Sequence record: PZ671982.1 | From: a phage | Strand: one strand, 5' to 3' | DNA: 43,947 bases | The notes under the pieces: model-generated | Database searches by the model: none | The model's input: only the letters and a program-made list of their open reading frames with translations | What the model was told of the DNA's origin: nothing | Made by a program: the position numbers and the translations under genes | Part shown: positions 1-43,947 of the stretch, piece by piece | Numbering within the stretch: position 1 is the first letter of the stretch | How the letters are laid out: each line of letters starts with the position of its first letter

Positions 1-573
1 ATGAACAAAAGGGCTTATATCATGGCAGAAATCAAAGTTAAAGGCCGTCGCGCCAAACTGGACGGACGAGTGGCGGTAACCCCGCGCCGAAAACCAGGCG
101 AGCAAACCGAGCATACCAATCTCGGACCTGAAATCGAGTACGGAAAGCGCCGTAAAGGCGGCAAATGTGGACGCCCTACTGACTATAGATCCGTTTACTG
201 CGACCAGCTTCGCCGCTATTTTGCCGACGCCGACGCCTGGCAGGTCAACTACTCCGATAAAGGCGCTGCGCAAGTAATCCCTCGCAACAAAATGCCAACC
301 TTCGGTCGATTTGCCGCGGAAATAGGCGTGGGCGTAGCTTGCCTGTATCGCTGGGCGCGTGCACATGAGGAGTTCGCCGAGGCGATGGCGGACGCAATGG
401 AGTTGCAGAAAACTTTCCTGATGGAAGCTGGTGGCGTAACCATCGCGGCGGGCTTCGCTACGTTCCTGCTTAAAGCCAACCACGGCGTCCGGGACGATAT
501 TCCACTGGATGACGACGAAGATGATAACGGCGACGTCGTTGTCGAACCTACCGGCAAAGGTCAGGGTGATTAA
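1..573 (+). CDS. terminase small subunit (putative)
   Basis: ORF directly upstream of and overlapping the large terminase start (TAATG at 571-575); basic N-terminus, acidic C-terminal tail. Window begins at its ATG; an internal ATG at 22 with AAGGG 8 nt upstream may be the true start. Confidence 0.55.
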   Translation: MNKRAYIMAEIKVKGRRAKLDGRVAVTPRRKPGEQTEHTNLGPEIEYGKRRKGGKCGRPTDYRSVYCDQLRRYFADADAWQVNYSDKGAAQVIPRNKMPTFGRFAAEIGVGVACLYRWARAHEEFAEAMADAMELQKTFLMEAGGVTIAAGFATFLLKANHGVRDDIPLDDDEDDNGDVVVEPTGKGQGD

Positions 574-1958
574 TGCGTAACTATGCGGCAGAACACCGCG
601 CACTGGAACGCGCGATCGCAAAGCGAAACAGACCGCCGCGCCCGACACGCGTTGCGCAGGCCGTCCGCCTGTATCAACCTGATTGCCTTCCGCACCAGGT
701 GGAACTACTGCGCGACACGAAGACTAAAATACTCGGCCTGTGTTCCGGCTTCGGCGGTGGAAAGTCGTGGGTCGCTGCGCGTAAGGTCATCCAGCTTTTA
801 ACCCTGAACCCAGGTCATGACGGCATCGTCACCGAACCGACTATTCCACTCCTGGTTAAAATCATGTATCCGGAACTGGAGAAGGCATTCGACGAGGCTG
901 GCTTCCGGTGGAAGTTCAATAAGCAGGACAAGATCTACAACGTGCTGGTAAAAGGCAAATGGACCCGCGTTATCTGTGAGTCAATGGAGAACTACACCCG
1001 CCTGATCGGTGTCAACGCCGCGTGGATTGTTGCCGATGAATTCGACACAACGAAGCAAGACGTCGCGCTGGCGGCATATCACAAATTGCTCGGTCGTCTG
1101 CGTGCGGGCTTCGTCCGCCAGTTCGTCATCGTGTCCACCCCGGAAGGCTACCGGGCGATGTATCAAATATTCGAGGTGGAGAAGGATAGCCAAAAGCGCT
1201 TGATCCGGGCGAAGACCACGGACAACCACCATTTACCGGCAGACTTTATCGACACGCTGCGTAGTCAATACCCGGCTAACCTGATCGACGCGTACCTGAA
1301 CGGCCTGTTTGTTAACCTTACGTCGGGCGCGGTGTACAAGATGTTCAACCGAGAGGAGAACGCCAGCGCCGAAGAAGTGCAGCCGGAGGACACGCTGATT
1401 ATCGGTATGGACTTTAACGTCACTAAGATGGCGGCGGTTGTGTATGTCAGACGGCAGCGAGTCACCGAGAACAAGGAGTTCCGCGACGAGATTCACGCGG
1501 TGGATGAATTTGTGGACCTGTTTGACACCCCGGCTATGATTGAGGCGATCGAGGAGCGCTACCCCGATCATTGTGCCGCCGGTCGTGTTGTCGTCTACCC
1601 GGATAGCAGCGGCAAATCCCGCAAAACGGTCAACGCGTCGTCGTCCGATATCGCGCAACTGGAAGACGCAGGCTTTGATGTGGAGTATGACAGCGTTAAC
1701 CCGCCTGTTAAAGACCGATTGATCGCGATGAATACGATGATGTGCAACTCGAAGGGCGTGCGCCAGTATTTTGTCAACCTGGATAAATGCCCTACACTAG
1801 CGAAATGTCTGGAACAGCAGGTGTACGACCTGAAGAAAGGCGAACCGGATAAAACTGCCGGTGTGGACCACATGAATGACGCGGCGGGCTACCCTATTGC
1901 GCACTTATTCCCTGTGATTCGTCCGATCGCCGTTGTTCCAACCGTAGACTTCTACTAA
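573..1958 (+). CDS. terminase large subunit
   Basis: 461 aa; Walker A-like LGLCSGFGGGKS near N-terminus, VADEFD Walker B-like, C-terminal nuclease-like region; position between small terminase and portal. Confidence 0.8.
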   Translation: MRNYAAEHRALERAIAKRNRPPRPTRVAQAVRLYQPDCLPHQVELLRDTKTKILGLCSGFGGGKSWVAARKVIQLLTLNPGHDGIVTEPTIPLLVKIMYPELEKAFDEAGFRWKFNKQDKIYNVLVKGKWTRVICESMENYTRLIGVNAAWIVADEFDTTKQDVALAAYHKLLGRLRAGFVRQFVIVSTPEGYRAMYQIFEVEKDSQKRLIRAKTTDNHHLPADFIDTLRSQYPANLIDAYLNGLFVNLTSGAVYKMFNREENASAEEVQPEDTLIIGMDFNVTKMAAVVYVRRQRVTENKEFRDEIHAVDEFVDLFDTPAMIEAIEERYPDHCAAGRVVVYPDSSGKSRKTVNASSSDIAQLEDAGFDVEYDSVNPPVKDRLIAMNTMMCNSKGVRQYFVNLDKCPTLAKCLEQQVYDLKKGEPDKTAGVDHMNDAAGYPIAHLFPVIRPIAVVPTVDFY

Positions 1959-1969
1959 GGAAACCGACC

Positions 1970-3490
1970 ATGACCGTTAACGTTGACAACCAGCACCCGC
2001 TCTATGCGCGCATCGCGCCAGAGTGGAAAATGATCCGTGACTGCGTAGCAGGGGAGCGCGCCGTGAAGGCGTGCGGGCCATTGTACCTGCCACACCCAGC
2101 CAGCGGCGACACCACCGACCCGAAATCGCGTGCGCGCTATAAGGCATATAAGCAACGTGCTGTCTTCCTGAACGCCACCGCCCGCACACTGAATGCCCTG
2201 TTAGGCGTGGCCTTCGCCAAACCGGTGAGTATGGACCTTTCCGGGGCAATGGCTGACCTGATTGATGACGTAGACGGCAGCGGGATGCCGCTGGCGCAAC
2301 TCCTGCGCGGCGCTATGTCGGAAGTGCTGCAATCGGGCCGCGCTGGCTTTATGGTGGACTACGACCGCCAGGCGCATTTTGACGAACTGGGTAACGTAGT
2401 GCCGCAGACCGCCGCTGAAATGGCGGCACACCGCCCGCTTATCCGCCTGTATACGGCTGAACAGATCATCAACTGGCGGCAGACACACGGGGTCGACACG
2501 CTAATCGTGCTGAAGGAGACGGACGAAATCAGCACCGAAGACCCGGACGACTTCGCAAACCACGAGGTAACCATCTGGACCGAGCTTCGCATGATTGACG
2601 GCAAGGCACACGCCCGCCGCTGGTTTTACAACGCTGACACGTCCGAGGTGCAAATGGACTTGCCGCGGGGATTCACCCGCACCGACCTTGTACCATTGGT
2701 GGATGCTTCCGGTAATGCGCTTACGCAACTGCCTTTCTGTTGGTGTGGCGCGGTGGATAACAATGCAACACCCGATGCCGCACCGCTGGCGGATATCGCG
2801 TCCATCAACATTAAGCACTACAACGCCGAAGCCGACGTCGCAGAGATTGCGCACATCGTGGGCCAGCCTACGCTCATTACAACCGGTCTGACCCAATCAT
2901 GGGCTGATAAAAACCTGAAGGGCGGCATTGCGCTCGGGGCAACTAAGGGCGTTATCCTGGGCCAGAATATGGACGCTAAACTTCTTCAGGCGGAGGAGCG
3001 CAACCTGTCTGTTGCCCTATGTGAGCGCCGCGAATTGCAAATGGCTAAACTGGGCGCTGCCCTGGTTGAGAAGGGGACCGCACCTAAGACGGCAACCGAA
3101 GCAGCCTACGATGCGCAGACTGATAACAGTATCCTGTCACTGATTGCCGGTAACGTTGAGAAGGCTTTCAACCGTGCGCTGCAAATCGTAAAGCTGTTCA
3201 CGGGCGACACCGCTGATCAACGCGTAACGCTGAACAAGTTCTACACCGAAATCACGGTTGACGCACAGCTTATGACCGCAATGATGGCGGGTGTGCAGAC
3301 TGGCACGGTCCGTCTGGCGGACTTTATCAAGTGGATGATGGCCCAGGGCGTCATTGATGACTCGCAAACCGTCGAGCAGGTGGAAGACGAACTGCGAAAT
3401 CAGAATCCATTACCTCAAATGTCCCCGGATGCGGTAGAATCTACCGAAGAAGACCCGGACAAGGTAGCGGACAATGGCGAAGACAATTAA
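1970..3490 (+). CDS. portal protein
   Basis: 506 aa ORF immediately after terminase, acidic C-terminus, RBS AAGGAAA upstream; synteny terminase-portal-MuF. Confidence 0.75.
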   Translation: MTVNVDNQHPLYARIAPEWKMIRDCVAGERAVKACGPLYLPHPASGDTTDPKSRARYKAYKQRAVFLNATARTLNALLGVAFAKPVSMDLSGAMADLIDDVDGSGMPLAQLLRGAMSEVLQSGRAGFMVDYDRQAHFDELGNVVPQTAAEMAAHRPLIRLYTAEQIINWRQTHGVDTLIVLKETDEISTEDPDDFANHEVTIWTELRMIDGKAHARRWFYNADTSEVQMDLPRGFTRTDLVPLVDASGNALTQLPFCWCGAVDNNATPDAAPLADIASINIKHYNAEADVAEIAHIVGQPTLITTGLTQSWADKNLKGGIALGATKGVILGQNMDAKLLQAEERNLSVALCERRELQMAKLGAALVEKGTAPKTATEAAYDAQTDNSILSLIAGNVEKAFNRALQIVKLFTGDTADQRVTLNKFYTEITVDAQLMTAMMAGVQTGTVRLADFIKWMMAQGVIDDSQTVEQVEDELRNQNPLPQMSPDAVESTEEDPDKVADNGEDN

Positions 3491-4577
3491 TCAATATATG
3501 GCGGATCGATTGATTCGCCGACACATCTTCACCCAGCGCCTGAGTAATGACCAGGCGCGAAGGGTGCTGTCCATGTGGGAGAAGTTCCGGCCCACTTTAC
3601 TGGGTAAGTTGACCGAGTTGCTTGATGGCAAATCGTCAATGAACAACAAGGCACTTTCCACCCTGCTAACGCAACTCGATAAGACAGTTAAAGCAGAATT
3701 GCGCACCGAGTTTAAGTTGTTGGCTGAAAGCCTTCAGGAGTTTGCCGACACCGAGGCCGATTATCTCACCGACACATTAACGGCAGCGATCCAGCCGGTG
3801 GTCGCCGTACCTGCGGTCGAGGTGGTGGGCGTAGTGACCGGTGCGCAGATCGCAGCGACGGCTATGAAAAACCCGTTCCAGGGTAATACGATGACGCAAT
3901 GGCCCGACTCACTTTCCGAGTGGACCAGGACGCAGATCGGGAATCAGGTGCGCGCTGGATTCATCCAGGGCAAGCCAACGATGGAAATTATAGCGGACGT
4001 GAGGCGCGCGCTCGGCGGTCGTAGTGCGCAAGCTATCTCAAGCGTTGTTAAGTCCGCAGTCAACCACTATGCAGCGACGGCCCGCGAACTAATGGTGAAA
4101 GCAAATGACGATATTCTCGAAGGTCGCCAGTGGTTATCTACATTGGACACGCATACTTCTCCCATGTGCCAGCTACGCGATCGCCTGTTTTATCCGGTTG
4201 ATGTTACTCCCAACACCAAAGGAAAGCGCGGCGGGAAAGTGGTGGCTGGATCACAATATGGCGCTGGTCCGGGCAAGTTGCATTATTGTTGCCGGTCGAC
4301 GGAGACGTGGAAGGTTAAAGGCATGGAAGATTGGCCCAGTGGTAAACGTCCGGCACTGAAGGCTGACGCGGGTCGATTGCTGAGTGAGCAGGTTGACGCG
4401 CAGACTGATTTCTTCTCATGGGTGCAGCGCCAGCCGCGCCATATCCTGGAAGAATTATATGGCGTGCAACGCGCCGACCAGATTATGCGCGGCGTGAAAG
4501 TGCCGAAGATGTTTACCGATTCTGGCGAACTGATGACTATTGCGAAGCTTAAAAACCGGGGGTTATGGCGTGATTAA
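3474..4577 (+). CDS. head morphogenesis protein (MuF / SPP1 gp7-like)
   Basis: 367 aa, overlaps portal stop; position and size typical of minor head protein after portal. Confidence 0.55.
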   Translation: MAKTINQYMADRLIRRHIFTQRLSNDQARRVLSMWEKFRPTLLGKLTELLDGKSSMNNKALSTLLTQLDKTVKAELRTEFKLLAESLQEFADTEADYLTDTLTAAIQPVVAVPAVEVVGVVTGAQIAATAMKNPFQGNTMTQWPDSLSEWTRTQIGNQVRAGFIQGKPTMEIIADVRRALGGRSAQAISSVVKSAVNHYAATARELMVKANDDILEGRQWLSTLDTHTSPMCQLRDRLFYPVDVTPNTKGKRGGKVVAGSQYGAGPGKLHYCCRSTETWKVKGMEDWPSGKRPALKADAGRLLSEQVDAQTDFFSWVQRQPRHILEELYGVQRADQIMRGVKVPKMFTDSGELMTIAKLKNRGLWRD

Positions 4578-4899
4578 ATATGCGGCTATTGGACTGGTTA
4601 TCGGTCTGGCGGTGGGATTCTGGCTAGGTGACTCCTATCGCGCTGGCGTAGTGGCGGAGGCGGCGCAAGAAGCGCAAGCCAAAGCCCAACGGCAGCAAAC
4701 TAAAGTTGTTGAGCGCTCCGTGCAGGCCGAACAGGCCCGCGACGTGGAATACCGGACTATCACGAAAGAGGTTGTAAAATATGTTACGCGCCCTAACCGC
4801 CCTGATTGTAGTTTTGATGCTGAGCGCGTGCGGATCAAGCAACGTGCCGTTGATGCCGCCAACGGAGTCGGCACTGCGACCGCCGTGCAAGTTCGATAA
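4570..4899 (+). CDS. i-spanin (Rz-like), probable GTG start
   Basis: N-terminal TMD IKYAAIGLVIGLAVGFWLG followed by Ala/Gln/Glu-rich coiled-coil-like region; GGGGG RBS 7 nt before GTG 4570; contains embedded o-spanin gene in another frame. Confidence 0.5.
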   Translation: MIKYAAIGLVIGLAVGFWLGDSYRAGVVAEAAQEAQAKAQRQQTKVVERSVQAEQARDVEYRTITKEVVKYVTRPNRPDCSFDAERVRIKQRAVDAANGVGTATAVQVR

Positions 4900-5011
4900 C
4901 CCGTCTGCGGACCCCGACGAGGATTTGATGATTGACGTGAAAAATATGGAATGCGGGGCTAAGCTAAGGGCGCAGGTGCTGGAGTTGCAGCAAATAATTA
5001 AGGGGCCGTAA
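4781..5011 (+). CDS. o-spanin (Rz1-like outer-membrane lipoprotein)
   Basis: 76 aa; signal peptide with lipobox LMLSAC, Pro-rich mature part; starts inside the Rz-like ORF in a different frame and extends past it (overlapped spanin architecture). Confidence 0.6.
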   Translation: MLRALTALIVVLMLSACGSSNVPLMPPTESALRPPCKFDNPSADPDEDLMIDVKNMECGAKLRAQVLELQQIIKGP

Positions 5012-5022
5012 TGGCCCCTTTT
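5002..5022 (+). terminator. rho-independent terminator (GGGGCC-gtaat-GGCCCC + T run)
   Basis: Perfect 6-bp GC stem, 5-nt loop, TTTT immediately 3'. Confidence 0.6.
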
Positions 5023-5077
5023 CGTCAGTCTCATTTTTGTGTCCTCGTTGTTGGGGCTTTCGCCCCGTTTGGTTTAG

Positions 5078-5485
5078 TTAAAGTGCTTCAAGAATCTCGT
5101 AAAACTTATTCGCCAGCGCCTGGCGACGTTCGAATTTCTCAGTGATAACCAATTCAGGGCGGTTAAATCTCTTTGCGTGTATGTTCCAATTGTGGATTTC
5201 CGTTTCCATTATTTTCTTACGGTTATAGTCGGTGTTTTTGATGCTAAATTCCTTGATAGCGTTGTTAAGAAAATCAGTCATATACTCAATGTCGGATATC
5301 GTAACTTCGAACGTGCGGGCTTCTATTCCGCTATTGGTGCGAAGTACGACGACGCCGCCGTGGTAGGTGTCGACTACCATATACTTGTAAGTCACCCCGT
5401 CCCACTCCGGATCGAAAGGGCGACCAAATACGTCGTCGGCTTTCCAGACTTTCAGGTACGGTGTTTCTTTGATTAATGTTGGCAT
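5078..5485 (-). CDS. hypothetical protein, antisense AT-rich island gene
   Basis: 135 aa from ATG 5485 (RBS AAGGAAA); uninterrupted ORF in visibly AT-richer DNA, opposite strand to flanking head genes; own promoter-like element upstream. Confidence 0.6.
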   Translation of the reverse strand: MPTLIKETPYLKVWKADDVFGRPFDPEWDGVTYKYMVVDTYHGGVVVLRTNSGIEARTFEVTISDIEYMTDFLNNAIKEFSIKNTDYNRKKIMETEIHNWNIHAKRFNRPELVITEKFERRQALANKFYEILEAL

Positions 5486-5520
5486 CTTGTTTTCCTTCAT
5501 ATCTCTGTTGGTGTGCAACC

Positions 5521-5550
5521 AATATAGCGCAACCAACTCCAGCGAGGCAA
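5521..5550 (-). promoter_or_regulatory. sigma70-like promoter for 5078..5485 (TTGCCT-18-TATATT) containing TTGGTTGCA motif
   Basis: On - strand: TTGCCT, 18-nt spacer, TATATT, then GGTTGCACACCAACA identical to the element upstream of 38927. Confidence 0.4.
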
Positions 5551-5557
5551 GCGAATT

Positions 5558-5585
5558 TTGCGATTATTTTTATCGCTGATAATAT
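5558..5585 (+). promoter_or_regulatory. sigma70-like promoter for scaffold/capsid operon (TTGCGA-16-TAATAT)
   Basis: Hexamers read directly; back-to-back with the - strand promoter. Confidence 0.4.
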
Positions 5586-5639
5586 TAAGGCGTGAAGTCA
5601 AGCGGGTGGCCCGCTTTGCCACAATCCCAGGGGGATAGC

Positions 5640-6344
5640 ATGAAACTTACTAAAGCAGAATATGACGCGTTGCCGGAAGGTATGAAGGCGCTTTTTGTTG
5701 CCGATGGTGACGGGTATAAATCAACGTTCATGACCGCCGAAGAAGTGCAGGCGGAGATCAAGGGTCTGAAAGACAACAACGCGAAGCTGGTGAGCGAGAA
5801 GAAAGCAGAAGCCGAACGCCGCGCCGAAGCTGAGCGCCTTGCGAAAGAGAAAGAGGAAGCCGCCGCGCGCAAAAATGGCGACCTAGAAGCGATCGATAAG
5901 TCCTGGAAAGATAAGTTCGCAAAACATGAAGCGGACACATCGGGGAAAATCGAAGCCTACCGCAAGCAGATTCATGACCTAACCATCGGCAGCGCTGCCA
6001 AAGACCTGGCGTCGAAGCTGTTCGGTAAGAATGCCGGCATCATGCAGCGTCACGTTATGGACCGCCTGGCGCTGGAAGACGGCGAAGACGGCAGCCTGAA
6101 GGTGCGAGTATTAAAGGATGGCAAACCGTCCGCTCTGACGATGGACGAACTGGAAAAAGAGTTCCGTAGTAACGCAGATTTCGCATCTGTCCTGGCTGGC
6201 ACGCCAGCCGGTGGTGCGCCGAGCAAACCGACACAGGTCGTCGAAGATGTGAAGTCGAAAATCACTATGGGCCATAGCTTCGGTATCACTGACTTGACGA
6301 AACAGGCAGGGGATATCATTGCTAAAATGGGCGACGACGAGTAA
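5640..6344 (+). CDS. scaffolding protein (putative)
   Basis: Start at ATG 5640 (RBS GGGGGA); highly charged K/E/A-rich coiled-coil-like sequence immediately upstream of major capsid gene. Confidence 0.6.
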   Translation: MKLTKAEYDALPEGMKALFVADGDGYKSTFMTAEEVQAEIKGLKDNNAKLVSEKKAEAERRAEAERLAKEKEEAAARKNGDLEAIDKSWKDKFAKHEADTSGKIEAYRKQIHDLTIGSAAKDLASKLFGKNAGIMQRHVMDRLALEDGEDGSLKVRVLKDGKPSALTMDELEKEFRSNADFASVLAGTPAGGAPSKPTQVVEDVKSKITMGHSFGITDLTKQAGDIIAKMGDDE

Positions 6345-6351
6345 GCAGGCC

Positions 6352-6373
6352 GCCCGCTTTCGCGGGCGATTTT
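6352..6373 (+). terminator. hairpin GCCCGC-tttc-GCGGGC followed by GATTTTG (weak terminator)
   Basis: Seen in sequence after scaffold stop. Confidence 0.35.
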
Positions 6374-6441
6374 GCGAGCGCGTAAATCTAAGGTAACATT
6401 AACGGCACTGAGCGAATGCTCACAACTCAAAGGATTCTAAT

Positions 6442-7542
6442 ATGTCATTAACAGTGTTCCAGCGTAAACTCGTCACCGCGGTTACGCAAATGATCCCCGA
6501 CAATCTGAACGTGTTCAACGCTGCCGCTAATGGCGCTGTTGTTCTCGGCACCGGTGAAGTGCTGAAGGACGTTGTAGAAAAAATGTCCGTAGGCTTGATC
6601 GCCAACCTCGTTACCGACCGTAACGCCTATGCCCCCGTCGGTACTCCGGCAACCGCAAAAGTGCTGGCGCGTATGCTGACCAACTCGGTTAACCTTTCCG
6701 CGAAAGTGGGTCCGGTAGCAATCACTAAGGCCATGATGGCTAAGATCGAAACCAACGTTAACAGCGTTGCGGCTGAGATTGCGGCACAGGCTACTCAAGC
6801 GATTATGCTGCATTACCTCAAAGCTGGTATCGGTGCGGGCAAAGCCGCTATTGAAAGCAACACAGCGGCAAACTACACCCAACCTGCTCGCGTCGATGGC
6901 GTTGGCGGTCGTACCTTCCCGACCCTGGCAGACTTCCCGCTGGCAGCTTCTAAGTTCGGCGATCAGGCGTCTTTAATTAAATCCTGGTTTATGGACGGCG
7001 TTACCTGGGCAAACTTCATTGCTTACCAGGCGCTTCCATCTGCCGAGCAGGTATTCGCGATCGGCGATCTGCAGGTAATGGGCGATGGCCTGGGCCGCCG
7101 TTTCATTATCTCCGATGCCGCTGCCGATGCAATGGGTGCTGGTAAAATGCTGGGTCTGGTCCCTGGCGCGGTTGCAGTTACCACCAATGGCCTTGATATG
7201 CTGGCGCAAGAAAAAGGCGGTAACGAGAACATTGAGCGCTGGTGGCAGGGCGAGTTCGACTTCAACGTGGCTGTTAAAGGCTATCGTCTGAAGGCGTCCG
7301 CTCGTACTCCGATCGAAGGTGTTCGCTCGTTCAAACTGGACGATATCACCACTTCCGCTAACTGGGAGCTGGACCAGGGCCAGGTAGACAACGCACCGGC
7401 AACCGTGCAGGACGTGGGCGCTGTTGGTGATGGCGATACTAAAGGCCGTCGTAAGACCCAGGCCGCACAGGCAGTGCCTACCCGTCACATCAAGGAAACG
7501 GCGGGCGTACTGGTTACTCTGACGGCGACCACAGCGTCCTAA
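6442..7542 (+). CDS. major capsid protein
   Basis: 366 aa, RBS AAAGGA, follows scaffold, followed by strong terminator; composition typical of HK97-fold capsid proteins. Confidence 0.7.
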   Translation: MSLTVFQRKLVTAVTQMIPDNLNVFNAAANGAVVLGTGEVLKDVVEKMSVGLIANLVTDRNAYAPVGTPATAKVLARMLTNSVNLSAKVGPVAITKAMMAKIETNVNSVAAEIAAQATQAIMLHYLKAGIGAGKAAIESNTAANYTQPARVDGVGGRTFPTLADFPLAASKFGDQASLIKSWFMDGVTWANFIAYQALPSAEQVFAIGDLQVMGDGLGRRFIISDAAADAMGAGKMLGLVPGAVAVTTNGLDMLAQEKGGNENIERWWQGEFDFNVAVKGYRLKASARTPIEGVRSFKLDDITTSANWELDQGQVDNAPATVQDVGAVGDGDTKGRRKTQAAQAVPTRHIKETAGVLVTLTATTAS

Positions 7543-7560
7543 CAGGCGCACATCCCAAAG

Positions 7561-7586
7561 GGGCGGGCTTATGCCCGCCTTTTTTA
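7561..7586 (+). terminator. rho-independent terminator (GGGCGGGC-ttat-GCCCGCC + TTTTTT)
   Basis: Strong GC stem plus T6 directly after capsid gene. Confidence 0.65.
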
Positions 7587-7600
7587 TAGGAGTGAATGAA

Positions 7601-8101
7601 ATGTATGGCGACCCACAAACCTTTATTGATTATGCCGCCGCGCGAGGCGTTGAAGTCACGCTGAGCGATGCAACGCGACACCTTACCATCGTTAATGACT
7701 TCCTTAACGGCATCAACTGGATCGGAGAACCAGCGGACCAGACAGGCATCGACGCATGGCCCCGCATCAATTACCCATCTGACGGTAAGCTGGTGCGCGA
7801 CACGCTCACTGAAGTTTTGGCAGTAGTGCCTGCGGGGCAAATCGTAGACTTCGCATCAATCCCCGTTGCCGTTGAGCAAGCCGTTTACAGGTTGGCGCTG
7901 TTGGTGGCTGACGAGGTAGATATTTCTCCTGTTGGCAGTGGGAAGGAGACTATCCGCGAAACTGTTGGCCCGATCACGATGGAATATGACCCTGCGACGA
8001 TTGGTAGCGGTATCTCGTTCCCGTGGTGGGATGGCTTGCTGGGCCACTGGATTGACTCAGACGGCAACGCAGCGGGTAATTTTGATGTATTCCGGGGGTA
8101 A
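7601..8101 (+). CDS. head completion / DNA-packaging protein (FI-like position, putative)
   Basis: 166 aa from ATG 7601 (RBS AGGAG); synteny only. Confidence 0.4.
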   Translation: MYGDPQTFIDYAAARGVEVTLSDATRHLTIVNDFLNGINWIGEPADQTGIDAWPRINYPSDGKLVRDTLTEVLAVVPAGQIVDFASIPVAVEQAVYRLALLVADEVDISPVGSGKETIRETVGPITMEYDPATIGSGISFPWWDGLLGHWIDSDGNAAGNFDVFRG

Positions 8102-8102
8102 T

Positions 8103-8219
8103 ATGAATCCTGCATTACTGGCGGCTATTATCGCCGCAAATACTAAACGCCAACCAGAACCGGAACCAGCGCCAGAACCGGAACCACCGGTACAGGGGGA
8201 TGATAATGGCGGGCTTTAA
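8103..8219 (+). CDS. small Pro/Glu-rich protein (38 aa)
   Basis: Short ORF MNPALLAAIIA...PEPEPAPEPEPP bridging two structural genes; may be real or a linker ORF. Confidence 0.25.
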   Translation: MNPALLAAIIAANTKRQPEPEPAPEPEPPVQGDDNGGL

Positions 8220-8559
8220 TTACGCGGGGTTAAAGCGGAAAGTCAATCCGCTGATTAAAAAGTTCGGCATGACGGCTACGGTGACGCGTCCAGGCACCGT
8301 AGACCGCGTAGACGGCGACGAAGTGGTCATCCCTGCGACCTCGTTTGACGTCATCGGACTTCGCGAGGAGTACAAGCCAAGCGAGATCGACGGGACGCGT
8401 ATCGTTGCCGGGGATGTGAAGTTTTTGTGCCAGGCAGTAAAGCCGGTGCAGGTCGGGGATTTGGTTAGCCTGAACAATACAGACTACAGGGTCATCAATC
8501 CAAACCCCCTACAACCGGCTGGCACAACCATGCTGTTTCAACTACAGCTAAGGGGGTAA
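8206..8559 (+). CDS. head-tail connector protein (FII-like position, putative)
   Basis: ~118 aa, RBS GGGGGA 5 nt upstream of ATG 8206; synteny with lambda-type neck genes. Confidence 0.45.
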   Translation: MAGFNYAGLKRKVNPLIKKFGMTATVTRPGTVDRVDGDEVVIPATSFDVIGLREEYKPSEIDGTRIVAGDVKFLCQAVKPVQVGDLVSLNNTDYRVINPNPLQPAGTTMLFQLQLRG

Positions 8560-8560
8560 C

Positions 8561-9154
8561 GTGGCTGAAGTCTACTCGTTCGCCGCCACTATTGCTACGT
8601 GGGTGGATAAGACGAAGGAGAACAACGACAAGGCTGTGCGGGCGTATGGGATGCAAATACTCGTACGCCTTATTGAGATCTCCCCGGTGGGCGACCCTCG
8701 CCGGTGGAAGATTAACAAGGCTTATGCAATGGCCCGCCAGCACGCGAACAAGGTGAACGCCGCACAGCGTCGCAAGAATGGTGGCAAACTGAAGCGCGGT
8801 CAGAAGAAGCACGCCAGTGTGCTCGTTTCATTCAAGACTAAAAACGGCAATGTAACATTCCGGCAGCGTGGCTGGGCCGCGAAGAATTACACCGGCGGGC
8901 GCTTCCGTGGTAACTGGCAGGTGACGTTTGATCGCCCGGCTGTCGGCGCTATTGACCGTGTTGACAAGGCCGGAACGGCAACATTAGCCGCGGGGCGTGA
9001 AGTGCTGGCGCACTTCGATTCGAGTGAATACGGGTCGATCTGGTTTACTAACAACGTGCCATACGCGCAGCGCCTGGAGTATGGCTGGAGTAAACAAGCG
9101 CCCGCGGGGATTGTTCGCGTAGTAGCGGCAGAAATTAATTCGAAGGTGAAATAA
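8561..9154 (+). CDS. tail completion protein (Z-like position, putative)
   Basis: 197 aa, GTG start, basic central region; synteny. Confidence 0.45.
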   Translation: MAEVYSFAATIATWVDKTKENNDKAVRAYGMQILVRLIEISPVGDPRRWKINKAYAMARQHANKVNAAQRRKNGGKLKRGQKKHASVLVSFKTKNGNVTFRQRGWAAKNYTGGRFRGNWQVTFDRPAVGAIDRVDKAGTATLAAGREVLAHFDSSEYGSIWFTNNVPYAQRLEYGWSKQAPAGIVRVVAAEINSKVK

Positions 9155-9576
9155 TGAGCAATACTCTAATCCGCAAGGCGCTTAACCGCGTAGTAGAAGA
9201 TTTATCAGTAAGCCTGAGCACCAGCCAGCGCCCGATCCAGGTTAACTGGGAGAACGTGAGCGGCGACCACGCAAACGGCAGCGGTGTCTACCTGGAGCCG
9301 TACCTGCTACCGGCCCCGACCCAGTTTGTGGGCTTCCAGCAGAAGGGCCGGATCTATGCTGGCGTATATCAGGTTGCCGTAGTGTTTCCCGCTGGCACGG
9401 GTACACAGTATGCGAGCGAACTGGCGGACGCCATCGCGACGTCGGATAAATGGCAGGCCGTAAGGATTTCCGGAGCGGCCTTCCAGCTTCAGGACTCGCC
9501 TTATACCAGTTCGGTGGTCGAGGACGTTGATCGCGCCCGCATCGTGGTTACAGTCCCCTACACCTGTTGCGCCTGA
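9154..9576 (+). CDS. tail terminator protein (U-like position, putative)
   Basis: 140 aa overlapping previous stop (TAATG); synteny. Confidence 0.45.
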   Translation: MSNTLIRKALNRVVEDLSVSLSTSQRPIQVNWENVSGDHANGSGVYLEPYLLPAPTQFVGFQQKGRIYAGVYQVAVVFPAGTGTQYASELADAIATSDKWQAVRISGAAFQLQDSPYTSSVVEDVDRARIVVTVPYTCCA

Positions 9577-9637
9577 TTTGGCGCAATTATGCGCGTGCTG
9601 TATCATTGAACCGTATATCTAAACAGGAGCGTTCATT

Positions 9638-10363
9638 ATGGGTTATCAACTTCCTAACGGGTCCAGCGTCCAGATTGGGTCCGTACTGGGCAACGGCATC
9701 GCAGTTACGGCAGCGACCAACGCCGAGGCGTCAATCTCCGATCTTACGAAAGGATGCGTTATCACCTGCGCGGCTTCTCATGGCCTGCAAGTTGGTGACG
9801 TGGTTATGTTCACTAAAACCCCGTGGGTCCGTGCGCTGAACCGCGCGTTTATCGTAGGTAAAGTGGAAGAGAACAACGTGACGCTGGCGCGCTTCGATAC
9901 TCAAGACGTCACCAAATACCCGACCGGTGCTTTCGGCGTAGGCACACCTGGTGAGGTGGTGAAGGTGTCGAGCTTTATCGACTTCCCGTTTATCACTAAC
10001 GTTGCCGTGTCTGGTGGCGACCAGCAGACCACCACCTTCCAGCCGTTGCAGGTGAATACCGCGATCAGTCTGAACACCACGAAAAACCCGTTGGTCCAGA
10101 CCTACACTTTCACCCACGACGAAGAAGACCCGATCCGCCCGATTCTGGAAGACCTGGACGACACACAGAAAACCACTGTGATTAAGTTCACTAACCCGGC
10201 AGCGGCAAGCGGCAAAGGTGAAATCCGTATTTACCCGGCTAAGGTGTCTTTCCGCAAGATTCCGTCGGCTGAAGTAAACAACGTGGAGACGGTTGAGTCC
10301 ACCCTCACTATGCAGTCCGATATGGTTATTTACCGTAAGGACTTGGTTGAGGCGCTGTCGTAA
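9638..10363 (+). CDS. major tail protein (V-like)
   Basis: 241 aa, directly upstream of G/GT chaperone pair and tape measure; followed by terminator. Confidence 0.6.
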   Translation: MGYQLPNGSSVQIGSVLGNGIAVTAATNAEASISDLTKGCVITCAASHGLQVGDVVMFTKTPWVRALNRAFIVGKVEENNVTLARFDTQDVTKYPTGAFGVGTPGEVVKVSSFIDFPFITNVAVSGGDQQTTTFQPLQVNTAISLNTTKNPLVQTYTFTHDEEDPIRPILEDLDDTQKTTVIKFTNPAAASGKGEIRIYPAKVSFRKIPSAEVNNVETVESTLTMQSDMVIYRKDLVEALS

Positions 10364-10394
10364 TTTGGTCGCTTAAATAGCGGGTGTTAATATG

Positions 10395-10416
10395 GGGCCA
10401 GCACGGCCCCTTTTTT
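10395..10416 (+). terminator. rho-independent terminator (GGGGCC-agca-GGCCCC + TTTTTT)
   Basis: Seen in sequence after major tail gene. Confidence 0.6.
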
Positions 10417-10432
10417 ATTGGAGAATACTACA

Positions 10433-10795
10433 ATGGCTAAAGCACCACTCTTCACACTTGACCCTAAGCCTACTTTTAAGCTGCCGATTGAAATCCCGCG
10501 CCCAGGCGAAAACGAACCGGGCAAAATGACGTTTACCGTGCGCCACCGCCCTATCGACGAATTTTCGCAGACCATGCAGGACACTGAGCGCAAATTGTCG
10601 GAGTATGACGACAATGACCCGGAAGGATTTAACGTTATGGTCGAGGCCATCATGCATGTCGCTGAAGGCTGGAATCTCCCAGACGAATTTAACGCGGAGA
10701 ACGTCCGCCGCCTGGTGGTCAACTACCCTCGCGCGTTCGGAGTGTTCCATACGTCGTACTATCTCGAACTGATGGGATTGCGTGAAAAAAACTAA
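10433..10795 (+). CDS. tail assembly chaperone G-like
   Basis: 120 aa from ATG 10433 (RBS GGAG); acidic; ends in A7 slippery run; located between major tail and tape measure genes. Confidence 0.6.
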   Translation: MAKAPLFTLDPKPTFKLPIEIPRPGENEPGKMTFTVRHRPIDEFSQTMQDTERKLSEYDDNDPEGFNVMVEAIMHVAEGWNLPDEFNAENVRRLVVNYPRAFGVFHTSYYLELMGLREKN

Positions 10796-11109
10796 TTGAG
10801 GCGGCGCGACGCTTTTATGGCCCGCCGCCACCCTCCGAAGATTTAGCCGCGAGTTTATGGGGCGCGGCCCCTGAAGATGTTTGCCCCCCGGTTGCACTAT
10901 GGCCCGACAACGCGAAGATAGTCGCAGTCTTCACAGATTGCTCCACGCAATGGCGCACCGGATTCGGTGGCGCATACGGCATCGACTACGGCGTACTGGA
11001 ATGGCTTTTTAAGATGCACGGCATCGAAAACGCGCAACGTGCGTTTAAAGATATCAAGCTAATGGAACGAGTTGCGCTGGATGAAATGGCGCGACAGAAC
11101 CCCGCATAA
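10433..11109 (+). CDS. tail assembly chaperone GT-like fusion via programmed -1 frameshift at A AAA AAC (10786..10792)
   Basis: The -1 frame is open from 10786 to TAA 11107-11109 (about 106 codons) with no usable start codon of its own; slippery heptamer sits at the last codons of G. Confidence 0.5.
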
Positions 11110-11110
11110 C

Positions 11111-11426
11111 GGAGCGGGACAGGCGGGACGTCCCGTTCTGTCCCGCACCTCTAAAAACTGCATATTTACCCACCAACATTGCATAAATTAAAAGCGGGAC
11201 AGGGGTGCTGTCCCGATCTGTCCCGCCCCCAAAATGTGAATATCTATTCAGTTTTCGCGCATAAAACAAACGGGACAAAAAGCGGGACAGAATGGGGCGG
11301 GACTAAGCGGGACAGCACCCCTGTCCCCGCCAGTGCTGCCGCGGTTTTTAGCCGATCGGGACAGGCGGGACAAAGCCCAGTCTTTCAGACTAGACGGGGG
11401 TCATTGGCCCCCCTCGTCTGAGACTG
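11111..11426 (+). repeat. iteron array A: about 13 direct and inverted GCGGGACA(G) copies, palindromes GGGACAG-N5-CTGTCCC, terminal imperfect hairpin
   Basis: Read directly; 3' ~160 bp closely similar to 38551..38710. Confidence 0.8.
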
Positions 11427-11494
11427 AATAAGGTTTGTTTTAAATTCGCTGATACAATGACCGACGGCAACTGCATAAAAAGGGGGACTGCATA

Positions 11495-14140
11495 ATGGCA
11501 GATCAGGCAGCGGGCATCACGCTCAAGGCGGACGTCGCGCAAATTAAAACGGCTAATACTGTGCTGGACACATTTGCGCAGAAATCCGAGAACACAGAAC
11601 AGAAAGTAAAGAAATTAAACGACACCCTCGGCAAGTCGAAAACGGTTACTGGCGACGCCGCGGGCGGAATGGAAAAGTTAGCGACTGAATCGCAGCGTGC
11701 CGCCGATGGTATGACGAAACAGGAGCGACTCGCCAGCCGATTAGGCATGTCAACCAAAAACCTGGGATTCGCATCGCGGAACGCCGCATTCCAGTTACAG
11801 GATATCGCGGTGACGCTTGAAATGGGTATGCCGGTGCATCGAGTCATGCTTCAGCAGCTACCACAGCTTACTGGGGCGTTTGGCGGGTTGGGGAATACGC
11901 TGCGTTATGTCGTCGGCACCCTCGGACCGATAGGGATCGGAATCGCTGCATTAACGGCAACGCTAGGCGTAGGGGTGGCAATTACGACCCGCGCAGAGAA
12001 CCAGGTGGCGGCGCTTAACAAGACGCTGGCGCTGTCCGGTAATATTTCTGGCCTCACCGCTAACCAGATCCTGGTGCTATCCGAGAACGCCGAGCGGATG
12101 GGTGGGTCATTCCGCAAGACGCGTGACACAATTCAGTCACTGGCGGCGGCGGGTGTGAAGGCTGGTGCTGACTTCGGCGCACTGGCGAAGGTGGTGAATG
12201 ATTTTGCAAAGACGTCGGGCCAGCCTATTGAGGACGTGGTTGCGTCGGTGGCGAAGCTCTCCACTGACCCTGTGGGCGGCTTGCGCGCACTGGCGGATAA
12301 ATATCACGTCGTAAACGAAGCGCAGATCCAGCAGGTGCAGTCGCTTGTGGATATGGGTCGTGAGACAGATGCAGTTGCGCTGGCGAACAAAACCGCCTCG
12401 GCATCGTTCACCACTATGACCAATGAGGTCAAGGCGAACATGGGCACGCTTGAGCGGTCGATGAACGTCGTCACATCGGCAGCCAAATCAATGTGGGATG
12501 CCATTCTGGATGTTGGACGCGCGCAGTCCTCGAATGAGTCCGAGATGAAAGCGCGCGAATCATTGCAGCGCATGACCACGGCTTATTATGCCGAGATGAA
12601 AGCGGTAAACGCTGCCGGTGGGGTAATGACTGAAGCGCAGAAAGCACGTATTAACATGCTTTACAGCGAACTGGTCGCCCAGGAAAAGGTAGTGGCGTCG
12701 CTCACCCTGCGTAACCGTGCGGAGCGAGACAACGCCCGCACCGCAGACGAATCGGCGAAGGCTAACGAGGAGGCCAACCGCGCCGCCAGCGACCGCGCCG
12801 CATTTGAGAAGGAATTCGCCACCAACGCGAAGAAGCGCGCTGACGAGATCGCCCGCCTCAATTTGCTGAACAAGCGCGGTGTTATTAGCGAGAAAGAACT
12901 AGCCGAGGCTGTGAAGCAGGTAAACGAGCGCTACAAAGACCCTGCCCCGAAGAAGGCCGCGGCTGTTCGCGCGGATGCCGGTATGAAAATGCTGGAAGTC
13001 GCACGGAGCGAACTGGCCCAGCTTCGAGAATCCGGCAAGCAGATCGAAGCCAACGCGTCTACGCAGACCCGCACGCAACGCGCTCAGGCGGCCCTAAACA
13101 AGCTGATCGCGGATAATGAGCAGTTAATCGCCGCAAGCAAAGAAAGGGCGCTAACGGCAGCGGAAAAGCAGCAGTTGGTCGAATTCGGACGCGTGAAGGA
13201 AGTGCGCGAGCAGATCGTCGAAGAAGCCAAATTGCTGGACGCGAAGGAGAAGCAGGTCAAGGCGCACGCGCAGATTGATGCCTTCGTTAAGAACCAGAAC
13301 GCCGAACTAAAAGCCACCGCCGCGGGCTATGCGCTTTCCACTCGCGAAGCGGCAAACCTGCGCGAAGAATTGCAGCTAATCGACCGCCTGAAGCGTGTGG
13401 GCGCTAACGATACCGATATTGACAAGGCGGTGTCTAAGCTGCGGGAAGTGCAGGAGGCGCAGACCGGTGCTAACGCCTCGCTAGGGGATGGATTCAGTCG
13501 CGGGCTTAAGGATAGCGTGGATGAAATGGGTAACGGATATACGCAGATGGCGTCGCTCACGAAATTTACATTCAGCGCTATGCAAGACACGATGAACGAG
13601 TTTTTCGAGACTGGCAAGCTGAACGCAAAGGATATGGTTAAATCCATCCTGAGCGAGTTAATCAAGCTGGCTACCTCGCAGGCGTTCAAGTCGATCGTTA
13701 GCGCTTTCGGTGGTGACGGCGGCAAAAACGGATTGTTCGGCGCTATCTTCTCGGGCCTCACTAAGAATGCAGACGGCGGAGCGTACGCAGGGGGCAATCT
13801 CGCGGCTTATTCGGGGAAAGTGGTAAGCCAGCCCACCTTTTTCAGTTATGGCGTCCAGGCGTTCGCTAAGGGCGCAGGATTGATGGGCGAGGCCGGTCCC
13901 GAGGCCATCATGCCTCTGAAGCGCGGGCCGGACGGGAAACTGGGCGTTGCCGCTTCGGGTGCTGGCGGCGGTGGTATGGTCGTGACGACTAACGTTTACA
14001 CGGGGGCGGGTAAAACAGACACCAGTGTGAGCGGACCAGATCCGCGCACAGCGCAGGCGTTCGGCAAGCAAATCACCGAGGCGGTGAAGGCCGAGATCGT
14101 GAAAGCGACGAAACCGGGTGGTGTACTTTACAAACGATGA
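11495..14140 (+). CDS. tail tape measure protein
   Basis: 881 aa, Ala/Gln-rich coiled-coil, Gly-rich C-terminal segment; position after G/GT chaperones. Confidence 0.85.
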   Translation: MADQAAGITLKADVAQIKTANTVLDTFAQKSENTEQKVKKLNDTLGKSKTVTGDAAGGMEKLATESQRAADGMTKQERLASRLGMSTKNLGFASRNAAFQLQDIAVTLEMGMPVHRVMLQQLPQLTGAFGGLGNTLRYVVGTLGPIGIGIAALTATLGVGVAITTRAENQVAALNKTLALSGNISGLTANQILVLSENAERMGGSFRKTRDTIQSLAAAGVKAGADFGALAKVVNDFAKTSGQPIEDVVASVAKLSTDPVGGLRALADKYHVVNEAQIQQVQSLVDMGRETDAVALANKTASASFTTMTNEVKANMGTLERSMNVVTSAAKSMWDAILDVGRAQSSNESEMKARESLQRMTTAYYAEMKAVNAAGGVMTEAQKARINMLYSELVAQEKVVASLTLRNRAERDNARTADESAKANEEANRAASDRAAFEKEFATNAKKRADEIARLNLLNKRGVISEKELAEAVKQVNERYKDPAPKKAAAVRADAGMKMLEVARSELAQLRESGKQIEANASTQTRTQRAQAALNKLIADNEQLIAASKERALTAAEKQQLVEFGRVKEVREQIVEEAKLLDAKEKQVKAHAQIDAFVKNQNAELKATAAGYALSTREAANLREELQLIDRLKRVGANDTDIDKAVSKLREVQEAQTGANASLGDGFSRGLKDSVDEMGNGYTQMASLTKFTFSAMQDTMNEFFETGKLNAKDMVKSILSELIKLATSQAFKSIVSAFGGDGGKNGLFGAIFSGLTKNADGGAYAGGNLAAYSGKVVSQPTFFSYGVQAFAKGAGLMGEAGPEAIMPLKRGPDGKLGVAASGAGGGGMVVTTNVYTGAGKTDTSVSGPDPRTAQAFGKQITEAVKAEIVKATKPGGVLYKR

Positions 14141-14147
14141 TAAAATG

Positions 14148-14178
14148 GCCCTCACATCCATCGTGGGGGCTTTTTTTT
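14148..14178 (+). terminator. hairpin CCCTCAC-atccatc-GTGGGGG + T8 (intra-operon attenuator-like)
   Basis: 7-bp stem with one G-U pair followed by T8, ending immediately before ATG 14179. Confidence 0.35.
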
Positions 14179-14778
14179 ATGTCACAAGGTACAATCACAT
14201 TAACTAAGGGGAGTAAGACCGTCACGGGCGCGGGAACGGCGTTCCTTAGCGAGATCGGGAAGGTACGCGTATTCGCCAGCATCGACGGCAACGACTACAC
14301 CGGCAAAATTGCGGAGTTCAACTCGAACACGGTCATCACACTGAAAGATAACTGGGACGGTCCAACGAAATCCGGTGCGGCATATGAGCTAATCGAAGCA
14401 CACGACCCGCGATCAAACGAATGGCCCTACTACTGGCACATGCAATTGCAGGGCGGTGGCGACGTGCAGTTAGCTTTCCGGTCGGAGGAATTGCAATTCG
14501 GTAATGGCTACGGACAGAACATCGCGGACGGCCCGAACGCCGAAACGAAACAGTTCCCCGTGCAATTCATAGGACTGACTACCGACAGGTGGTGCAACCC
14601 CAAACTGGTTTACAACTTCCTTCGCGGGCACTTCGTCAAGCCGTTTGTCGTCACCGCGCCGGATGGCGAAACAGGTTTATTCGTGGTCGAGCGTTCGAGC
14701 TTGTCGTACACGGACAACGGGCACTACACGGCAACGGTATCCGCCACCCTTAAAACTGCTATCGGATTTGTAAGATGA
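14179..14778 (+). CDS. minor tail protein (M-like position)
   Basis: 199 aa; first gene after tape measure in a lambda-order tail-tip module. Confidence 0.55.
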   Translation: MSQGTITLTKGSKTVTGAGTAFLSEIGKVRVFASIDGNDYTGKIAEFNSNTVITLKDNWDGPTKSGAAYELIEAHDPRSNEWPYYWHMQLQGGGDVQLAFRSEELQFGNGYGQNIADGPNAETKQFPVQFIGLTTDRWCNPKLVYNFLRGHFVKPFVVTAPDGETGLFVVERSSLSYTDNGHYTATVSATLKTAIGFVR

Positions 14779-15563
14779 ATAAATTATATCGTGAGGCGAC
14801 GCGCTTTGACCCATCGGGCCGCGTTCGCCTGATTCATATTGACGCGCAGGACGTGGAACCAGGCGACGGCGCGATCGGCGCGGGCCATCACTATTTCCAC
14901 TACTGTTTTATTCCGCACACTGCCGAGGATATTGCTGCCGCTGGGGGTGACGAGGATAAGCTAAAACCTAAATCAATCTTCTTCGGCGGGCAGGAGTTCG
15001 AATTTTGGCCCTTCGATTTGTCCGGCCTCAACTTCTCCACGTCAACGGCAGCGGAACCGCAGCTGACCATTGTCGATATTGGCGGCCTAATCACCAGGCT
15101 GTCGCTGAACCACGACCAGTTACTGGGGGCGAAGGTTGAGATCATTGATACGTTCGCGAAGTTCCTGGACAACGGGACAGACCCAGACCCGACGCAGAAA
15201 CGAGTTCAGGAGTATTACATCGACTCGCAGGTCGGGCGCAATCCGGGCAAGCAAATCACCTTCGCACTATCCTCCCCCGCGGATATGGAAGGGCAGGTCG
15301 TACCACGTCGCCAAATCATGAACATGTGCGAATGGGCGCTCAACGGGAAGTACGCCAGCGGGGACGGTTGCACTTGGAACCTTGCGCAGCCAGGGATCAA
15401 GTATTACGACGAACGCGGAAACGAAGTCATCGCAATGAATATGGACCGATGCGGTGGCTGTTTGTCTGATTGTTATCTTCGTTTTGGGCAAGGGCTTGTG
15501 GATCCTAAAGCTGCGGTGTTGGACTTCGGTGGATTCCCTGGGTCCAAATTGATTAAGGGGTAG
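14775..15563 (+). CDS. minor tail protein L-like
   Basis: 262 aa; C-terminal cysteine cluster DRCGGCLSDCY consistent with the Fe-S site of gpL-type proteins; synteny. Confidence 0.65.
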   Translation: MNKLYREATRFDPSGRVRLIHIDAQDVEPGDGAIGAGHHYFHYCFIPHTAEDIAAAGGDEDKLKPKSIFFGGQEFEFWPFDLSGLNFSTSTAAEPQLTIVDIGGLITRLSLNHDQLLGAKVEIIDTFAKFLDNGTDPDPTQKRVQEYYIDSQVGRNPGKQITFALSSPADMEGQVVPRRQIMNMCEWALNGKYASGDGCTWNLAQPGIKYYDERGNEVIAMNMDRCGGCLSDCYLRFGQGLVDPKAAVLDFGGFPGSKLIKG

Positions 15564-15565
15564 CC

Positions 15566-16306
15566 ATGTTAACGAAAAAGGTTAAAAGCGATATCGCCGC
15601 GCACGTTGCGGCATGTCTGCCAGAAGAAGCCTGTGGGCTGGTAGTCATGGTAGGTCGTAAGCAAGTATTTGTCCCATGTCTGAACGTATTCGAAGACCCG
15701 ACCGGCGTGCGTTCACGTAAAGACGCGTTTACTATTAGTGATATGGCCTGGATGGATGCCGAGGAGATGGGCGACGTCGTGCGCGTAGTCCACTCGCATC
15801 CAGGCCAGCGAGAGCTTACCCCCTCACTGGGCGACGTTAACGGATGCAACGGCAGCGGCGTAGTCTGGACCATCACTAACGAATATGGCGACTTTATCGA
15901 GATCGACCCTGAAGACCCGCCGCTGGTAGGCCGCCGATTTGTTCTCGGAATTACAGATTGTTATGGCCTCGTCATGGACTGGCACAAAAAGCAGGGTGTA
16001 AACCTGCCAGACTTCCGCGTGCCGTATAACTGGTGGGAGACAGGAGAAAATCTGTATATGGATAATTGGTACGGTGCTGGCTTCAGGGAATGCGAGGAGA
16101 ATACGCCGGGGGCAATGGTCATCATGCAGATTAGCGCGCCTGTGCCTAACCACGCTGGGATATTCCTTCCGGGCAACCAACTACTACACCATATCTACGG
16201 CAGCCTGTCGAGCGTGATTCCCTTCCGGGCAGGATTTTTCCGCGACAATGTGGTTAAATGGGTACGTCATAAAGACCTACCGGGGAATATCACAGAATGG
16301 CAATGA
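15566..16306 (+). CDS. tail assembly protein K-like (MPN/JAB + NlpC/P60-like)
   Basis: JAB/MPN-type motif VVHSHPGQ...S..D and downstream Cys-containing ITDCYGLV motif; synteny between L-like and I-like genes. Confidence 0.7.
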   Translation: MLTKKVKSDIAAHVAACLPEEACGLVVMVGRKQVFVPCLNVFEDPTGVRSRKDAFTISDMAWMDAEEMGDVVRVVHSHPGQRELTPSLGDVNGCNGSGVVWTITNEYGDFIEIDPEDPPLVGRRFVLGITDCYGLVMDWHKKQGVNLPDFRVPYNWWETGENLYMDNWYGAGFRECEENTPGAMVIMQISAPVPNHAGIFLPGNQLLHHIYGSLSSVIPFRAGFFRDNVVKWVRHKDLPGNITEWQ

Positions 16307-16914
16307 CCACGTTTAAATTGTACGGCGTCTTAGGGCGTCGTTTTGGTAAAGTGCATAAGATGGACTGCTTCACTCCGGGCGAGGGAATCACCGGCCTGTG
16401 TGTGAAGTTGCCAGGGTTACAAGACTTTTTAATGTCAGCCCACCTGGACAACATGATGTTCAAGGTGCGCAAGGGCGACCACACGATGACCGGCTATGAT
16501 GAGCTGGGCGAGTTCCACGGCAACCGCGTCGTCACCATCGCGCCGGTTATGACTGGCGCAAAAAGAGGGTTGGGACAATTGCTGGCGGGTGTCGCGATCG
16601 TAGTGGCGTCGTTCTATACGGGCGGACTCGCTACTGCCGCTTTCGGGGCTTCGGCTGCAACCGCTGCCGCTATCGGTACAGCGACGTTTTCGTTCGGCAT
16701 GTCGATGGCGCTGGGTGGCGTTATGCAATTGCTGTCGCCTCAACCGAAAGGATTGCAGACACGGCAGGATGTGGATAACAAGGCGTCGTATGCGTTCGGC
16801 GGTCCGGTAAACACGACCGCGCAAGGTACGGCACTTGGTGTATTATGGGGCGAGCGTGAGATCGGCGGCGCTATTATTTCAGCCGGAATCGTAACCGAGG
16901 ATTTGAACGAATGA
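16297..16914 (+). CDS. tail assembly protein I-like
   Basis: 205 aa with Gly/Ala-rich hydrophobic C-terminal half; overlaps K-like stop; precedes J-like gene. Confidence 0.6.
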   Translation: MAMTTFKLYGVLGRRFGKVHKMDCFTPGEGITGLCVKLPGLQDFLMSAHLDNMMFKVRKGDHTMTGYDELGEFHGNRVVTIAPVMTGAKRGLGQLLAGVAIVVASFYTGGLATAAFGASAATAAAIGTATFSFGMSMALGGVMQLLSPQPKGLQTRQDVDNKASYAFGGPVNTTAQGTALGVLWGEREIGGAIISAGIVTEDLNE

Positions 16915-19900
16915 CGATTATTTACGACGTCACGGGCCATAAAGGCGGCGGCGGCAAACAGCACACACCACAGGAGACGCCCGATAGCCTGCATTCGCTG
17001 GCTAAAATCCGCATCTTGCTTGCGCTGGGTGAGGGTGAATTCGAAGGTATTACAGACCCTAACGAATTACGGCGGCGCGTATATCTGGACGGAACACCGA
17101 TCCAGAACGCAGACCTGTCGGAAAACTTCCCAGGCGCGCGCGTGGAGTTCCGCCCGGGCACACAGCACCAGGATGTGATCCACGGATTTTCAGCGGTGGA
17201 AAGTGAGCAATCCGTTGGCGTAAAACTGGAAAACGGCACGCCGTGGGTGCGCCAGATTAACGACACCAGTCTTGACGCCGTGCGCATTCGTGTCGGTATT
17301 CCGGCCCTGTACACAAACGAAGATAATGGCGACCTGGTGGGCGGGCGCATCGACTATAAGATCGTTGTGTATACGGATAACGCGGACCCGCGTGAGTTCA
17401 GATTCGCCGCCGTTGGTAAAACAATGTCGCTGTATGAGCGCGACCACCGCATCGAATTACCTCCGAACGTTAACACCGGCTGGCGCGTGGAGGTGCACCG
17501 CATAACGGCAGACTCCACATCGGCGAAAGTGGTTAATGATATCCAGGTGCAATCCATCACTGAGGTTATCGACGCCCGCCTGCGTTACCCGCTAACCGCG
17601 CTGTTGTTCGTGGAGTTCGACGCTAAAGCGTTCCAGAACATCCCGCGCGTGTCCATTAAGTGCAAAGGTCGCAAGGTGCTGATACCGAACAACTACGACC
17701 CGATTAATCATACCTATTCCGGTGACTGGGACGGCACGTTTAAACGCGCATGGACGGATAACCCTGCGTGGCACTGGTACGATATTTGTATTACTGAGCG
17801 CTTCGGCCTCGGTCGGCGTATCAAACCGCAAATGCTAAACCGATACGCGCTCTACCAGATTGCGCAGCGCTGCGATCAGTTGGTCAGCGACGGCAACGGT
17901 GGCCGAGAAATCCGCTTTAAGAATGATATGTACATTCAGTCACAGACGGATGCCTGGACCGTGCTTAAGGATTTGGCTGCCATCTTCGCCGGAATGACCT
18001 GGTGGGGCAACCAGATGTTGAATATCGTCAGTGACCAACCGGTCGCAGCAGTGTCGCACACTATCACCAACGCCTCGGTAATTGATGGTCGATTCGACTA
18101 CGCATCTGGCAGCCAGAAAACTCGCTATTCCACATTCGCGGTAGCATACGGCAATCCGAAAAACCACTATGATGACGCTATCGCAACGGGCCAGCGCGTC
18201 GAACTGGTGCGCCGCCATAAGATCAACCGTCTTGATATCACGGCGATCGGCTGTACGCGCGAGTCAGAAGCGCAACGCCGTGGGCACTGGGCGCTAATTT
18301 CAAACCAGCTTGACCAGCAAGTTAGTTTTAAGGTGGGCATGGAGGGGTTATTCTTTATCCCAGGTAGCGTAGTCGCGATCGCAGATACTAATATTTCTGG
18401 CGGATTCGAGACTCGTGGCGGTCGGCTGTTGTCGGACCCAGGAACGCGTACCGTGCTGAACACGGACAGCGAAATCACGTTCCGCCCTGGCGATAAGTTC
18501 CTGGTACGCACCGATAGCGGAAATGTGGAGACTCGCGAGATCGCCAGCGTCAACGGCAACAAGGTCACGCTAAAAACCGCACTGGATGCCGACCCGATTC
18601 CCGACCAGCCGTTTTGCGTTGACGGCGATGATATCCAGTTGCATAAATTCCGCATCACCGATCTGGAGTATGACGACGCTACGAGCACTTTCTCGGTGCG
18701 CGGGATTGAATATAACGATAGCAAGTATGACGCCGTTGACAATGGCGCGCGGCTTGACCCAGGTATTTTCACGCAAGTGCCAGACGGTGTAATGAAGGGG
18801 CCGGAATCCGTGACCATCACCCCGTCGCAGATCTCATCGCAAGGCCAGCTAATCACCAACGTGGATATTGTATTCCCGCCGGTGAAGGACGCCGTGGTTT
18901 ATGAAATCCAGTGGCGGCGTACCAGCCTTCAGAATATGGAAATCCAGTGGGGTAACGACTGGGTGAACATCCCGCGCACGGCGTCGAATGGTGCGCACAT
19001 CCCTAACGTGTTCTCCGGCAACTACCAGGCACGCGTCCGCGCAATTGGTATGGGCGAAATCTCGTCCCCGTGGGTGTCTTCCGAAATCACGCCGGTGGAA
19101 GGTCGCCTCGGTGGGCTTAATGCGCCAATCATCACCAACGCGATTTCAGGTTTGCACCAGATCCTATGGAAGTGGAATCACAACAACGCTGCGACTGATA
19201 TCTCATACACCGAGCTTGAAGTGCGCAAGACGGGTGAAACGGAATGGAAATTCTTAACAAACGTCCCATATCCGGGCGCGGAGTACGCGCAAACGTCGCT
19301 GGAGTTCGGAATTTACCAGCAGTTGCGCGCCCGAGTAGCGGATAAAATCGGCAACCTGTCGGACTGGTCCGCCCCGTTCGAAGGCCAGGTGAGTGACAAA
19401 GTTGACGAGTACATGAAGGGGCTTGATGACGAGTTCTTGACTTCCGAGGATGGTAAACACTTCCAGGAAGCTATTAACACGATCCCGCAAGGCATTTATG
19501 AGTCAATGCTCACTGACGCCCAGCAGCTATTCAACGCCCGCGCCGAGTACAAAGGGATTTATGCGGAAATCAAGGTGGCGTATAACGTGGCGGCAGACGC
19601 CCACAAGGCCGTCGCGCAACTGGAAACGTTGATCGGCACTCGCCTTGACGATGCGGAAGCGGCAATCCACACGTTGCAGACCGCGCAAAGCACGCACGAA
19701 CAAGCGTTTGCCCAGTACCAACAAACTGTTGCCGCTAAGTTCGGGGAGCAGGAAGCCGCCATCCAGTCAGTGCAAACGGCAACGGCGGACGTGGCTGGCG
19801 CACTGGCGGAGTACAAGACCCAGGTGGCGGCACAGTTCGGTCAGCAGTCCGCCGCTATCGAGCAGAAGATGACGTCTTCGTTTAACCATGCTGGTGGCAG

Positions 19901-20363
19901 CGCCACATATAGCCTTAAGGCTGGCGTGACGTATAACGGGACTTACTATGACGCCGGTATGCAGCTTTCGGTCGTTGCGGACGGTGGCGCGGTTAAATCC
20001 CGCATCGCGTTCAAGGCAGACCAGTTCTACATCATGCACCCGTCGAATGGGTCGCTTTCGTCCGCGTTCATTGTTGACGGGGGGCAGGTGTATATTGACA
20101 CGGCACGCATCAAGGATGCGTCAATCAACTTCGCACAGATCACGGACACGCTGCAATCAAACAACTTCGCTTCCGGGTCGCGCGGATGGCGCATCCAGAA
20201 GGGCGGCGCTGCGGAGTTTAACGAAGTAACGGTCCGCGGCAGGCTGTACGCTGATAGTGGTGATTTTGCTTTTAACGGAATAAACAACACCGTGCAAATT
20301 AACGGGAATGGGGTGACGGTTAACCTGCCTGGAGGAGGGAGGGTTGTATTAGGTACATTCTGA
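16911..20363 (+). CDS. central tail fiber / host specificity protein J-like
   Basis: 1150 aa; N-terminus GHKGGGGKQHTPQETPDSL...EGEFEG resembles gpJ-type N-termini; largest tail gene after I-like gene. Confidence 0.8.
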   Translation: MTIIYDVTGHKGGGGKQHTPQETPDSLHSLAKIRILLALGEGEFEGITDPNELRRRVYLDGTPIQNADLSENFPGARVEFRPGTQHQDVIHGFSAVESEQSVGVKLENGTPWVRQINDTSLDAVRIRVGIPALYTNEDNGDLVGGRIDYKIVVYTDNADPREFRFAAVGKTMSLYERDHRIELPPNVNTGWRVEVHRITADSTSAKVVNDIQVQSITEVIDARLRYPLTALLFVEFDAKAFQNIPRVSIKCKGRKVLIPNNYDPINHTYSGDWDGTFKRAWTDNPAWHWYDICITERFGLGRRIKPQMLNRYALYQIAQRCDQLVSDGNGGREIRFKNDMYIQSQTDAWTVLKDLAAIFAGMTWWGNQMLNIVSDQPVAAVSHTITNASVIDGRFDYASGSQKTRYSTFAVAYGNPKNHYDDAIATGQRVELVRRHKINRLDITAIGCTRESEAQRRGHWALISNQLDQQVSFKVGMEGLFFIPGSVVAIADTNISGGFETRGGRLLSDPGTRTVLNTDSEITFRPGDKFLVRTDSGNVETREIASVNGNKVTLKTALDADPIPDQPFCVDGDDIQLHKFRITDLEYDDATSTFSVRGIEYNDSKYDAVDNGARLDPGIFTQVPDGVMKGPESVTITPSQISSQGQLITNVDIVFPPVKDAVVYEIQWRRTSLQNMEIQWGNDWVNIPRTASNGAHIPNVFSGNYQARVRAIGMGEISSPWVSSEITPVEGRLGGLNAPIITNAISGLHQILWKWNHNNAATDISYTELEVRKTGETEWKFLTNVPYPGAEYAQTSLEFGIYQQLRARVADKIGNLSDWSAPFEGQVSDKVDEYMKGLDDEFLTSEDGKHFQEAINTIPQGIYESMLTDAQQLFNARAEYKGIYAEIKVAYNVAADAHKAVAQLETLIGTRLDDAEAAIHTLQTAQSTHEQAFAQYQQTVAAKFGEQEAAIQSVQTATADVAGALAEYKTQVAAQFGQQSAAIEQKMTSSFNHAGGSATYSLKAGVTYNGTYYDAGMQLSVVADGGAVKSRIAFKADQFYIMHPSNGSLSSAFIVDGGQVYIDTARIKDASINFAQITDTLQSNNFASGSRGWRIQKGGAAEFNEVTVRGRLYADSGDFAFNGINNTVQINGNGVTVNLPGGGRVVLGTF

Positions 20364-20365
20364 AA

Positions 20366-20390
20366 CTAAAGCCCCGCCAGGGGCTTTAAT
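20366..20390. terminator. bidirectional terminator (AAAGCCCC-gcca-GGGGCTTT) between convergent genes
   Basis: Perfect stem flanked by A run 5' and T run 3'. Confidence 0.55.
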
Positions 20391-21321
20391 ACATGTTGGG
20401 AAGGTACGGCAGCAGAGTTGGGATCGTAACGTCGGGTCTGTTGCCGATTTCGTACCTTACAATTCGTGAGCCAGTTCCCGACCTTACATATCCGCCGCTC
20501 ATAACCACGCCTTTGTTTCTTAGTTCCTTGTAGGCGGGTATAGCCCTTGTATTGAACCCACACCTTAGTATTGGGAAGTAGGAGTCACCAATATACTGAT
20601 TGCTACCCGACAGACTTATAAACCCAGACACAATAAGTGGTCTGGTAACTGTTGAAAGTGTACAGGCGCCTTTGTGGTTAAATATGTTTAACCCCGGCCC
20701 CGGCACGGGCGCAACCATCTGGAAAATAACCAAATCCATAGTAACACTTCCGGGTGTGTGCCCGGTATCATTTGTGTTTATGTTTGTGCATATCAACCGA
20801 TTAACACCGTCGTACTCAACTGAAACACCAGAATTATCCCACCTGCCGAACGGTATGCCGTATATTGGAAGGGTGTAACTATCATGGAATGATATAGTTT
20901 GAGCAAATTTGCAGACAAGCAACCTGTCAGTTGTGGTTATCGATGTGAAATCCGTGCTGTCGGCAACGTAAAGCCCCTGCCCTGTCGATGACCTAAGAAC
21001 CTCAACTACAGTCCCTGAAAACTGCGTTACGCGGTCTGGATAGCCGTTCTCATAGCCAATAGATATTGTTCCGCTGGATTCTGTTGAAGAAAAGCCCTTT
21101 ATATAATAAACCTCAACACCACGATCTAGTTCGAAGGAGTATGCGCCATTGTTCGGCAGAAGAAACCTTGAAGCCCCTTCATTACCTTGAATAGGGAATG
21201 ACTTGCTAAACCCGCCACTTGAAACATTGAAGTTCCCCGCAAAATTCAAGGCACGCATACCCGCGGTGATTGTCATCGGGTTGCGTCCGTCATTAAGATC
21301 AATGTAGATACCTTGTGCCAT
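20386..21321 (-). CDS. hypothetical 311-aa Gly/Ser/Thr/Asn-rich protein; candidate receptor-binding protein
   Basis: Long uninterrupted - strand ORF in AT-richer DNA, ATG 21321 overlapping upstream lipoprotein stop (TAATG); no signal peptide; beta-rich composition. Confidence 0.5.
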   Translation of the reverse strand: MAQGIYIDLNDGRNPMTITAGMRALNFAGNFNVSSGGFSKSFPIQGNEGASRFLLPNNGAYSFELDRGVEVYYIKGFSSTESSGTISIGYENGYPDRVTQFSGTVVEVLRSSTGQGLYVADSTDFTSITTTDRLLVCKFAQTISFHDSYTLPIYGIPFGRWDNSGVSVEYDGVNRLICTNINTNDTGHTPGSVTMDLVIFQMVAPVPGPGLNIFNHKGACTLSTVTRPLIVSGFISLSGSNQYIGDSYFPILRCGFNTRAIPAYKELRNKGVVMSGGYVRSGTGSRIVRYEIGNRPDVTIPTLLPYLPNMY

Positions 21322-21551
21322 TAGTTCCACTCCCGAGAGCCATAATCACGAACTGAGCCACCATGCCCTTTAATTCCGTCATAACGAATATCAACTTCAC
21401 CCGCCGGAACAACTACACCGCCTTTCCATTTAGCTACACATACGCCGCTTGCTTGTGTCGCGCACCAACCATCCGGACGCGGGCCAGAAGAGCAACCAAC
21501 AGCCACACCCACAACCACGGCAATGATTGCAGATTTGATTAAAGTTTTCAT
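21321..21551 (-). CDS. small lipoprotein (76 aa), candidate Llp/Cor-type superinfection-exclusion protein
   Basis: ATG 21551 with RBS GGAG; signal peptide with lipobox VAVGC; Cys-containing mature part. Confidence 0.6.
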
Positions 21552-21582
21552 GGTATCATCTCCAATATTTGGTCGAGTTTTA

Positions 21583-21610
21583 GTATTACACCGCTCGATC
21601 AAGAATGCAA
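21583..21610 (-). promoter_or_regulatory. sigma70-like promoter (TTGCAT-16-TAATAC) for lipoprotein operon
   Basis: Hexamers read on - strand; -35 is part of ATTGGTTGCAT motif. Confidence 0.4.
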
Positions 21611-21631
21611 CCAATTTATGAGGATTTAGCT

Positions 21632-23437
21632 ATGGCAGCGGGCACACTATCCGTAACGAATAACAGCAAGGCGGTTGTAGGGGTCGGCACAACGTTTACC
21701 TCGTTTAACGCCGGCGACTTCTTAACGCTGGTGGTAGGACAAGTCCCCTACACCGTAGCAATCGCATCTATCGAAAGCGACACGGCGCTTACTCTGGTGT
21801 TACCGTTCGACGGCCCAACGGCAACCGGCCTAGCGTGGGATGGCGTTAAGCGCGATACCATGTCACTGGCAACGATGGGCGTTACCGTACAGGCACAGAA
21901 AGCATTGCGCTTGATGATTGCAGATGAAAACAACTGGCGTGCGATCTTCGGCGACGCTGAAGAAATTACCGTGACGTTACCTAACGGGCAAGTCATGCAG
22001 GGTATGTCATGGGGCTACCTGTCGGAATTGCTTAAGAACGTAGATCCGGTTGAGATGCGCGACCTCGCAGCGCAAGCCGAAGCGTCAAAATCGGCAGCGC
22101 AAGGATTTCGTAATGAGGCCGAAGGCTTCAAGAACGATACGCAGGCCGTCAAAGACCAGACCAACCAGATTAAGGCGGATACGCAGGCCGTCAAAGACCA
22201 GACCAACCAGATTAAGGCGGATACGCAGGCTATCAAAGACCAGACGAACCAGATTAAGGCGGATACGCAGGCTATCAAAGACCAGACGAACCAGATCAAG
22301 ACTGACACCGGCGTTATGAGGGACGAGGCCAACACCGCGAAGACTGACGCGCAAGCTGCCAGCACTGCCGCGCAGGGATTCCGCGATCAGGCCGAGGAGT
22401 GGGCGCAAAGCGTTAACGCGGATAACCTGCTAACCAAATCTGGCAACCTTGCTGGGCTTGCGGATAAAACGGCGTCGTGGGCGAACCTTATGCCCCCCGG
22501 CCCGCTTCGACTCGGAGCGGACCCCATTGCAGATCTGGATGCCGCGACTAAACGCTGGGCGTTGGCCTTATTAAACTATGGCACCGCGATTGATAGATGG
22601 ACGGTACTCTCCGAAGTCGCCACCAAACCCGCTGACGGCAGTGTCGTTGAAGGCGGATCACTCTACTCACGTTATGCCGTTAATGGAATTGCGGAAGCGG
22701 ACATGGCCTTGCGTATCAGAGCGGTGATCGGGGAGGAATACCACGCGCGTCTGGGTGTGTACAACCAAACAAACGGCCGCACCGCCAATTACGACTTTAA
22801 TGATCGAGGCACTTTCTCCGCGCAAAGCCTGCGTTCTTTGGGTCAAATTGACTCCGATGGTGGTATTACTATCCAGAACCAGGGATGGCCCGGCATAACC
22901 TTTAAATCGAATAGGTATGCATCGCCGGACACGCAGGTTGGCGCAATGACATTAATGGAAGCAACGGGGGTAGATGGGGACATCTCTACTGTCAGCCTTA
23001 TCAGGCGGCGTGGGGATGGCAGCAGCACGGGGCAAATCATTGTAACATTCCCAACCACGGCAGGGGTTATCGCGCTGCAAGGTACGTCGGGTCGCGAGTA
23101 TAAGAAAGATATCACCGATGCTGACGCAAGCGAAGCTATGGACCGCATTAACCGCCAGCGCCTTGTTACCTTCGTGTACAAGGACGACGAGCAGCAGCGC
23201 GTGCGCTTCGGTGTTATCGCAGAGGAAGCGGAGTTAATCGCGCCGCAATATATCAAGCACATCGAAGTACCCGTCGAGGATATCCTCGACGAAGACGGCA
23301 ACAAGATCGGGGAGAAAACGGTAGACCGACCGTCCGTAGACGTTAACCCGATCGTGATGGACTTGATGGGGTGTATTCAATATCTCAATAAGCAGGTGGA
23401 GGAATTGAAGGCCGAGATCGAGGCGATGAAGAAATAA
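21632..23437 (+). CDS. lateral (L-shaped-type) tail fiber with C-terminal intramolecular chaperone-like domain
   Basis: Start ATG 21632 (RBS GAGGA); four 14-aa tandem repeats; C-terminal ~110 aa resembles autoproteolytic chaperone domains of phage fibers. Confidence 0.65.
   Translation: MAAGTLSVTNNSKAVVGVGTTFTSFNAGDFLTLVVGQVPYTVAIASIESDTALTLVLPFDGPTATGLAWDGVKRDTMSLATMGVTVQAQKALRLMIADENNWRAIFGDAEEITVTLPNGQVMQGMSWGYLSELLKNVDPVEMRDLAAQAEASKSAAQGFRNEAEGFKNDTQAVKDQTNQIKADTQAVKDQTNQIKADTQAIKDQTNQIKADTQAIKDQTNQIKTDTGVMRDEANTAKTDAQAASTAAQGFRDQAEEWAQSVNADNLLTKSGNLAGLADKTASWANLMPPGPLRLGADPIADLDAATKRWALALLNYGTAIDRWTVLSEVATKPADGSVVEGGSLYSRYAVNGIAEADMALRIRAVIGEEYHARLGVYNQTNGRTANYDFNDRGTFSAQSLRSLGQIDSDGGITIQNQGWPGITFKSNRYASPDTQVGAMTLMEATGVDGDISTVSLIRRRGDGSSTGQIIVTFPTTAGVIALQGTSGREYKKDITDADASEAMDRINRQRLVTFVYKDDEQQRVRFGVIAEEAELIAPQYIKHIEVPVEDILDEDGNKIGEKTVDRPSVDVNPIVMDLMGCIQYLNKQVEELKAEIEAMKK
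22136..22303 (+). repeat. 4 tandem copies of a 42-bp unit inside tail fiber gene
   Basis: Near-identical units starting 22136, 22178, 22220, 22262 encoding DTQA(V/I)KDQTNQIKA. Confidence 0.85.
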
Positions 23438-23440
23438 ATA

Positions 23441-23466
23441 AAAGGGGCCGTATGGCCCCTTTTTTA
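23441..23466. terminator. bidirectional terminator (GGGGCC-gtat-GGCCCC, A run 5', T run 3')
   Basis: Between convergent fiber gene and last early gene. Confidence 0.6.
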
Positions 23467-24039
23467 GTTTGAGTTTTCCCAATCCATTTTGCGCCGCACC
23501 AGCGGGCTTTCGTAATATTCCTTCCCATCCACTTCCACTAAAGGCCAGTCGTTCACTATAACGTATGGCTCCGCGATATCCTCAATCACGCCGTGCGCGC
23601 TATGTTGTCCGAAATCTACGCCCACCAGGATAACCCCGGCAACGCGACGGGTGAGGTATTCGCGAGCGCAACGGGCCTCGACCAGTCCGCGACGGATGCC
23701 GCTGGTAGCTTTTACCTCGTAGGCCCAGACGGCATCAATCATATGTTCTCGGAAGTCGGGGCCGGACTTAACCTTGCGTTTACCGACCATGATAATATCT
23801 CCGCGGTCGATAGTGTTAGCGCTAAACAGGCCGGTACGCATTAGCAAACCTTGCGGGATACAGCTACGCCCGCCTGCCTGCCCTTCGAGGTACATGCCAG
23901 CAAACATTTCGCCTAGCACACCTACGAGTCTGCTTTGCTTGCACGCGTCAGACTTGTATCGCCACTGGTCAAACTCGATGCTTGCTATCATTGCCGCCAG
24001 GTGGAATTGTTTACCGGTTATTTCGTATTCGCCGTACAT
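23464..24039 (-). CDS. hypothetical protein, possible PD-(D/E)xK-type nuclease fold
   Basis: 191 aa, RBS GAGGA; motif GDIIMVG...IDAVWAYEVK suggests D...ExK core (weak). Confidence 0.45.
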   Translation of the reverse strand: MYGEYEITGKQFHLAAMIASIEFDQWRYKSDACKQSRLVGVLGEMFAGMYLEGQAGGRSCIPQGLLMRTGLFSANTIDRGDIIMVGKRKVKSGPDFREHMIDAVWAYEVKATSGIRRGLVEARCAREYLTRRVAGVILVGVDFGQHSAHGVIEDIAEPYVIVNDWPLVEVDGKEYYESPLVRRKMDWENSN

Positions 24040-24081
24040 CGTGTGGTCCTCATTGATGCGGGCCGAAGCCCGCGATTAGAA

Positions 24082-24591
24082 TTATTTAAGTGCGCCAGTC
24101 ACCAGTGTTTTTTCCATGTTACGGAAATCTTCCTGCGTCATGCAGATTTTCGATCCGTCTTCGCCAGTGAGCACGACCATAGGCTGGACGTCCTGATCTA
24201 CGATGCCAAAATTAGCGGCTGTAACCGTTTTACCGGGGGTAAATGCGCCGCCTGTTTTGACGGGCCAACCTTTGAGGCTATCGAATTGTGCTGCCGTTGT
24301 ATCGATCTGAATCTCGTCATGCCCGGTCATGTAAGACTCGCCCAGCAGGGCGGCATACGCCACCAGATCCACGATGTTATCTTCCTGGTGCTTACGGTGC
24401 TGGCGCACCAGCTTCAGGCAGATCAGGAAGGTCCAGGCTTCTTGCTCGGTAAGGTCGCGACCGGTAAGCGCGTTAAACACGGCAGCAATTTGTTTAGCGC
24501 TGCGTTCTTCTTTCGCGTTGTCATAGCCGTTTTCTTTCCCGCGCTGTTCCATAGTGGTGGCGGCGTTTTTGCAGTATTCGAATGCTTTCAC
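24082..24591 (-). CDS. hypothetical protein
   Basis: ORF extends to 24669 but that N-terminus is built from the TTGGTTGCA promoter palindrome; more likely start GTG 24591 (RBS AAGGG) or ATG 24552. Confidence 0.45.
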   Translation of the reverse strand: MKAFEYCKNAATTMEQRGKENGYDNAKEERSAKQIAAVFNALTGRDLTEQEAWTFLICLKLVRQHRKHQEDNIVDLVAYAALLGESYMTGHDEIQIDTTAAQFDSLKGWPVKTGGAFTPGKTVTAANFGIVDQDVQPMVVLTGEDGSKICMTQEDFRNMEKTLVTGALK

Positions 24592-24639
24592 AGTATTACC
24601 CTTTTTTAGCGAGGGGGCGGTATTGCCCCCGACACGTTT

Positions 24640-24669
24640 ACTATAGTGCAACCAACCTATTGGTTGCAA
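24640..24669 (-). promoter_or_regulatory. sigma70-like promoter (TTGCAA-18-TATAGT) inside a perfect TGCAACCAA/TTGGTTGCA palindrome
   Basis: Read on - strand; followed by 5' UTR hairpin GGGGGC-ggtatt-GCCCCC (24611..24634). Confidence 0.35.
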
Positions 24670-25127
24670 GTGAATTTTGCAACGTTTATCGCGTAAATTT
24701 TCGGGACCAAATCACCACACGCCCGGCGAATTGCCGCGATGTTCTTCTCGCAATCTTCAATGATGACCAGTTCCGACACGTCCGCATAGCAGACCATTTT
24801 GAACACGGCGCACGCCTTAAACTCTGGCGGCGGGGTGTCGTCCAGCATGTGGCGCATGAATAACCGACCTACGGGGAAGACTTCCAGTTGTTCGGCGGTG
24901 GTGCCCCAACATTCTCGCTGCCGGTTGGTTAGATACGCGATCTCGAAGCCTTGCTCTTTATACATGCGCAGTAGCGGCAGCATATCCATGTTAAGGTCTT
25001 CGCGGACGTGCGCCTTGTGCCACTTCGCCCAGAAGGTGGATTTAGTTTTTATACCCGGCACCAGGTCGGCACGCGCATCGCTTGAACCATTAATAACGCC
25101 ATCCAAATCGCAAATCAGTAATTTCAT
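24657..25127 (-). CDS. HAD-superfamily phosphatase-like protein
   Basis: N-terminal LICDLDGV (DxDG[TV] motif I), RBS GAGGA. Confidence 0.55.
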   Translation of the reverse strand: MKLLICDLDGVINGSSDARADLVPGIKTKSTFWAKWHKAHVREDLNMDMLPLLRMYKEQGFEIAYLTNRQRECWGTTAEQLEVFPVGRLFMRHMLDDTPPPEFKACAVFKMVCYADVSELVIIEDCEKNIAAIRRACGDLVPKIYAINVAKFTCNQ

Positions 25128-25348
25128 TTCAATTCCTCAATCAAATTTTCACGAACAATACGGGCGGAAAACGTGTCACACACAAGATGGCATTTGGCAG
25201 CCATTACAAGCCCGCCAGTAAGGTCCATGCCAAGCAATTGCTCCGGGCGGCTGCAACGCCGCACTTTGTTCTCCCTCGGGTTAATTTGGTAGCGTTTAAC
25301 AATTTCGTCCACGACGCGCGGACTGCGATCAACGATTAAGATATTCAT
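25124..25348 (-). CDS. hypothetical protein (74 aa)
   Basis: ORF with ATG 25348; overlaps neighbours in operon fashion. Confidence 0.4.
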   Translation of the reverse strand: MNILIVDRSPRVVDEIVKRYQINPRENKVRRCSRPEQLLGMDLTGGLVMAAKCHLVCDTFSARIVRENLIEELK

Positions 25349-25814
25349 GTAGCTCACTCTCGCTCATTATTTCAATTTGTGCGCTGCCGGTGGGTGGCGC
25401 TTCGTCAAAGATTATCAATTGCTGGCACTTGTTATTGCTCGGCCCGACTTCACCGGTCACAGCATGTATAAATCGGATACGCCAGTCCAGAAGAATTATC
25501 AGGTTTGCAGTCTTCCGGGCCAGCTTCGCCCACTTCGTCGACGTGTCCTGATTCAGTAGCATGACGGTCCGGCGTCCGTGCGCTGCGCACTCGACCCACG
25601 GCAGCGGATCGGAATACGGCGGGTTGCACCACTTCCACCCTTCCAACTCTGACCAGTCCGCATCGAGCGCGCTGTGCTCCGCCGTGAAGTAACGCGGTAG
25701 CAGGTGGTTGGCATCGCTCGCCGCCATGTCATAACGGAATCGGTACTTCCGGCGCAGCGGTTTAAATAAAGCTGGCGGCGTGCGCCAGCTATCTTTTTGC
25801 TCATTCTTCTGCAT
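25329..25814 (-). CDS. DNA N6-adenine methyltransferase (phage Dam-type)
   Basis: 161 aa with WRTPPALF, DMAASDANH and catalytic NPPY motifs characteristic of small phage Dam enzymes. Confidence 0.75.
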   Translation of the reverse strand: MQKNEQKDSWRTPPALFKPLRRKYRFRYDMAASDANHLLPRYFTAEHSALDADWSELEGWKWCNPPYSDPLPWVECAAHGRRTVMLLNQDTSTKWAKLARKTANLIILLDWRIRFIHAVTGEVGPSNNKCQQLIIFDEAPPTGSAQIEIMSESELHEYLNR

Positions 25815-26259
25815 GATCTGGATCTATCGCGTACAGGGCAATTTTCTTATTACTGTTTAGAACGCGTTGCACGCGCTTTAATTCCTCGGTGCCGAGCGGT
25901 CGGCAGTCGGAGTAGTAAGACCCGTTCCCCCGCCACGCAACCAGCACCAGGTCTTTCCGGTCAATCTTAGACTGGCGGCCCTTCGGACGCACGTACTCCT
26001 CGGCCCGTTTGCAATGCTCACGCAGACCATCGGCAGTGATGCGGTTTAGTGCAACGCTGGTGGTGTATCCGGTGCGCTGCATAATCCCCATCAATTCGAA
26101 AAGCAGTTCGAAGCGCTCCTCTAGCTCCTGGCGCACTTTCTTCTCGCCCTCATATAGCGCCTGGTTGGTGTCCGCCAACGCGTTCGCACGTTCGGCTTGT
26201 TCGCGGGCTTCGAGGCATTGCGCGGCCCAGTAATTTTTCTCTTCTTGTAAAATTTTCAT
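25801..26259 (-). CDS. hypothetical protein with N-terminal coiled coil
   Basis: 152 aa, RBS GGAGA; strong promoter directly upstream. Confidence 0.5.
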   Translation of the reverse strand: MKILQEEKNYWAAQCLEAREQAERANALADTNQALYEGEKKVRQELEERFELLFELMGIMQRTGYTTSVALNRITADGLREHCKRAEEYVRPKGRQSKIDRKDLVLVAWRGNGSYYSDCRPLGTEELKRVQRVLNSNKKIALYAIDPDHAEE

Positions 26260-26306
26260 CGTGTTGTCTCCGGGTATTAAAAAGGGCGTCCAAACCGGAC
26301 ACCCTC

Positions 26307-26335
26307 AATATAATGCAACCAATATGATTATGCAA
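26307..26335 (-). promoter_or_regulatory. sigma70-like promoter (TTGCAT-17-TATATT) built from tandem ATTGGTTGCAT motifs
   Basis: Read on - strand, about 40 nt upstream of ATG 26259. Confidence 0.5.
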
Positions 26336-26340
26336 CCAAT

Positions 26341-26664
26341 TTACGAATAAAAATTTGGGTCGCGTGCAACGTCTACCAGATACAGGTTACTAATGCGGTT
26401 GCCGTAATGGCCTGGCGTGCGCTGACGGCACACAACGGCATAGCCTGGAGGGATTGTATTGCCAGTCTCAATAATCCACGCCACGCGTGCGCCAGACAGC
26501 GTCTTGCCGTTGCATTCGATACGAGTACCGCCATCGGCAGTATTGAGGTTGCCAATCTTGCAGCCGGTGGACTTTAGGCGGATAACGCCTGTTTTGCTGT
26601 CGTAGGAAAAAAGCTGATTGGTCATTGCCACTGAAAAATCGATGGCTTCGAATGTAGTGTTCAT
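26341..26664 (-). CDS. HNH_3/NUMOD4-like small protein (degenerate HNH endonuclease-like)
   Basis: 107 aa; pattern YDSKTG...IPPGYAV...GNRISNLYLV resembles N-terminal and DNR..NL parts of HNH_3 proteins but canonical His residues not evident. Confidence 0.35.
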   Translation of the reverse strand: MNTTFEAIDFSVAMTNQLFSYDSKTGVIRLKSTGCKIGNLNTADGGTRIECNGKTLSGARVAWIIETGNTIPPGYAVVCRQRTPGHYGNRISNLYLVDVARDPNFYS

Positions 26665-27371
26665 TCTAAATTTTCCTCGTTAACCGCTATCGCGAAGCCG
26701 CGCGGGGTGAGCGACCTGATTAATTTGGTGCGGGCAGATTTGCCTCCGAGGCGACTATACTGCTTCGAGTAACCTTTTTCAACGAAAACAGGTTTCTTCT
26801 CGGGCATACGGAAGCCGTTTCCAGTCCATAAGCAGGTCAGCTTCGGATATGAATCGCGGGCGTTGATGTATTCAGGGAAGAGCGGGTGTACGTCATCCTC
26901 TGGCAGATATCCGCCATACTCCCACGGGTCAAACGAGTGGTCCGGCTTACGCCACTGGGTGGAAAGCACGCTGCGCGGATTCTCAATCATATATGGCACT
27001 TCGAAGAAATCACCCAGGTAAGCTGCGATCTTCGCGGTGCGCACCGCCTTAAGCTGGAAGGCTGGGTCGCGGGCGCGTTTGCGCGGGAAAGCTGGCGCAC
27101 CGCTAACCGCCAGATCCGTACACGGCGGGAATGCGTAAATGATATCCGGCGTGCCGAAATCGCCATTCATCGCGCGATCCACGAAGTCCAGGTCTATAAA
27201 CTCATTACGATAGCGAATGCCGCGACCATAGATCCGGTAGTCCAGGTAAGACCCGTGATCGGCTTCGGAGTAGTTGAAGCAATAACACTTATGCCCCATC
27301 TCGGCAGCACGCTCAATCATCAAGCCGCTGCCGTCAAACAATGACCAGATTGTCATTTTAGCAATAGTCAT
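26661..27371 (-). CDS. DNA (cytosine-5)-methyltransferase-like protein (compact)
   Basis: Motif I-like SLFDGSG, motif IV-like FPPC, motif VI-like IENP; only 236 aa, so target-recognition region is short or absent. Confidence 0.5.
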   Translation of the reverse strand: MTIAKMTIWSLFDGSGLMIERAAEMGHKCYCFNYSEADHGSYLDYRIYGRGIRYRNEFIDLDFVDRAMNGDFGTPDIIYAFPPCTDLAVSGAPAFPRKRARDPAFQLKAVRTAKIAAYLGDFFEVPYMIENPRSVLSTQWRKPDHSFDPWEYGGYLPEDDVHPLFPEYINARDSYPKLTCLWTGNGFRMPEKKPVFVEKGYSKQYSRLGGKSARTKLIRSLTPRGFAIAVNEENLE

Positions 27372-28792
27372 TTGCGCGCCTTTTTAGCTTTCATGTATTC
27401 CATTAGATCGTCCTGGATATCGCGCTTACTGTCGCGACGCTCGGCGACCAGTTCGTCCAGTGTGCCGCGCGCCTGGATAATGTAGACGAATACCGGACGA
27501 GGGTGTCCGGCTTGCATCTGGCGAACTGGCCCGATACGCTCCACGATCTGCGCAAAGTGCTCATAGTTCCAGGTGTCTGAGAAGATAGCAAGGTGGTGTC
27601 CACCATCCTGCAAGTTAAGGCCGTGACCCGCCGATGCCGGGTGTGCGAACATGATGGGGATCTCGCCCCTGTTCCACGCTTCCATATCCTTATTTCCTTG
27701 CTTTCCCTTACCCATCGCGACGCCGTGCGGGAATTTCTTCTTAAGACGTGCCAAGTCATGCTTGTACTGGTACGCGACGAGCAACGGTGCGCCGTTCAAC
27801 TCCTCCACGATACTTTCCAGCGCGTCCAGTTTAGCGTCGTGAATTTTCACCCATTCGTCGGTGCGCTCGCCGTCTTCGTCGACTTTATACACGGCCCCAG
27901 AAGCAAGCTGAAGGCACTTAATAGTCTTCGATGCCGCGTTCGCCGCTTCCACTGTTCCGCTTTCCAGTTCGGCAAATAGCTCGCTTTCAAACTGGTCGTA
28001 AATCTTGCGGGCTTTCTTCGGCAGATCCACAACAACCGGCGTATATATTGGCTTGTCACATCCGAAGTATTCAGCCGCGTCAACGGTGAGGGATACATCA
28101 GACAGGCGTTGTTGTATTTCTTTCTCGGAGTTCTTTAGCGGGGCGTGCTGCATAGTGAAGCTGCCAGGCTTAACAGGCTTGCTAATAAACCAGCGATCCG
28201 TAAATGCCGTATAGCTACTGCCGAGGCGTTCGCCACCATCGACAAACCACGTCTGACCCCATAAGTCTTTCAGCCCGTTGGGTGCGGGTGTGCCGGTAAG
28301 GTTAATCCAGCGCTTGACGTGCTTATGTGCGATCGCCGCCAGTGCGCGTGCGCGCTTACTACCCTGCTTGCTACGATAGCCTTTCAGCTTAGTCGATTCA
28401 TCGGCAACAACGACCGTAAAGGGCCACGCATCGCCGTAATAGTCTACCAGCCACTCAACCACATCGTAGTTAACACAAACCACGTTAGCGTCGCTCTCAA
28501 GCGCTGCGATACGGTCCTTCTCCGGCCCAGTGCCGTCTACGACCAGCAGGGATGAGAACCGCCATTTCTCCTGCTCCGGGGGCCAGGTGCCAGATGCAAC
28601 GCGCAGCGGGGCCAGCACCAGTACGCGGTCCTCCTGGTTGGACAGGATGCCAGTCTGGAACATTTTGTTTAACGCCCACATGGTCGCGCCAGTTTTACCC
28701 GACCCCATTGTCGCCCAAATATTACAACGCTTATGCTTGAGGATGAACGCGGTTATCAACTTCTGATATTCGCGACGTCTGAATCTTGCCAT
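27368..28792 (-). CDS. SNF2-family helicase
   Basis: Walker A GSGKTG, DEST box, SNF2-type LTGTPAPN motif; 474 aa. Confidence 0.7.
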   Translation of the reverse strand: MARFRRREYQKLITAFILKHKRCNIWATMGSGKTGATMWALNKMFQTGILSNQEDRVLVLAPLRVASGTWPPEQEKWRFSSLLVVDGTGPEKDRIAALESDANVVCVNYDVVEWLVDYYGDAWPFTVVVADESTKLKGYRSKQGSKRARALAAIAHKHVKRWINLTGTPAPNGLKDLWGQTWFVDGGERLGSSYTAFTDRWFISKPVKPGSFTMQHAPLKNSEKEIQQRLSDVSLTVDAAEYFGCDKPIYTPVVVDLPKKARKIYDQFESELFAELESGTVEAANAASKTIKCLQLASGAVYKVDEDGERTDEWVKIHDAKLDALESIVEELNGAPLLVAYQYKHDLARLKKKFPHGVAMGKGKQGNKDMEAWNRGEIPIMFAHPASAGHGLNLQDGGHHLAIFSDTWNYEHFAQIVERIGPVRQMQAGHPRPVFVYIIQARGTLDELVAERRDSKRDIQDDLMEYMKAKKARK

Positions 28793-28837
28793 ATCTCTAC
28801 GTCTCTCGAAAACGGCGGGCTTGTCCCGCCGTATTGA

Positions 28838-29011
28838 TTATTCTTGCGCTGCGCGGTAGCGGCGCTGCCGTTCGCGCTCTTTCTTATTGCGGCATGATTT
28901 GCACTCGGCACGATACCCATCGGGGCTGCGCGCAGTTTTGCCGGTGTATTTATGGAACTGGGACAGCGGTTTAACACAACCGCAATTACTGCAGCGTTTT
29001 TCTTCAATCAT
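28838..29011 (-). CDS. small zinc-ribbon protein (57 aa)
   Basis: ATG 29011 with RBS GAGGA; CSNCGC...CKSC four-cysteine pattern; basic C-terminus. Confidence 0.4.
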   Translation of the reverse strand: MIEEKRCSNCGCVKPLSQFHKYTGKTARSPDGYRAECKSCRNKKERERQRRYRAAQE

Positions 29012-29042
29012 TTCTAAAATCCTCGTTAGTGCTAACCTGCTC

Positions 29043-29071
29043 ACTATACTGTTAAGCGACCAATTCAGCAA
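29043..29071 (-). promoter_or_regulatory. sigma70-like promoter (TTGCTG-17-TATAGT) with ATTGGTTGC motif
   Basis: Read on - strand upstream of zinc-ribbon gene. Confidence 0.35.
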
Positions 29072-29330
29072 CCAATAAATCACAGTCGGCTATGTTGTCG
29101 ATAACGCGAACGTCCGCACCGCGGCGGGCCATTCGCTCATGTTCTCGTACCTGGTGCGGCTTCGGTTTGCCGCCGGGTCGCTTCACTTCGACGAAAACTA
29201 TCTTGCCGTTGATGATGATTATAAGGTCTGGCGCTCCCGCGCGCCCCTCCCATGCCACTTTACGGCAGAATCCGCCGACGGCTTTAACCAACTTCATAAG
29301 GTGACTTTGGATCTTGCCTTCTGGTGTCAT
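29052..29330 (-). CDS. VRR-NUC domain nuclease
   Basis: PDLIIIINGKIVFVEVKRPGGKPKPHQ matches the VRR-NUC PD-(D/E)xK signature; start ATG 29330 overlaps upstream stop (ATGA). Confidence 0.7.
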   Translation of the reverse strand: MTPEGKIQSHLMKLVKAVGGFCRKVAWEGRAGAPDLIIIINGKIVFVEVKRPGGKPKPHQVREHERMARRGADVRVIDNIADCDLLVAELVA

Positions 29331-29659
29331 TGTGCGTTCCTCACTCGGCATATCTCACCCGCAATATGCCCGATTAAATACGCCATAACCTCCTGGTTGT
29401 GGAGGTCCGGCGCAATCCCCCGGTCCCTCATGAGATTCATTGCTACGTGGGTGGCCTCATGAGGGACCGTGTGCATACTTGCGGTGTGTGGCATCCATAC
29501 AAGGCATGTTCCGTTGCCGAAAACGACGAAGGCATTGGCCTTAAAATCATCGATGCCAGGTTGATACCCGGTTATCCGCTTGCATTTTGCCGCCACCTCG
29601 TCAGCGCATGGCGAGACAAAAAATTCATATCGATAAACGTCTACTTTTACTTTTTTCAT
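29327..29659 (-). CDS. small HExxH zinc-metallopeptidase-like protein
   Basis: 110 aa from ATG 29659 (RBS AGGAAG); HEATH motif with nearby His residues; translationally coupled to VRR-NUC gene. Confidence 0.5.
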   Translation of the reverse strand: MKKVKVDVYRYEFFVSPCADEVAAKCKRITGYQPGIDDFKANAFVVFGNGTCLVWMPHTASMHTVPHEATHVAMNLMRDRGIAPDLHNQEVMAYLIGHIAGEICRVRNAQ

Positions 29660-29663
29660 AGTC

Positions 29664-31955
29664 TTACTTCCTGTAGCGATACATAACATCGCCCTCTGCG
29701 GCAAGCGGGAAGCCTTTCGCCCAAATAGGCAGGTCGCACATCAGCGCGCACAACTCCTCGGTTGTGTAGTCGTCAGTATCCGGCACTTCGGTGATCAATT
29801 CATCGTGTACGGACAGTACGATCTCATACCCCGCAGCTTCAACACCCGGCATGGACCATGCGAGGATATCGCGGCACAGCGCCTGCACGATGTTTTCCGT
29901 CAGTTTGCCGCCGTAGGTGTACTGGAATCCCCACTGGCGCGTCGTCTGATTCTCACCCTGATATTTAATGCGGGTGCTGGTGCGCTTCTTGCCGGTATCT
30001 TCGTCGATCTCGGTCGTCACTGACAGCGCAATGCCTGGATAACTCATGATGCGCCCCGACGGCAACTCAATTTTCAACCACCACCCCGCGGCGTTCGGAT
30101 CGTCGCGCTCCTCGTCGAAGGTAGGGTCGTGCTTCGCCTTCGTGCGGACTATCTTGAGCGCTTTCTTACCATCCGGGCGAACGTTCGCGCCAGCCCAGTA
30201 CGCTTTGCCTGGATTGCGGATTGCGCACAACACCGCGTCCTCAAGCTCTGCCCAAAAGGCTACCGTCTTCGGGTGAGCCTCGCGCCACATACGTTTAATC
30301 GCATCGCACGTAAGCCATACGTTTTTCGGCAGTATGTAAGTCGGGCGCTCGTCCTTCTTGCCAGGCTTCGGCGGTCGCTTCGCTTCGTTAATGCGGGCAT
30401 ATTCATAACCCCGTTTCGCCGCCGCCCAAATGTGATCGGGGAATGTGCCCTTCATCACTTCAGCCATCGCGTAAAGGTCGAGGCCCAGGTTTTTAGCGAA
30501 CTGCAAGAACGCCGCCACGCCACCACCATAGCCCAGGCCCAATTCGCACGCCTTACCGATCTGGCGTAAGTCTTTGCGGTTGGCTTTAATGTATTCCGGG
30601 TCAAGGCCGAACATCTTACCGGCAGTTTCACAATAGATATCGCGATCGGCCATAAACACCATGAGCGCTGTTTTCTCGCCAGCGATCCAGGCAAGGCCGC
30701 GCCCTTCCACGTTAGAATAGTCAGCTACAACAAACTTCTTACCCTTCGCCGGAATAATGCACCCGCGAACAGTCGAGGCCGTTAACTTCGATATGTCATA
30801 CGCCCAGTGCGCTGTCCCACGTAACAGGGAGTTGATGCCGTTGGTGAGCATGTGCGACCGCACCCAAAAGGAAATATCGCTCTCGCCTTCACGGCGTTTA
30901 ATCTTCCCTTCGTGGTCATCGCTATACTCGCCGCGTGCCAGGTTTTGCGGCTGAAATCCTTTGCCGGCCCAGCGCAGCGTGCGCTTTGCGCCGCCATACT
31001 GAAGACAACCACGGCGCCGACCATCGGCGGATAGGCCATTTACGAGCGGATTGTACTTAGTCGATGCCGTTGACGACGCACCGAGGCGCATCTCGATAAG
31101 CACTTTGCCTTCGTCTGGGAAGTCTGGATCTTCCAGCAGGTCGTTAAGCGTGGATTTCTGCGCGTTGTGGATTGTGAACGCAGGCGCGAGGTCGCGCAGT
31201 GCTGGCAGGAAGTCATTGCCGGTTAGCTTACCGCCGAAGCGCTCCCAGGCTTCCTCCTTCAATTCTTCCTTATGCGCCTGTACCGCTTTGATCGCGGCGT
31301 TCGCCAGGCCAACGTCCACATAGAAGCCACGGTCGTTGATCAACTGGTCAATAAGCAGGATTTCGTCTTCCTTCGGCGTGTTGCCCCAGTCCGGTATGCG
31401 CCAATAGACTTCCCTCATAGCGATGATATCCAACGCGGCATAGCGCAGGAATTTAGCCCACTCCTCTGGGTGCGTCTCGCGCGTGTAGCGGCGGATTTTG
31501 TAGGTTTTAGGGGTAGGCTTACAGAATCGTTTAATCAGCGCCTTGCCTGCCTTATCCTTCGCGTGATCTGCGTCAACGCCCAGCACCTGGCACTGCATAT
31601 CGAGGCTACCCGGCAACGCGTGTCGAAAGGCCATAATCATGGTATCTTCGATCTGGCACACTGGCAGGTCAATGCCCCACTTCTCGCGAATAACCAGGCG
31701 GTCAAACAGGAGGCCGTTAGCCATCACTATTTTTGCTTTCTTGCGGGAGACACGGCGGAGCGCCTTGCGCAGTTCCCGCGGCATTGTGGGGGACTCGGTG
31801 CAATCCCACGTCTGCACGCGGCCTTCGTCGATGGCGTATGTGCAAATCATAATCTCGGTAGTTGGGTGTTCCGCGTAGGCGTATGCGCCCACTTTCTTCA
31901 GGTCTACCGCGCTAAATGTTTCGGTGTCGAGAAACAGGCGTTCGAAGTCTTTCAT
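29664..31955 (-). CDS. DNA polymerase, family A, with 3'-5' exonuclease domain
   Basis: Exo I motif FLDTETFS; pol motif A VADYSNVEGR, motif B RKDLRQIGKACELGLGYGG, motif C VHDE; 763 aa. Confidence 0.9.
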   Translation of the reverse strand: MKDFERLFLDTETFSAVDLKKVGAYAYAEHPTTEIMICTYAIDEGRVQTWDCTESPTMPRELRKALRRVSRKKAKIVMANGLLFDRLVIREKWGIDLPVCQIEDTMIMAFRHALPGSLDMQCQVLGVDADHAKDKAGKALIKRFCKPTPKTYKIRRYTRETHPEEWAKFLRYAALDIIAMREVYWRIPDWGNTPKEDEILLIDQLINDRGFYVDVGLANAAIKAVQAHKEELKEEAWERFGGKLTGNDFLPALRDLAPAFTIHNAQKSTLNDLLEDPDFPDEGKVLIEMRLGASSTASTKYNPLVNGLSADGRRRGCLQYGGAKRTLRWAGKGFQPQNLARGEYSDDHEGKIKRREGESDISFWVRSHMLTNGINSLLRGTAHWAYDISKLTASTVRGCIIPAKGKKFVVADYSNVEGRGLAWIAGEKTALMVFMADRDIYCETAGKMFGLDPEYIKANRKDLRQIGKACELGLGYGGGVAAFLQFAKNLGLDLYAMAEVMKGTFPDHIWAAAKRGYEYARINEAKRPPKPGKKDERPTYILPKNVWLTCDAIKRMWREAHPKTVAFWAELEDAVLCAIRNPGKAYWAGANVRPDGKKALKIVRTKAKHDPTFDEERDDPNAAGWWLKIELPSGRIMSYPGIALSVTTEIDEDTGKKRTSTRIKYQGENQTTRQWGFQYTYGGKLTENIVQALCRDILAWSMPGVEAAGYEIVLSVHDELITEVPDTDDYTTEELCALMCDLPIWAKGFPLAAEGDVMYRYRK

Positions 31956-32122
31956 TGCTTAATCCTCACTACGGCGTCGGCGCTGCCGATCATGGAGAAG
32001 ATACCATCGGAAAGGGTTATCTCCTCGCCGTTGTTGCGAATCTCGGCAACGATGAAATACTCGCCCAGCATTTTGGACCATACCCGCATTCCGACTTTTA
32101 CTTCGCTGGCTTTAATACGCAT
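31952..32122 (-). CDS. small hypothetical protein (56 aa)
   Basis: ORF below the 60-aa table cutoff; stop overlaps polymerase ATG (ATGA); RBS AGGA. Confidence 0.35.
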   Translation of the reverse strand: MRIKASEVKVGMRVWSKMLGEYFIVAEIRNNGEEITLSDGIFSMIGSADAVVRIKQ

Positions 32123-32139
32123 TTTTCATTGTCCTATTA

Positions 32140-32165
32140 AAAAGCCCGCATTAAGCGGGCTTGAA
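32140..32165 (-). terminator. rho-independent terminator on - strand (GCCCGC-ttaat-GCGGGC + TTTTT)
   Basis: Read on - strand just downstream of SSB-like gene. Confidence 0.55.
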
Positions 32166-32180
32166 TAGTGGGCTTCGCCC

Positions 32181-32903
32181 TTAACGGCGGCGACGTTTAC
32201 GTGGTGCTTCGTCTTCGTCGTCTTCGTCCTCATCCTCATCGTCGCGCGGCTTACGACGTTTACGAGGTTTTTCATCTTCGTCATCATCGCGGCGCTTGGA
32301 CTTTTTGGACTTGCGCGGGCTTTCATCTTCGTCATCATCGCCCAGGTCTTCGTCGGAGCAAGAAGACCCGCCACCGCCGAAGGCTTCACCGTCATCACGG
32401 AAGCGTAAACCCAGCAAGCCAGCACCGAGTCCCTTGCCGTTGGTATTGTTCCACGCCCAAATATCCAAGGACACGTTGCAATAACAACCGGAGTAGATCT
32501 CCTGGCCTTCGATCTCGTCGCCTTCTACGGTCAGACCTTGTTCCGTCTGCTTCTCGCCGAGTGACGTTTGAATGACCGGCTGTTTGAACGATTTGGCGTT
32601 GATGTACAACATGCCTTCGAATTCTTCGGTTACTTCGTCGCGCTCGTCACCGTCGCGAACTGCGCATTCCTTAGAATCCTGGGCGTAGTGGCGGTCCATC
32701 CACTTATCAGCATTCTTCTCGGATTTCAGCTTGTCGGTGAGCACTGCGCGCGCTGCCGCTTCCACTTTGTCCACCTGCGGGTCTTCTTTATCAAGAAGAA
32801 TCACTGCGCGGTATGCCGGTTTTTGTCCATCCTGTTTAGGGGTATCACGTTCCCAAATTTTAAGGAAACATACGCGCACATTTTTCAGGTTGACTTTAGC
32901 CAT
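32181..32903 (-). CDS. ssDNA-binding-like protein with acidic/basic low-complexity C-terminal tail
   Basis: ATG 32903 (RBS GAGGA); C-terminal DDDEDE and KRR repeats; resembles phage SSB-like proteins that co-occur with Cas4-like nucleases. Confidence 0.5.
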   Translation of the reverse strand: MAKVNLKNVRVCFLKIWERDTPKQDGQKPAYRAVILLDKEDPQVDKVEAAARAVLTDKLKSEKNADKWMDRHYAQDSKECAVRDGDERDEVTEEFEGMLYINAKSFKQPVIQTSLGEKQTEQGLTVEGDEIEGQEIYSGCYCNVSLDIWAWNNTNGKGLGAGLLGLRFRDDGEAFGGGGSSCSDEDLGDDDEDESPRKSKKSKRRDDDEDEKPRKRRKPRDDEDEDEDDEDEAPRKRRRR

Positions 32904-32967
32904 TTTCCAATTCCTCATTTTACATGTATCGGGGTTATTGTAAGCCACCCCGTTCGGCTTGGTTGCT

Positions 32968-32996
32968 AATCTACTTGGTTGCGCCTAAGCGGTCAA
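32968..32996 (-). promoter_or_regulatory. sigma70-like promoter (TTGACC-17-TAGATT)
   Basis: Read on - strand about 60 nt upstream of ATG 32903; spacer contains CAACCAAG motif. Confidence 0.45.
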
Positions 32997-33007
32997 GCAC
33001 TTTTTTA

Positions 33008-34435
33008 TTAATTTTTTAAATCCTCGTCAGTAGCTTCAGACCACGCGGGGCGCGGGTCGTCGATAGGTGCTAACACCGGTTTAGCAGGTGCGCGCGTGAT
33101 TTTATCACACAGCTTCGCCCACACTTTCGGTTTTTCGTCCTTTAGCACCTTCTCGGCATCTGTTGGGCTGAGCAATGTTTCTTTGTACATCACATCGCGC
33201 TTGATCCGGGCCTTCGTGAATATTTCAATCACTTCGCTCTCGTCCGCCCACTTCCGGATCCCTTCCTTGCCTGCAACCATCTTGAGGCCCAGCGATTCGC
33301 CATCCCCAGCCATTACCGCTTTGAATACCGCGGACTCGATAGCCTTGATGTGCTGGCGCATTGCGTCCAGGCCTTCATATGCCTTGCGCAGTTCCGCCGC
33401 GCTCATAGAGCCGGGGGCCGCTTCTTTCTTGCCACGCTTCGCACGTCGGGCCGCCTTCCGGGCTTCGCGGGCCATATTGCGATCGTGGTTGGCGCATTCT
33501 TCCTCGGTCGCCACGCTCACGTCGTCTCCCAGGTCTTCGTCGGTTGCCGTTGGTGGTGTCATCGTGTCGATTGCAGCCTTCGCCCGGACGCTGCACTGGT
33601 CCGCAAATCTGCACCACTGGCACGCATCAACGCTGGGCCGGAAGTCAGCGCGGGTTAATCCCTTCTTGCCGCGGGCGTATGCATCGAGCGCGGCGATAGC
33701 ACGCTTGGACGCAAACTTCGCGAATATCTCCAGGGCTTCTACCGAAATATCCCACTCTGACGCCCCGCCGCAATACGGCTGGAAGATAACCAGGCGCACG
33801 GTCGTAATGTCGTACATGGTTTGCAGCTTGCGCAGCAGGCCGAGCGCGTACAACATAAGCTGTTTGTTTTCTTTTGCCTCGACCTTATGCCGCCCGGTCT
33901 TCAGGTCGCCCACTATCAGCATGTATGTTCCGTCGGTCTTTTTCATGACCATGACCATATCGGCAGTACCGAACGTTTTAATCCTGTTGCCGTCGATCTC
34001 GAAGCCTGGGTGAAGGACGCAGGTCAGATCGGCGCGCATCTCAAGCTGAACAAACTCCGCCACTTCGAGGAGCGGTCGCCAGTGGTCGATGTACGCGTCG
34101 CACTGTTTCACCATGTCGTCGTTGACCAGTACGCCGCCTTTCGGTGCTTTCGGGTGTGCCTTTACCGGTCCCTTGCCTTCGTTCTCGACGTAACATCCTT
34201 TATACGTCTTCGCGGTTATTTTCTTCTCACCGGCGATAATGCGGTTTAGCACCACTTCAGATACGGTGTGCGTACTCGTACCGTTAATCGCCGCTTGCCC
34301 GGATTCGTTCGGGATATCTTTTTCCACCACCAGGGCGGCGGGACACCCCATCCACTTTTTAGCACCGGATGGGCCAAGTAATGAGTGTTCCGTATTGCTG
34401 CCGGATTGCGTTTTGCGTTTTGGTTTAATCGCCAT
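33008..34435 (-). CDS. Cas4/RecB-like PD-(D/E)xK exonuclease with Fe-S cysteine cluster
   Basis: VGDLKTG...QLMLYALGL nuclease motifs; N-terminal Cys plus C-terminal CQWCRFADQC as in Cas4-type four-Cys clusters; 475 aa. Confidence 0.65.
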   Translation of the reverse strand: MAIKPKRKTQSGSNTEHSLLGPSGAKKWMGCPAALVVEKDIPNESGQAAINGTSTHTVSEVVLNRIIAGEKKITAKTYKGCYVENEGKGPVKAHPKAPKGGVLVNDDMVKQCDAYIDHWRPLLEVAEFVQLEMRADLTCVLHPGFEIDGNRIKTFGTADMVMVMKKTDGTYMLIVGDLKTGRHKVEAKENKQLMLYALGLLRKLQTMYDITTVRLVIFQPYCGGASEWDISVEALEIFAKFASKRAIAALDAYARGKKGLTRADFRPSVDACQWCRFADQCSVRAKAAIDTMTPPTATDEDLGDDVSVATEEECANHDRNMAREARKAARRAKRGKKEAAPGSMSAAELRKAYEGLDAMRQHIKAIESAVFKAVMAGDGESLGLKMVAGKEGIRKWADESEVIEIFTKARIKRDVMYKETLLSPTDAEKVLKDEKPKVWAKLCDKITRAPAKPVLAPIDDPRPAWSEATDEDLKN

Positions 34436-34612
34436 TATTCCACCCGTGTAAACTGGACAATTACATATTTCACATTTGCCAGGCCCGCTTTTTCGACTCG
34501 GCGCTTAACTTCATTTTGCGCGTCCACAAAGCAATTGCTTGCGTTGGTGTTTTCAACGATAAAAGAAGTGTGGTCATTTAATTCGTGGCATGTTGCCAGC
34601 ACGAAGAATTTC
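34436..34612 (-). CDS. small hypothetical protein (58 aa)
   Basis: ORF below table cutoff; RBS GGAG; stop overlaps next ATG (TAATG). Confidence 0.3.
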
Positions 34613-34613
34613 A

Positions 34614-34865
34614 TTATTTCGTCTCCCAGCGGTCAATTGTTTTTGCTTCGGATGCAACGGCGAAACGAACATATTCCAGATTGGAGTCCGCCCAAATATA
34701 AAAGTCGGGATTGGTAAAGGTGGTGCGCTTAATTTGCGCGGGGGTGTTGCGGCGTTTATCAATTACGGCAACGCGTGACTGAAAGCTGCCGATGCGTTCG
34801 AATAACCAATAATATGGGCGCTGGTCGCGGGAATCCACAGCCTCGATTAGCGTGAAGCGTGCCAT
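34614..34865 (-). CDS. hypothetical early protein (83 aa)
   Basis: ORF with RBS GAGGA, immediately downstream of an intra-operon terminator. Confidence 0.5.
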   Translation of the reverse strand: MARFTLIEAVDSRDQRPYYWLFERIGSFQSRVAVIDKRRNTPAQIKRTTFTNPDFYIWADSNLEYVRFAVASEAKTIDRWETK

Positions 34866-34885
34866 TGTCTCGTCCTCTAAAAATA

Positions 34886-34909
34886 GGCCCGCAGATTGGC
34901 GGGCCGGAA
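34886..34909 (-). terminator. rho-independent terminator/attenuator on - strand (GGCCCGC-caatct-GCGGGCC + TATTTTT)
   Basis: 7-bp perfect stem + T-rich tail between first early gene and rest of operon. Confidence 0.55.
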
Positions 34910-34913
34910 TATA

Positions 34914-35345
34914 TTAATCTTCCAGTTCGAAATAGGTTTCGACGATTTCTTTAAGATCTTTGTGGAAGTCTTCGACGTCGTCATCTTCCAGCTTGGCGAT
35001 TGATTTGATCTCGAACGCTTCCAGCAGGTCGTCAAATTCGTCGTTCGCATCGTCGTCATCACCGCCTGCGATAATCGCGGCATACTGTTTGATCTCGTCG
35101 CGCATCTCTGCCAGCGGATCGGCATCTTTCTTACCTTTGCCTTTCGCCGTGGCTTTTTTACCTTTCGCCGGTTTTTCGTCTTCGGCTTCTCCATCGTCGT
35201 CATCTTCTACGACTTCTTTTTTCGCTTTAGACGGCTTCTTGTCTTCCTGTTTACCAACGGCAGCGCCCACAGTTTCATAATGTTTAGCGATGGTTTCCAG
35301 TGCTACTACGCCGCGAGTAATCAGGTTTACGATTTGTTCAAACAT
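34914..35345 (-). CDS. highly acidic first-early protein (candidate DNA-mimic / anti-restriction)
   Basis: 143 aa from ATG 35345 (RBS GGAG); D/E runs DDDDGEAEDE, GGDDDDANDEFDD, EDDDVED; first gene after leftward early promoter. Confidence 0.55.
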   Translation of the reverse strand: MFEQIVNLITRGVVALETIAKHYETVGAAVGKQEDKKPSKAKKEVVEDDDDGEAEDEKPAKGKKATAKGKGKKDADPLAEMRDEIKQYAAIIAGGDDDDANDEFDDLLEAFEIKSIAKLEDDDVEDFHKDLKEIVETYFELED

Positions 35346-35541
35346 GGTATATCTCCGATTGGTTAAGTTTAGGTGTCGACCATTAACTTCGTCGGTGGCC
35401 TTAACATAGTGCCTGGTTGCGCGTTCTCCCTTTCGGGTAGTGGACCAGGTTATATAATCACGGTTGGGAATCCTGACACTTCGATCCGGCCCCTGCGTTG
35501 CCCCTCTCCAGTTTGCGTCCTGCATCCTGTCGACGAGGTGA

Positions 35542-35570
35542 ATATTAAATTGGTTGCAGAAGGGAGTCAA
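35542..35570 (-). promoter_or_regulatory. leftward early promoter (TTGACT-17-TAATAT)
   Basis: Hexamers read on - strand; about 190-nt leader to ATG 35345. Confidence 0.5.
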
Positions 35571-35684
35571 CAACTAATTTCAAAAAAAGCGCCGAGGCAA
35601 AATGCAACGGCGCTAACCAATAAGAGACAATGAGACGGGAATTATTATTACACGCGCGCGCGCCCGTTTCAATATCCAAAGGAG

Positions 35685-35713
35685 TTGACACTGTTTATTT
35701 TTAAGCATAGTAT
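35685..35713 (+). promoter_or_regulatory. rightward promoter (TTGACA-17-TAGTAT)
   Basis: Consensus -35 and near-consensus -10 about 35 nt upstream of ATG 35747. Confidence 0.55.
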
Positions 35714-35746
35714 GCGACCTGCACCCCGAACACACGAGACACAGCA

Positions 35747-36175
35747 ATGAGCACAAACGAGACCTTAAATCGCTGGAACCATAAGAAATGGCCCCACCAA
35801 ATTAACCGCGCCACCGAGGATGATAATACCATCGCTTTCGGCGATATGGACGCGGACCCTATGACCCCTGAGCAAATAGCCGCCGATGTGCTGTCAATGG
35901 ACCGACATACGGCTTCGGAAATAATCGTTGCTCTGATAAACGAAATAAGCGGCAGCTATAACGAACTGAATGACCTGTACGCGGAGCTTGACCTGTTGAA
36001 AGGTGGTGCTATCGCAGCGGTGCGTAAATCCGAAGAGGCAGCACGCGAGATGGCTATCGCCCGCGAGAAATATATGCCTGTCGTTAAGCGCCTGCGTGCG
36101 GAAGGCTTGTCATGGAATCAGATCGCCGAGATGACTGGAATCAACCGTTCTACAATCCGCCAGTGGGCTAAATGA
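35747..36175 (+). CDS. HTH DNA-binding protein (putative regulator)
   Basis: 142 aa; C-terminal GLSWNQIAEMTGINRSTIRQWAK helix-turn-helix-like segment. Confidence 0.55.
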   Translation: MSTNETLNRWNHKKWPHQINRATEDDNTIAFGDMDADPMTPEQIAADVLSMDRHTASEIIVALINEISGSYNELNDLYAELDLLKGGAIAAVRKSEEAAREMAIAREKYMPVVKRLRAEGLSWNQIAEMTGINRSTIRQWAK

Positions 36176-36185
36176 GACGAAAACA

Positions 36186-38447
36186 ATGAAAAATTACTTA
36201 ATCGAGTTCGGCACCGTCGGCGGTAAGTACGGCAAGCGTGTTAAAAACCATTCTATGACGGAAGCCGAGTTTATGGAATACGTCGCGGATACAGTGGAGC
36301 TGTCCGGCGTTACCATTACCGGCGACGAGACTAAGAAAGAATACGATGCGGTGAAGGGTAAGGCGGAAGGCATTGTCGCCACCACTAAAGGCCGCGGTCG
36401 TCGCGCCACGGAAGTGGGTGTGCGTTCGGTTTTGTTCTACGATCTGGACCGCACGGACAACCGAACCCTGGGTCGTGTTAAGCGGGCATTTCGTAAATCC
36501 GGCCTGTCCCACGTCTACTACTCCACTACTGGCGACCGCCATCCGCTGAAGGGCGGCACACGTTGCGCACGTTTCCTGGTACTAACCAATAAACCGGTCG
36601 ACGTTGCCGATTTGGGGCGTGCGCAGTTCGCACTGTTACACGACCTCGGACTGGAAGACGTACCGTTTGACGATTGCACAAAAAACGTCAACAACCTGCA
36701 GTTCCTTCCGCATTCCGGATCTACCGTGTCTTGCCACTACGGCAAGCGCGCTAATGTGCGTCGTCTGCTTCGCCTGGCGGATAAGCTGGGCGTGGAGAAG
36801 GAGGAAGTACGCCGCGAGCTTACCCAGGGCGACGACGCAGTGGCGGACGGTATTCTGGACTGGTGCTTCCAGGCAGGATTCGAACCGCTGTCGTCCGGTC
36901 GTGGTTATGAAGTGCCATGCCCGAACGAACATCTGCATAGTGGCGAAGGGTCCACCGCTATCATGGTTAAGGATGGCGAGATCCGTTTCAAGTGTATGCA
37001 CACCGGCAACGAGTGTTGCTCGGAACTGAACAGACACCAGCACCTGGCGCTACGTCTTATCGGGATCCCGGACCACCTGAACGTCGAACCGCACAACATG
37101 TCACGTAAGCAGATTGCCGCCATCCTTCCGGGACTGGACGACGAGGAAGTGGAATCGTGCTATGCGCATATTGTTGATGCGGTTGGCGACGGCGAAGAAT
37201 ATGGCGTGTGCACCGATGCGGACCTGGATAACGAGCCGGTCGCACTATTCAGTAAGCACGACCCGATCATCGAAGGGCTGATAAACTTCAAATCGACCTG
37301 GTATATGGCGGGCGAGTCTAACATAGGTAAGTCCTTCTATGTGCTGGGGCAGATGGGCGCGGTTGCCGCTGGTATTCCGTTTGGCGGTGCGAAGGTAGTC
37401 CAGTCGCATTGCTTCTATTTTGATGCGGAAGGCGGCGAAGCCTCCAACCAGCGCAAAGAAGCATTGCAGATTAAATACGAGCACGACCTGGACAAGCTGC
37501 ACATTATCGACCTGCAGTCTCGCGGCTGGGATATCACCAGCAAGTCCGGTTTGCGCGAAGTTATCAGCTTTATCAACCGCACCGCTAATGGCGAACCGGT
37601 TGGCCTGGTGGCCTTCGACTCACTTAACCAGACGGTCGCGCTGCGGTCCGCCGATGCTAAACCGTTCGACGAGAACAACGCCAGCGATATGGGTGAAGTG
37701 GTCAAAGCGCTGAAAGCCATTGCGGAAAATACAGGTGGCAGTGCGGGCGTCATCCACCACCCAGCGAAAGGGGCAAACGGCAGCAGATCCCCGCGCGGGT
37801 CCGGTGCGCTTCATGGTGCTGTCGATTCAGCTTTCTTCCTGGAACAGCCGGACGACAACCAGCCGGGACAACTTAACCTGTACCACGAAAAATCACGTAA
37901 CGGCATCAAGCAAGCGCCGCGTGGCTTCGTCCTGCTCAAGTGCAAGGTGAAGGTGGATCTCCGCAAGTCAGAAGCGTTCGAGGCGCACCAGTCCACCAGC
38001 ACCGGGCCGGACTTCGGCGACGTCGTTGCCGGTTGGGACGTCAAACCAATTGCGTCCACGCCACGCGACGAGACTCTGTACCTCGTACCGGTCGCCCTGG
38101 CACCGTTCGCCATCGAACAGGCGAAGGCTGCAGGCAAAGCAGCAGTTAAGGAAGAAAACACCGCCGGTCCGCGCAACGAAAAAGAGAAAGTGCTTTATGC
38201 GGCCCTGGAAAAACTGATGGAAGATAACCCGGACCATACCGGATTCAGTAAATCGGCAATTGTACGCCAGGCTGGACTCGCTAAGGGTGGCACTTCGACG
38301 AAGGCAATCGACGATATGGTGGACCGCGGCGTGATTGGTTTCTATACAGATCCGCACACCGGGGCCATCTATGGGTCATCGAATTTAGTCATCAAATCGG
38401 ATATCCCCATAACGCTTTCGGCGACAGATGACGATCTGAAAGACTAA
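36186..38447 (+). CDS. primase / replicative helicase-like protein (C-terminal RecA-like ATPase)
   Basis: 753 aa; Cys/His cluster CPNEHLHSGEG...CMHTGNEC; Walker A MAGESNIGKS, Walker B-like LVAFDSLN; followed by iteron array. Confidence 0.65.
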   Translation: MKNYLIEFGTVGGKYGKRVKNHSMTEAEFMEYVADTVELSGVTITGDETKKEYDAVKGKAEGIVATTKGRGRRATEVGVRSVLFYDLDRTDNRTLGRVKRAFRKSGLSHVYYSTTGDRHPLKGGTRCARFLVLTNKPVDVADLGRAQFALLHDLGLEDVPFDDCTKNVNNLQFLPHSGSTVSCHYGKRANVRRLLRLADKLGVEKEEVRRELTQGDDAVADGILDWCFQAGFEPLSSGRGYEVPCPNEHLHSGEGSTAIMVKDGEIRFKCMHTGNECCSELNRHQHLALRLIGIPDHLNVEPHNMSRKQIAAILPGLDDEEVESCYAHIVDAVGDGEEYGVCTDADLDNEPVALFSKHDPIIEGLINFKSTWYMAGESNIGKSFYVLGQMGAVAAGIPFGGAKVVQSHCFYFDAEGGEASNQRKEALQIKYEHDLDKLHIIDLQSRGWDITSKSGLREVISFINRTANGEPVGLVAFDSLNQTVALRSADAKPFDENNASDMGEVVKALKAIAENTGGSAGVIHHPAKGANGSRSPRGSGALHGAVDSAFFLEQPDDNQPGQLNLYHEKSRNGIKQAPRGFVLLKCKVKVDLRKSEAFEAHQSTSTGPDFGDVVAGWDVKPIASTPRDETLYLVPVALAPFAIEQAKAAGKAAVKEENTAGPRNEKEKVLYAALEKLMEDNPDHTGFSKSAIVRQAGLAKGGTSTKAIDDMVDRGVIGFYTDPHTGAIYGSSNLVIKSDIPITLSATDDDLKD

Positions 38448-38550
38448 ATTTTGCGCGCATTGGTTGCCATTTTGAGTGTTTTTAACTGGTCGCATTGGTT
38501 GCCGTGTAGTGTAAATATAGTGAATAGTTATGCAGTTTTATTGCATAAAG

Positions 38551-38710
38551 TAAGCGGGACAAAAAGCGGGACAGACCAGGGGCGGGACAAAGCGGGACAG
38601 CACCCCTGTCCCGCCCCGGATGACGCGGCCTGGAGAGGAGCGGGACAGGCGGGACAAACCCCAGTCTTTCAGACTAGACGGGGGTCAGTTGGCCCCCCTC
38701 GTCTGAGACT
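38551..38710 (+). repeat. iteron array B: 6 direct + 1 inverted GCGGGACA copies and terminal imperfect hairpin; flanked by inverted CGCATTGGTTGCC repeats and AT-rich tracts
   Basis: Read directly; closely similar to 11268..11426. Confidence 0.8.
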
Positions 38711-38869
38711 GCATAAAATCCTGGATTGCATAATACACGGCAGCACATTGGAAATCGCGGTCGTCGCTGAACTAGGCAACCAATGCGAGTTGCAGAACGG
38801 TTGGTGAAAATGCAGTTTGCAGTCACAGCAGATAGCGATCGACTTTTTCATGCGCGTGATTAATATTGG

Positions 38870-38898
38870 TTGCATCCATGCCCGCACCCTGCTATATT
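38870..38898 (+). promoter_or_regulatory. sigma70-like promoter (TTGCAT-17-TATATT) from tandem ATATTGGTTGCA motifs
   Basis: About 30 nt upstream of RBS AAGAGGA and ATG 38927. Confidence 0.5.
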
Positions 38899-38926
38899 GG
38901 TTGCACACCAACAAGAGGACTGAACG

Positions 38927-39232
38927 ATGAAAGCATTAATCTGGAATTACACAATGGCGGTGGCGAAGCTGTATGAAGCGAAGCACACAGACGGCAACGC
39001 AGACAACGCGCGCCAGGCTGTTATCCTTGCACAGCAGGGAATCATGAACGCGTTCGACGATATGTTTGCCAGCCTGGACGAACTGGAACCGCTTCGCGTG
39101 GCAATCTGCGGATATGCGATGGCGTTTGCCCGTGAGCGCCTTGCGTATCGCTTCGGGATCGGTGAGACGGCAGCGACAAACATCGCCCGGATTGCAGCCC
39201 AACGCGAGCTATTCGCTCAGCTTGCGAAATAA
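38927..39232 (+). CDS. hypothetical protein (101 aa)
   Basis: ORF with strong RBS. Confidence 0.5.
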   Translation: MKALIWNYTMAVAKLYEAKHTDGNADNARQAVILAQQGIMNAFDDMFASLDELEPLRVAICGYAMAFARERLAYRFGIGETAATNIARIAAQRELFAQLAK

Positions 39233-39241
39233 GGGGCCAAA

Positions 39242-39511
39242 ATGGATCGCAGAAGAGCTAAACAGCTTTCGTGGCATATCCCACTGCATTGCATACGAAT
39301 ATGGGCTAAGAATGCGATTGAGGGCGATTCTGTGTTCTGGAGCTATCGCGACGATGTGAAGCCATTAACGCAGACCAGCTATCTGCACCAGTTCGCCAGG
39401 GAGCACGGATTAGCCATAAAAACGTCCTTGCGACCAACTGGCATTCGTATTACATTACGCCGGAAGCCCGCAGTCGAGCGGGTAGGCAAACACTGGAGAC
39501 TGCGCAAATGA
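39242..39511 (+). CDS. hypothetical basic protein (89 aa)
   Basis: ORF; stop overlaps next start. Confidence 0.45.
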   Translation: MDRRRAKQLSWHIPLHCIRIWAKNAIEGDSVFWSYRDDVKPLTQTSYLHQFAREHGLAIKTSLRPTGIRITLRRKPAVERVGKHWRLRK

Positions 39512-39651
39512 CACCAGCACTAATGGCGGGATTCTCGCAGAAGTTTATTTCTGTTGATGCCTGCATAGCAGATTATGAGATGGACGGCATCGCTACTGTG
39601 TGCGATGGCGACACGAAAACTGCCGATGAGATTGAGGAGACAGCGCAATGA
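39508..39651 (+). CDS. small hypothetical protein (47 aa)
   Basis: Below table cutoff; ATGA overlaps at both ends suggest translational coupling. Confidence 0.3.
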   Translation: MTPALMAGFSQKFISVDACIADYEMDGIATVCDGDTKTADEIEETAQ

Positions 39652-40244
39652 AATTACTATTCCGCCGTAAAGCAGACGGCAAAATCCTGAGACCAATACA
39701 GACCCTTGAGGCACACGTCCGCTTGCACCACGCCGCGAGTGATCGTGTCTGGTGGGCGAACAAGGCTAAGCTGCCGGAGAAATACGATATTGTCACGCAT
39801 GATATCGAGCGCGGCGATGTGCTGCGTGATATTCGCGACGGCAGTATGTGGATCGTCGAGTATGTCGGGCTTCATGGCCTGCGTATGCAAAACCGCAAGG
39901 ATGGCGTAGCCGGTATGACTTACTTCGGCCTTGTCAACTACGAACGAGTGGGCCGCAAATACAGCCTTCGCGAACGCAAGCCGCATGAGCGAGCGAGCGC
40001 CATAGCGGACGCAGTTAACCGCGTAACGCATGACGTGGCGCAGAAGACGCGTGTGGATTTCACCCGCTACGACTCCAACCAGGTGCAAGCGAAGATGGGC
40101 CGCGCCGTACACCAAATCGTCAATCGCTTTGATGCCGTGACGAACGCACAGCACCATGCGCAGGAATATGGCGTTGGATTCATCCGGGTGGAACGAGACG
40201 GCAGCATGAAAGCCATCGACCCGCGCTCGGTGATTCTGAAATGA
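39648..40244 (+). CDS. hypothetical protein (198 aa)
   Basis: ORF coupled to upstream small ORF. Confidence 0.5.
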   Translation: MKLLFRRKADGKILRPIQTLEAHVRLHHAASDRVWWANKAKLPEKYDIVTHDIERGDVLRDIRDGSMWIVEYVGLHGLRMQNRKDGVAGMTYFGLVNYERVGRKYSLRERKPHERASAIADAVNRVTHDVAQKTRVDFTRYDSNQVQAKMGRAVHQIVNRFDAVTNAQHHAQEYGVGFIRVERDGSMKAIDPRSVILK

Positions 40245-40412
40245 ATAAATTCGATTTAGTGCGGGATAAATTAACCCGCGATTTGTATCTGGTTGTAGCC
40301 GTAACCCATTACCAGGTTAAACTACGTAATGTGGCTACTAAGCAAGCGCACTGGGCACCACGCCATAACCCACATCTGGAGGTCGTATCCCGTGTCGGCT
40401 GTGATTCGTGAT
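40242..40412 (+). CDS. small hypothetical protein (56 aa)
   Basis: ATG overlapping upstream stop (ATGA); below table cutoff. Confidence 0.3.
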
Positions 40413-40532
40413 TTGTTGGTGCATAACCGCTTTGAAATAGACGGTCGGGTATTTCGCAATTACTTCGTGGCGCGTGCATGGGCGCGCCATATTGGCAAAC
40501 CGGAAGGGGCAATTAGATGTTACACGATGTGA
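40392..40532 (+). CDS. small hypothetical protein (46 aa, GTG start)
   Basis: RBS GGAGG 8 nt before GTG 40392; alternative to the longer 40329 start. Confidence 0.25.
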   Translation: MSAVIRDLLVHNRFEIDGRVFRNYFVARAWARHIGKPEGAIRCYTM

Positions 40533-40804
40533 TTTATTGGTTTGGTTTGATCTGCGGGCGGTGCCTGCTTACCGCGGTGCTGTTGGGCAGCCTGATGTTC
40601 GTCGTATGGCCTGCAGTGGAAGCCGCCAGCATTACCCGCATGACGTTCGAGATCTACAAGCGCCGTGGAATAACGGAGCACCCGACAAGGCTTCGGATGT
40701 GGTGGCTGTGGTATCGGGATATGATAGGCGGTCGAACATTCGAAGCCGTCCGATCATCCGGGTGGGAGTGGAAAGGCGTCGGCAAGTGGTCAATTTTCGA
40801 TTAA
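40517..40804 (+). CDS. small membrane protein (95 aa)
   Basis: RBS GAAGGGG; N-terminal hydrophobic stretch WFGLICGRCLLTAVLLGSLMFVVW; immediately upstream of holin. Confidence 0.45.
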   Translation: MLHDVIYWFGLICGRCLLTAVLLGSLMFVVWPAVEAASITRMTFEIYKRRGITEHPTRLRMWWLWYRDMIGGRTFEAVRSSGWEWKGVGKWSIFD

Positions 40805-40856
40805 TTGTGCAAGCGTGATATAGTCCCAGTGAGCTAAAACTGACTGGGACTTTTTT

Positions 40857-41147
40857 ATGGATAAGCTAAACGAGTGGTTATTCGCCCTGGCATGTCTGGC
40901 GGGTGGCTTCGTAGGAGCACGCATTCATGGCGAGGCTACGAAAGGGCCGCTAAACTTCGTTTTGTATGTCGTAGTTGGCTTCCTGTGTGCCATATTTGGC
41001 GCACCGGCTATTGCCGAGTGGGCTGGTTTGTCGGGTGAGCGCACTGTCGCCGGTTTGGGCTTCGTAACTGCGATCTTCTGGATGCCAATCGCCGACCGGA
41101 TCAGGGAGACTATTGCGTCGTTCCGACTTCCGGGGGGTGCAAAATGA
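40857..41147 (+). CDS. holin (putative, 3 predicted TMDs)
   Basis: 96 aa with three hydrophobic segments; directly upstream of second membrane protein and endolysin. Confidence 0.55.
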   Translation: MDKLNEWLFALACLAGGFVGARIHGEATKGPLNFVLYVVVGFLCAIFGAPAIAEWAGLSGERTVAGLGFVTAIFWMPIADRIRETIASFRLPGGAK

Positions 41148-41389
41148 TTATCTCCGTCCTGTTGTTTGTTATCATAGGGGCTTCGTCCCTGTTTAACGTG
41201 TATGCGCCGTCCGTCCAGGATGGCATTTTCGGTCGGGTGCTGTATCTGCTAACGGCGATGATCTGCGTTATTGGATTGTTGCAAACGGGAGACGTATCAG
41301 ACACCACCTGGACCGCGTTAATCTGGCTGTTTGCATTGCGCACCTTGCGTAATGCGGTTTTAAATGGGGTAAAACATGCGATTCAGTGA
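41144..41389 (+). CDS. second holin-like membrane protein (antiholin/pinholin candidate)
   Basis: 81 aa, hydrophobic segments IISVLLFVIIGASSLF and LYLLTAMICVIGLL; overlaps both neighbours. Confidence 0.45.
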   Translation: MIISVLLFVIIGASSLFNVYAPSVQDGIFGRVLYLLTAMICVIGLLQTGDVSDTTWTALIWLFALRTLRNAVLNGVKHAIQ

Positions 41390-41867
41390 CAACGGTCTAA
41401 GATTCACGGCAGCATGGGAGGCTTTTAGCCCGGTGCCGTATTTCGCGACCAAGAAAGAGCAGGCCCGCGGCCTGTACACCTGGGGTTATGGTCATACCGG
41501 CACTAATCCGCCTCGAAGCATTACCCGCGAGGAAGCGCTGGCACTACTCAAGCGCGATGTGGCGTATGCCGAGGACTGGGTGAACAAATACGCCCATAAG
41601 AGCATTAATCAGGCGCAATTCGATGCGCTGGTGGACCTGGTAATCAATGCCGGTCCTGGTCCGATCGTACCGGATGACGTCGCGAATGATTTCGATGACG
41701 CGGTGCGACTGGGAGACTGGGCGAAGGTCCGTGCTATCCTGCCGCAGTTCCGCAAGCAAGGCGGGGAAGTGCTTAAGGGTCTGGTGCGCCGTGCAATCGG
41801 CAGACAGGCTTTATTTGATGGTAAGCAGTGGGACGTTGCCGAGCGAATCGGTCGTAACGCAGCATAA
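41376..41867 (+). CDS. endolysin (phage lysozyme-like)
   Basis: N-terminal SDNGLRFTAAWEAFSPVPY...WGYGHTG resembles the catalytic region of T4/P22-type lysozymes; follows holins. Confidence 0.65.
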   Translation: MRFSDNGLRFTAAWEAFSPVPYFATKKEQARGLYTWGYGHTGTNPPRSITREEALALLKRDVAYAEDWVNKYAHKSINQAQFDALVDLVINAGPGPIVPDDVANDFDDAVRLGDWAKVRAILPQFRKQGGEVLKGLVRRAIGRQALFDGKQWDVAERIGRNAA

Positions 41868-41883
41868 TACGAGGGGACACGAT

Positions 41884-42285
41884 ATGTTAGATTCGATCTT
41901 GCGACGTAAAGAACGCATTATCAAGACACTGCCCGCAGTGCAGAACCCAGAAGCGCGCCGCATCCTGGCTGGGGATATGAATATTTCTGGCGTCTTTGAC
42001 AAGGCCGTGCCTGAAGGTAAGCCGGTGGCAAGCGCTACGGTCACCATCGACCCAGTTACCGCCGCAGTTGGTGAGACAGCCACCGCGACTGTTGCCGTGC
42101 TGCCGTCCGACGCGGCTAACAAGACCGGATCGTGGGTGTCGGCTAACACTAACCGCGCCGCAATCAATCCGACTACCGGCGAAATCACAGCTAAAGCGGC
42201 TGGCAACGTCCGCATTGTTTGGGTGGCGTCCGACGGCAGTGGGGTGCAAGCAGACGCAGGCTTCACAGTAACGGCAGCCGCATAA
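41884..42285 (+). CDS. bacterial Ig-like (Big_2-type) domain protein
   Basis: ATG 41884 (RBS AGGGGA); Thr/Ala/Val-rich beta pattern ATVTIDPVTAAVGETATATV...AAGNVRIVWVASDGSG; followed by terminator. Confidence 0.5.
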   Translation: MLDSILRRKERIIKTLPAVQNPEARRILAGDMNISGVFDKAVPEGKPVASATVTIDPVTAAVGETATATVAVLPSDAANKTGSWVSANTNRAAINPTTGEITAKAAGNVRIVWVASDGSGVQADAGFTVTAAA

Positions 42286-42293
42286 GCCAACAA

Positions 42294-42316
42294 GCCCGGA
42301 TAATACCGGGCTTTTT
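42294..42316 (+). terminator. rho-independent terminator (GCCCGG-ataata-CCGGGC + TTTTT)
   Basis: Seen in sequence. Confidence 0.6.
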
Positions 42317-42357
42317 ATTGCTTGGCTTGCAACCAACCAATAAGAGGAGTAATCAAG

Positions 42358-42438
42358 ATGGCACGTAAAGATATTTGGGTATTAGCGATATGGACCACCG
42401 CGGCTTTTATCGGCATGGTTATTTGCGAATTGATATAG
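42358..42438 (+). CDS. tiny hydrophobic peptide (26 aa)
   Basis: ATG preceded by RBS AGAGGAG and TTGCAACCAA motif; sequence MARKDIWVLAIWTTAAFIGMVICELI is one TM-like helix. Confidence 0.3.
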   Translation: MARKDIWVLAIWTTAAFIGMVICELI

Positions 42439-42499
42439 CCCGCCGCCATACGGACCGTGGTATATTGTCCACGGTCCACTAATCAGGAATTAATTAAAT

Positions 42500-43642
42500 A
42501 TGCACCCGCAAACTAAAATTACCGATGAGCAATTGATCGCAGAAATTCAGGCAGGGACTACGGTTAAAGAGATTGCGAAGAAGTACGGGATCGCCCTGCG
42601 CAATGTCTATATGCGCAAAGCCCGCCTATCAAAAAAGGGGATTGGTCACGGTAATGATGCCGTGATCCGTAAGCGCGTTGCCGATGGCTTCGGGGTTAAG
42701 CGCGTATCGGCCCTGGTGCGCGGCAATGGCGAAGAGGTCATGTCGTGGGTCATCACTGAGCAGGACAAGGAGCGCCAACTCGAAGCTATGCGCGCTGTTG
42801 TCGATGGTATGAACAGCGAAATCACACCGGCAGCACCGGTAAGCGCCCCGCCAGTCCCGATCCAGGCACTTGACTTGCTCAACCTGTACACCGTGTCAGA
42901 CTTCCATCTGGGTATGCTGGCATGGGGCGAGGAGACTGGCGAAGATTGGGATATGGCGATCGCCGAAGACCTGTTTTACCGCTGGTTTGTCGAAGCCTTC
43001 GCACGCGCACCAGACGCAGGCACTGCCGTGATCAATATCCTCGGCGATATGGCCCACTTTGACAGCCTTGATGCCGTCACACCAGCAAGCGGTCACGTAC
43101 TGGACGCCGACACCCGCTACCAGAAACTGGTCCGATACATGATTCGCATGGTGCGCAACGTCGTCGAACTGGCGCTGCAAAAACACCACAAAGTCAAACT
43201 GCTAATCGTCCAGGGAAATCATGACGAGTCGGGTATGATTTGGCTGGCTGAGATGTTCAATACTCTGTACGAGAACGAGCCGCGCGTCGATGTGGATACG
43301 TCCCCGGACGTCTACAAAATTGTGCAGCACGGAAAGACCACGCTATTCTTTCACCACGGGCACAAAGCGCGATTCGATGTTATCGAGCAGGTTATGATCG
43401 CTAAATTCCGACAGGCGTTCGGGTCTAGCGAGTACAGCTATGCACATGTAGGCCACTTGCACCACCAGAAGATTGTAGAATCCCGCAACATGATTGTTGA
43501 GCAGCACCGGACACTCGCGGCGAAAGACGCATACGCCAGCCGCGGCGGTTGGATGTCCGGTCGTAGCGCCAATGTAATTACCTACAGCGCCAACTACGGC
43601 GAAGTGGCGCGCTTAACCATTAGCCCGGAAATGTTGAAATGA
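42500..43642 (+). CDS. HTH domain fused to Mre11/SbcD-like calcineurin-type metallophosphoesterase
   Basis: N-terminal HTH-like TVKEIAKKYGIALRNVYMRKARL; C-terminal motifs SDFHLG, GDMAHFD, GNHDE, HHGH, GHLHH; immediately upstream of small ORF and terminase. Confidence 0.6.
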   Translation: MHPQTKITDEQLIAEIQAGTTVKEIAKKYGIALRNVYMRKARLSKKGIGHGNDAVIRKRVADGFGVKRVSALVRGNGEEVMSWVITEQDKERQLEAMRAVVDGMNSEITPAAPVSAPPVPIQALDLLNLYTVSDFHLGMLAWGEETGEDWDMAIAEDLFYRWFVEAFARAPDAGTAVINILGDMAHFDSLDAVTPASGHVLDADTRYQKLVRYMIRMVRNVVELALQKHHKVKLLIVQGNHDESGMIWLAEMFNTLYENEPRVDVDTSPDVYKIVQHGKTTLFFHHGHKARFDVIEQVMIAKFRQAFGSSEYSYAHVGHLHHQKIVESRNMIVEQHRTLAAKDAYASRGGWMSGRSANVITYSANYGEVARLTISPEMLK

Positions 43643-43851
43643 TTAGACAAGTATTCATGAGCACGCAGGCGGACCGCCTGAAGGAACTACGCAAGCAACT
43701 CGAAGGCTTGCGCCGATTCGAACGAACGGCAGCAGCAATAGGCATGTCTATCAGCGAGCGGATCGAGATACTATCGCAAATACGCTACACAGAAGGCGCT
43801 ATAAGCGAAGTAGAAAGCATGTTAACACGATACTACGGTCGCGACGTTTAA
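43639..43851 (+). CDS. hypothetical protein (70 aa)
   Basis: ORF overlapping upstream stop; coiled-coil-like. Confidence 0.45.
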   Translation: MIRQVFMSTQADRLKELRKQLEGLRRFERTAAAIGMSISERIEILSQIRYTEGAISEVESMLTRYYGRDV

Positions 43852-43861
43852 ACCGCATAGC

Positions 43862-43892
43862 CTGCCGATTTGGTGGGCTTTTTTGTGCCTGT
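43862..43892 (+). terminator. weak terminator-like hairpin followed by CTTTTTTG
   Basis: Imperfect stem GCCTGCC / GGTGGGC followed by T run. Confidence 0.25.
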
Positions 43893-43947
43893 TATAATCC
43901 CCCTTAGATGGCAGGGCCGTCTCCTATGTTGCCGATGGTCGGCGCAT

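Follow-up and report, generated by a model that had tools for sequence, protein, structure and literature searches.

The predicted overlapped spanin pair of an HK578-like Dhillonvirus lies in the head-gene region, apart from holin and endolysin

Positions 4570 to 5011 very probably code for a two-component spanin of the overlapped 'Jersey' family, carried by an HK578-like Dhillonvirus. The window, that is, the whole stretch of 43,947 nucleotides that was analysed (PZ671982.1), is a complete Dhillonvirus genome of an HK578-like Escherichia coli phage and is about 94 to 95% identical to Escherichia phage HK578 (95.4% over positions 3400 to 6500, and 94% over 94% of the first 25 kb). An earlier note had placed an overlapped spanin pair in this region; both open reading frames are present there and match PHROG spanin families. 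The gene pair and its split layout are already annotated and published for HK578-like phages, and the finding is correct but ordinary.

The i-spanin gene (4570..4899, + strand) starts with GTG and encodes a predicted type II inner-membrane protein of 109 residues with a periplasmic helical domain. Its start is overlapped by 8 nt by the end of the preceding MuF-like gene, whose stop codon TAA occupies 4575-4577, in the form GTGATTAA. A Shine-Dalgarno-like GGGGG, read from the sequence, lies 7 nt upstream of the GTG (4558..4562, + strand); across 16 Dhillonvirus sequences it is conserved, either in this form or as AAGGGG. All 16 also have the GTG start that the earlier note had proposed, in overlap with the preceding gene, and RefSeq uses this start for HK578 gp05. 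The longest open reading frame would begin at a TTG at 4540, which was rejected: L017 and L020 lack it, while the GTG and its Shine-Dalgarno sequence are invariant.

The proposed N-terminal membrane anchor was recovered as residues 4-20 of the i-spanin (YAAIGLVIGLAVGFWLG; 4579..4629, + strand), the sole hydrophobic stretch of the protein, with a maximal Kyte-Doolittle 17-residue mean of 1.95. The segment is helical in a single-sequence AlphaFold2 model, which predicts a helix at 5-72, a break at 73-83 and a second helix at 84-97. Owing to its low confidence (pLDDT 58.6), the model was used for secondary structure only, and the coiled coil named in the earlier note stays putative, as does a geometry that spans the periplasm. 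The protein has the properties expected of an i-spanin, being small, with one transmembrane domain at the N-terminus and a largely helical periplasmic domain, the helices being predicted at low confidence. It contains one periplasmic cysteine, C80 (nt 4807-4809), conserved in all relatives examined. The periplasmic parts of both proteins are short, about 88 residues in the i-spanin and about 59 in the o-spanin.

The o-spanin gene (4781..5011, + strand) starts with ATG and encodes a predicted outer-membrane lipoprotein of 76 residues in the +1 frame. It overlaps the i-spanin gene by 119 nt and runs 112 nt past its stop codon, which is one of the arrangements known for spanin genes, the others being an o-spanin gene contained within the i-spanin gene or following right behind it. 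The Shine-Dalgarno sequence AAGAGG (4766..4771, + strand) precedes the ATG by 9 nt and lies inside a conserved i-spanin motif, T-K-E-V-V-K-Y; the distant homologues L025-L027 have the same layout, with AAAGAGG or AAGGAGG ahead of the ATG. An upstream TTG start seen in some relatives (MLNMLRAL...) was rejected, as it is absent from the window and comes without a spaced Shine-Dalgarno sequence.

The N-terminus of the o-spanin, MLRALTALIVVLMLSAC followed by GSS, fits the PROSITE-type lipobox rule, and the lipoprotein signal peptide (4781..4831, + strand) ends in the lipobox L-S-A-C with the cysteine at position 17. Glycine occupies the +2 position, where aspartate would cause retention in the inner membrane. 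Eight prolines fall within the 60 residues from Cys17 on, seven of them within the first 30. The earlier description of an out-of-frame, proline-rich lipoprotein frame with the lipobox LSAC is thus accurate. Two further cysteines, Cys36 (nt 4886-4888) and Cys58 (nt 4952-4954), are conserved in all relatives examined, and both spanins therefore offer periplasmic cysteines for homotypic disulfides (C80 in the i-spanin, C36 and C58 in the o-spanin).

Searches with PHROG profile HMMs assigned the i-spanin to phrog_2536, 'Rz-like spanin' (E 4.5e-37), and the o-spanin to phrog_5672 (E 2.4e-26) and phrog_1267 (E 1.6e-12). In RefSeq, HK578 gp05 is an 'Rz-like spanin' with coordinates identical to those of the i-spanin, and gp05 and gp06 of SSL-2009a carry the same name at homologous coordinates, gp06 being the o-spanin homologue. 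Kongari et al. 2018 (PMC6139136) place HK578, EP23, JL1, SSL-2009a and SO-1 in the overlapped 'Jersey' i-/o-spanin families, in which the i-spanin has two helices and the o-spanin two constant cysteines at a distance of 22 residues. The spanins of the window are 95-99% identical to the HK578, JL1 and EK99P-1 proteins listed in that family (PMC6139136), C36 and C58 agree with its cysteine spacing, and by homology both proteins belong to it and to PHROGs 2536 and 5672. The HK578 and SSL-2009a spanins (EP23-to-SO-1 subfamily) share with the window pair the coordinates, the GTG start, the 8-nt MuF overlap, the 119-nt overlap of the two frames, the lipobox, the cysteines and the terminator. They differ by few substitutions, e.g., P27 of the window o-spanin, which is leucine in most relatives. 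In some relatives the i-spanin has 102 residues and the overlap is 98 nt.

The pair had been called 'Rz/Rz1-type', a label that holds for its architecture but not for its sequence. No Pfam-A family matched either spanin at E <= 0.01, the lambda Rz and Rz1 models included, and NCBIfam scans of both returned nothing meaningful. These results give no sequence link to lambda Rz or Rz1. Like the window pair, lambda Rz/Rz1 combines a type II inner-membrane protein with an outer-membrane lipoprotein read in the +1 frame of the same DNA, and has periplasmic cysteines and a proline-rich o-spanin. In lambda, however, the whole of Rz1 lies inside Rz, both follow S and R directly, and Rz, with 153 residues, is longer than the window i-spanin. 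The two-component spanin and its overlapped class were reportedly defined by Summer et al. in 2007. LysB/LysC of P2 have the overlapped layout, with an o-spanin frame that opens within the i-spanin gene and ends past it; these proteins are, however, of a different sequence family and lie within the P2 lysis cassette. The overlapped class is defined in Kongari et al. 2018 (PMC6139136), where the T4 spanins are described as unlinked. PseT.3/PseT.2 of T4 differ from the window pair in family and in their separated, non-overlapping architecture, and all three lysis functions of T4 are scattered.

A lipobox alone is no better than chance, as scanning all six frames of the window turned up about ten lipobox-like open reading frames, which mostly fall within other genes or antisense to them. 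On these grounds, only the i-spanin-like frame might be real, the +1-frame lipoprotein being an untranslated chance frame and the outer membrane being disrupted by another factor. The frame is, moreover, unannotated in several GenBank records of relatives, and the HK578 record gives only gp05. We regard this explanation as extremely improbable. The frame matches the two o-spanin HMM families named above, it occurs in 654 phage records, and it is intact with lipobox, Shine-Dalgarno sequence and ATG in 16 of 16 Dhillonvirus sequences as well as in distant homologues. Intact homologous spanin pairs were found in about 650 phage records, and across the 16 Dhillonvirus sequences the transmembrane domain, lipobox, Shine-Dalgarno sites and start codons of the pair are conserved.

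Codon-position diversity among the 16 Dhillonvirus sequences follows the i frame in the part specific to the i-spanin and the o frame in the part specific to the o-spanin, and is reduced in the overlap. In the o-only part (4900-5008), diversity is dominated by third positions of the o frame (0.22 vs 0.09 and 0.03), which also argues against a chance frame. The scarcity of changes affecting both proteins at once (9 of 39, vs 48% of all possible changes; binomial p = 0.0014, a value that ignores the relatedness of the sequences) points the same way. As read from these aligned sequences, the diversity shows purifying selection in both frames, in keeping with a translated i-/o-spanin pair.

The remaining lysis genes are found at the other end of the window, as had been claimed. 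A holin of 96 residues (40857..41147, + strand; phrog_2359 holin, E 8.5e-32) is followed by a second holin or antiholin of 81 residues (41144..41389, + strand; phrog_2508 holin, E 3.2e-27) and by a lysozyme-like endolysin of 163 residues that is devoid of an N-terminal hydrophobic segment (41376..41867, + strand; phrog_7, E 2.9e-36). An Ig-domain gene comes after the endolysin. From the endolysin stop to the i-spanin start the distance is 6649 bp across the joined genome ends, and the separation of 6-7 kb given earlier holds on that reckoning only. In contrast with a canonical contiguous cassette, the spanins do not adjoin the endolysin and holin, and neither another i-/o-spanin pair, nor a u-spanin, nor a credible lipoprotein was found beside the endolysin; the genome has no other spanin candidate. 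The lysis cassette is therefore split. A lipobox frame at 21321..21551 (- strand), homologous to HK578 gp24, is not a spanin but a lipoprotein adjoining a membrane protein, and the remaining lipobox frames of the window, out of frame or antisense within known genes, were likewise set aside.

Since the pair stands among packaging and head genes, 6.6 kb away from holin and endolysin, it might also serve a purpose other than lysis, as a membrane protein and lipoprotein module, e.g., for superinfection exclusion or morphogenesis. The phage does have another small lipoprotein beside a membrane protein, the exclusion-lipoprotein type at 21321..21551, and a search of the literature found no experiment on the HK578-like phage of the window or on any member of the 'Jersey' spanin family; spanin function in the Dhillonvirus pair is assigned from architecture and family. 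Such a module is nevertheless very improbable. In L024, L026 and Aeromonas phage pIS4-A, homologues of both proteins from the same PHROGs form part of canonical lysis cassettes, immediately after holin and endolysin, and T4 is known to have unlinked spanins. Phages that infect Gram-negative bacteria and lyse them by a canonical holin and endolysin, moreover, normally require a spanin, for which this genome offers no other candidate.

Gene order in related phages, compared through a phage collection and IMG/VR loci, shows how the split is distributed. In the Jerseyvirus and Kagunavirus phages (SETP3 gp07/gp08, K1G gp06/gp07, Schulenberg), the PHROG families and the overlapped architecture are those of the window, and in SETP3 and K1G the spanins likewise stand after the MuF block and before the scaffold gene, with holin, antiholin and endolysin elsewhere. 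Their o-spanins are about 40-47% identical to that of the window, while the i-spanins are longer (about 129 residues) and only the C-terminal third aligns. These genomes also differ in having a Hoc-like decoration gene between MuF and the spanins and no reverse-strand accessory gene before the scaffold gene. For phage Schulenberg, it has been stated outright that the spanins lie apart from holin and endolysin (PMC6763661). The same layout is evident from the gene numbers of Jerseyvirus SeF1, whose spanin and holin PHROGs are the same as in the window (PMC9409062), and from those of Dhillonvirus vB_EcoS_P78 (PMC12677095). No literature coupling Jerseyvirinae with Rz1 was found. Among more distant homologues of the spanin family, in contrast, L024 has a canonical cassette of holin-holin-endolysin-i/o-spanin (phrog_2536, E 8.1e-43), and a similar cassette is present in L026 and pIS4-A. 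The separation of the spanins is a lineage trait common to Dhillonvirus, Jerseyvirus and Kagunavirus.

The spanin pair lies between the MuF-like head morphogenesis gene (3474..4577, + strand; phrog_241, E 6.6e-115), which has the same coordinates as HK578 gp04, and the scaffold gene, in agreement with the earlier placement. A terminator hairpin, AAGGGGCC-GTAAT-GGCCCCTT followed by a T-run (5000..5024), could act in both directions and holds the o-spanin stop codon (TAA, 5009-5011) in its loop. HK578 records annotate terminators at 4992-5018 (-) and 5002-5022 (+), and in relatives the stem is kept through changes such as AAGGGGCC to CGGGGGCC. A second terminator-like hairpin, TGGGGC-TTTC-GCCCCG followed by TTTGGTTT (5052..5067, + strand), corresponds to the HK578 annotation 5052-5070. 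Next comes a reverse-strand accessory frame (5078..5536, - strand) that is not part of the spanin system. It matched no PHROG, Pfam or NCBIfam family, and no more than 14 phage records contain a homologue; the slot between the spanins and the scaffold gene is variable, and other genes fill it in other Dhillonviruses.

Transcription units were assessed from pattern scans, whose overall counts were not above those of shuffled sequence. The sigma-70 scans gave no promoter candidate upstream of the spanins and no convincing one between endolysin and spanins, and identified no late promoter. The pair ends the terS-terL-portal-MuF block, and its co-transcription with that upstream block is plausible. 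Judging from the two hairpins at 5000-5024 and 5052-5067 and the reverse-strand frame behind them, scaffold and capsid are probably on a transcript separate from the spanins. The claim that the spanins are co-transcribed with head genes is therefore plausible for the terS-terL-portal-MuF genes and probably fails for scaffold and capsid.

The spanins could also share one long late transcript with holin and endolysin through antitermination as in lambda; the cassette would then be divided on the genome yet regulated as one. Every gene between 38.7 kb and 5011, counted across the genome end, is on the + strand, which together with the lack of a convincing promoter along this path would suit such a transcript, and the lambda late operon reads through many terminators. 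Between endolysin and terS, however, stand two strong + strand hairpins that are conserved in HK578, one after the Ig-domain gene (42292..42313), where the loop and flanks alone differ, and one just upstream of the small terminase gene (43859..43879). No antiterminator gene was identified. We consider a long transcript possible but somewhat unlikely. It would be a refinement of the main explanation and does not contradict it.

Beyond the frames, signals, family membership, conservation and genomic position given directly by the analysis, the action of the pair can be proposed from established spanin biology (lambda Rz/Rz1; Kongari et al. 2018, PMC6139136). The i-spanin would insert in the inner membrane through its N-terminal helix, with the helical domain in the periplasm, and the o-spanin would be lipidated at Cys17 and sorted to the outer membrane. 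Binding through their C-terminal parts would give a complex spanning the periplasm, stabilised by homotypic disulfides through C80 of the i-spanin and C36 and C58 of the o-spanin. These complexes would act last: when the holins (40857..41389) have triggered and the peptidoglycan has been cleared away by the endolysin (41376..41867), they would fuse the two membranes, or disrupt them, so that lysis is completed. As the last cistron group of the terS-terL-portal-MuF block, the pair would be expressed by coupling of i-spanin translation to MuF through the GTGATTAA overlap and by translation of the o-spanin from the Shine-Dalgarno sequence and ATG embedded in the i-spanin motif TKEVVKY. Transcription would stop at the hairpin holding the o-spanin stop codon.

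The conserved placement may further be read as a regulatory design, in which the 3' end of the terminase-portal-MuF block sets the dosage and timing of the spanins by head-gene expression, independently of the holin-endolysin unit, with the split state arising from a contiguous arrangement, such as L024, L026 and pIS4-A have, before becoming fixed in Dhillonvirus and Guernseyvirinae. This proposal is speculative and we hold it to be unlikely. If it were true, the MuF coupling, the ribosome-binding site in TKEVVKY and the stop-codon-bearing terminator would serve it.

The main value of the finding is correct annotation, with little importance beyond, and it opens no new question, since spanin biology is already on record for the lineage, and with it the overlapped architecture and the unlinked position. 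The o-spanin frame is missing or 'hypothetical' in many Dhillonvirus records, HK578 included, so that its recognition by eye serves as a useful check on annotation. Lysis genes, as the arrangement also illustrates, can lie apart, which is relevant to the engineering or deletion of lysis functions in therapeutic siphophages of E. coli and Salmonella.

Spanin anatomy is present where and as an earlier note had read it: a membrane segment, an out-of-frame ORF, the lipobox LSAC and a Pro-rich part. The i-spanin ORF (4570..4899, + strand) encodes 109 aa from a GTG that lies 7 nt 3' of a Shine-Dalgarno-like GGGGG (4558-4562, +) and overlaps, as GTGATTAA, the TAA that ends the MuF-like head morphogenesis gene (3474..4577, +; phrog_241, E 6.6e-115). 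Its product matches the PHROG HMM phrog_2536, “Rz-like spanin” (E 4.5e-37), and carries a single hydrophobic segment at residues 4-20 (Kyte-Doolittle 17-residue mean of 1.95). The stretch after it is polar, with abundant Ala, Gln and Glu. AlphaFold2, run on the single sequence, gave a low-confidence model (mean pLDDT 58.6) that places the membrane segment and alpha-1 in one long helix (residues 5-72), followed by a break at 73-83 (TRPNRPDCSFD, including Cys80) and a second helix at 84-97. This agrees with the two helices and short linker described by Kongari et al. for the EP23-to-SO-1 subfamily (PMC6139136). The label “coiled-coil” would be plausible. Four Dhillonvirus loci from IMG/VR (L015, L018, L019 and L020; position 3001..3309) have an i-spanin of 102 rather than 109 aa that ends ...NRVGL or ...NGIGN and overlaps the o-spanin by 98 nt versus 119 nt, as fits the same authors' account of an extreme C-terminus that is variable and unstructured.

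The o-spanin ORF (4781..5011, +; 76 aa) lies in the +1 frame, with its ATG 9 nt 3' of AAGAGG. It shares 119 nt with the i-spanin ORF and extends 112 nt past its end. The product starts MLRALTALIVVLMLSAC|GSS, where Arg3, Cys17 and the Gly at +2 satisfy a PROSITE-type lipobox rule. From Cys17 onward, 8 of 60 residues are Pro (7 within the first 30), and further cysteines occur at positions 36 and 58, matching the two constant cysteines 22 residues apart of the “Jersey” o-spanin (PMC6139136). Both PHROG HMM matches, phrog_5672 (E 2.4e-26) and phrog_1267 (E 1.6e-12), are “Rz-like spanin.”

About 10 ORFs in a six-frame scan of the window carry something like a lipobox, mostly inside known genes in another frame or on the antisense strand, so the lipobox alone is no better than chance. 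What decides the matter is the HMM matches, the spread of homologs, the conserved signals and the codon-position diversity. Hits by tblastn to the o-spanin came from 654 phage records and those to the i-spanin from 660, belonging to Dhillonvirus, Jerseyvirus, Kagunavirus and some Klebsiella, Serratia and Enterobacter phages. Conservation was followed in a gap-free alignment of 16 distinct Dhillonvirus sequences (the window and 15 IMG/VR loci). All keep the i-spanin GTG with its 8-nt MuF overlap, as the earlier note had proposed for the start, together with the Shine-Dalgarno sites, the o-spanin ATG and lipobox (LSAC, LTAC or MSAC) and all three periplasmic cysteines. An in-frame TTG at 4540, upstream of the i-spanin GTG, was rejected as a start; unlike the GTG, it is lost among these sequences.

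Nucleotide diversity tracks the i frame in the i-only part (0.078/0.038/0.220 at codon positions 1/2/3) and the o frame in the o-only part (0.092/0.029/0.224). Overall diversity is 0.079 in the overlap, versus 0.112 and 0.116 outside it. Within the overlap, just 9 of the 39 distinct substitutions alter both proteins, versus 48% of possible single changes (binomial p = 0.0014, in a test that ignores the relatedness of the sequences). Codon-position diversity and this deficit indicate purifying selection on both frames and, as far as sequence can tell, argue against the untranslated lipoprotein ORF that the earlier note had considered. The i-spanin motif T-K-E-V-V-K-Y encodes the o-spanin Shine-Dalgarno site and ATG (AAAGAGGTTGTAAAATATG, 4761..4783). 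No other stretch of the i-spanin family is as well conserved, even in the distant loci L025-L027 (34-47% identical), where the o-spanin likewise begins at the end of the motif. Some of the “protein” conservation of this motif may therefore be owed to the signal that initiates translation of the overlapping gene. The o-spanin signal peptide and proline-rich linker, which tolerate change better than the rest of that protein, lie over the conserved C-terminal third of the i-spanin.

The segment at 3400-6500 is 95.4% identical to Escherichia phage HK578 across its whole length and matches 159 phage records, nearly all Dhillonvirus siphophages of E. coli or Shigella. Over the first 25 kb, identity to HK578 is 94% across 94% of the length, with no closer record. 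The 43,947-bp window is collinear with the 43,741-bp HK578 record and both begin at the small-terminase gene, which together with the identity indicates the complete genome of an HK578-like Dhillonvirus. RefSeq lists HK578 gp05, at identical coordinates (4570..4899), and SSL-2009a gp05 and gp06 as “Rz-like spanin,” and “i-spanin” and “o-spanin” are annotated in Dhillonviruses of the BASEL collection. Kongari et al. (2018, PMC6139136) placed EP23, HK578, JL1, SSL-2009a and SO-1 in the overlapped “Jersey” i- and o-spanin families. Neither protein matched a model in a Pfam scan; the pair resembles lambda Rz/Rz1 in its predicted working and is not a sequence-level member of the Rz/Rz1 families. 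The pair is thus real and was correctly interpreted in the earlier note, with a minor correction on transcription; its protein family, gene architecture and split genomic arrangement are all already known.

The split lysis cassette was likewise recovered. Two holin-family proteins (40857..41147, +, phrog_2359, E 8.5e-32; 41144..41389, +, phrog_2508, E 3.2e-27) precede a lysozyme-type endolysin (41376..41867, +; phrog_7, E 2.9e-36) that has no N-terminal hydrophobic segment. Directly 3' of it lies an Ig-domain gene, not the spanins, and neither a second i-/o-spanin pair nor a candidate u-spanin turned up anywhere in the genome. Across the joined genome ends, 6649 bp separate the endolysin stop from the i-spanin start, with all intervening genes on the + strand. 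Immediately 5' of the holins, 40517..40804 (+) encodes a protein of 95 aa, hydrophobic in its N-terminal region (phrog_2531, unknown function, E 1.1e-35), which could be a further lysis membrane component or regulator, or unrelated. The only other credible lipoprotein of the genome (21321..21551, -; 76 aa, lipobox VGC; phrog_4281, unknown function) is homologous to HK578 gp24, “similar to putative phage lipoprotein of phage RTP.” HK578 gp24 adjoins the membrane-protein gene gp23 between tail fibre genes, a neighbor expected here by collinearity, and the lipoprotein is probably of superinfection-exclusion type, not a spanin.

The unlinked position of the spanins has already been published, for the related phage Schulenberg (PMC6763661), and in T4 it is the textbook situation (PMC6139136). 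In Jerseyvirus SETP3 and Kagunavirus K1G the pair lies in the corresponding position, with MuF (plus a Hoc-like gene) ahead of it and the scaffold gene behind it. Separation is also seen in Jerseyvirus SeF1 (spanins Gp_009/010, phrog_2536/5672; holins and endolysin Gp_063-065, phrog_2359/2508; PMC9409062) and Dhillonvirus vB_EcoS_P78 (holins, genes 31/32; endolysin, gene 33; spanin, gene 40; PMC12677095), and it characterizes the Dhillonvirus, Jerseyvirus and Kagunavirus group. The same spanin PHROGs also have more distant members, and these lie in ordinary cassettes. The IMG/VR locus L024 has two holins (phrog_198, phrog_217), an endolysin (phrog_181), the i-spanin (phrog_2536, E 8.1e-43) and the o-spanin (phrog_5672) in that order; in Aeromonas phage pIS4-A, endolysin, holin and spanin lie together just 3' of portal and MuF. 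Locus L026, with roles read from translations, has an endolysin-like ORF, a small membrane-protein ORF, an opposite-strand ORF and an embedded i-/o-spanin pair. The spanin module thus combines with varied holins and endolysins. The opposite-strand ORF of L026 (2348..2890, -), between the small membrane-protein ORF read as a holin and the i-spanin, is from its translation a candidate HNH-type homing endonuclease; if this is right, it recalls T5 and Shivani, where the spanin genes have a homing endonuclease between them (Kongari et al., PMC6139136).

Co-transcription with the head genes, as claimed in the earlier note, would hold in part. Pattern scans found no terminator-like or promoter-like site between MuF and the spanins. 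They did find a hairpin, AAGGGGCC-GTAAT-GGCCCCTT, at 5000-5020 (to 5024 including the T-run), with the o-spanin stop TAA (5009-5011) in its loop and the last o-spanin codons (K-G-P) as its 5' arm, and a second one 3' of the o-spanin (5052-5067). The terminator annotations of the HK578 depositors fall at exactly the same places, in both directions. In relatives the arm is AAGGGGCC or CGGGGGCC (K/R-G-P) with the pairing kept, e.g., CGGGGGCC...GGCCCCC. Beyond these hairpins come a reverse-strand ORF (5078..5536), the scaffold gene (5592/5640..6344) and the capsid gene. Between endolysin and small terminase there are another two strong terminator-like hairpins (42292-42313 and 43859-43879, both +). 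Both are conserved in HK578, with changes only in loops or flanks or improving a pair; the HK578 record leaves them without annotation. Overall counts in the scans were not above those of shuffled sequence, and the reading in units leans on the quality and conservation of individual hairpins. Most economically, the late genes read as three units: holins-endolysin-Ig gene, a two-gene unit, and terS-terL-portal-MuF-spanins. A possible alternative is one late transcript under antitermination. With three units, the spanins would probably be co-transcribed with portal and MuF and probably not with scaffold and capsid, from which the hairpins and the reverse-strand ORF separate them.

That reverse-strand ORF (152 aa, or 140 aa from the ATG used in HK578 gp06) had no match in PHROG, Pfam or NCBIfam, and no more than 14 phage records gave a tblastn match to it (7 from Dhillonvirus, 6 from Serratia phages and 1 from an Erwinia phage). 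The slot is filled by different reverse-strand genes in other Dhillonviruses (SSL-2009a gp07/gp08). For phages SMA8 and SMS22, the gene numbering in a paper on Tmn defence puts nmad5 immediately ahead of the scaffold gene, so this position has the look of an accessory-gene hotspot. That the placement of the spanins is itself a functional regulatory design seems unlikely.

Follow-up and report, generated by a model that had tools for sequence, protein, structure and literature searches.

The classical moron concept derives from prophages. In lambdoid prophages (Hendrix and co-workers), morons are single extra genes with a transcription unit of their own, separate from the late operon around them, and in this respect they resemble the gene described here, which lies on the − strand inside the head module of a Dhillonvirus. 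Morons have a promoter on one side and a terminator on the other, as the present gene seems to have, and both share a GC content below that of the neighbouring genes and a presence in some phages with absence from their relatives. Among the Dhillonviruses, ORF35 of phage SM_S22 was experimentally shown to be an anti-Tmn gene, and the anti-Tmn protein consists of N-terminal helices and a C-terminal three-stranded sheet (PMC11846954). The same study linked nmad5 experimentally to escape from Tmn defence, and Dhillonviruses are already being engineered against this defence (PMC11846954).

Close relatives of the gene are known from other phages. Gp06 of HK578 (YP_007112613; 99.3% identity) and gp18 of PTXU06 (92% identity), both annotated as hypothetical, are orthologues encoded at the same locus and in the same orientation, and nothing about them is different in kind. 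More distant are rV5 gp159 (ORF164) and phrog_12277, hypothetical proteins of 139 aa from rV5-like (Vequintavirinae) coliphages, A0A1D8EQL2 of ESCO5 among them. No mention of the protein or its accession numbers was found in the literature searched, and in a paper on Tai systems HK578 appears as a test phage only. Here we analyse a stretch of phage DNA of 43,947 nucleotides (sequence record PZ671982.1), in the following called the window, which belongs to a Dhillonvirus, an HK578-like coliphage with 96% identity to HK578.

Results

The gene extends over 5078..5485 on the − strand and is translated from the ATG at 5485 into a protein of 135 aa, which is homologous to HK578 gp06 and falls into the gp06 / rV5 gp159 family. 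The list of open reading frames gives 5078..5536(−), starting from a TTG, whereas translation from the ATG at 5485 yields exactly the 135-aa protein of the initial annotation (MPTLIKETPYLKVWKADDVFGRPFDPEWDG...). Its placement there between the spanin genes and the scaffold gene, as an ORF transcribed against the head genes, agrees with our coordinates, neighbours and strand. On the left are the spanin genes Rz (4570-4899, + strand; phrog_2536, E 5e-37) and, overlapping with it, Rz1 (4781-5011, + strand; phrog_5672, E 2e-26), both also annotated in HK578. On the right, and divergent from the promoter of the gene, is the head scaffolding protein gene (5640-6344, + strand; phrog_206, E 5e-51; HK578 gp07), and the orientation of the ORF is opposite to that of the head genes. 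The computed properties of the product (16.0 kDa, pI 5.9) are those of a soluble, near-neutral protein.

The good RBS that had been noted is the AAGGA at 5493..5497 (− strand), which can be read in the sequence 7 nt 5' of the ATG. In an alignment, the leader with this RBS (ATGAAGGAAAACAAGATG) is common to our gene and to the unrelated cassette of the SSL-2009a gp08 type. In the HK578 record, the gene starts from an upstream ATG at 5500, 15 nt further 5', which would give 140 aa. The alignment with PTXU06 revealed one extra base between the two ATGs, and the resulting frameshift argues against the 140-aa form and for 5485 as the conserved start. A form of 152 aa was rejected as well, since its TTG at 5536 lies inside the promoter, 5' of the −10 element, and should therefore be absent from transcripts of this promoter. 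Comparison with the HK578 and PTXU06 copies gave dN/dS values of 0.08-0.13, indicating purifying selection, and the low dN/dS together with the homologues in unrelated phages identifies the ORF as a real gene.

The ORF has a GC content of 44.6%, compared with 54.3% for the genome, which places it in the lowest 0.5% of 408-bp windows, and in so far its description as AT-rich DNA is correct. Its GC2 is the lowest of 54 genes, whereas GC3 is ordinary (0.56, z = −0.58). Since the deviation is confined to codon positions 1 and 2, it reflects amino-acid composition, and with normal GC3 the composition is poor evidence of a foreign origin.

In Dhillonviruses, the locus is usually organised as a two-gene antisense operon, in which a promoter is followed by a variable first gene, a hairpin, nmad5 and a two-way terminator. 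The second gene is represented by EP23p07, which is Nmad5 (PF18757, E 2e-58), and full-length nmad5 was found in 146 phage records. The first slot is occupied by EP23p08 (~16 records) or SSL-2009a gp08 (~61 records), or it is empty, as in SECphi4 and SM_S22, where the promoter runs straight into nmad5 without a first-slot gene. Our gene was found in seven of ~159 matching Dhillonvirus records (~4%) and is absent from ~95%. Irrespective of the cassette, all eight aligned Dhillonviruses have the promoter with its TTGGTTGCA boxes, the 5' leader, the downstream hairpin and the terminator in common, and the edges of the cassettes are the stop codon and the RBS/leader. The family is unrelated to the SSL-2009a gp08 cassette when compared by hhalign. 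The check for presence and absence among related phages that the initial annotation had suggested thus marks the gene as accessory and located in a hotspot, and among the interchangeable first-slot cassettes, of which there are at least three, it is the rarest by these record counts.

The gene shares its operon with nmad5 in PTXU06, Zar3M, SM_W22 and two IMG/VR contigs, and in one Dhillonvirus contig from IMG/VR, whose copy of the gene is 99% identical, nmad5 is still downstream; the SM_W22 copy contains an internal tandem duplication of 37 aa. Whereas PTXU06, Zar3M and SM_W22 keep nmad5 downstream, the window phage has retained only its first 15 nt. Positions 5020-5082 of the window are 95-100% identical to the intergenic region between the first slot and nmad5 of EP23, SSL-2009a and PEC14, and positions 5020-5079, which span the nmad5 start, match EP23 with 100% identity. 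The remnant (5020..5046, − strand), recognised by its match to EP23, comprises the RBS GAGGA (5046-5042), the ATG (5034-5032) and codons for MRLTK, with which EP23p07 begins. From the other side, positions 4500-5028 match up to the nmad5 stop, and 9 bp at the junction are common to both matches. Judged from these matches, nmad5 has been cleanly deleted in the window phage and in HK578, with the RBS and the first five codons left behind. The remnant reading frame now enters the terminator and the antisense strand of Rz1, which creates a spurious 136-aa ORF (4624..5034, − strand). With nmad5 lost from these two phages, our gene would therefore encode the only product of the operon.

The conserved intergenic hairpin (GGGGC-GAAA-GCCCC, 5053..5066, − strand), detected by folding and a terminator scan, is located between the first-slot gene and nmad5 in relatives; read on the + strand it is terminator-like, with a T-run after it. 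A second hairpin at 5000..5022, which in relatives is the shared Rz1/nmad5 terminator, folds on both strands and is predicted by the terminator scan to act in both directions, as annotated in the HK578 record. By its position, it would be the meeting point of the + strand head/spanin transcripts and the − strand transcripts of the slot. The initial annotation had convergent transcription end at the 5002..5022 hairpin; the folding on both strands is consistent with this, with a U-run on the + strand and a weaker AAUUAUUU tail on the − strand. A search of positions 4800-5800 against Rfam gave no match.

The consensus scan predicted a sigma-70-like promoter at 5521..5550 (− strand) with a −35 element TTGCCT (5550-5545), an 18-nt spacer and a −10 element TATATT (5526-5521). 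Both elements and the downstream GGTTGCACACCAACA are kept in eight of eight aligned Dhillonviruses, whatever gene follows. Two direct TTGGTTGC(A) boxes on the same strand, copies of a genome-wide motif, are positioned just 5' of the −10 element (5536-5529) and across the −10 element and the likely start site (5522-5514). The shared core that had been recognised in this promoter is the TTGGTTGCA motif, which is indeed enriched: the window contains 10 exact copies compared with 0.46 expected, a number reached in none of 100 shuffles, and 19 copies of TTGGTTGC compared with 2.2 expected. An identical stretch of 23 nt, GCTATATTGGTTGCACACCAACA, recurs at ~38890-38912(+), and TTGGTTGCA also precedes non-structural genes of the window, among them those for the helicase, the helicase-primase and the methyltransferase/'ligase'. 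The boxes are probably operator sites of a phage regulator, and by its sequence the slot promoter belongs to the same class as the promoters of replication-module genes. Because this class is common to genes for replication and DNA metabolism, expression most likely takes place early or in the middle of infection, a timing read from the promoter class only. Literature searches on the TTGGTTGCA motif and on HK578 promoters found nothing relevant.

These features allow a more precise comparison with morons, as which the gene had initially been interpreted, inserted together with its own promoter. It is an accessory gene in antisense orientation, and its flanking genes are adjacent in relatives without it (SECphi4, SM_S22). 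Unlike in morons, however, the promoter and probably the terminator are parts of the conserved slot that did not arrive with the gene, as they are kept in phages with other cassettes or with nmad5 only, and GC3 is not deviant. Moreover, Dhillonviruses are presumably virulent, and the gene would therefore have no lysogenic stage in which to be of use to the host.

A promoter of the TTGGTTGCA class is also present at 26314-26339 of the window, where it precedes an ORF with 79% identity to SM_S22 CDS0035. CDS0035 is absent from SM_A8, from which we infer that it corresponds to ORF35 and is probably the anti-Tmn gene of the published study (PMC11846954). Our gene resembles the anti-Tmn gene in encoding a small soluble protein and in being present or absent among near-identical phages, and the promoters of our gene and of the probable anti-Tmn homologue in the window belong to one class. 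We nevertheless rejected an identity as anti-Tmn protein, since BLASTP gave no alignment with SM_S22 CDS0035 and the order of the secondary structure elements is reversed, with the sheet preceding the helices in our protein. Nmad5 (PF18757), the usual partner in the slot and encoded in the same operon as the first-slot gene in relatives, is likewise an unrelated protein, and its model matched neither our protein nor any of its 24 relatives.

The AlphaFold2 model of the protein is confident (pLDDT 90.5) and shows an N-terminal four-stranded sheet and three C-terminal helices. The family alignment contains a near-invariant C-terminal motif (F-x-R-R-Q-x-L-A-N-K-F-x-E-I-x-E-A-L) and the invariant polar residues K34, D39, T50, N84, N101, R121 and E130, which would also suit a protein that binds a small molecule, or an enzyme of small size. 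Searches against Pfam, PHROGs, NCBIfam and PADLOC gave only sub-threshold chance matches (TUG-UBL1, DUF6266), and no similarity in sequence or fold to a described anti-defence protein or component of a defence system was detected. When all 25 family members were scanned against Pfam, 17 families were matched, each by a single member and therefore by chance, and a profile search of the PDB returned nothing meaningful. The initial annotation had found no assignable motif in the protein and proposed profile searches and structure prediction; these led to a confident model and to no known family or PDB sequence relative. The sequence contains neither a signal peptide nor a lipobox nor a hydrophobic segment, and we see no sign of an enzyme or membrane-protein signature.

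Proteins with 52-99% identity are encoded by Dhillonviruses, Serratia phages and Erwinia phage Snitter, and homologues with 37-92% identity, all of 117-139 aa, occur in several unrelated phage types. Profile searches retrieved first 24 (E 1e-27 to 1e-64) and then 47 related clusters, all of hypothetical proteins. An exhaustive HMMER search with the first alignment against 1.84 billion representatives yielded P0005 and P0006 as true relatives; P0007-P0009, proteins with internal repeats, were discounted as repeat-boosted artefacts. Shorter relatives were a protein of 77 aa in phage nieznany (BFVD) and proteins of 89-101 aa in the database search. The homologues come from rV5-like myoviruses, Serratia siphoviruses, a Drexlerviridae phage and two contigs, one of an E217-like myovirus and one with a P22-type portal. 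Usually they head a run of small genes of early type or are placed inside one. No conserved neighbour was found across 11 loci, nor any neighbour common to these lineages, indicating that the family moves as a single gene between unrelated phages of Enterobacterales. No copy was detected by tblastn against plasmids, by blastn against complete E. coli genomes or by a pattern scan of 185,579 species-representative genomes, and by these searches the family is phage-only.

Membership of our protein in the family is seen in its similarity over most of the length and in the conserved L-A-N-K-F-x-E-I-Y-E-A-L end. Comparison by hhalign identified the rV5 gp159 proteins as remote homologues (97% probability, E 1e-10 across 102 columns); their C-terminus is the same (...R-[QN]-x-L-A-N-[KR]-x-x-E-I-Y-E-[AS]-L), and the ESCO5 protein superimposes on our model with a Foldseek TM of 0.63. 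phrog_12277 was matched by 11 of 25 family members, whereas the window protein itself gave no match. The sequence identity is only ~23-28%, and the N-terminal sheet region aligns poorly. In rV5, the gp159 gene immediately follows an annotated sigma-70 promoter and has small early genes as neighbours. As far as these alignments go, the link to rV5 adds breadth to the family, not function.

Discussion

The gene occupies the promoter-proximal, swappable slot of what appears to be a conserved antisense mini-operon inside the Dhillonvirus head module and would be transcribed from a sigma-70-type promoter with TTGGTTGCA boxes, most likely early or in mid-infection. Its product may act by itself early in infection and bind or inhibit a host protein stoichiometrically, and this host protein would most probably be a component of a strain-specific anti-phage defence and less probably a housekeeping protein. 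Taken together, it is quite possible, though somewhat short of probable, that a genuine but dispensable accessory gene in a swappable slot encodes a stand-alone early binder of a host protein with, most probably, an anti-defence function. A role in host takeover or counter-defence is our best guess for what the protein possibly does. To call a gene anti-defence by its location in an accessory hotspot is guilt by association, and many such genes have other roles. Somewhat less likely, but a fair possibility, is the wider proposition that the whole family represents new counter-defence or host-takeover proteins with a fold that has no solved relative, which would act alone via the invariant C-terminal helix. 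The family would then have spread horizontally among Dhillonvirus, Drexlerviridae, Serratia siphoviruses, contigs carrying P22-type and E217-type genes and rV5-like myoviruses, and the slot would be a general plug-in site with a shared early promoter under TTGGTTGCA regulation.

The same evidence would fit a protein that hits a housekeeping function of the host, such as transcription, replication, division or proteolysis, instead of its immune system. The distant homologue is apparently widespread in rV5-like phages, where it follows an annotated sigma-70 early promoter, and such broad retention in a lineage suggests a general benefit. However, a gene that is carried by only ~4% of the Dhillonviruses and is replaced by unrelated cassettes in others is more in keeping with a strain-specific than with a universal target, and we consider a housekeeping target unlikely.

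The operon shared with nmad5 in PTXU06, Zar3M, SM_W22 and two IMG/VR contigs could suggest that the protein assists or modulates the nucleotide or DNA modification pathway of Nmad5 and binds a ligand, a substrate or a regulator, in which case HK578 and the window phage would contain a remnant of the pathway. We regard such a role as improbable, because in these two phages the gene is present without nmad5, no nmad5 was found within 4-6 kb in any context outside the Dhillonviruses, and >90% of the nmad5-bearing Dhillonviruses do without the gene. Moreover, the protein matched no Nmad or other Pfam family, and a match to MnmE was below a convincing level.

Virulent phages carry exclusion genes, and the profile of an accessory, hotspot-borne gene with an early promoter would fit equally well to a cytoplasmic protein that acts early to block co-infecting or superinfecting phages or a satellite. 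Many classical exclusion proteins (Cor, Llp, Imm, Sp) typically have a signal peptide, a lipobox or a hydrophobic segment. Our protein has none of these and matched no defence-system model in PADLOC, and the chance that it serves in phage competition seems small.

Two boxes in its own promoter and the helical C-terminal part of the AlphaFold2 model might point to the protein as the TTGGTTGCA-binding regulator of an autoregulated gene. This idea is close to refuted by the distribution of the gene, and we rejected it: the boxes are invariant in Dhillonviruses without it (EP23, SECphi4, SSL-2009a, PEC14), so that the regulator must be encoded elsewhere, and the protein is near-neutral (pI 5.9) and matched no HTH family in the Pfam scans. 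Despite the location inside the head module and the deletion immediately adjacent to the gene in HK578 and the window phage, a chance ORF or decaying remnant is hardly credible in view of purifying selection, a length and C-terminal motif conserved across distant phages and a confident fold prediction, and a head structural or assembly protein is just as implausible for a gene on the opposite strand that has no PHROG match and is missing from ~95% of the Dhillonvirus records, from phages that still assemble heads.

If the protein indeed is an early binder of a host defence component, it would be a ready-made candidate for counter-defence screens, being small, soluble and active as a single gene; if its function is mundane, the finding is that of an ordinary hypothetical accessory gene. 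It is carried by the well-used laboratory phage HK578, a distant homologue is present in the rV5-like BASEL phage EduardKellenberger (Bas59), and near-identical Dhillonviruses whose slot contains another cassette, or no cassette, provide natural controls. A slot with fixed promoter, leader and terminator that tolerates unrelated inserts as well as the loss of nmad5 may therefore be a natural site for payload engineering in Dhillonviruses. HK578 and the window phage are, in addition, natural nmad5-null Dhillonviruses, which bears on the role of Nmad5 and on the sensing of infection by Tmn.

The antisense locus

The 1.9-kb region around the 135-aa ORF shares 96% identity with Escherichia phage HK578 of the genus Dhillonvirus; 159 phage records match it, almost all from Dhillonvirus coliphages. 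The gene order is that of HK578 (terminase, portal, head morphogenesis protein, Rz/Rz1 spanins, antisense ORF, scaffold, major head protein), and profile matches to Rz (phrog_2536, E 5e-37), Rz1 (phrog_5672, E 2e-26) and scaffold (phrog_206, E 5e-51) agree with the location given in the initial annotation. The ORF, a homologue of HK578 gp06 and here called gp06, extends on the minus strand from an ATG at 5485 to a stop at 5078, yields the protein quoted previously and has an AAGGA box 7 nt 5' of the ATG, as expected from the good ribosome binding site described. The HK578 record begins gp06 at an upstream ATG (CDS 5078..5500), which adds MKENK (5486-5500, minus strand, in the window). In phage PTXU06, a single additional base between these ATGs places the upstream one out of frame, indicating that the conserved start is 5485. 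A consensus scan recovered the proposed promoter as TTGCCT-18 nt-TATATT at 5550-5521 (minus strand) with two copies of the shared core motif inside, and the hairpin on which transcription was said to converge folds on both strands at 5000-5022, where the HK578 record annotates a two-direction terminator.

Based on sequence comparison of eight Dhillonviruses, the locus is best described as a conserved antisense slot and not as an insertion. All eight share the minus-strand promoter region between scaffold gene and slot (...cgcTTGCnn-(variable 7-8 nt)-TTGGTTGCAn-TATATT-GGTTGCACACCAACA) as well as the two-way terminator adjoining Rz1. In most phages, a 254-aa gene between these elements encodes Nmad5 (PF18757, E 2e-58), which is present at full length in 146 phage records, whereas the first gene 5' of nmad5 is variable. 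This position is occupied by the gp06 type in HK578, the window phage, PTXU06, Zar3M and SM_W22, by EP23p08 (170 aa, with a beta-clamp-like segment) in approximately 16 close records, by the SSL-2009a gp08 type (109-122 aa, phrog_24635) in approximately 61 records, and by no gene in SECphi4 and SM_S22. Gp06 is thus the rarest of the three countable first-slot occupants. The cassette edges lie at the stop codon (5079-5082) and in the leader (5476 or 5506), and the ATGAAGGAAAACAAGATG leader is common to the unrelated gp06-type and SSL-type cassettes. Since promoter and terminator are shared while the occupants differ, both are fixtures of the slot and gp06 is one exchangeable occupant.

EP23p08 (2872-3384 of the extracted Shigella phage EP23 locus) is named 'RusA-like Holliday junction resolvase' via phrog_3007, which looks like a propagated misannotation; it weakly resembles the beta clamp of DNA polymerase III, namely the central domain (PF02767, E 7e-4; phrog_947, E 9e-9), and its type occurs in approximately 249 phage records, being common among phages of Salmonella, Klebsiella and Escherichia. 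The gp06 copy of SM_W22 (PP920555; 2501-3019 of the extracted locus) has 172 aa because 37 residues (RKKIMETEILNWNTHAKLFNRPELVITEKFERRQAL), covering helix 2 and the beginning of helix 3, are perfectly duplicated in tandem and in frame. The Rz/Rz1 pair (4570-5011, plus strand) closes the head-morphogenesis operon; in the related SM_S22, the holin and endolysin genes are found near the right genome end, far from the spanin position.

With 44.6% GC compared to 54.3% for the genome, gp06 is in the lowest 0.5% of 408-bp windows and therefore AT-rich as claimed. Comparison of codon usage with the other genes showed that the first and second codon positions account for this deficit (GC2 0.30, lowest among 54 genes), whereas GC3 was ordinary (0.56, z -0.58), indicating that the AT-richness stems from a high content of Lys, Asn, Ile, Phe, Tyr and Glu in the protein and not from foreign codon usage. 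Judged by synonymous composition, a 314-aa ORF following the tail genes (20386-21330, minus strand; GC3 0.47, among the lowest observed in the window) is an accessory gene that deviates more clearly than gp06; it matches phrog_1265, a 'membrane protein' of the moron/host-takeover category (E 8e-98). Of the moron interpretation of gp06, the accessory nature and the predicted independent transcription are supported, but the gene is neither a self-contained insertion nor compositionally foreign at synonymous sites. It resembles morons in layout and differs from them in lacking a promoter of its own, its combination of low GC with normal GC3 is ambiguous in this respect, and it behaves like the genes of accessory hotspots in virulent phages.

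Loss of nmad5

Nmad5 is found in nearly all Dhillonviruses and has been cleanly deleted in both the window phage and HK578, which are therefore natural nmad5-null Dhillonviruses. Window positions 5020-5079 are 100% identical to EP23 across the spacer between first slot gene and nmad5 and the first 15 nt of nmad5, and positions 4500-5028 match as far as the nmad5 stop region. The two matches overlap by 9 bp, which suggests a deletion between short repeats. The remnant (5020-5046, minus strand) comprises the ribosome binding site (5046-5042), the ATG (5034) and codons for MRLTK, and runs into the terminator hairpin and Rz1 antisense to give a 136-aa ORF (4624..5034, minus strand) antisense to Rz/Rz1, which is spurious and meaningless. 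On one Dhillonvirus contig from IMG/VR, a gp06 of 99% identity is still followed by nmad5, so the loss is recent and specific to the HK578 lineage. The slot converges on Rz/Rz1, and read-through from its promoter would yield RNA antisense to the spanin genes, which is more likely with nmad5 gone.

The deletion matters because a Lys-to-Glu change in nmad5 lets Dhillonviruses escape the Tmn defence (PMC11846954). Cloning of nmad5 failed in the same study, apparently through toxicity (PMC11846954). The Nmad5 of SM_S22 (CDS0006, 5005-6009 of the extracted locus) has 334 aa with a 'longer N-terminus', so that its change is K296E compared to K216E in SM_A8. As annotated, CDS0006 overlaps the scaffold gene by approximately 200 nt, which suggests that its start was called too far upstream and that the extension is not genuine.

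Promoter class

The motif in the gp06 promoter is enriched in the window, with 10 copies of TTGGTTGCA (0.46 expected) and 19 of the 8-mer TTGGTTGC (2.2 expected). TTGGTTGC(A) boxes are located at 5514-5536, 21606-21614, 24647-24668, 26314-26339, 29068-29075, 32959-32982, 35550-35558, 38460-38502, 38866-38905 and 42328-42336, almost exclusively intergenic and in the non-structural half of the genome, upstream of non-structural genes that include the helicase, the helicase-primase and a methyltransferase/'ligase' block. Some boxes are single, others form direct pairs spaced by 14-35 bp, and those at 24647-24668 form an inverted pair. Since their position relative to the -10 element varies, from supplying the -35 (TTGCAT) to abutting the -10 or overlapping it together with the start site, the boxes may be operator sites of a phage regulator rather than a simple promoter element. 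The gp06 promoter shares an identical 23-nt stretch with the one at approximately 38890-38912, and no other promoter in the 20-kb structural block carries the motif. The membership of the gp06 promoter in this non-structural class suggests early or middle expression.

A promoter of the same class with two TTGGTTGCA boxes (26314-26339) fronts a 152-aa ORF (25801-26259, minus strand) that phrog_10530 labels 'DNA ligase', which is likely wrong. The ORF is 79% identical to SM_S22 CDS0035, which is absent at the same position in SM_A8 and agrees with what has been published on the experimentally shown anti-Tmn protein, ORF35 (PMC11846954). We infer that CDS0035 is this ORF35 and that the window ORF is probably an anti-Tmn homologue.

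Protein family and predicted fold

The absence of an assignable motif was confirmed, as Pfam, PHROG, NCBIfam and PADLOC contain no family matching gp06. A word-indexed search of 5.8 billion proteins returned four clusters, and two further true relatives came from exhaustive HMMER searching of 1.84 billion representatives; the HMMER hits P0007-P0009, which are internally repetitive proteins, were discounted as artefacts. By tblastn, homologues with 52-55% identity were detected in six Serratia siphovirus records and Erwinia phage Snitter (Drexlerviridae). Profile searching extended the family to 24 clusters of 117-137 aa, none fused to other domains, and AlphaFold2 with this alignment gave a confidently predicted fold (pLDDT 90.5, pTM 0.72) without solved relative, consisting of strands 3-7, 11-20, 33-39 and 45-50, a short helix 53-57 and helices 65-81, 93-106 and 121-134. 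K34, D39, T50, N84, N101, R121 and E130 are among the invariant residues, as is the hydrophobic side of the last helix; gp06 is soluble with a near-neutral pI of 5.9. The only good BFVD matches were uncharacterised proteins of ESCO5 (139 aa, TM 0.63) and nieznany (77 aa). Following this lead, rV5 gp159 (139 aa) was recognised as a remote homologue (hhalign probability 97%, E 1e-10) with a C-terminal end (...RN-DLANR-IYEIYESL) matching that of the family. Phrog_12277 was matched by 11 of 25 family members, and the last profile search comprised 47 clusters, all hypothetical and some of 89-101 aa, including BASEL phage EduardKellenberger (bas59_0129).

The family gene is located 3' of the tail-tip J gene in Bigdog and within runs of small early-type genes in Snitter, rV5 and Logan contigs. 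On an E217-like contig it opens an antisense island that separates tail from head genes, and on a contig carrying a P22-type portal it is oriented divergently to the terminase gene. When all neighbours within 2.5 kb were compared with one another, no co-travelling gene emerged, and no copies were found in 72,556 plasmids, 5,426 complete E. coli genomes and 185,579 species-representative genomes, indicating a single-gene module confined to phages. To our knowledge, all named phages carrying the family are virulent.

Proposed role

Gp06 is a real and dispensable gene that occupies a fixed expression slot as a cassette, moves horizontally as a single gene and is restricted to phages, and its compact two-part predicted fold has no enzyme signatures, membrane segments or nucleic-acid-mimic charge. 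Given these properties, its product may be expressed early and bind a host protein stoichiometrically, a binder or inhibitor mechanism that is the leading though tentative explanation. Only 7 of 159 records cover the whole query; with a presence of approximately 4% within the genus and replacement by unrelated cassettes, the partner would be strain-specific, for example a defence system, rather than universal. Counter-defence specifically is plausible but somewhat less probable; the promoter class shared with the probable anti-Tmn gene is one circumstantial support, and gp06 matches no described anti-defence protein. A binder acting on a housekeeping host target appears unlikely in view of the same patchy distribution. 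As nmad5 is the usual second gene of the slot, gp06 could also be a helper of Nmad5-type nucleotide modification; outside Dhillonvirus, no nmad5 was found near the family gene, and we consider this role improbable, to the same degree as a function of this mobile phage cassette in inter-phage exclusion. That gp06, with two boxes in its promoter, is itself the TTGGTTGCA regulator is very improbable, as the boxes are invariant in Dhillonviruses that lack the gene. The same applies to a non-gene or a structural role: gp06 is under purifying selection, with dN/dS of 0.08 compared to HK578 and 0.13 compared to PTXU06.

Gp06 is already known from GenBank as a hypothetical protein. In the literature searched, we found no mention of HK578 gp06 and no description of how the slot is built, the natural loss of nmad5 from HK578 and the window phage, the TTGGTTGCA promoter class, the link to rV5 gp159 and phrog_12277 or the confident fold without solved relative. 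The gene is best filed among the uncharacterised accessory genes of phage hotspots, a find that is unsurprising to the specialist. Gp06 is a good candidate for counter-defence screens, and the slot is a useful site for engineering.

What the first reader, a model, noticed from the sequence alone, without database searches (positions are those of the whole stretch)
10784..10792. Programmed -1 ribosomal frameshift site (A AAA AAC) generating a G/GT-type tail chaperone fusion
The G-like ORF ends ...CGT GAA AAA AAC TAA. The -1 frame is open from 10786 for about 106 codons to TAA 11107-11109 and has no usable start codon of its own. The A7 run supplies a canonical X XXY YYZ heptamer exactly at the last codons of G. 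This reproduces the conserved G/GT frameshift of long-tailed phages.
Basis: partly seen in the sequence, partly recalled or inferred. Interest (0 to 1): 0.45.

Follow-up and report, generated by a model that had tools for sequence, protein, structure and literature searches.

The report
Tail chaperone G/GT frameshift site
This is the expected "slip back one base" signal by which a long-tailed E. coli phage makes a small amount of a longer tail-assembly chaperone; it looks real and is strongly conserved, but it is an ordinary example of a well-known phage trick that public annotations of this phage group have mostly missed.

Summary
The window is a Dhillonvirus (HK578-like E. coli siphophage). 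ORF G (10433-10795; Pfam Phage_TAC_4, E=9e-24) ends CGT GAA AAA AAC TAA. The -1 frame is closed by TGA at 10783-85 and then open for 107 codons to TAA at 11107-09 (Pfam DUF1799, E=8e-21). Its first start codon is at codon 77. The two frames therefore overlap only in the heptamer A_AAA_AAC (10786-92).

In 85 related loci (54 distinct contexts, T identity 32-98%), A_AAA_AAC or G_GGA_AAC sits in the same register, exactly where T homology begins. In 52 of the 54 contexts a 0-frame stop follows immediately. The only invariant residue of G is the Asn encoded by that AAC. Substitutions in T fall mostly on third codon positions (28/16/71).

The best explanation is a programmed -1 ribosomal frameshift giving G (120 aa) and GT (225 aa). 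Output is probably low, because both heptamers shift only 0.16-0.9% in E. coli reporters. The adjacent stop and a hairpin 7 nt downstream are possible stimulators, unproven.

The same signal is already annotated in T1-like relatives (Stevie, Pocis76). None of the six Dhillonvirus records I examined annotates it. It is a new member of a known kind, of low to moderate interest.

The parts
9638..10363 (+). Major tail (tube) protein gene, upstream neighbour of G
   Evidence: Pfam Phage_tail_3 E=6.7e-33; phrog_584 major tail protein E=5e-74
10394..10416 (+). Intrinsic-terminator-like hairpin GGGGCC-AGCAC-GGCCCC followed by a T run, between the tube gene and G
   Evidence: Terminator scan. Stevie has a terminator annotated at the equivalent place. 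That it lowers G/GT expression relative to the tube protein is inferred.
10420..10424 (+). Shine-Dalgarno-like GGAGA, 8 nt before the G start codon
   Evidence: Read directly from the sequence
10433..10795 (+). Gene G: tail assembly (tape measure) chaperone, 120 aa, 14.0 kDa, product of standard decoding
   Evidence: Pfam Phage_TAC_4 E=9e-24, full length; phrog_569 E=1e-40. Same coordinates as HK578 gp15. Size.
10783..10785 (+). TGA that closes the -1 frame immediately upstream of the heptamer and so limits where a shift can occur
   Evidence: Translation of the -1 frame; overlap = 7 nt
10786..10792 (+). Slippery heptamer A_AAA_AAC (Lys119-Asn120 of G), the proposed -1 frameshift site
   Evidence: Conserved in register in 85/85 related loci as A_AAA_AAC or G_GGA_AAC. 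N120 is the only invariant residue of G.
10793..10795 (+). 0-frame stop TAA directly abutting the heptamer; possible 'shifty stop' stimulator
   Evidence: A stop is adjacent in 52/54 distinct contexts. It is maintained by unusual -1-frame codons: CTA is 26% here against 6% background, and AGR Arg is 15/15 against 8%. A stimulatory role is inferred.
10800..10829 (+). Predicted stem-loop (GGCGGCG ... CGCCGCC) starting 7 nt after the heptamer; candidate 3' stimulator
   Evidence: -17.1 kcal/mol. z about -2 against other windows of the same genes, but only about -1 against synonymous recoding. Analogous hairpins with different sequence occur in many, not all, distant lineages.
10792..11109 (+). 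T segment, -1 frame: 105 codons plus TAA, translated only as the C-terminal part of GT (225 aa, 25.6 kDa; join 10433..10792,10792..11109)
   Evidence: Pfam DUF1799 E=8e-21; phrog_680 E=1e-30. phrog_17368 matches both the G and the T parts. Third-position-biased variation 28/16/71. Size.
11495..14140 (+). Tape measure protein gene, downstream neighbour, 385 bp after T
   Evidence: Pfam TMP_2 E=1e-43 and Tape_meas_lam_C E=5.5e-14; phrog_24

Best explanation
Most ribosomes translating gene G stop at TAA 10793-95 and release the 120-aa chaperone G. A small fraction slip back one base on A_AAA_AAC (10786-92). The Lys and Asn tRNAs re-pair from AAA-AAC to AAA-AAA. Decoding then continues with CTA at 10792 in the -1 frame for 105 more codons, giving a 225-aa G-T fusion with the junction ...LREKN/LIEAARR.... 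By analogy with lambda, the shared G part binds the tape measure protein and the T part recruits the tail tube protein, so a fixed low GT:G ratio is set by translation. Shown here: the anatomy, the homology of both parts to phage chaperone families, the gene order, the coding nature of the -1 frame, and very strong conservation of heptamer, register and position. Inferred: that the shift is ribosomal, its efficiency (probably of the order of 1% or less), the roles of the adjacent stop codon and of the hairpin 7 nt downstream, and the binding partners. Within this explanation, either two tRNAs slip together in the P and A sites (or during translocation), or the Asn tRNA slips in the P site while the ribosome waits on the stop codon. 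Both give the same protein.
For: The sequence and both frames are as described, and the frames overlap by exactly the heptamer. G = Phage_TAC_4 (E=9e-24) and T = DUF1799 (E=8e-21), flanked by the tube and tape measure genes; a PHROG profile spans both parts. The -1 frame has no start codon before codon 77. All 85 related loci (54 distinct contexts, T identity 32-98%) carry A_AAA_AAC (39 contexts) or G_GGA_AAC (15 contexts) in the 0-frame register exactly where T homology starts. In alignments of 24 lineages the only invariant residue of G is N120, K119 is nearly invariant, and in T K2 and L3 are invariant. The base before the heptamer varies, so the constraint is on nucleotides, not on the amino acid. 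Variable sites by codon position are 28/16/71 in T and 10/6/79 in G. In most distant relatives T is followed within -28 to +50 nt by a long ORF, the expected tape measure position. Two Drexlerviridae records with the same Pfam pair and the same A_AAA_AAC_TAA annotate the joined CDS, and the Stevie paper mentions the conserved frameshift (PMC4319613). A_AAA_AAC is the proven IS1 shift site (PMC4066793). [quoted passage not shown]
Against: No fusion protein has been observed for this phage or any Dhillonvirus. [quoted passage not shown] A functional yield therefore needs either a very low requirement for GT or stimulators that are not demonstrated. Support for the downstream hairpin in this lineage is weak once amino-acid sequence and codon usage are controlled (z about -1). 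There is no SD-like element 10-14 nt upstream in this lineage. None of the six Dhillonvirus records examined annotates the join. Viable isolate Bas84 has a T ORF whose last about 14 residues are replaced, so not all of T may be essential, unless that is an assembly error.
Confidence: 0.88

Rival explanations
1. Transcriptional slippage. RNA polymerase stutters on the run of seven A (10785-10791) and adds one A to a fraction of mRNAs. Standard translation of those mRNAs then gives the G-T fusion.
For: The window has A7 at the site. Slippage at homopolymer runs yields trans-frame products in some bacterial genes and IS elements (review PMC5009743). The predicted protein would be almost the same (...EKK LIE...).
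Against: Fifteen of 54 contexts use G_GGA_AAC, which has only three A in a row, and many others have exactly six A. What is conserved is the X_XXY_YYZ pattern in the 0-frame register, a requirement of tRNA re-pairing and not of polymerase stuttering. From general knowledge, efficient slippage by E. coli RNA polymerase needs runs of about 9 or more. A conserved stop codon directly after the heptamer has no role in this model.
Confidence: 0.05
2. T is an independent gene, translated from a non-canonical start (ATT 10795, as annotated in HK578 RefSeq) or by termination-reinitiation at the G stop. No fusion protein is made.
For: HK578 RefSeq annotates a separate CDS 10795..11109. The G stop and ATT overlap (TAATT), a geometry that can support coupling.
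Against: There is no ATG/GTG/TTG in frame before codon 77 and no SD-like sequence at a usable distance before 10795. The codon at that position is ATC, ATA, AAA, AGA or AGG in other lineages, so no start codon is conserved, whereas the heptamer is. T homology (KKLIEAAR) begins upstream of that codon, within the heptamer itself.
Confidence: 0.04
3. The arrangement is a chance or decayed feature: the -1 ORF is a remnant and the A run has no function.
For: AAAAAAC alone is not enriched in the window (3 found, 7.55 expected). Most public annotations ignore the -1 ORF.
Against: A 107-codon open frame with a significant Pfam match. Third-position-biased variation. Conservation of heptamer, register, position and gene order in 54 distinct contexts across very divergent phages.
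Confidence: 0.02

Closest known systems
Tape measure chaperone frameshift of T1-like phages (Drexlerviridae), e.g. Citrobacter phage Stevie (KM236241) and Hafnia phage Pocis76 (MW689258)
   Same: Same Pfam pair (Phage_TAC_4 + DUF1799). Same signal A_AAA_AAC_TAA at the very end of G. Same position after the tube gene and its terminator. A hairpin at the same distance downstream. The joined CDS is annotated and mentioned in print (PMC4319613).
   Different: T is only about 36% identical. In those phages the tape measure gene follows T within tens of bases, whereas here a 385-bp repeat-rich gap intervenes. In Dhillonvirus records the join is not annotated.
Phage lambda G/GT frameshift (Levin et al. 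1993; Xu et al. 2004, 2013, 2014, as cited in PMC5009743)
   Same: Two ORFs between the tube and tape measure genes. A -1 shift on an X_XXY_YYZ heptamer near the end of G. The downstream ORF has no start of its own. A low-level fusion whose G part binds the tape measure protein and whose T part binds the tube protein (function is by analogy only).
   Different: Lambda uses G_GGA_AAG, with 5 sense codons before the G stop. Here the site is A_AAA_AAC with the stop directly adjacent. Lambda G and T belong to other Pfam families (Phage_TAC_2, Phage_tail_T), and profile comparison finds no similarity. [quoted passage not shown]
IS1 insA-insB' frameshift
   Same: Identical heptamer A_AAA_AAC working in E. 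coli at low efficiency, without an established stimulator (PMC4066793).
   Different: Unrelated proteins (transposase). From memory, the 0-frame stop in IS1 is not directly adjacent to the heptamer.
g-t frameshift sites of haloarchaeal siphoviruses HCTV-1 and HCTV-2
   Same: They use G_GGA_AAC and A_AAA_AAC respectively for the tail chaperone frameshift (PMC5009743), the same two heptamers found in this family.
   Different: Archaeal hosts. No sequence relationship was tested here.
E. coli dnaX gamma/tau frameshift
   Same: A -1 shift on an A-rich heptamer read by the slippery E. coli Lys tRNA, with a downstream stem-loop.
   Different: dnaX uses A_AAA_AAG with an upstream SD and a strong hairpin and shifts at about 50%; the shift leads to early termination. 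Here the A-site codon is AAC, there is no upstream SD, and the shift extends the protein.

Membership tests
G/GT-type tail assembly chaperone frameshift (Xu et al. 2004 class) | Pair of ORFs located between the major tail (tube) protein gene and the tape measure protein gene | tested here: met
   Tube gene 9638-10363 (Phage_tail_3), G 10433-10795, T to 11109, tape measure gene 11495-14140 (TMP_2, Tape_meas_lam_C). An atypical 385-bp gap lies before the tape measure gene.
G/GT-type tail assembly chaperone frameshift (Xu et al. 2004 class) | Downstream ORF overlaps the 3' end of the upstream ORF in another frame and has no initiation signals of its own | tested here: met
   The -1 frame is open from 10786. 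Its first ATG/GTG/TTG is at codon 77, and there is no SD before 10795.
G/GT-type tail assembly chaperone frameshift (Xu et al. 2004 class) | Slippery sequence in the correct register inside the overlap | tested here: met
   A_AAA_AAC at 10786-92 is the whole 7-nt overlap.
G/GT-type tail assembly chaperone frameshift (Xu et al. 2004 class) | Arrangement conserved among relatives despite protein divergence | tested here: met
   85 loci, 54 contexts, T identity down to 32% and G down to 17%. The heptamer is A_AAA_AAC or G_GGA_AAC at the same place.
G/GT-type tail assembly chaperone frameshift (Xu et al. 2004 class) | Downstream frame evolves as protein-coding sequence | tested here: met
   Variable sites by codon position 28/16/71; Pfam DUF1799 E=8e-21.
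G/GT-type tail assembly chaperone frameshift (Xu et al. 2004 class) | Fusion protein made at a low fixed ratio, required for tail assembly, absent from virions | not testable with these tools
   Needs mass spectrometry, western blot and genetics.
Lambda gpG / gpT protein families (Phage_TAC_2, Phage_tail_T) | Sequence homology to lambda G and T | tested here: not met
   The window proteins hit Phage_TAC_4 and DUF1799 instead. Lambda proteins hit Phage_TAC_2 and Phage_tail_T. hhalign probability is 0.6% and 0.1%.
Phage_TAC_4 + DUF1799 chaperone pair (T1-like 'tape measure chaperones') | Both Pfam domains above the gathering score, in adjacent -1-related frames, joined at A_AAA_AAC + stop | tested here: met
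   84.5 bits (cut-off 21.1) and 74.5 bits (cut-off 26). The same pair and the same signal are in Stevie and Pocis76, where the join is annotated.
Stimulated -1 frameshift signals (dnaX / IS911 / IS3 type) | Stable stem-loop or pseudoknot 5-9 nt downstream of the heptamer, under selection | tested here: inconclusive
   Hairpin 10800-10829, spacer 7 nt, -17.1 kcal/mol. z about -2 against other windows, but z about -1 (p about 0.15) against synonymous recoding. Over 23 lineage representatives the mean z is -0.87.
Stimulated -1 frameshift signals (dnaX / IS911 / IS3 type) | Shine-Dalgarno-like element about 10-14 nt upstream of the heptamer | tested here: not met
   None in the window's lineage. 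GAGG/GGAG lies at -10 to -12 in 7 of 24 lineages only.
Tail assembly chaperone fold (solved structures) | Structural similarity of G to solved chaperones | tested here: inconclusive
   The AF2 model is of mediocre confidence (pLDDT 69, 3-sequence alignment). Foldseek against the PDB gave no hit with E<=0.001, and sequence search of the PDB found nothing.
Transcriptional slippage sites | Long homopolymer run as the conserved element | tested here: not met
   There are seven A here, six in many relatives and three in the G_GGA_AAC clade. The conserved feature is the codon-register pattern.

The most novel reading that the evidence does not exclude
The recoding signal of this whole chaperone family may be a 10-nt cassette, heptamer plus the directly adjacent stop codon (A_AAA_AAC_UAA/UGA or G_GGA_AAC_UGA), rather than the heptamer alone. 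A deliberately weak AAC heptamer would then be boosted by ribosome pausing on the stop (a -1 'shifty stop'). The GT:G ratio would depend on release-factor activity and hence on host physiology. The evidence is that the stop is adjacent in 52 of 54 contexts and is kept by otherwise rare codons in the T frame, while the heptamers alone give only 0.16% in E. coli reporters.
Probability: 0.3. Interest if true: 0.45.

Novelty: new member of a known kind. Interest (0 to 1): 0.27.

Why it matters
The main practical value is for annotation. None of the six Dhillonvirus records examined, including the HK578 and JL1 RefSeq entries, annotates the GT fusion. They either omit the T ORF, start it at ATT, or call only its last 31 codons. 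This is an essential-type tail assembly protein in a genus much used in E. coli phage work. Biologically, the family offers a clean natural data set: more than 20 lineages share two weak 'AAC' heptamers, each followed directly by a stop codon. That data set could be used to ask how bacteria-infecting phages set a very low chaperone ratio, and whether a stop codon can stimulate -1 slippage. The general phenomenon is well established, so a specialist would not be surprised.

Tried and rejected
1. The protein database search with the fused GT sequence returned only 3 hits (two G-like, one T-like) and no in-frame fusion or named protein. NCBIfam has no model for either part.
2. Sequence search of the PDB with GT found nothing.
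3. AlphaFold2 on G (3 sequences) and T (2 sequences) gave pLDDT 69 and 59. Foldseek of the G model against the PDB gave no hit below E=1. The fused GT sequence and alignments containing IMG/VR sequences were not accepted by the structure tool.
4. Profile comparison with lambda G and T showed no similarity.
5. Folding 10786-10880 as a whole is not exceptional against shuffles (z=0.10). Only the local hairpin stands out, and less so against synonymous recoding.
6. Rfam on 10300-11600 gave only sub-threshold microRNA-hairpin matches in the repeat region and nothing at the frameshift site.
7. Literature searches for Dhillonvirus or HK578 plus 'frameshift' found nothing relevant.
8. An upstream SD-like stimulator was considered and rejected for this lineage.
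9. Independent initiation at ATT, transcriptional slippage and chance were considered and rejected as the main explanation, for the reasons given under the rival explanations.

Full report
**What the window is.** A 2-kb stretch around the finding is 94-95% identical to many Escherichia and Shigella phages of the genus Dhillonvirus, including HK578, JL1, SSL-2009a, EP23 and StarDew. In HK578 RefSeq the gene coordinates are the same as in the window up to 11109.

**Checking the observation.** The sequence reads ...CGT GAA AAA AAC TAA in the frame of an ORF that starts at ATG 10433, preceded by GGAGA at 10420-24, and ends with TAA at 10793-95.
- The -1 frame carries TGA at 10783-85. It is then open from 10786 for 107 sense codons to TAA at 11107-09.
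- The two frames therefore overlap by exactly seven bases, the heptamer A_AAA_AAC at 10786-92.
- The first ATG/GTG/TTG in the -1 frame is codon 77, which leaves 31 codons. Several GenBank records annotate precisely this stub as a hypothetical protein.
- AAAAAAC occurs only three times in the window on both strands, against 7.55 expected. The motif is not enriched; its placement is the signal.

**What the two ORFs are.**
- The upstream ORF matches Pfam Phage_TAC_4 over its full length (E=9e-24). The -1 ORF matches DUF1799 (E=8e-21).
- PHROGs places both in tail families. One profile (phrog_17368, 213 positions) matches the G part with its first half and the T part with its second half.
- Upstream lies the tube protein gene (Phage_tail_3). 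It is followed by a terminator-like hairpin at 10394-10416. Downstream lies the tape measure gene (TMP_2 + Tape_meas_lam_C).
- This is the gene order that defines the G/GT class.
- G is 120 aa (14.0 kDa). The fusion join(10433..10792,10792..11109) would be 225 aa (25.6 kDa) with junction ...LREKN-LIEAARR....

**Comparative evidence.** A scan of IMG/VR with the T sequence returned 78 loci. Together with GenBank loci, I analysed 85 loci giving 54 distinct sequence contexts, with T identity from 98% down to 32%.
- Every locus has a slippery heptamer in the 0-frame register of the upstream ORF, exactly where T homology begins.
- The heptamer is A_AAA_AAC in 39 contexts and G_GGA_AAC in 15.
- The base before the heptamer and the codon that contains it vary, so the constraint is on the nucleotide pattern.
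- In alignments of 24 lineage representatives, G is as little as 17% identical to the window protein. Its only invariant residue is the C-terminal Asn encoded by AAC, and the preceding Lys is nearly invariant.
- In T, K2 and L3 are invariant, and KKLIEAAR is the best conserved block.
- Among 21 distinct Dhillonvirus sequences, variable sites fall 28/16/71 on codon positions 1/2/3 of the T frame and 10/6/79 of the G frame. The -1 frame is therefore under purifying selection as a protein.
- In most distant relatives a long ORF, the expected tape measure gene, follows T within -28 to +50 nt.

**Is it already known?** Two Drexlerviridae records, Citrobacter phage Stevie and Hafnia phage Pocis76, carry the same Pfam pair and the identical A_AAA_AAC_TAA.
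- Both annotate the joined CDS. [quoted passage not shown]
- None of the six Dhillonvirus records I opened (JL1, StarDew, SM_A2, Pandora71, Bas84, HK578) annotates a join. HK578 gives T as a separate CDS starting at ATT 10795.
- Literature searches for Dhillonvirus or HK578 with 'frameshift' found nothing relevant.
- The general phenomenon, its lambda paradigm and the function of G and GT are summarised in Atkins et al. 2016 (PMC5009743). [quoted passage not shown]

**Mechanism: the heptamer.** The pattern X_XXY_YYZ in register is what tRNA re-pairing requires. Its replacement by G_GGA_AAC in one clade, which has only three A in a row, argues for ribosomal frameshifting and against polymerase stuttering on an A run.
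- The heptamers are weak in E. coli. In the systematic reporter study of Sharma et al. 2014, A_AAA_AAC gave 0.163% alone, 0.189% with the IS911 stimulators and 0.739% with the IS3 pseudoknot. G_GGA_AAC gave 0.164, 0.222 and 0.888%.
- In the same study A_AAA_AAG gave 0.29, 4.3 and 39%, and lambda's G_GGA_AAG gave 0.28, 3.8 and 43% (PMC4066793, Table S3).
- The authors attribute this to poor tolerance of the AAC-to-AAA re-pairing in the bacterial A site.
- A_AAA_AAC is nevertheless the proven low-level shift site of IS1.
- So either GT is needed at well under 1% of G, or other elements raise the yield.

**Mechanism: the adjacent stop.** The 0-frame stop directly abuts the heptamer in 52 of 54 contexts.
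- In the T frame this requires Leu to be CTA or CTG and the next codon to begin with A.
- CTA is used in 26% of contexts against 6% background. In the G_GGA_AAC clade the next residue, Arg, is encoded by AGA or AGG in 15 of 15 contexts against 8% background.
- In lambda five sense codons separate the heptamer from the stop.
- This suggests, but does not prove, that pausing on the stop contributes (a 'shifty stop').

**Mechanism: the hairpin.** A stem-loop (GGCGGCG...CGCCGCC, 10800-10829, -17.1 kcal/mol) starts 7 nt after the heptamer.
- It is about 2 SD more stable than other 45-nt windows of the same genes. Hairpins of different sequence occur at the same place in Stevie, Pocis76 and several metagenomic lineages.
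- Against synonymous recoding that keeps the amino acids and codon usage, the window-type sequence is only about 1 SD better (p about 0.15). Over 23 lineage representatives the mean z is -0.87, and some lineages have no hairpin at all.
- I regard the hairpin as a plausible but unproven stimulator.
- No SD-like element lies 10-14 nt upstream in this lineage.

**Rival explanations.**
- Transcriptional slippage is disfavoured by the G_GGA_AAC clade and by the register constraint.
- Independent initiation at ATT, as in the HK578 annotation, is disfavoured because that codon is ATC, ATA, AAA or AGR elsewhere. There is also no SD, and T homology starts upstream of it, inside the heptamer.
- Chance or decay is excluded by the conservation and the coding signature.

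**Comparison with known families.** In function and architecture this is a G/GT-type frameshift.
- By sequence it belongs to the Phage_TAC_4/DUF1799 pair of T1-like phages, not to lambda's Phage_TAC_2/Phage_tail_T. Profile comparison with lambda G and T is negative.
- Structure prediction did not help.

**Verdict.** This is a new, unannotated member of a well-known kind. The modest extra interest lies in the family-wide use of a weak AAC heptamer locked to an adjacent stop codon. I put the confidence that GT is made by -1 ribosomal frameshifting at this site at about 0.88.

Noticed in passing
window 11110-11494 and 38448-38926: The 385-bp gap between T and the tape measure gene is packed with the octamer CGGGACAG in both orientations. 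There are 8 exact copies there, and 13 in the whole window against 1.6 expected. A second cluster of 4 copies lies just after the helicase-primase gene. About 210 bp (roughly 11230-11440 and 38515-38725) form a direct repeat with 78% mean column identity over the aligned stretch. It contains the GGGACA units, TGCATAA motifs and a strong hairpin. The clusters are present in all Dhillonvirus loci and absent from other T-bearing phages. No Rfam family matches. They could be iteron-like or regulator-binding arrays; the function is unknown.
   Followed up: partly
window 10394-10416: Terminator-like hairpin GGGGCC-AGCAC-GGCCCC plus a T run lies directly after the tube protein gene, so G/GT lie downstream of a terminator. 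Stevie has a terminator annotated at the same place.
   Followed up: partly
NC_019724 (HK578) 10795-11109; JL1, StarDew, SM_A2, Pandora71, Bas84 records: Public annotation of this locus is inconsistent. T is given as a separate CDS starting at ATT, or only its last 31 codons are called, or it is omitted. G is labelled 'tail length tape measure protein' in RefSeq.
   Followed up: yes
window 36680-36686: A second A_AAA_AAC in the shift-competent register lies inside the helicase-primase gene (36186-38447; codons ACA AAA AAC). The -1 frame closes after about 25 codons. It is probably incidental.
   Followed up: partly
L006 (Escherichia phage Bas84, PQ850611), T ORF: After ...FKDIKL the T reading frame diverges and runs into the intergenic repeats, giving 122 codons. 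The nearly invariant M93/E94/L98 block is lost. This is either a real deletion in a viable isolate or an assembly error.
   Followed up: partly
L088 (Klebsiella phage Opt-79, Rogunavirinae) 495-512: At the homologous junction this phage has GCA AAG GTC TAA instead of the heptamer. The -1 frame still reads K-G-L-K-R-A-V-Y like Stevie's T. This suggests a shift on the A_AAG tetramer, a third variant of the signal in the same family.
   Followed up: no
related loci L054, L056, L069, L071, L074, L077, L080: A GAGG/GGAG element lies 10-12 nt upstream of the heptamer in 7 of 24 lineages, the spacing at which SD-like sequences stimulate -1 shifts in dnaX. It is absent from the window's lineage.
   Followed up: no

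Follow-up and report, generated by a model that had tools for sequence, protein, structure and literature searches.

The window, i.e., the whole stretch of 43,947 nt analysed here (PZ671982.1), belongs to an E. coli phage of the genus Dhillonvirus and has a siphophage-type gene order. The genes from terminase to tail fibres occupy the plus strand. They are followed by a leftward replication/recombination block which encodes a family A DNA polymerase, an Enc34-type SSB, a PD-(D/E)XK exonuclease, an SNF2 helicase, a VRR-NUC nuclease and Dam. A rightward block then opens with a small HTH protein and a large primase-helicase. In the tail genes the -1 frame after the chaperone ORF G stays open until a stop at 11107-11109 (the G/GT chaperone). 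This stop and the start codon of the tape-measure gene delimit 385 bp of non-coding DNA (11110-11494). The original prediction, that non-coding DNA interrupts the tail operon between G/GT and the tape measure, is thus borne out. An 80 aa ORF inside the gap (11179..11421) was ruled out as coding, as was a look-alike ORF at 38451..38807; both are disrupted by 1-nt indels between related genomes. The apparent homology of these two ORFs is explained by the underlying DNA repeat.

The gap contains an array of short repeats, or iterons, of the type (G)CGGGACA, termed array A; a second array, B, is located after the primase-helicase gene. Exact copies of GCGGGACA are found 16 times in the window against an expectation of 2.09, and this number was reached in 0 of 100 shuffles. 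The ranges 11114-11372 and 38554-38656 together hold 14 of the 16. From the letters alone it had been proposed that array A consists of about 8 direct and 5 inverted copies, two of them arranged as palindromes GGGACAG-N5-CTGTCCC, with AT-rich tracts between the copies and a long imperfect hairpin at the end. Every part of this description was recovered. Counted as GGGAC cores the array possesses 14 sites, 9 direct and 5 inverted, in essential agreement with the earlier count. The palindromes are at 11196-11214 and 11309-11327, the AT-rich tracts stand out from a window average of 45.7% A+T, and the terminal hairpin folds with high predicted stability (Table 1). In module A1 the direct sites are GCGGGACA at 11114 and GCGGGACG at 11123; the inverted cores are at 11130 and 11140. 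Modules A1 and A2, 35 bp each, are ~84% identical, and each is followed by an AT-rich spacer, the second of which contains a weak palindrome of the TATGCA-N7-TGCATA type. The second of the GGGACAG-N5-CTGTCCC palindromes belongs to the segment with four direct iterons. A by-eye check for DnaA boxes, Pho boxes, dif/XerCD sites, Chi, REP elements, CRISPR repeat mimics and sigma-54 promoters gave no match.

Table 1. Coordinates of genes, protein domains and repeat features in the window (aa, residues of the primase-helicase).
Feature	Position	Strand	Remarks
Terminase to tail fibres	1-23437	+	
Small terminase gene	1..573		
Tail chaperone G ORF	10418..10795		A7 slippery run at its end, 10784-10790
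Iteron module A1	11113..11147	+	palindromic, four sites
AT-rich spacer 1	11148..11192	.	69% A+T; TGCATA motifs
Iteron module A2	11193..11227	+	1 direct and 2 inverted sites, including palindrome GGGACAG-N5-CTGTCCC
AT-rich spacer 2	11228..11269	.	67% A+T; unit common to array B begins at ~11231
Four direct iterons and a degenerate inverted copy	11270..11329	+	direct copies at 11270, 11282, 11297, 11307
Copy-specific middle segment	11330..11355	.	A differs from B; A copies alike
Tandem iteron pair TCGGGACAGGCGGGACA	11356..11372	+	spacing 9 bp
Long imperfect hairpin of array A, 49 nt	11378..11426	+	stem ~20 bp; -28.4 kcal/mol, z = -4.9
Extended -10 promoter-like TGaTACAAT	11450..11458	+	invariant in 15 related genomes
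ACGGCAAC, copy of octamer ACGGCARC	11464..11471	+	closes origin-like unit A
TGCATAA direct pair around ribosome-binding site	11472..11497	+	second copy overlaps start codon 11495
Tape-measure ORF	start codon 11495		
Replication/recombination block	23464-35573		leftward
Rightward block	from 35747		
HTH protein, 142 aa	35747..36175		first gene of rightward block
Primase-helicase gene, 753 aa	36186..38447	+	proposed iteron binder
AEP PrimPol fold	aa 1-200		
Cys/His cluster	aa 245-284		
AAA_25 RepA-like helicase	aa 356-530		E = 2.8e-19
C-terminal winged helix, predicted	~aa 664-740, nt ~38175-38405		
AT-rich leader of array B	38448..38553	.	64% A+T
Array B, GCGGGACA sites	38554..38656	+	6 direct and 1 inverted
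Array B hairpin	38662..38711	+	near-identical to A hairpin; -28.9 kcal/mol, z = -4.6
ACGGCAGC octamer	38737..38744	+	end of unit B

Array B starts 107 nt 3' of the stop codon of the primase-helicase gene. Its leader carries ATTGGTTGC twice and, at 38528-38548, TTATGCA-N7-TGCATAA as a perfect palindrome. The resemblance between the 3' ~160 bp of array A and the second array, with a ~30-bp divergent middle, had been recognized earlier; the common unit is in fact slightly longer, i.e., 11231-11431 and 38513-38716 are 84.9% identical over 205 bp. It constitutes the sole dispersed repeat of at least 40 bp within the window. The two palindromic modules are present in A and absent from B; they would suit a head-to-head assembly of helicases. 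Copies of A from different genomes are 88% identical, more than A and B inside one genome (80%). Thus, A is an old orthologous locus and not a recent duplication. Concerted evolution of A and B was considered and rejected: A-B identity is 80.1% within genomes and 78.1% between genomes, which speaks against strong homogenisation, and sequence variants are only patchily common to A and B. GC and AT skews change with the orientation of the genes and show nothing particular at A or B; they are therefore uninformative about origins.

A search of related phages demonstrates that both arrays are kept across Dhillonvirus. Region A matches 159 phage records, nearly all of them Escherichia or Shigella Dhillonvirus, with 80-97% identity. 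At least 80% of the region is covered in 152 of the 159, and at least two matching places are present in every record listed. Essentially all of the 159 Dhillonvirus records have array A at one common site. For a finer view 15 Dhillonvirus genomes were obtained via the G chaperone protein and the gap between the genes was aligned; because of this choice the sample is unbiased by the repeats. Columns of the iteron cores have a mean conservation of 0.94 and are invariant in 71% of cases, the remaining non-coding columns have 0.85 and 45%, respectively (Mann-Whitney p = 6e-6). The spacers between the iterons show 1-nt indels. The stems of the hairpin are invariant and its loop is variable in these genomes, which were picked without regard to the hairpin. 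The search with the G chaperone protein for distant relatives returned close Dhillonviruses only. In the literature searched, neither these repeats nor an origin of Dhillonvirus were found to be described, and a full-text search for the heptamer yielded PCR primers only.

Outside the genus, IMG/VR contigs were scanned for spaced CGGGACA. Many non-Dhillonvirus contigs with a GC content of 51-71% proved to carry dense arrays with sites in both orientations. An all-against-all comparison of the ORFs neighbouring such arrays brought out a single dominant conserved neighbour, a large primase-helicase. Of 56 irregular arrays selected by motif, 34 start about -80 to +50 bp from the 3' end of a homologue of this gene. 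Thus, array B is in the position which is typical of the family and array A is an extra copy. The array-linked helicases are of at least two classes, AAA_25 and P-loop SF3-like. Further neighbours are VirE-like proteins and short proteins with a winged-helix-like C-terminal sequence. The C-terminal sequences of the proteins adjoining CGGGACA arrays are visibly different from each other; this would be left unexplained if one fold reads one heptamer, and counts against the reading favoured below. When 100,044 bacterial genomes were scanned for CGGGACA in three spaced copies, the result was mostly simple tandem repeats with a period of 7-15 in unrelated organisms, with few true irregular arrays (L160 in Streptomyces, L171 and L254), and told little about the distribution of the arrays.

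When the iterons of individual phage groups are placed next to the respective enzymes, the repeat sequence is seen to change together with the predicted C-terminal winged-helix domain of the primase-helicase. Rhizobium phages 16-3 and RHph_X2_25 each carry 16 copies of CGTGACA after the primase-helicase gene. Three contigs (L021, L022, L052) encode a protein 68% identical to that of the 16-3 type and possess CGGGACA in a matching layout, which extends to a hairpin between inverted repeats at the end of the array. The helicase cores of one group are 80-95% identical to those of the other, the last ~100 aa 29-43%; inside each group these ~100 aa are conserved. Phage 16-3 has a single array. Hence, members of this family can do without a second copy.

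The second line of evidence is free of any selection by motif. Four relatives were obtained by the protein sequence of the window primase-helicase alone, and in all four a gap of 440-650 bp after the gene is filled with iterons. In L275 (67% identity to the window protein) the recognition helix is GGTNTTAINALIERG, and the iteron GCGGGACAA is accompanied by the same hairpin. The corresponding pairs of recognition helix and iteron are TSGNYKKVLEELVRRR and ACTCGCAA in L276 (48% identity), AGGKRRPAIQSLIDRK and GCTGCCAAC in L277 (46%), and TSAHYGKTLAKMAERG and TTGCGA / CTCGCAA in L278 (48%). This co-variation likely marks the primase-helicase as the iteron binder. Of the two candidate binders named in the original prediction the evidence points to the primase-helicase; the HTH protein, which has weak matches to sigma-70 region 4 and HTH_23, is less favoured. 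Phages of the Dhillonvirus/Guernseyvirinae group with different iterons also have different small HTH proteins, encoded 5' of the helicase gene, so that in this group the HTH protein is an alternative binder confounded with the helicase. A full-length homologue with 44% identity is present in Jerseyviruses. There the gene is followed by no gap and an array could not be detected, so that the enzyme is able to function in the absence of arrays.

A comparison of the primase-helicase with PDB sequences by phmmer gave no meaningful match beyond a weak one to RepA (1g8y), and fold prediction was therefore needed. The model of the C-terminal 99 aa has the order H1-b-H2-H3-wing, with a mean pLDDT of 77 and values of ~80-92 over residues 11-70. 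The top Foldseek matches of this model are all winged-helix DNA binders (MarR, histone H1, the winged-helix domain of ORC2), with weak E-values of 0.02-0.2 and probabilities of 0.9-1.0. For the N-terminal 345 residues the best fold match is the PrimPol of cyanophage S-2L (6zp9, E = 5e-5). D86, D88 and D162 are invariant, H119 is nearly so (at least 90%). A further replication-initiator family was not found among the scanned ORFs.

The situation of two arrays in one genome recurs in Klebsiella phage VLCpiS11a (Guernseyvirinae), a relative of L276. Array 1 of this phage follows the helicase gene. Array 2, in VLCpiS11a and in L276, follows the head-morphogenesis gene and precedes genes for a spanin and the scaffold. 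For the array types of L277 and L278 the phage collection contained no named relative. Both arrays of VLCpiS11a carry its own iteron ACTCGCAA. The order of the second unit matches that of Dhillonvirus, i.e., iterons, AT-rich tract, iterons, hairpin, ACGGCAGC, and both Klebsiella units, like both Dhillonvirus units, end in a -10-like element followed by ACGGCARC. In each genus the second copy is inside the late operon.

The octamer ACGGCARC has a distribution of its own. No other 8-mer is as frequent in the window; there are 50 copies against 4.6 expected, 38 of them on the plus strand, about once per kb and in all three codon phases. In the window and in VLCpiS11a it closes each origin-like unit. 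Its density is 0.5-1.2 per kb in phages which share the enzyme and 0.24-0.30 per kb in 16-3. One possible reading is that ACGGCARC is a putative start signal of the AEP primase.

On balance we lean towards array A as a second copy of the replication-origin module of the phage. Both arrays are most likely bound by the primase-helicase, as judged from sequence comparisons, and the phage probably carries two origin-like sites in analogy to Bacillus phage SPP1. An origin-type reading is suggested because anatomy, linkage to the helicase gene and co-variation all fit the origins of self-loading primase-helicases which recognise repeats beside their own genes, such as P4 alpha, SaPI Rep and ORF904 of pRN1 (PMC4234260 for the latter). 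A cluster of oriented short sites far above chance is evident (14 cores in A, 7 in B), AT-rich DNA beside the repeats is present by composition, the adjacent gene of the candidate initiator ends in a predicted winged helix as DNA-binding domain, and repeat and specificity domain change jointly (CGTGACA versus CGGGACA; ACTCGCAA, GCTGCCAAC, TTGCGA). Of the three functions considered in the original prediction an origin is thus favoured by the comparative evidence, binding of a late-transcription activator is possible, and partition is unsupported.

From this anatomy we infer the following sequence of binding, unwinding and initiation. The module would comprise (G)CGGGACA iterons in two orientations, meltable AT-rich tracts, the hairpin and an outward-facing promoter-like element which ends in ACGGCARC. 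The phage's AEP-primase/RepA-like helicase would bind the iterons with its C-terminal winged helix. Many protomers might then gather on the palindromic groups of sites and melt either the hairpin or the AT-rich DNA, whereupon the enzyme would load itself and prime DNA synthesis. Copy A would be a second initiator-binding locus, either a second origin or a tightly bound site at which forks stall. Stalling at A would help to switch replication to the synthesis of concatemers, as has been proposed for oriR of SPP1. Copy A may fire as an origin, act as a barrier to forks, take part in handcuffing or serve as a promoter module.

The last of these roles can be extended to both arrays, a reading we regard as possible but as clearly the less probable one. 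Here, the arrays are transcriptional control modules on which a phage protein, be it the primase-helicase itself, the 142-aa HTH protein or another factor, switches on or insulates the promoter that follows. B would then delimit the early from the late genes and A would provide the tape-measure and distal tail genes with their own late promoter. Indeed, TGaTACAAT, whose resemblance to the sigma-70 consensus was assessed by eye, begins 24 nt after the A hairpin and does not vary among the 15 aligned genomes, and the shared ending of all Dhillonvirus and VLCpiS11a units, a -10-like element with ACGGCARC, is as expected of such modules. Both arrays are at operon boundaries upstream of promoter-like elements, a placement which fits transcriptional control equally well. 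B has the replication genes on one side and the lysis and structural genes on the other, the late operon of each genus contains the second copy, and the weak sigma-70 region 4 and HTH_23 matches of the HTH protein are in line with it. Against it stands the fact that over 34 loci the helicase gene is the sole conserved neighbour of the arrays, whatever is downstream. In the 16-3 group the iteron change tracks specifically the C-terminal domain of the helicase. Further, a promoter scan found no full sigma-70 promoter, and 14 sites in two orientations together with AT-rich tracts and a hairpin with a 20-bp stem are the classic anatomy of an origin and not of an activator site.

That the element acts as RNA in the long rightward transcript, its hairpin and GC-rich palindromes forming a terminator, processing site, antitermination signal or other non-coding RNA, appears improbable. 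The hairpins of both arrays are stable, their stems are invariant with a variable loop, and the arrays of the 16-3 group do end in a canonical GC hairpin and a T-run. The Dhillonvirus hairpins, however, are followed by AATAAGG or CATAAAA in place of a U-tract, and no plus-strand intrinsic terminator was called in either array region. Rfam 15 gave zero matches at the gathering threshold and no tRNA or tmRNA was found. The two strands of the hairpin fold about equally well, and the variation in the stems is too small for covariation. Above all, an RNA leaves the 21 oriented heptamers and their co-variation with a protein domain unexplained. Quite improbable, in our view, is a copy A without function, i.e., a neutral or selfish duplication left as a recombination scar or a MITE-like insertion. 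A is inserted relative to the Guernseyvirinae, in which the chaperone and tape-measure genes abut, it shares the 205-bp unit with B, and the patchy sharing of variants suggests occasional gene conversion. Such a relic is difficult to reconcile with the retention of A at one site in essentially all of the 159 Dhillonvirus records, with iteron cores more constrained than the spacers, with the gain of two palindromic modules absent from B, with the greater A-A than A-B identity of an old orthologous locus, and with the independent second copy in the Klebsiella phage. Least probable of all is a role of the arrays in partition, as centromeres, or in packaging, as pac sites, with a ParB-like protein or terminase as the binder. 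Clusters of dispersed short repeats resemble the centromeres of N15 and P1 and some pac sites, which is the sole point in favour. ParA and ParB families were not found in the 27 scanned ORFs, which cover the small ORFs only partly, nor did these ORFs contain an integrase, repressor or plasmid-maintenance family; Dhillonviruses are virulent. Both arrays are far from the small terminase gene, and the linkage of arrays to the helicase gene likewise argues against either kind of site.

Returning to the origin reading, a wider scheme can be outlined, which we consider tentative and, taken as a whole, doubtful. In place of one origin and a spare copy, the arrays may form a paired replication-control system, with the copy in the late operon programmed to let the AEP-primase/helicase land or to block it. 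This copy would determine in which direction and in which mode (theta to concatemer) replication proceeds and would couple the expression of tail genes to replication, with ACGGCARC possibly the start signal of the AEP primase. The design might have arisen in Gram-negative siphophages independently of SPP1, and winged helix plus iterons might be a module exchangeable between several unrelated primase-helicase architectures. Dhillonviruses are common E. coli phages, are included in the BASEL collection and are used for studies of phage defence; for these the analysis provides a testable candidate origin and a named candidate binder, the predicted winged helix of the primase-helicase. Since the second site is conserved in at least two lineages, the fork-stalling model of the switch from theta to concatemer becomes testable by E. 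coli genetics. The pairs of iteron and winged helix (CGGGACA, CGTGACA, ACTCGCAA, GCTGCCAAC) represent a natural specificity series, which could be used for studying or engineering orthogonal phage or plasmid replicons.

How does the proposed module compare with established replicons? The IncQ plasmid RSF1010 shares with the window a helicase of the RepA family (AAA_25) and iterons beside an AT-rich region. Its oriV combines RepC iterons, the RepA helicase and the RepB' primase. The hairpins ssiA and ssiB are the entry sites of the primase (PMC8567376). Unlike the window, RSF1010 uses three separate proteins and 20-bp iterons and has no second origin. Its two ssi hairpins are on opposite strands, whereas the window has one hairpin per unit.

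In pRN1 and in the pri-rep-ori modules of SaPIs, as proposed for the window, the origin is immediately downstream of the primase-helicase gene. In SaPIs iterons adjoin an AT-rich region 3' of rep. The helicases of pRN1 and SaPIs are SF3 or of other classes, not AAA_25, and there is a single origin with no second copy. Unlike the window, pRN1 is without an iteron array. SaPI helicases are self-loading (PMC9371898). The origin of pRN1 has a large stem-loop downstream of the primase-helicase gene (ORF904), which is essential; similar stem-loops after comparable bacteriophage genes were noted by the same authors (PMC4234260).

The window protein is not of the P4 alpha type, in that its helicase has the RecA fold of AAA_25 and the phmmer search of the PDB gave no P4 match. 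The alpha protein of satellite phage P4 is, as is proposed for the window protein, a multifunctional primase-helicase with an origin-binding winged helix at its C-terminus. P4 uses short octamer iterons, direct and inverted, and its ori and crr are both bound by the same protein. The alpha helicase is SF3 (D5-like), and its primase is unlike the AEP type of the window protein. The distance between ori and crr is ~4.5 kb, whereas the window arrays are 27 kb apart with the second one in a structural operon.

The closest parallel in genome layout is SPP1. G38P, a separate loader and a DnaB-type helicase have no counterpart among the scanned ORFs: where SPP1 employs the origin-binding G38P, the loader G39P and the helicase G40P, the window has a single polypeptide of AEP primase, RepA-like helicase and winged helix. 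SPP1 oriL lies inside gene 38, array B after its gene. The repeats are unrelated in sequence, and the window sites are candidate origins. Since the window proteins are homologous to neither the SPP1 nor the P4 initiators, we regard the system as an analogue and not as a member. Yet, both are siphophage genomes of ~44 kb with two similarly organised arrays (repeats and an AT-rich unwinding element) far apart, one at the initiator gene (a putative one in the window) and the other breaking the late gene order, bracketed by transcription signals. In SPP1 these are oriL and oriR, and oriR interrupts the late operon (PMC6316719). Bound by the initiator, oriR has been proposed to stall forks and thereby to switch replication from theta to concatemer (PMC6316719, PMC3485210). 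The SPP1 model processes the stalled fork with the kinds of enzymes which the window encodes, i.e., exonuclease, SSB and VRR-NUC nuclease. The original prediction called two copies 27 kb apart unusual, a fair assessment except that SPP1 is a precedent. Two similar arrays with the second in the late operon are present in the window and in VLCpiS11a. The second copy of the latter, after head-morphogenesis and before scaffold, presumably has roughly the place of oriR in the SPP1 map. Thus, an origin-like second site in a structural operon is conserved in at least two lineages of Gram-negative phages and is not a peculiarity of SPP1.

The octamer ACGGCA(A/G)C is by count the top-ranking 8-mer of the window. 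Across the whole window 50 copies are present, against 4.6 expected and a maximum of 11 in shuffled sequences; 38 are located on the plus and 12 on the minus strand, and all three codon phases are represented among them. In the window as well as in the Klebsiella phage VLCpiS11a each origin-like unit of iterons, AT-rich tract and hairpin ends in a single copy. The octamer is also present in the relatives which were retrieved with the primase-helicase protein of the window (L275-L278), at a density of 0.8-1.2 per kb; the corresponding values are 0.54 per kb in one Jerseyvirus and 0.24-0.30 per kb in the Rhizobium phage 16-3. ACGGCA(A/G)C may be a primase start signal or another polar DNA signal.

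A second repeated element is ATTGGTTGC(A), which is present in 13 exact copies in the window. When up to one mismatch is allowed the number rises to 25 copies compared to 12.3 expected, a value reached in none of 100 shuffles of the window. Among the copies that were placed the majority lies between ORFs, and pairing is frequent. One such pair flanks a sigma-70-like promoter, TTGCAT-N17-TATATT. ATTGGTTGC(A) probably serves early or middle genes as a promoter or operator motif and is distinct from the iterons. Further, a promoter-like sequence of 27 bp (…GCCCGCACCCTGCTATATTGGTTGCAC) exists in two copies of 96% identity which are inverted relative to each other; in the head region the copy precedes an ORF on the minus strand.

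The unit shared by array A in the tail operon and array B behind the primase-helicase gene starts with the palindrome TTATGCA-N7-TGCATAA, perfect in B and weaker in A; in other genomes it is kept as TATGCA-N7-TGCATA. Each hairpin is followed by a direct pair of TGCATAA, and the second member of the pair in A overlaps the start codon of the tape-measure gene. Palindrome and pairs together look like a site to which another, dimeric protein binds.

Coordinates of sequence features in the window and in two comparison loci
Feature	Position	Remark
ACGGCA(A/G)C	1451, 2274, 11464, 38737, 43726	examples
ATTGGTTGC(A)	5515, 5529, 21492, 21607, 24648, 24659, 26315, 26332, 29056, 29068, 35549, 38459, 38494, 38776, 38865, 38896	sites
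ATTGGTTGC(A) pair with promoter	38865-38904	
…GCCCGCACCCTGCTATATTGGTTGCAC	38891-38916; 5502-5528	second copy on minus strand, head region
TTATGCA-N7-TGCATAA	11243-11266; 38528-38548	A; B
TGCATAA pair	11472/11489; 38710/38727	A; B
A7 run	10784-10790	-1 frame open to 11109
Terminator hairpins	5000-5022; 23441-23463	
Tandem repeats	22094-22345	in ORF 21605..23437
Predicted acidic tail, coding region	32191-32341	in minus-strand gene 32181..32948
CGGGACA arrays, L160	10056-10383; 11046-11581	17 + 23 copies
CGGGACA arrays, L024	4562-4858; 5843-6064	20 + 12 copies

In the tail genes an A7 run at the 3' end of the chaperone G ORF, from which the -1 frame stays open for 108 codons, is the expected site of the G/GT programmed frameshift. 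The 610-aa ORF which is the final plus-strand ORF of the structural block, probably a tail-fibre gene, contains five tandem 42-bp (14-codon) repeats of 68-100% identity. Of two near-identical canonical terminator hairpins, GGGGCCGTAATGGCCCC then TTTT, the one at 5000-5022 is positioned behind the ORFs that come after the head-morphogenesis gene and the one at 23441-23463 behind this 610-aa ORF. The product of a minus-strand gene would carry a repetitive, acidic C-terminal tail.

Salmonella phage vB_SEnST11_KE04 (Jerseyvirus) possesses a gene for a primase-helicase homologue that is full-length and 44% identical to the window protein; the homology extends through the C-terminal winged helix. 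No intergenic gap exists 3' of this gene, and neither an iteron cluster nor a dispersed repeat, both of which were looked for, was found. High-GC DNA of Streptomyces sp. NRRL S-455 (L160) and of a further comparison locus, L024, contains very large CGGGACA arrays in which both orientations occur; in each locus they are paired at a distance of about 1 kb. One array of each pair (L160:10056 and L024:4562) is preceded by a short ORF which ends in a winged-helix-like sequence, and not by a helicase detectable with the query set used.

Follow-up and report, generated by a model that had tools for sequence, protein, structure and literature searches.

Which function can be attributed to a pair of genes lying antisense between two tail fiber genes, and do their products serve host recognition? 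The question is raised by the locus that follows the J-like tail-tip gene in PZ671982.1, a complete HK578-like Dhillonvirus genome that was analyzed over its whole length of 43,947 nucleotides (hereafter, the window). The original prediction, made from the DNA letters and their open reading frames, had proposed that the larger product of this cassette may be the terminal receptor-binding protein (RBP) of the phage and the smaller one, a lipoprotein, its cognate superinfection-exclusion factor. Our analysis indicates, with a probability of roughly 0.9 and on grounds of homology, that the cassette corresponds to the LptD-specific host-recognition and exclusion module of a small siphophage. Such a module is already known, as small Escherichia coli siphophages bind LptD and then block it (Maffei et al., 2021; Dunbar et al., 2025). 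For the window itself, the sequence shows how the genes are arranged, to which families they belong, how they relate to the solved complexes and where the module starts and stops; that the 311-aa protein binds LptD, resides in the virion and docks on J at the proposed site is inferred, as are the promoter and when the genes are expressed.

The features of the locus are compiled in Table 1. The arrangement described in the original prediction, namely a − strand two-gene cassette with TAATG coupling between the J-like and lateral fiber genes, was seen directly in the sequence: the TAA stop codon of the lipoprotein gene (21323-21321) and the ATG of the 311-aa ORF (21321-21319) have one base in common, and both genes display a Shine-Dalgarno motif 8 nt upstream (GGAG at 21563-21560 for the lipoprotein, and GGGAG at 21334-21330 for the 311-aa protein). 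The 311-aa gene spans 936 bp, is convergent with J and lies 22 nt past the J stop codon. The AT-richer composition noted earlier was likewise found, with a GC content of 0.472 in the cassette against 0.543 across the window, a value in the bottom 0.5% for segments of that size. Pfam scores far over the cut-offs mark both ORFs as genuine genes rather than chance ORFs.

Table 1. Coordinates of the features of the receptor-specificity locus in the window.
Feature	Coordinates	Strand	Remarks
J-like central tail-tip protein	16911..20363	+	1150 aa; predicted to display the receptor-binding protein as a platform
J C-terminal ~45-57 codons	20193..20363	+	co-travels with the cassette; DNA-homology limits
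GC-rich hairpin, candidate bidirectional terminator	20365..20390	.	from folding
311-aa receptor-binding protein (predicted), LptD-specific DUF6453 family, Rtp44 subtype	20386..21321	-	PF20051
76-aa outer-membrane lipoprotein precursor, predicted Rtp45-type exclusion factor	21321..21551	-	PF24052
Divergent intergenic region, candidate promoter and lipoprotein Shine-Dalgarno motif	21552..21631	-	backbone sequence, outside the swapped module
Lateral tail fiber	21632..23437	+	phrog_1980 tail fiber; Peptidase_S74 chaperone domain

The 311-aa protein matched the Pfam family PF20051 (DUF6453) with 415.8 bits (E 1.2e-124; score cut-off of 25 bits), its residues 4-291 covering profile positions 1-290 of 291, and it also matched phrog_1265 (E 7.6e-98). 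When the PDB was searched with phmmer, its residues 1-311 aligned to residues 1-321 of 9rpt_C, that is, RBPOeko (E 1.4e-40), chain C of 9RPW and 9RQI being matched as well, and this match settles the homology to a solved RBP. Identity amounted to 99.4% with HK578 gp23, 94.5% with the Bas14 orthologue (bas14_0025), 77.2% with Rtp44 and 33.7% (global) with RBPOeko, with which the protein shares a conserved N-terminus (M..GI.ID.NDGR..M.ITAG.RA) and C-terminus (PNMY). A fold of two beta-sandwiches with tip loops is implied via this homology only; the model that AlphaFold2 built from the sequence alone was too poor for use (mean pLDDT 31.6, pTM 0.21). As anticipated, the protein is rich in Gly, Ser, Thr and Asn (36% of its residues), and hydropathy analysis revealed neither a signal peptide nor an N-terminal hydrophobic or transmembrane segment, the maximum over 19 residues being 1.31. 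Taken together, DUF6453 membership, the homology to RBPOeko and the identity to the Bas14 protein support its predicted role as the terminal RBP. A literature search on 'DUF6453' yielded only an unrelated genome note.

The annotation of this family points elsewhere, phrog_1265 carrying the label 'moron, auxiliary metabolic gene and host takeover / membrane protein'. Following this label, the pair could be a moron or defense cassette unrelated to adsorption, with the 311-aa product acting as a host 'membrane protein' and the lipoprotein excluding other phages only; the AT-richer DNA, the antisense orientation and the existence of stand-alone lipoprotein homologues in Kuravirus, which occur in early regions without the 311-aa gene, would fit this possibility. 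Nevertheless, it is highly improbable, given that the 311-aa protein carries no signal peptide or transmembrane segment, that its homologue was solved as a soluble RBP on the exterior of LptD, and that receptor use varies with the allele present at the locus, with which the J C-terminus co-varies. The original prediction had also allowed for an unrelated exclusion or defense module, which is not borne out: a PADLOC scan gave no defense-system match at E ≤ 1 for either protein, and the cassette occupies a receptor-specificity locus that is conserved among phages of this group. A scan of NCBIfam gave no match for either protein. These results render outdated the 'membrane protein / moron' label that PHROG and RefSeq apply to the 311-aa protein family.

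The smaller product proved to be a lipoprotein as first described (76 aa, lipobox VAVGC). Its first 20 residues precede SSG, with a lipobox A-V-G-C ending in Cys20, which aligns with the lipobox Cys of Rtp45, and Ser at +2; the signal peptide is hydrophobic (maximum Kyte-Doolittle value of 2.57). It matched PF24052 (Phage_lipoprotein) with 110.2 bits (E 4.9e-32; score cut-off of 27 bits), residues 1-75 covering profile positions 1-80 of 80, phrog_4281 (E 1.6e-28) and, in the PDB, Rtp45 (9rps_D; E 1.3e-38). The mature lipoprotein is 91.2% identical to Rtp45, and the whole protein 94.7% identical to its Bas14 counterpart. Cys30 and Cys38, the disulfide pair of Rtp45, are conserved, and likewise invariant in SEOeko and SU10 gp104; furthermore, residues 30-35 (CATQAS) are identical to the Rtp45 strand that pairs with LptD residues 318-323. 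Homology to a protein solved on LptDE therefore supports the proposed function of cognate superinfection-exclusion factor. Membership in the Cor family was considered and rejected, since the 31% identity to Gluttony Cor lies almost entirely in the signal peptide and the Pfam scan returned no Cor family.

The assignment of LptD as the receptor draws on published work with relatives of the window phage. For Bas14, Bas18 and Bas01, spontaneous resistant mutants carried in-frame lptD deletions, and the terminal receptor of Bas14 was identified as LptD by genetic mapping (PMC8594841); the lptD loop mutants ΔY658-Y678 and ΔL394-V396 block these same three phages. RBPOeko, a DUF6453 protein, was solved by cryo-EM inserted in the extracellular face of LptDE, in the SfLptDE-RBPOeko structures 9RPT, 9RPW and 9RQI, and 9RPS corresponds to SfLptDEM-Rtp45 (PMC12685063). 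In the latter, Rtp45 sits on the periplasmic face of LptDE, between LptE and LptM, with a hairpin inserted into the LptD lumen, and forces loop EL4 into an RBP-excluding shape. In the same study, complex formation in vitro was very slow and partial, reaching 15-35% after 48 h, and the expression of Rtp44 failed; the exclusion role of Rtp45 was deduced from structure in published accounts (PMC12685063). Our literature search found no plating assay for Rtp45 exclusion, later papers being structural only or restating the assignment. Cloned rtp45 is said to have been reported by Wietzorrek and colleagues in 2006 as protecting cells against T5; if this is correct, the exclusion spectrum would not be fully explained.

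The hairpin that Rtp45 inserts into the LptD lumen and the placement of Rtp45 between LptE and LptM, together with the co-translation of the lipoprotein with a late structural gene, could also suggest that the lipoprotein mainly hinders lipopolysaccharide export through LptDE, e.g., weakening the outer membrane before lysis, and that blocking of the RBP is a side effect. We regard this as very doubtful indeed, as no such effect has been reported, E. coli cells overexpressing Rtp45 together with LptDE were able to grow, and the analogous Llp and Cor proteins are receptor blockers.

The original prediction had listed FhuA, BtuB and LptD as receptor types, and among these LptD is indicated, given the 94.5% identity to the RBP of Bas14, whose receptor was mapped genetically. 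Alternatively, the module might be of the same kind with an allele drifted towards another outer-membrane protein (e.g., FhuA, BtuB or YncD), or a second receptor might be needed, in which case LptD would not act alone as terminal receptor. Receptor-binding loops evolve fast, the conserved residues of the RBP family lie on the base and not on the LptD-binding tip (PMC13035648), identity to the solved RBP is only 34%, and Bas01, whose Rtp44 homologue is 96% identical, depends on both NupG and LptD; yet the NupG requirement was ascribed to a J domain and not to the RBP (2026 preprint). In addition, the resistance of the closely similar Bas14 maps to lptD, and the lipoprotein encoded alongside the RBP shares 91% identity with one solved on LptDE. 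The locus downstream of gpJ was linked to the receptor and confirmed across 101 siphoviruses (2026 preprint), and each of the four classes of receptor is matched there, 'without exception', by its own protein family, unrelated to the other three (PMC8594841; 2026 preprint). With these points weighed, a different or additional receptor is improbable.

A milder variant concerns the mode of binding. In the 311-aa protein, a Gly stands in place of Gln299, which was named as one of the residues of RBPOeko that touch LptD; because at least this contact is missing and identity is only 34%, an RBP of the Rtp44 subtype may bind LptDE otherwise. It is conceivable, although unlikely, that this subtype engages LptDE in a pose or state unlike that of RBPOeko, and that its coupling to the lipoprotein reflects an extra role, such as late tuning of LptDE and lipopolysaccharide export. 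In a related lead, the stand-alone Rtp45-like lipoproteins of Kuravirus podophages would extend LptDE blocking beyond the context of siphophage RBPs.

Under the preferred reading of an LptD-specific recognition and exclusion module, both genes would be read leftward on one transcript that begins in the divergent intergenic region and probably stops at the hairpin common to gene J, and their translation would be coupled. The 311-aa protein, lacking a signal peptide, would be synthesized in the cytoplasm and attached to the end of the trimeric J-like central fiber, where its conserved 'base', formed by both termini, probably meets the last ~45 residues of J. Its distal loops would enter the extracellular mouth of the barrel of LptD, in the LptDE lipopolysaccharide translocon, and this engagement would lead to irreversible adsorption and trigger DNA ejection. 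The 76-aa product, in turn, would be exported, lipidated on Cys20 and, in keeping with Ser at +2, delivered to the outer membrane, in its inner leaflet; there it would bind the periplasmic face of LptDE and push a beta-hairpin up the LptD lumen, displacing EL4 and blocking the docking of the RBP. In this way, the infected cell would be spared superinfection and the progeny would not be wasted on cell debris.

The J protein also bears on the limits of the module. It matched the Pfam families FNIII-A_GpJ, Phage-tail_3 and Phage_Tail_Tip, as well as phrog_31 'central tail fiber J', and is 97.6% identical to the J of Bas14. At the DNA level, the homology with Gluttony, a Dhillonvirus of the FhuA type, ends at 20192 and restarts at 21538, and only positions 20235-21500 of the window are alignable to Rtp, from another family. 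The last 45 aa of J display 78% identity to Rtp43 and 24% to the Gluttony J, whereas the remainder displays 36% and 97.5%, respectively. A C-terminal motif of J (RG.LYA.SG.FAFNG..NNTVQINGNG.TVNLP.GGRVV.G.F) is common to the window and the loci of Rtp, Bas01, Bas02 and Bas14. According to these comparisons, the exchangeable unit consists of the last ~45-57 J codons, the RBP gene and the mature part of the lipoprotein; by the same alignments, the promoter region is phage backbone and not part of the module. The C-terminal ~45-57 codons of J probably encode a docking adaptor for the RBP.

The same layout, with J convergent with the lipoprotein and 311-aa genes, is found in Bas14, Bas18, Rtp (Drexlerviridae) and the lambdoid mEp515. 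The rtp44/rtp45 locus of Rtp and the near-identical loci of Bas01, Bas02 and Bas14, described as the LptD-type 'bona fide RBP locus' (Maffei et al., 2021), harbor the same two families in the same order, with the stop/start overlap, and in the same convergent position relative to a gpJ ending in the shared motif. The Bas14 cassette is 91% identical to that of the window at the nucleotide level; Rtp differs in its Drexlerviridae backbone, that of the window being Dhillonvirus, and signal peptide and promoter are backbone-specific. The RBPOeko/SEOeko pair of Oekolampad (Bas18; Dunbar et al., PNAS 2025) belongs to the same genus, locus and two protein families, and the C-terminal tip of its J is related to that of the window; nonetheless, it represents a different allele, with 33.7% (RBP) and about 41% (lipoprotein) identity, and its genes lie 2 nt apart whereas those of the window overlap.

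In the T1, phi80 and Gluttony (gp57-59) phages, the slot between J and the lateral fiber is occupied by Cor and an FhuA-type cassette. That of Gluttony has the promoter region and the first five lipoprotein codons (MKTLI) in common with the window, but its content is unrelated, comprising two + strand genes (100 and 224 aa) and cor on the − strand, with a different J C-terminus and a mature Cor unrelated to the Rtp45 type. Phage lambda shares a homologous J scaffold, although the LamB-binding domain of its gpJ lies inside J; conversely, the J of the window has just a short adaptor at its end, a separate gene being predicted to encode the RBP.

The resemblance to the T5 receptor module that had been proposed holds for the functional logic but not for the sequences. 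In T5, too, the central fiber carries at its tip an RBP that is monomeric and separately encoded, the FhuA-specific pb5 (Oad), and the adjacent gene encodes Llp, a small periplasm-facing outer-membrane lipoprotein that disables the receptor for the RBP. However, no pb5 or Llp chains were found among the PDB matches (E ≤ 0.01 for the RBP, E ≤ 1 for the lipoprotein), nor did either protein match any chain other than its LptDE-bound homologues or any other Pfam family. Moreover, the T5 pair targets a TonB-dependent transporter and that of the window, by homology, LptDE; exclusion of the Rtp45 type operates by steric displacement of EL4 via the lumen, in contrast to the long-range allostery of T5; and the window genes are co-oriented and translationally coupled, unlike those of pb5 and Llp.

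Regarding transcription signals, the cassette had been assigned its own promoter (TTGCAT-16-TAATAC) and bidirectional terminators at both ends, and each of these claims stood in part. The hexamers TTGCAT (21610-21605) and TAATAC (21588-21583) are present at that spacing, with a sigma-70 consensus match of only 3/6 and 3/6; another candidate register is TTGCAT-17-AATACT, with TG in front. The promoter and terminator scan did not call the candidate promoter, and site counts in the region equaled those of shuffles. On the other hand, when the window is aligned with Bas14 and Gluttony (FhuA type), the columns of the intergenic region are on average 94% identical, and both hexamers as well as the MKTLI codons belong to this stretch; this conservation is suggestive of a promoter and no proof of one. 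As for the terminators, folding of the divergent intergenic end yielded no significant hairpin at 21552-21631 (z +0.3 and −1.25), but a GC-rich hairpin was recovered where the J and 311-aa genes converge. It has a stem of 9-11 bp, overlaps the 311-aa stop codon and folds with a ΔG of −15.7 kcal/mol on the + strand (z −2.7) and −17.0 kcal/mol on the − strand (z −3.1). The scan left this hairpin uncalled because the T-run is short once the full stem is counted.

With these findings, LptD, an essential and conserved outer-membrane protein, can be predicted from sequence as the terminal receptor of the phage, a value that is practical rather than conceptual. For engineering in which Dhillonvirus or Drexlerviridae phages exchange their receptor specificity, the breakpoints at ~20193-20235 and ~21500-21537 are the natural places to cut, and the lipoprotein may represent a ready-made ligand of LptDE.

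Scans of the whole window for tRNAs and against Rfam gave no matches. Within the cassette, + strand ORFs of 46, 92, 42 and 59 aa run antisense to conserved coding sequence. The start of the lateral tail fiber gene agrees with the Bas14 and HK578 annotations and is preceded by a GAGGA Shine-Dalgarno motif; its product presumably touches glycans on the cell surface in an initial, reversible step.

The genome is a complete Dhillonvirus collinear with HK578 (94% identity across 94-96% of its length), and the region of the two-gene cassette shares 97% identity with HK578 and 91% with BASEL phage TheodorHerzl (Bas14); in the HK578 record, both genes are already annotated as resembling phage Rtp's rtp44 and rtp45. 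The cassette was confirmed as a real unit, with both ORFs, their TAATG overlap and a location between the 1150-aa J-like tail-tip gene on one side and the lateral tail fibre gene on the other. A Shine-Dalgarno sequence lies 8 nt upstream of both starts, and the GC content (47.2% vs 54.3% for the window) falls in the lowest 0.5% among equal-sized windows. Regarding the flanking signals, the original prediction was only partly borne out. The proposed promoter string, TTGCAT-16-TAATAC, is present and kept in related phages, but its hexamers match at 3/6 and 3/6 positions and it was not called by a promoter scan, in which the number of sites in the cassette region was no higher than in shuffles. 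From the bidirectional terminators proposed for both ends, one hairpin was recovered, in the 22-nt gap of the convergent J and 311-aa genes (dG -15.7 and -17.0 kcal/mol, z about -3), whereas folding of the divergent intergenic region at the other end yielded no significant structure. The longest ORF of the lateral tail fibre opens at ATG 21605; ATG 21632, preceded by a GAGGA Shine-Dalgarno 7 nt upstream, is the annotated start in Bas14 and HK578, and with this start the intergenic region measures 80 bp and the proposed -35 hexamer no longer overlaps the fibre gene but is intergenic.

Coordinates of the cassette, its surroundings and related loci
Feature	Position	Strand	Remarks
Lipoprotein ORF	ATG at 21551, TAA 21323-21321	-	76 codons
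311-codon ORF	ATG 21321-21319, end 20386	-	first base is the last base of the lipoprotein TAA
TTGCAT-16-TAATAC string	21610-21583		
Hairpin	20365-20390		
42-bp tandem repeat	22136-22300		3.9 copies, 96% matches
Non-aligning part of fibre gene	~22400-23390		distal two-thirds
Peptidase_S74 intramolecular chaperone domain	aa 496-548 of lateral tail fibre		end of hypervariable part
191-aa protein gene	23464-24039	-	directly downstream of, and convergent with, lateral fibre gene
SU10 (NC_027395) stand-alone Rtp45-family lipoprotein gene	3926-4207		
mEp515 (PP180003) cassette	1681-2915		

The 311-aa protein, 36% of which is Gly, Ser, Thr and Asn, belongs along its full length to Pfam DUF6453 (PF20051, 415.8 bits, E 1e-124) and also to phrog_1265. 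Its sole match among all PDB chains was chain C of 9RPT/9RPW/9RQI (327 aa, titled 'Tail fiber protein'; E 1.4e-40, end-to-end alignment), a protein inserted deep in the extracellular mouth of the LptD barrel, in an open state. An alternative reading, in which the pair constitutes a defence or moron cassette, could draw on the PHROG label 'membrane protein'; however, it is contradicted by this solved homologue, by a hydropathy profile displaying neither a hydrophobic N-terminus nor any transmembrane-like stretch, and by zero PADLOC matches for the cassette proteins. The labels in phrog_1265 ('moron... membrane protein') and RefSeq ('membrane protein') are at odds with a solved, soluble tail-tip receptor-binding protein (RBP), and automatic annotation will mislabel this gene (20386-21321). 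The protein is 99% identical to that of a phage deposited in 2012, and its global identity is 77.2% to Rtp44, the RBP of Rtp, and 33.7% to RBPOeko, the RBP of Dhillonvirus Oekolampad (Bas18) resolved by cryo-EM as chain C of 9RPT.

The leader of the 76-aa product is hydrophobic and its lipobox reads A-V-G-C, with Ser directly after Cys20; the product matches PF24052 'Phage_lipoprotein' (110 bits). In the PDB it matched chain D of 9RPS (E 1.3e-38), which is Rtp45, the Rtp lipoprotein, in a structure bound to the periplasmic side of LptDE(M). The mature protein is 91% identical to Rtp45 and shares with it Cys20 as lipid anchor, the disulfide pair Cys30-Cys38 and strand 30-35 (CATQAS), which in Rtp45 pairs with LptD residues 318-323. 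By tblastn, 334 phage records matched the RBP and 278 the lipoprotein, in both cases mostly from siphophages of Escherichia, Klebsiella, Shigella and Salmonella. Exclusion by Rtp45 is, in the literature examined, a deduction from structure. In the original Rtp paper, cloned rtp45 reportedly gave T5 resistance.

With both families solved on LptDE, the interpretation of the pair as an RBP and its cognate exclusion lipoprotein is supported. The T5-type arrangement invoked for it holds as a functional analogy, namely a separate fibre-tip RBP with an adjoining periplasm-facing lipoprotein; the likeness to T5 pb5/Llp is not one of homology, and no pb5 or Llp chain was matched in the PDB search of both proteins. 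T5 uses a TonB-dependent transporter, which the predicted receptor here is not, and exclusion here would be steric, via the lumen, whereas that of T5 is allosteric.

According to Maffei et al. (PLoS Biol 2021, PMC8594841), no non-essential outer-membrane protein could be assigned as receptor for Bas14, Bas18, Bas01, Bas02 and three Queuovirinae phages, spontaneous resistant mutants carried in-frame lptD deletions, and all seven phages have, downstream of gpJ, the allele of a 'bona fide RBP locus' that is also present here. Further, a 2026 preprint on 101 siphoviruses confirms the correspondence between four unrelated protein families at this locus and the use of FhuA, BtuB, LptD and YncD, and cites the cryo-EM work as the LptD demonstration. 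From the shared allele and this family-receptor correspondence, LptD (LptDE) is the predicted receptor of our phage. A shifted receptor specificity is unlikely, given that the 311-aa protein is 94.5% identical to that of Bas14 and is accompanied by a matching lipoprotein. The LptD module is one already described, genetically in 2021 and structurally in 2025.

Homology and sequence show the RBP to be cytoplasmic and the lipoprotein to be exported to the outer membrane, both encoded by co-oriented, translationally coupled genes and both assigned to families with members solved on the two LptDE faces. The RBP would dock on the J tip as a separate subunit, and its tip loops would enter the LptD lumen, an entry that would commit the phage to ejecting its DNA. 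The lipoprotein may bind between LptE and LptM, close to LptD strands 5-8, where its hairpin, extending up the lumen, would displace EL4 by up to ~20 Å and preclude RBP binding, sparing the infected cell from superinfection and the progeny from debris, the same rationale stated for Llp and Cor. Since the lipoprotein shares its message with a structural gene, debris protection would be its more natural role.

Module boundaries were delimited by blastn of window positions 16000-24500 against the loci of Bas14, Gluttony (an FhuA-type Dhillonvirus) and Rtp (Drexlerviridae, a different family). Bas14 was alignable all through J and the cassette; Gluttony was 93% identical up to 20192, with no alignment again until 21538; and Rtp was alignable over 20235 to 21500 only, at 72%. 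In protein sequence, J is 97.5% identical to that of Gluttony in its first ~1090 residues and 24% in the last 45, a pattern reversed with Rtp43, the J of Rtp (36% overall, 78% in the last 45). The motif RG.LYA.SG.FAFNG..NNTVQINGNG.TVNLP.GGRVV.G.F is common to all LptD-type phages, including Bas18, and absent from the FhuA type, and at the opposite end the Gluttony cor gene has the promoter region, 5' UTR and codons 1-5 (MKTLI) in common with the lipoprotein gene. From these alignment breaks and the pattern at the J tip and 5' end, the horizontally exchanged unit is, as judged by sequence comparison, the J C-terminal adaptor together with the RBP and mature lipoprotein. Such a unit agrees with the notion of a J tip having to match its RBP, a point that the 2026 preprint raises too, and with the conserved residues of the RBP family, which sit at the base and not at the receptor-binding tip (PMC13035648). 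Both breakpoints fall within coding sequence (20193-20363, ~45-57 codons before the J end; 21500-21551, in the lipoprotein signal peptide), and the cor gene of FhuA-type Dhillonviruses is unrelated to the lipoprotein gene despite the common 5' region. The lambdoid phage mEp515 carries the lipoprotein and 311-aa genes with a stop/start overlap, convergent with J; therefore, the LptD module circulates in the lambdoid mEp group too.

Stand-alone Rtp45-family lipoprotein genes were also observed among the small early genes of Kuravirus (Gordonclarkvirinae) podophages of ~75-78 kb, including SU10, ES17, ECBP2, KBNP1711, 172-1 and Bas90. Their products retain the lipobox Cys, RPDGWC, the GVC cysteine, VP.GE.DMRY and the terminal EW. 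These podophages, reported as O-antigen-dependent, were absent among the DUF6453 matches listed. The finding points either to cross-exclusion of LptD-dependent siphophages or to an LptD step in Kuravirus infection that has gone unrecognised.

Within the lateral tail fibre gene, the 42-bp tandem repeat encodes 14-aa units (DTQA[VI]KDQTNQIKA) within a shaft predicted to be a coiled coil, and its copy number may vary among relatives. The distal part, with no DNA alignment to Bas14 or Gluttony and flanks 84-91% identical, is a second hypervariable host-range module. The 191-aa protein had no match in a Pfam scan; it matches phrog_10558 over its full length (E 1.5e-119), a family without assigned function, and is conserved in Bas14, Bas18, HK578 and SO-1.

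Follow-up and report, generated by a model that had tools for sequence, protein, structure and literature searches.

A modular lateral tail fibre of a Dhillonvirus with a tandem 42-bp repeat array in its predicted coiled-coil rod and a putatively self-cleaving Peptidase_S74 chaperone

The gene described here encodes the usual side tail fibre of the genus Dhillonvirus, a protein built from four modules: an anchor, a rod, a receptor-binding domain (the tip) and a chaperone. It lies in a 43,947-nt stretch of phage DNA (record PZ671982.1), referred to below as the window. We consider it highly probable that the protein is a homotrimeric lateral fibre with exchangeable modules, that its rod carries a young repeat array amplified by slippage or recombination, and that its Peptidase_S74 domain cleaves itself off.

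We suggest that the anchor attaches the fibre to the tail tip, while the rod would form a trimeric coiled coil of ~18 nm that keeps the tip clear of the tail; the beta-rich tip would then bind a surface glycan, most likely the O-antigen, as the first reversible contact. The chaperone would nucleate trimer folding of the tip and subsequently cleave the chain at Thr485-Ser486, with Ser486 as the nucleophile and Lys491 as its activator, leaving a mature chain of 51.5 kDa with the tip unmasked. The four 42-bp units probably arose recently, when the last two-heptad unit of the rod was amplified and homogenised locally, either by slippage during replication or by unequal recombination. Since 42 bp corresponds to exactly two heptads, gain or loss of a unit disturbs neither the reading frame nor the heptad register of the coiled coil; such changes would thus be tolerated, each altering the rod by ~2 nm, and the net outcome would be a rod one heptad (~1 nm) above the family norm.

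The fibre gene and its setting

The fibre is a chain of 64.8 kDa and matches PHROG 1980, 'tail fiber protein', with E 2e-128. A GAGG ribosome-binding site at 21620-21623 lies 8 nt 5' of the Met at 21632, and the MAAG that begins there is invariant in 46/46 aligned homologues. A longer reading frame starting at 21605 was rejected: it lacks a Shine-Dalgarno sequence, and the homologues begin at the Met at 21632.

Judged by its sequence, the window is the genome of a Dhillonvirus (an E. coli phage) with HK578 as its nearest relative; over its first 25 kb, identity to HK578 is 94%, with 94% of that length covered. A gpJ homologue of 1150 aa (16911..20363, with Phage_Tail_Tip and FNIII-A_GpJ domains) is followed by minus-strand genes (DUF6453 and lipoprotein) and then by the fibre gene, which therefore lies downstream of the gpJ homologue and a small receptor-binding/exclusion locus, the position of the lateral fibre in Dhillonvirus. 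This fibre locus is variable within the genus, and O-antigen binding has been proposed for it (PMC8594841); long lateral fibres have been described on Dhillonvirus virions (PMC12309495). The earlier note, made from the sequence alone, had called the gene a lateral tail fibre, and this identification holds, with 73% identity to the annotated lateral tail fibre of the Dhillonvirus GeorgBuechner and a place in the variable fibre locus of the genus. The best match in a collection of 5.8 billion proteins is 84% identical, and the exact protein is absent there. Downstream, a terminator separates the fibre gene from a convergent 191-aa gene.

The same note held that the repeats give rise to spurious antisense reading frames. 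Three repeat-derived frames with repetitive translations are indeed embedded in the gene; two of them are antisense, while the third is on the coding strand in another frame.

Most columns of aa 1-141 are invariant across 46 homologues (alignment A2), as expected of an attachment module conserved in the genus, and a resemblance to the N-terminal part of gp20, the distal tail protein of Avs-1 (PDB 23gd_B, E 6e-6), extends over aa 1-73. The AlphaFold2 (AF2) model of the N-terminal domain had a pLDDT below 50, owing to an overly uniform alignment, and was set aside.

Table 1. Features of the fibre gene and its surroundings (window coordinates; aa, residues of the fibre)
Feature	Position	Strand	Basis
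Lateral tail fibre gene, 601 aa plus stop	21632..23437	+	ORF list, RBS, homologue starts, PHROG 1980
N-terminal virion-attachment module, aa 1-135	21632..22036	+	near-invariant across genus
Alpha-helical coiled-coil rod (predicted), aa 139-260, ~17 heptads	22046..22411	+	AF2 single helix, heptad columns
Upstream degenerate unit AAQGFRNEAEGFKN, left partner of flanking AAQGFR repeat	22094..22135	+	sequence comparison
Four tandem 42-bp units, DTQA(V/I)KD QTNQIK(A/T), 8 heptads	22136..22303	+	TRF, direct reading
Older diverged heptads of rod (DTGVMRD EANTAKT DAQAAST AAQGFRD QAEEWAQ)	22304..22408	+	conserved in relatives
Linker/neck, aa 263-314, conserved NLLTKSGNLAGLADK...W.NL motif	22418..22573	+	conserved in alignments A1, A2
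Receptor-binding domain (predicted), aa 315-485, beta-rich	22574..23086	+	LtfA similarity, AF2
Predicted scissile bond Thr485-Ser486	23084..23089	+	'GTSGREYK'; spacing as in T5 pb1
Peptidase_S74 intramolecular chaperone, aa 486-601, 13.3 kDa	23087..23434	+	Pfam, fold, Ser/Lys conservation
Predicted activating Lys491	23102-23104	+	five residues downstream of Ser486
Mosaic segment	22348..23597	.	97.3% nt identity to E. coli lambdoid prophage (blastn vs L020)
Repeat-derived embedded ORF	22015..22365	-	ORF list
Repeat-derived embedded ORF	22085..22408	-	ORF list
Repeat-derived embedded ORF	22050..22319	+ (other frame)	ORF list
Bidirectional intrinsic terminator	23440..23463	.	10-bp GC-rich stem, T-run on both strands

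The repeat array and the rod

Tandem Repeats Finder (TRF) reports the array at 22136..22300 with a period of 42, 3.9 copies, 96% matches and a score of 281, by far the strongest in the window. Read directly, the units start at 22136, 22178, 22220 and 22262 and encode, from copy 1 to copy 4, DTQAVKDQTNQIKA, DTQAVKDQTNQIKA, DTQAIKDQTNQIKA and DTQAIKDQTNQIKT; copy 2 repeats copy 1 exactly, while 3 nt differ between copies 2 and 3 and again between 3 and 4, so that the four units are near-perfect (0-3 bases between neighbours), as the earlier note had described them. A degenerate pattern of unit plus junction had 3 matches in the window and none in 100 shuffles. The degenerate unit upstream of the array (22094..22135) shares 27 of 42 nt with 22367..22408.

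The array supplies 8 of the ~17 heptads of the rod. Over aa 136-262 the heptad register is unbroken. The residues I/V/F/L characterise one core column (L S F F V I V I I I I I M A A F W) and T/A the second (M A A A T T T T T T T T T A A A A V); apolar or beta-branched residues recur at these two positions, which are spaced by 3 and 4 residues in turn. AlphaFold2, run on monomers, gives one helix over aa 139-260, with a block-mean pLDDT of 85-98 over aa 161-260. Such continuous periodicity within a single helix is that of a coiled-coil shaft, which, at ~0.15 nm per residue, would be ~18 nm long if it is trimeric. The trimeric S74 chaperone and the three-helix bundle seen by cryo-EM in LtfA of phage DT57C suggest, by analogy, that the fibre is a trimer.

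Across 110 relatives, the rod is 40, 96, 103, 110, 117, 124 or 131 aa long, all values being 5 mod 7, and a single length is common to 81 of the 110 (74%), the window's rod being one heptad longer. The 14-aa unit is present in 1-3 copies in the relatives and in 4 in the window; in the same slot of the rod, the relatives have 5-7 diverged heptads and the window 8 homogenised ones. The relatives carry older 21-, 42- and 63-bp repeats (61-91% identity), and an array of 3 x 42 bp arose independently in another Dhillonvirus (L022). In the PaulFeyerabend fibre (P0022), 12 heptads have been lost exactly between two flanking AAQGFR units, and a laboratory gain of one shaft repeat is known from the T5-like phage DT571/2 (PMC4728585). 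The proposal that the heptad units can alter fibre length is thus borne out between relatives, whose rods vary in 7-aa steps only; the natural length step is one heptad (21 bp) and not 42 bp alone. Because 81 of the 110 relatives share the same rod length, this length looks constrained rather than free, with changes being rare or selected against.

In IMG/VR, the exact junction CAGATTAAGGCGGATACGCAGGC was found in 4 contigs, each with a single junction and with no period-42 array like that of the window; one of these contigs (L004) has only an unrelated 24-bp repeat. The lineage-specific core of the B unit had no matches in JGI metagenomes or IMG/VR, and the degenerate tandem pattern DTQ(A/G)(V/I)KDQTNQIK(A/T)-DTQ, which matches 3 times in the window, had none in either collection.

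Linker and tip

The linker aligns to residues 480-583 of DT57C LtfA and is the recombination joint at which rod and tip modules are joined. Beyond it, aa 315-598 match LtfA 788-1071 with E 1e-125, and identity to LtfA is 69.5% over the C-terminal 301 aa (tblastn). The AF2 block-mean pLDDT of the tip is ~70-88, and the fold comparison gave no match for aa 315-485. In LtfA, the C-terminal region sets O22-like specificity (PMC4728585), and the tip is by this kinship a probable O-antigen binder; as it has no structural match, the predicted glycan binding rests on the 69.5% identity to one genetically mapped protein. The same kinship suggests a host range of E. coli with an O22-like O-antigen. With the tips of deposited Dhillonviruses, the allele shares no more than 53-64% identity.

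We also observed that the 3' half of the fibre gene is ~97% identical at the DNA level to a lambdoid E. coli prophage (protein P0020; a remnant ORF in the prophage). When the tip DNA was compared by megablast with 5,426 complete E. coli genomes, no match emerged, and among GTDB species representatives the tip module had one distant match only, in Pseudocitrobacter (53% over the chaperone).

The C-terminal chaperone

The earlier note had likened the C-terminal ~110 aa to intramolecular chaperones and proposed an HMM search for Peptidase_S74. This search finds PF13884 at aa 487-539 (E 1.2e-9; 38.7 bits, cut-off 22). The match lies at the far C-terminal end of the 601-aa fibre, as is characteristic of the family, and the likeness is substantiated by a domain of 116 aa. 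Its fold matches all four solved S74 chaperones (MyRF ICA, endoNF, GA-1 gp12 and T5 pb1), with an alpha-beta part, a long beta-hairpin and a terminal trimerising helix; phmmer detects the MyRF ICA domain at E 0.002. An S74 chaperone has already been stated for the Dhillonvirus JLBYU60 (PMC12309495).

The catalytic dyad Ser486/Lys491 is invariant in 58 aligned sequences, and the run Thr485-Ser486-G-R-E-Y-Lys491 has the same spacing as Thr1263-Ser1264...Lys1269 in T5 pb1, for whose chaperone the autocleavage mechanism has been described (PMC4690869). From this sequence correspondence we infer that the fibre cleaves itself at Thr485-Ser486. Arg458-460 and Asp462 lie 24-28 residues before Ser486 and are at best tentative candidates for the T5 folding-sensor Arg1250, contributed by a neighbouring chain, and for Asp1239 of the oxyanion site, which precede the T5 scissile bond by 14 and 25 residues.

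Alternative explanations

The array could be a contingency locus, where frequent slippage produces mixed fibre lengths in ~2-nm steps and selection fits the reach of the fibre to the depth of the O-antigen or capsule. We think this quite unlikely: although near-perfect units, with copies 1 and 2 identical, favour slippage, copy number does range from 1 to 4 between isolates, and young arrays arose independently at least twice (window and L022), the rod length is identical in 74% of relatives, the net change in the window is one heptad only, the units of most relatives are diverged and slippage-resistant, and such tandem units are absent from the metagenome collections searched. Slippage should also work poorly on four copies of a 42-bp unit, in comparison with classical contingency tracts, whose units are short. 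Were length tuning nevertheless at work, it would mean that a virulent siphovirus adapts its reach by host, and the independent appearance of young arrays in two lineages would be a hint of selection acting repeatedly. An assembly artefact, in which short reads collapsed or expanded the repeat, is in our view very unlikely. Identical 42-bp copies are poorly counted by short reads, and the exact protein is absent from the large protein collection, where its best match is at 84%; yet frame and heptad register are intact, a separate assembly (L022) has its own 3-copy array, and the array is just 168 bp long with internal markers A-A-B-B', short enough for reads of the usual 150-250 nt to span or phase it.

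For the C-terminus, the S74-like domain might stay on the mature fibre, either capping it structurally or contributing to the binding site. That the family members P0057, P0069 and P0073 have no Pfam S74 match suggests that the fibre scaffold is not strictly dependent on S74, but the invariance of the dyad, the Thr-Ser junction shared with T5 pb1 and the conservation of the 116-aa domain over otherwise unrelated tips, as expected of a folding module, all speak for cleavage, as does the inability of the uncleaved T5 form to compete for the receptor (PMC4690869); we hold retention to be highly improbable. Finally, many homologue records are named 'putative tail tip protein', and the resemblance of the first 73 aa to a distal tail protein could likewise be taken to mean that the product is a central tail tip component rather than a lateral fibre. 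This we regard as extremely unlikely, given that the central fibre is the gpJ homologue, that the L-shaped fibres of T5 and DT57C have a parallel layout, from anchor through coiled coil and tip to S74 domain, and that Dhillonvirus virions are described with long lateral fibres (PMC12309495).

Significance

The value of the analysis of this lateral fibre lies mainly in annotation and phage engineering; the current view of phage fibres is unchanged. For a small fibre of 601 aa, it provides clean boundaries between anchor, rod, linker, tip and chaperone, and the natural variation, with indels in the rod in whole heptads only, gives a practical rule for tip swaps and length changes. Besides this virulent Dhillonvirus, a T5-like phage and a lambdoid (temperate) prophage carry the tip-plus-chaperone cassette, which illustrates how host-range modules cross phage families and lifestyles.

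Comparison with known systems

Earlier work on Dhillonvirus already covers the S74 domain as well as the variable fibre locus, which makes the finding an ordinary one. The lateral fibres of the genus (GeorgBuechner, Envy/Sloth, JLBYU37, HH3; clusters P0001-P0013) share the locus, the invariant anchor, the linker, the S74 chaperone and a rod of the DTQAIKD/QTNQIK type with the fibre studied here; over the full length, the metagenomic clusters P0001-P0013 are 73-84% identical to it, GeorgBuechner being P0013 (73%). They lack the four homogenised units, having 1-3, usually one plus diverged heptads.

DT57C LtfA (PDB 8hqz chain d; Golomidova 2016, PMC4728585; Ayala 2023, PMC10713586) is alike in tip and chaperone, and both proteins have a coiled-coil shaft after the anchor (trimeric in LtfA, and presumably so here), an NL(S/A)(D/G)LAD linker, an S74 domain predicted to cleave itself, and tandem shaft repeats, the copy number of which changed in a laboratory mutant on the T5-like side. 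The anchors are unrelated, LtfA being inserted into the LtfC ring; moreover, LtfA has 1076 aa and carries a second fibre, LtfB, compared to 601 aa here, and its shaft repeat is a 19-aa motif rather than a heptad pair. DT57C itself belongs to the Demerecviridae with a genome of ~108 kb, whereas the window is a 44-kb Dhillonvirus.

The L-shaped tail fibre pb1 of T5 (PDB 4UW7/4UW8; PMC4690869) is larger (1396 aa), with a similarity below phmmer detection, and its 'bullet' tip fold was not recovered for the tip of the window's fibre. The passengers of two other S74 chaperones are unrelated to that of the fibre: in K1F endoNF (PDB 3GW6) it is a sialidase beta-propeller with a triple beta-helix, and in MyRF ICA (PDB 7DC3) a eukaryotic transcription factor. 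These two chaperones are the founding members of Peptidase_S74.

Architecture of the fibre and its gene neighbourhood

Sequence comparison identifies the window as the genome of a Dhillonvirus, an HK578-like siphovirus; Escherichia phage HK578 matches its first 25 kb with 94% identity across 94% of the length, and some 120 other Dhillonvirus records show coverage above 80%. We place the start of the lateral tail fibre at the ATG at 21632, because GAGG lies 8 nt upstream and MAAG is invariant at this Met as the first residues of 46 of 46 aligned homologues; the ORF opening at 21605 was set aside as a start on the same grounds.

Features of the fibre locus and modules of the fibre protein
Feature	Position	Strand	Remarks
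gpJ homologue	16911..20363	+	1150 aa; FNIII-A_GpJ, Phage-tail_3 and Phage_Tail_Tip domains
DUF6453 protein	20386..21330	-	314 aa; Pfam E 1e-124; PHROG 'membrane protein, moron'
Small Phage_lipoprotein family protein	21321..21551	-	PF24052
Lateral tail fibre gene	21632..23437	+	601-aa product; ORF ends at 23437
Four 42-bp units	starts 22136, 22178, 22220, 22262	+	read directly
Anchor	aa 1-135		almost invariant across the genus
Rod	aa 139-260		one uninterrupted helix (AlphaFold2)
Linker	aa 263-314		NLLTKSGNLAGLADK...W.NL motif
Tip	aa 315-485		beta-rich domain, block-mean pLDDT ~70-88
Peptidase_S74 intramolecular chaperone	aa 486-601		Pfam PF13884, 38.7 bits (cut-off 22)
Bidirectional terminator	23440..23463		10-bp stem, after the fibre gene
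Convergent gene	23464..24039	-	191 aa; PHROG 10558; no Pfam hit

The two minus-strand genes separate the gpJ homologue from the fibre gene. Homologues of the Phage_lipoprotein region are labelled 'super-infection exclusion protein' in phages ZCEC10-12, and the pair also follows gpJ in the E. coli prophage L020 (~75% nucleotide identity, over a short stretch only), while in another Dhillonvirus (L022) two unrelated plus-strand ORFs occupy its slot. The C-terminal third of the gpJ homologue has an alanine/glutamine-rich repetitive helical stretch of its own (…AQSTHEQAFAQYQQTVAAKFGEQEAAIQSVQTATADVAGALAEYKTQVAAQFGQQSAAIEQ…). The 191-aa gene directly downstream of the fibre is conserved in Dhillonviruses.

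A probably young 42-bp array in a continuous heptad rod

Four near-perfect 42-bp repeats had been claimed in the earlier note, and both direct reading and Tandem Repeats Finder bear this out, the latter returning just one strong array across all of the window (at 22136..22300, with a period of 42, 3.9 copies, 96% matches and a score of 281). Copies 1 and 2 show no differences; copy 3 departs from copy 2 by three changes, GCC to GCT, GTC to ATC (Val to Ile) and ACC to ACG, and the differences of copy 4 from copy 3 are confined to the 3' end, where ATTAAGGCG becomes ATCAAGACT (Ala to Thr). A degenerate pattern of unit plus junction has three matches in the window and none in 100 shuffles. The spurious ORFs attributed to the repeats are all present with repetitive translations, and 22015..22365 and 22085..22408 are indeed antisense, but 22050..22319 lies in another plus-strand frame.

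The heptad-like character ascribed to the units holds for the rod as a whole: written in rows of seven, residues 136-262 form two apolar columns, 4 and 3 residues apart, without a register break (L S F F V I V I I I I I M A A F W; M A A A T T T T T T T T T A A A A V). Each 42-bp unit encodes precisely two heptads, DTQAxKD and QTNQIKx, whose core residues are Ile and Thr, and 8 of the ~17 rod heptads come from the array. Block-mean pLDDT is 85-98 across residues 161-260.

We retrieved 120 homologous protein clusters and measured rod length in the 110 with both rod anchors locatable, as the stretch that separates DPVEMR from the KSGNLAGLAD-type linker. The rod is 124 aa in 81 relatives, 117 aa in 19, 103 aa in six, and 40, 96, 110 and 131 aa in one each, so that all lengths leave a remainder of 5 on division by 7. 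Measured in nearly the same way, from anchors chosen a little differently, the rod of the window is 132 aa and the mode 125; it is one heptad above the mode and thus belongs with the 131-aa class, the longest seen.

Typical relatives hold five to seven diverged heptads in the array slot (DTNTIKT QTNQIKA DTQAIHD ATNTIKT QTNQIKT DTQAIKD QTNQIKT), and between their successive two-heptad units only 7-15 of the 21 nt in a heptad are the same (last pair excepted), whereas in the window 18-21 of 21 are; the array therefore looks as if the terminal DTQAIKD-QTNQIKT unit had recently been amplified and homogenised, with older heptads replaced. Most relatives have one copy of the unit, about two dozen have two, three have three, and the window alone has four. 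The fibre of L022 (P0104), which has a different tip, carries its own array of three 42-bp units, 1-3 nt apart, so young arrays appear to have arisen more than once. Older 21-, 42- and 63-bp repeats (61-91% identity) are found in other members, HK578 included. The HK578 rod (L017 3450..3620) is built from a different heptad family, TAKNDAV / TAKTGAETARDQAN, and contains separate tandem repeats of 21 bp and 42 bp that are 83-84% identical; two-heptad tandem units would thus have arisen independently in this second rod type.

A diverged direct repeat brackets the rod (AAQGFRNEAE at 22094, AAQGFRDQAE at 22367; 27 of 42 nt identical), and in the fibre of BASEL phage PaulFeyerabend exactly the 12 heptads between both AAQGFR flanks are gone. 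The T5-like phage DT571/2 gained one shaft repeat in the laboratory (PMC4728585). Taken together, these comparisons support the suggestion that repeat-mediated events alter the length of the fibre while keeping both reading frame and heptad register.

A mosaic tip

Window positions 22348..23597 share 97.3% DNA identity with part of a lambdoid prophage (L020 6519..7769). This prophage lies in an E. coli contig of 222.6 kb (Logan SRR9990184), and its zntB-dbpA-ttcA flank is 100% identical to E. coli chromosomes. The shared segment runs from the heptad just 3' of the array through tip, chaperone and terminator into 134 bp of the convergent gene; the prophage fibre (P0020) differs in having an unrelated N-terminus. 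As the prophage has just a 65-aa remnant of the 191-aa protein, matching its C-terminal ~40 aa, the comparison indicates that the cassette moved from a virulent Dhillonvirus-like phage into the temperate prophage. The tip DNA was absent from the 5,426 complete E. coli genomes searched. A second Dhillonvirus-type fibre (P0004) has a tip 98% identical to that of the window but a different, TAKxxA-type rod, so rod and tip would be cassettes that can be swapped independently of each other, with the conserved GFRDQAEEWAQSVNADNLLTKSGNLAGLAD linker as their joint.

The deposited phage protein that best matches the C-terminal 301 aa comes not from a Dhillonvirus but from the T5-like phage DT57C: it is LtfA, at 69.5% identity. 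LtfA (8hqz chain d) is also the only strong match to solved structures (E 1e-125 over residues 315-598), in a map that resolves only its N-terminus (PMC10713586). The O22-like O-antigen specificity of DT57C (E. coli 4s) was mapped by recombination to the divergent C-terminal part of LtfA (PMC4728585); by this homology an O22-like or related O-antigen is the probable ligand of the fibre. The BASEL paper (PMC8594841) describes the fibre locus of Dhillonviruses as variable and gives the O-antigen role proposed for it.

Interpretation

We think it very likely that the gene encodes a trimeric side fibre: its coiled-coil rod would tolerate insertions and deletions of whole heptads, its array would be a young product of slippage or unequal recombination, and its S74 domain would fold the tip and then remove itself at Thr485|Ser486. 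That the array instead serves as an adaptive, length-tuning contingency locus seems improbable; one rod length is strongly preferred (74% of relatives), and the net effect of the array on the modal rod would be one heptad (~1 nm). Sequence scans of IMG/VR and JGI metagenomes found no sister genomes with other unit copy numbers. It is somewhat less probable still that the copy number is an assembly artefact.

Retention of a non-cleaving C-terminal domain is judged just as unlikely as such an artefact. The autochaperone-like domain of the earlier note is supported by the Pfam match that its proposed HMM search yields, by Foldseek matches with probability 1.0 (7dc3, the MyRF ICA domain, and 3gw6, the endosialidase chaperone) and by conserved residues: at the junction Gly-Thr485|Ser486-Gly-Arg-Glu-Tyr-Lys491, Ser486 and Lys491 are two of the five invariant columns in a 58-sequence alignment with otherwise 40% identity on average. 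The precursor has a predicted mass of 64.8 kDa, and cleavage would yield a mature chain of 51.5 kDa and a chaperone of 13.3 kDa. Least probable of all is a central tail-tip role instead of a lateral fibre. 

Residues 1-135 are the presumed virion anchor. The first 73 of them (21632..21850) are similar to the N-terminal part of gp20, the 199-aa distal tail protein of Aeromonas siphophage Avs-1 (PDB 23gd_B, E 6e-6), and match PHROG 9922 'minor tail protein', which hints at a Dit-like module that might dock at the tube/tip junction.

The earlier interpretation is supported and was already known, and the trimeric side fibre we favour is ordinary: it adds another allele to a family of fibres already described and is a tidy case of heptad-quantised repeat variation. 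The fibre has its NLLTKSGNLAGLADK...W.NL linker motif in common with DT57C LtfA, for whose C-terminal part self-cleaving pfam13884 domains were predicted (PMC4728585). In T5 pb1, the L-shaped tail fibre, the scissile bond is Thr1263|Ser1264 and the serine is activated by Lys1269 (PMC4690869), a Ser-Lys spacing identical to that of Ser486 and Lys491 here.
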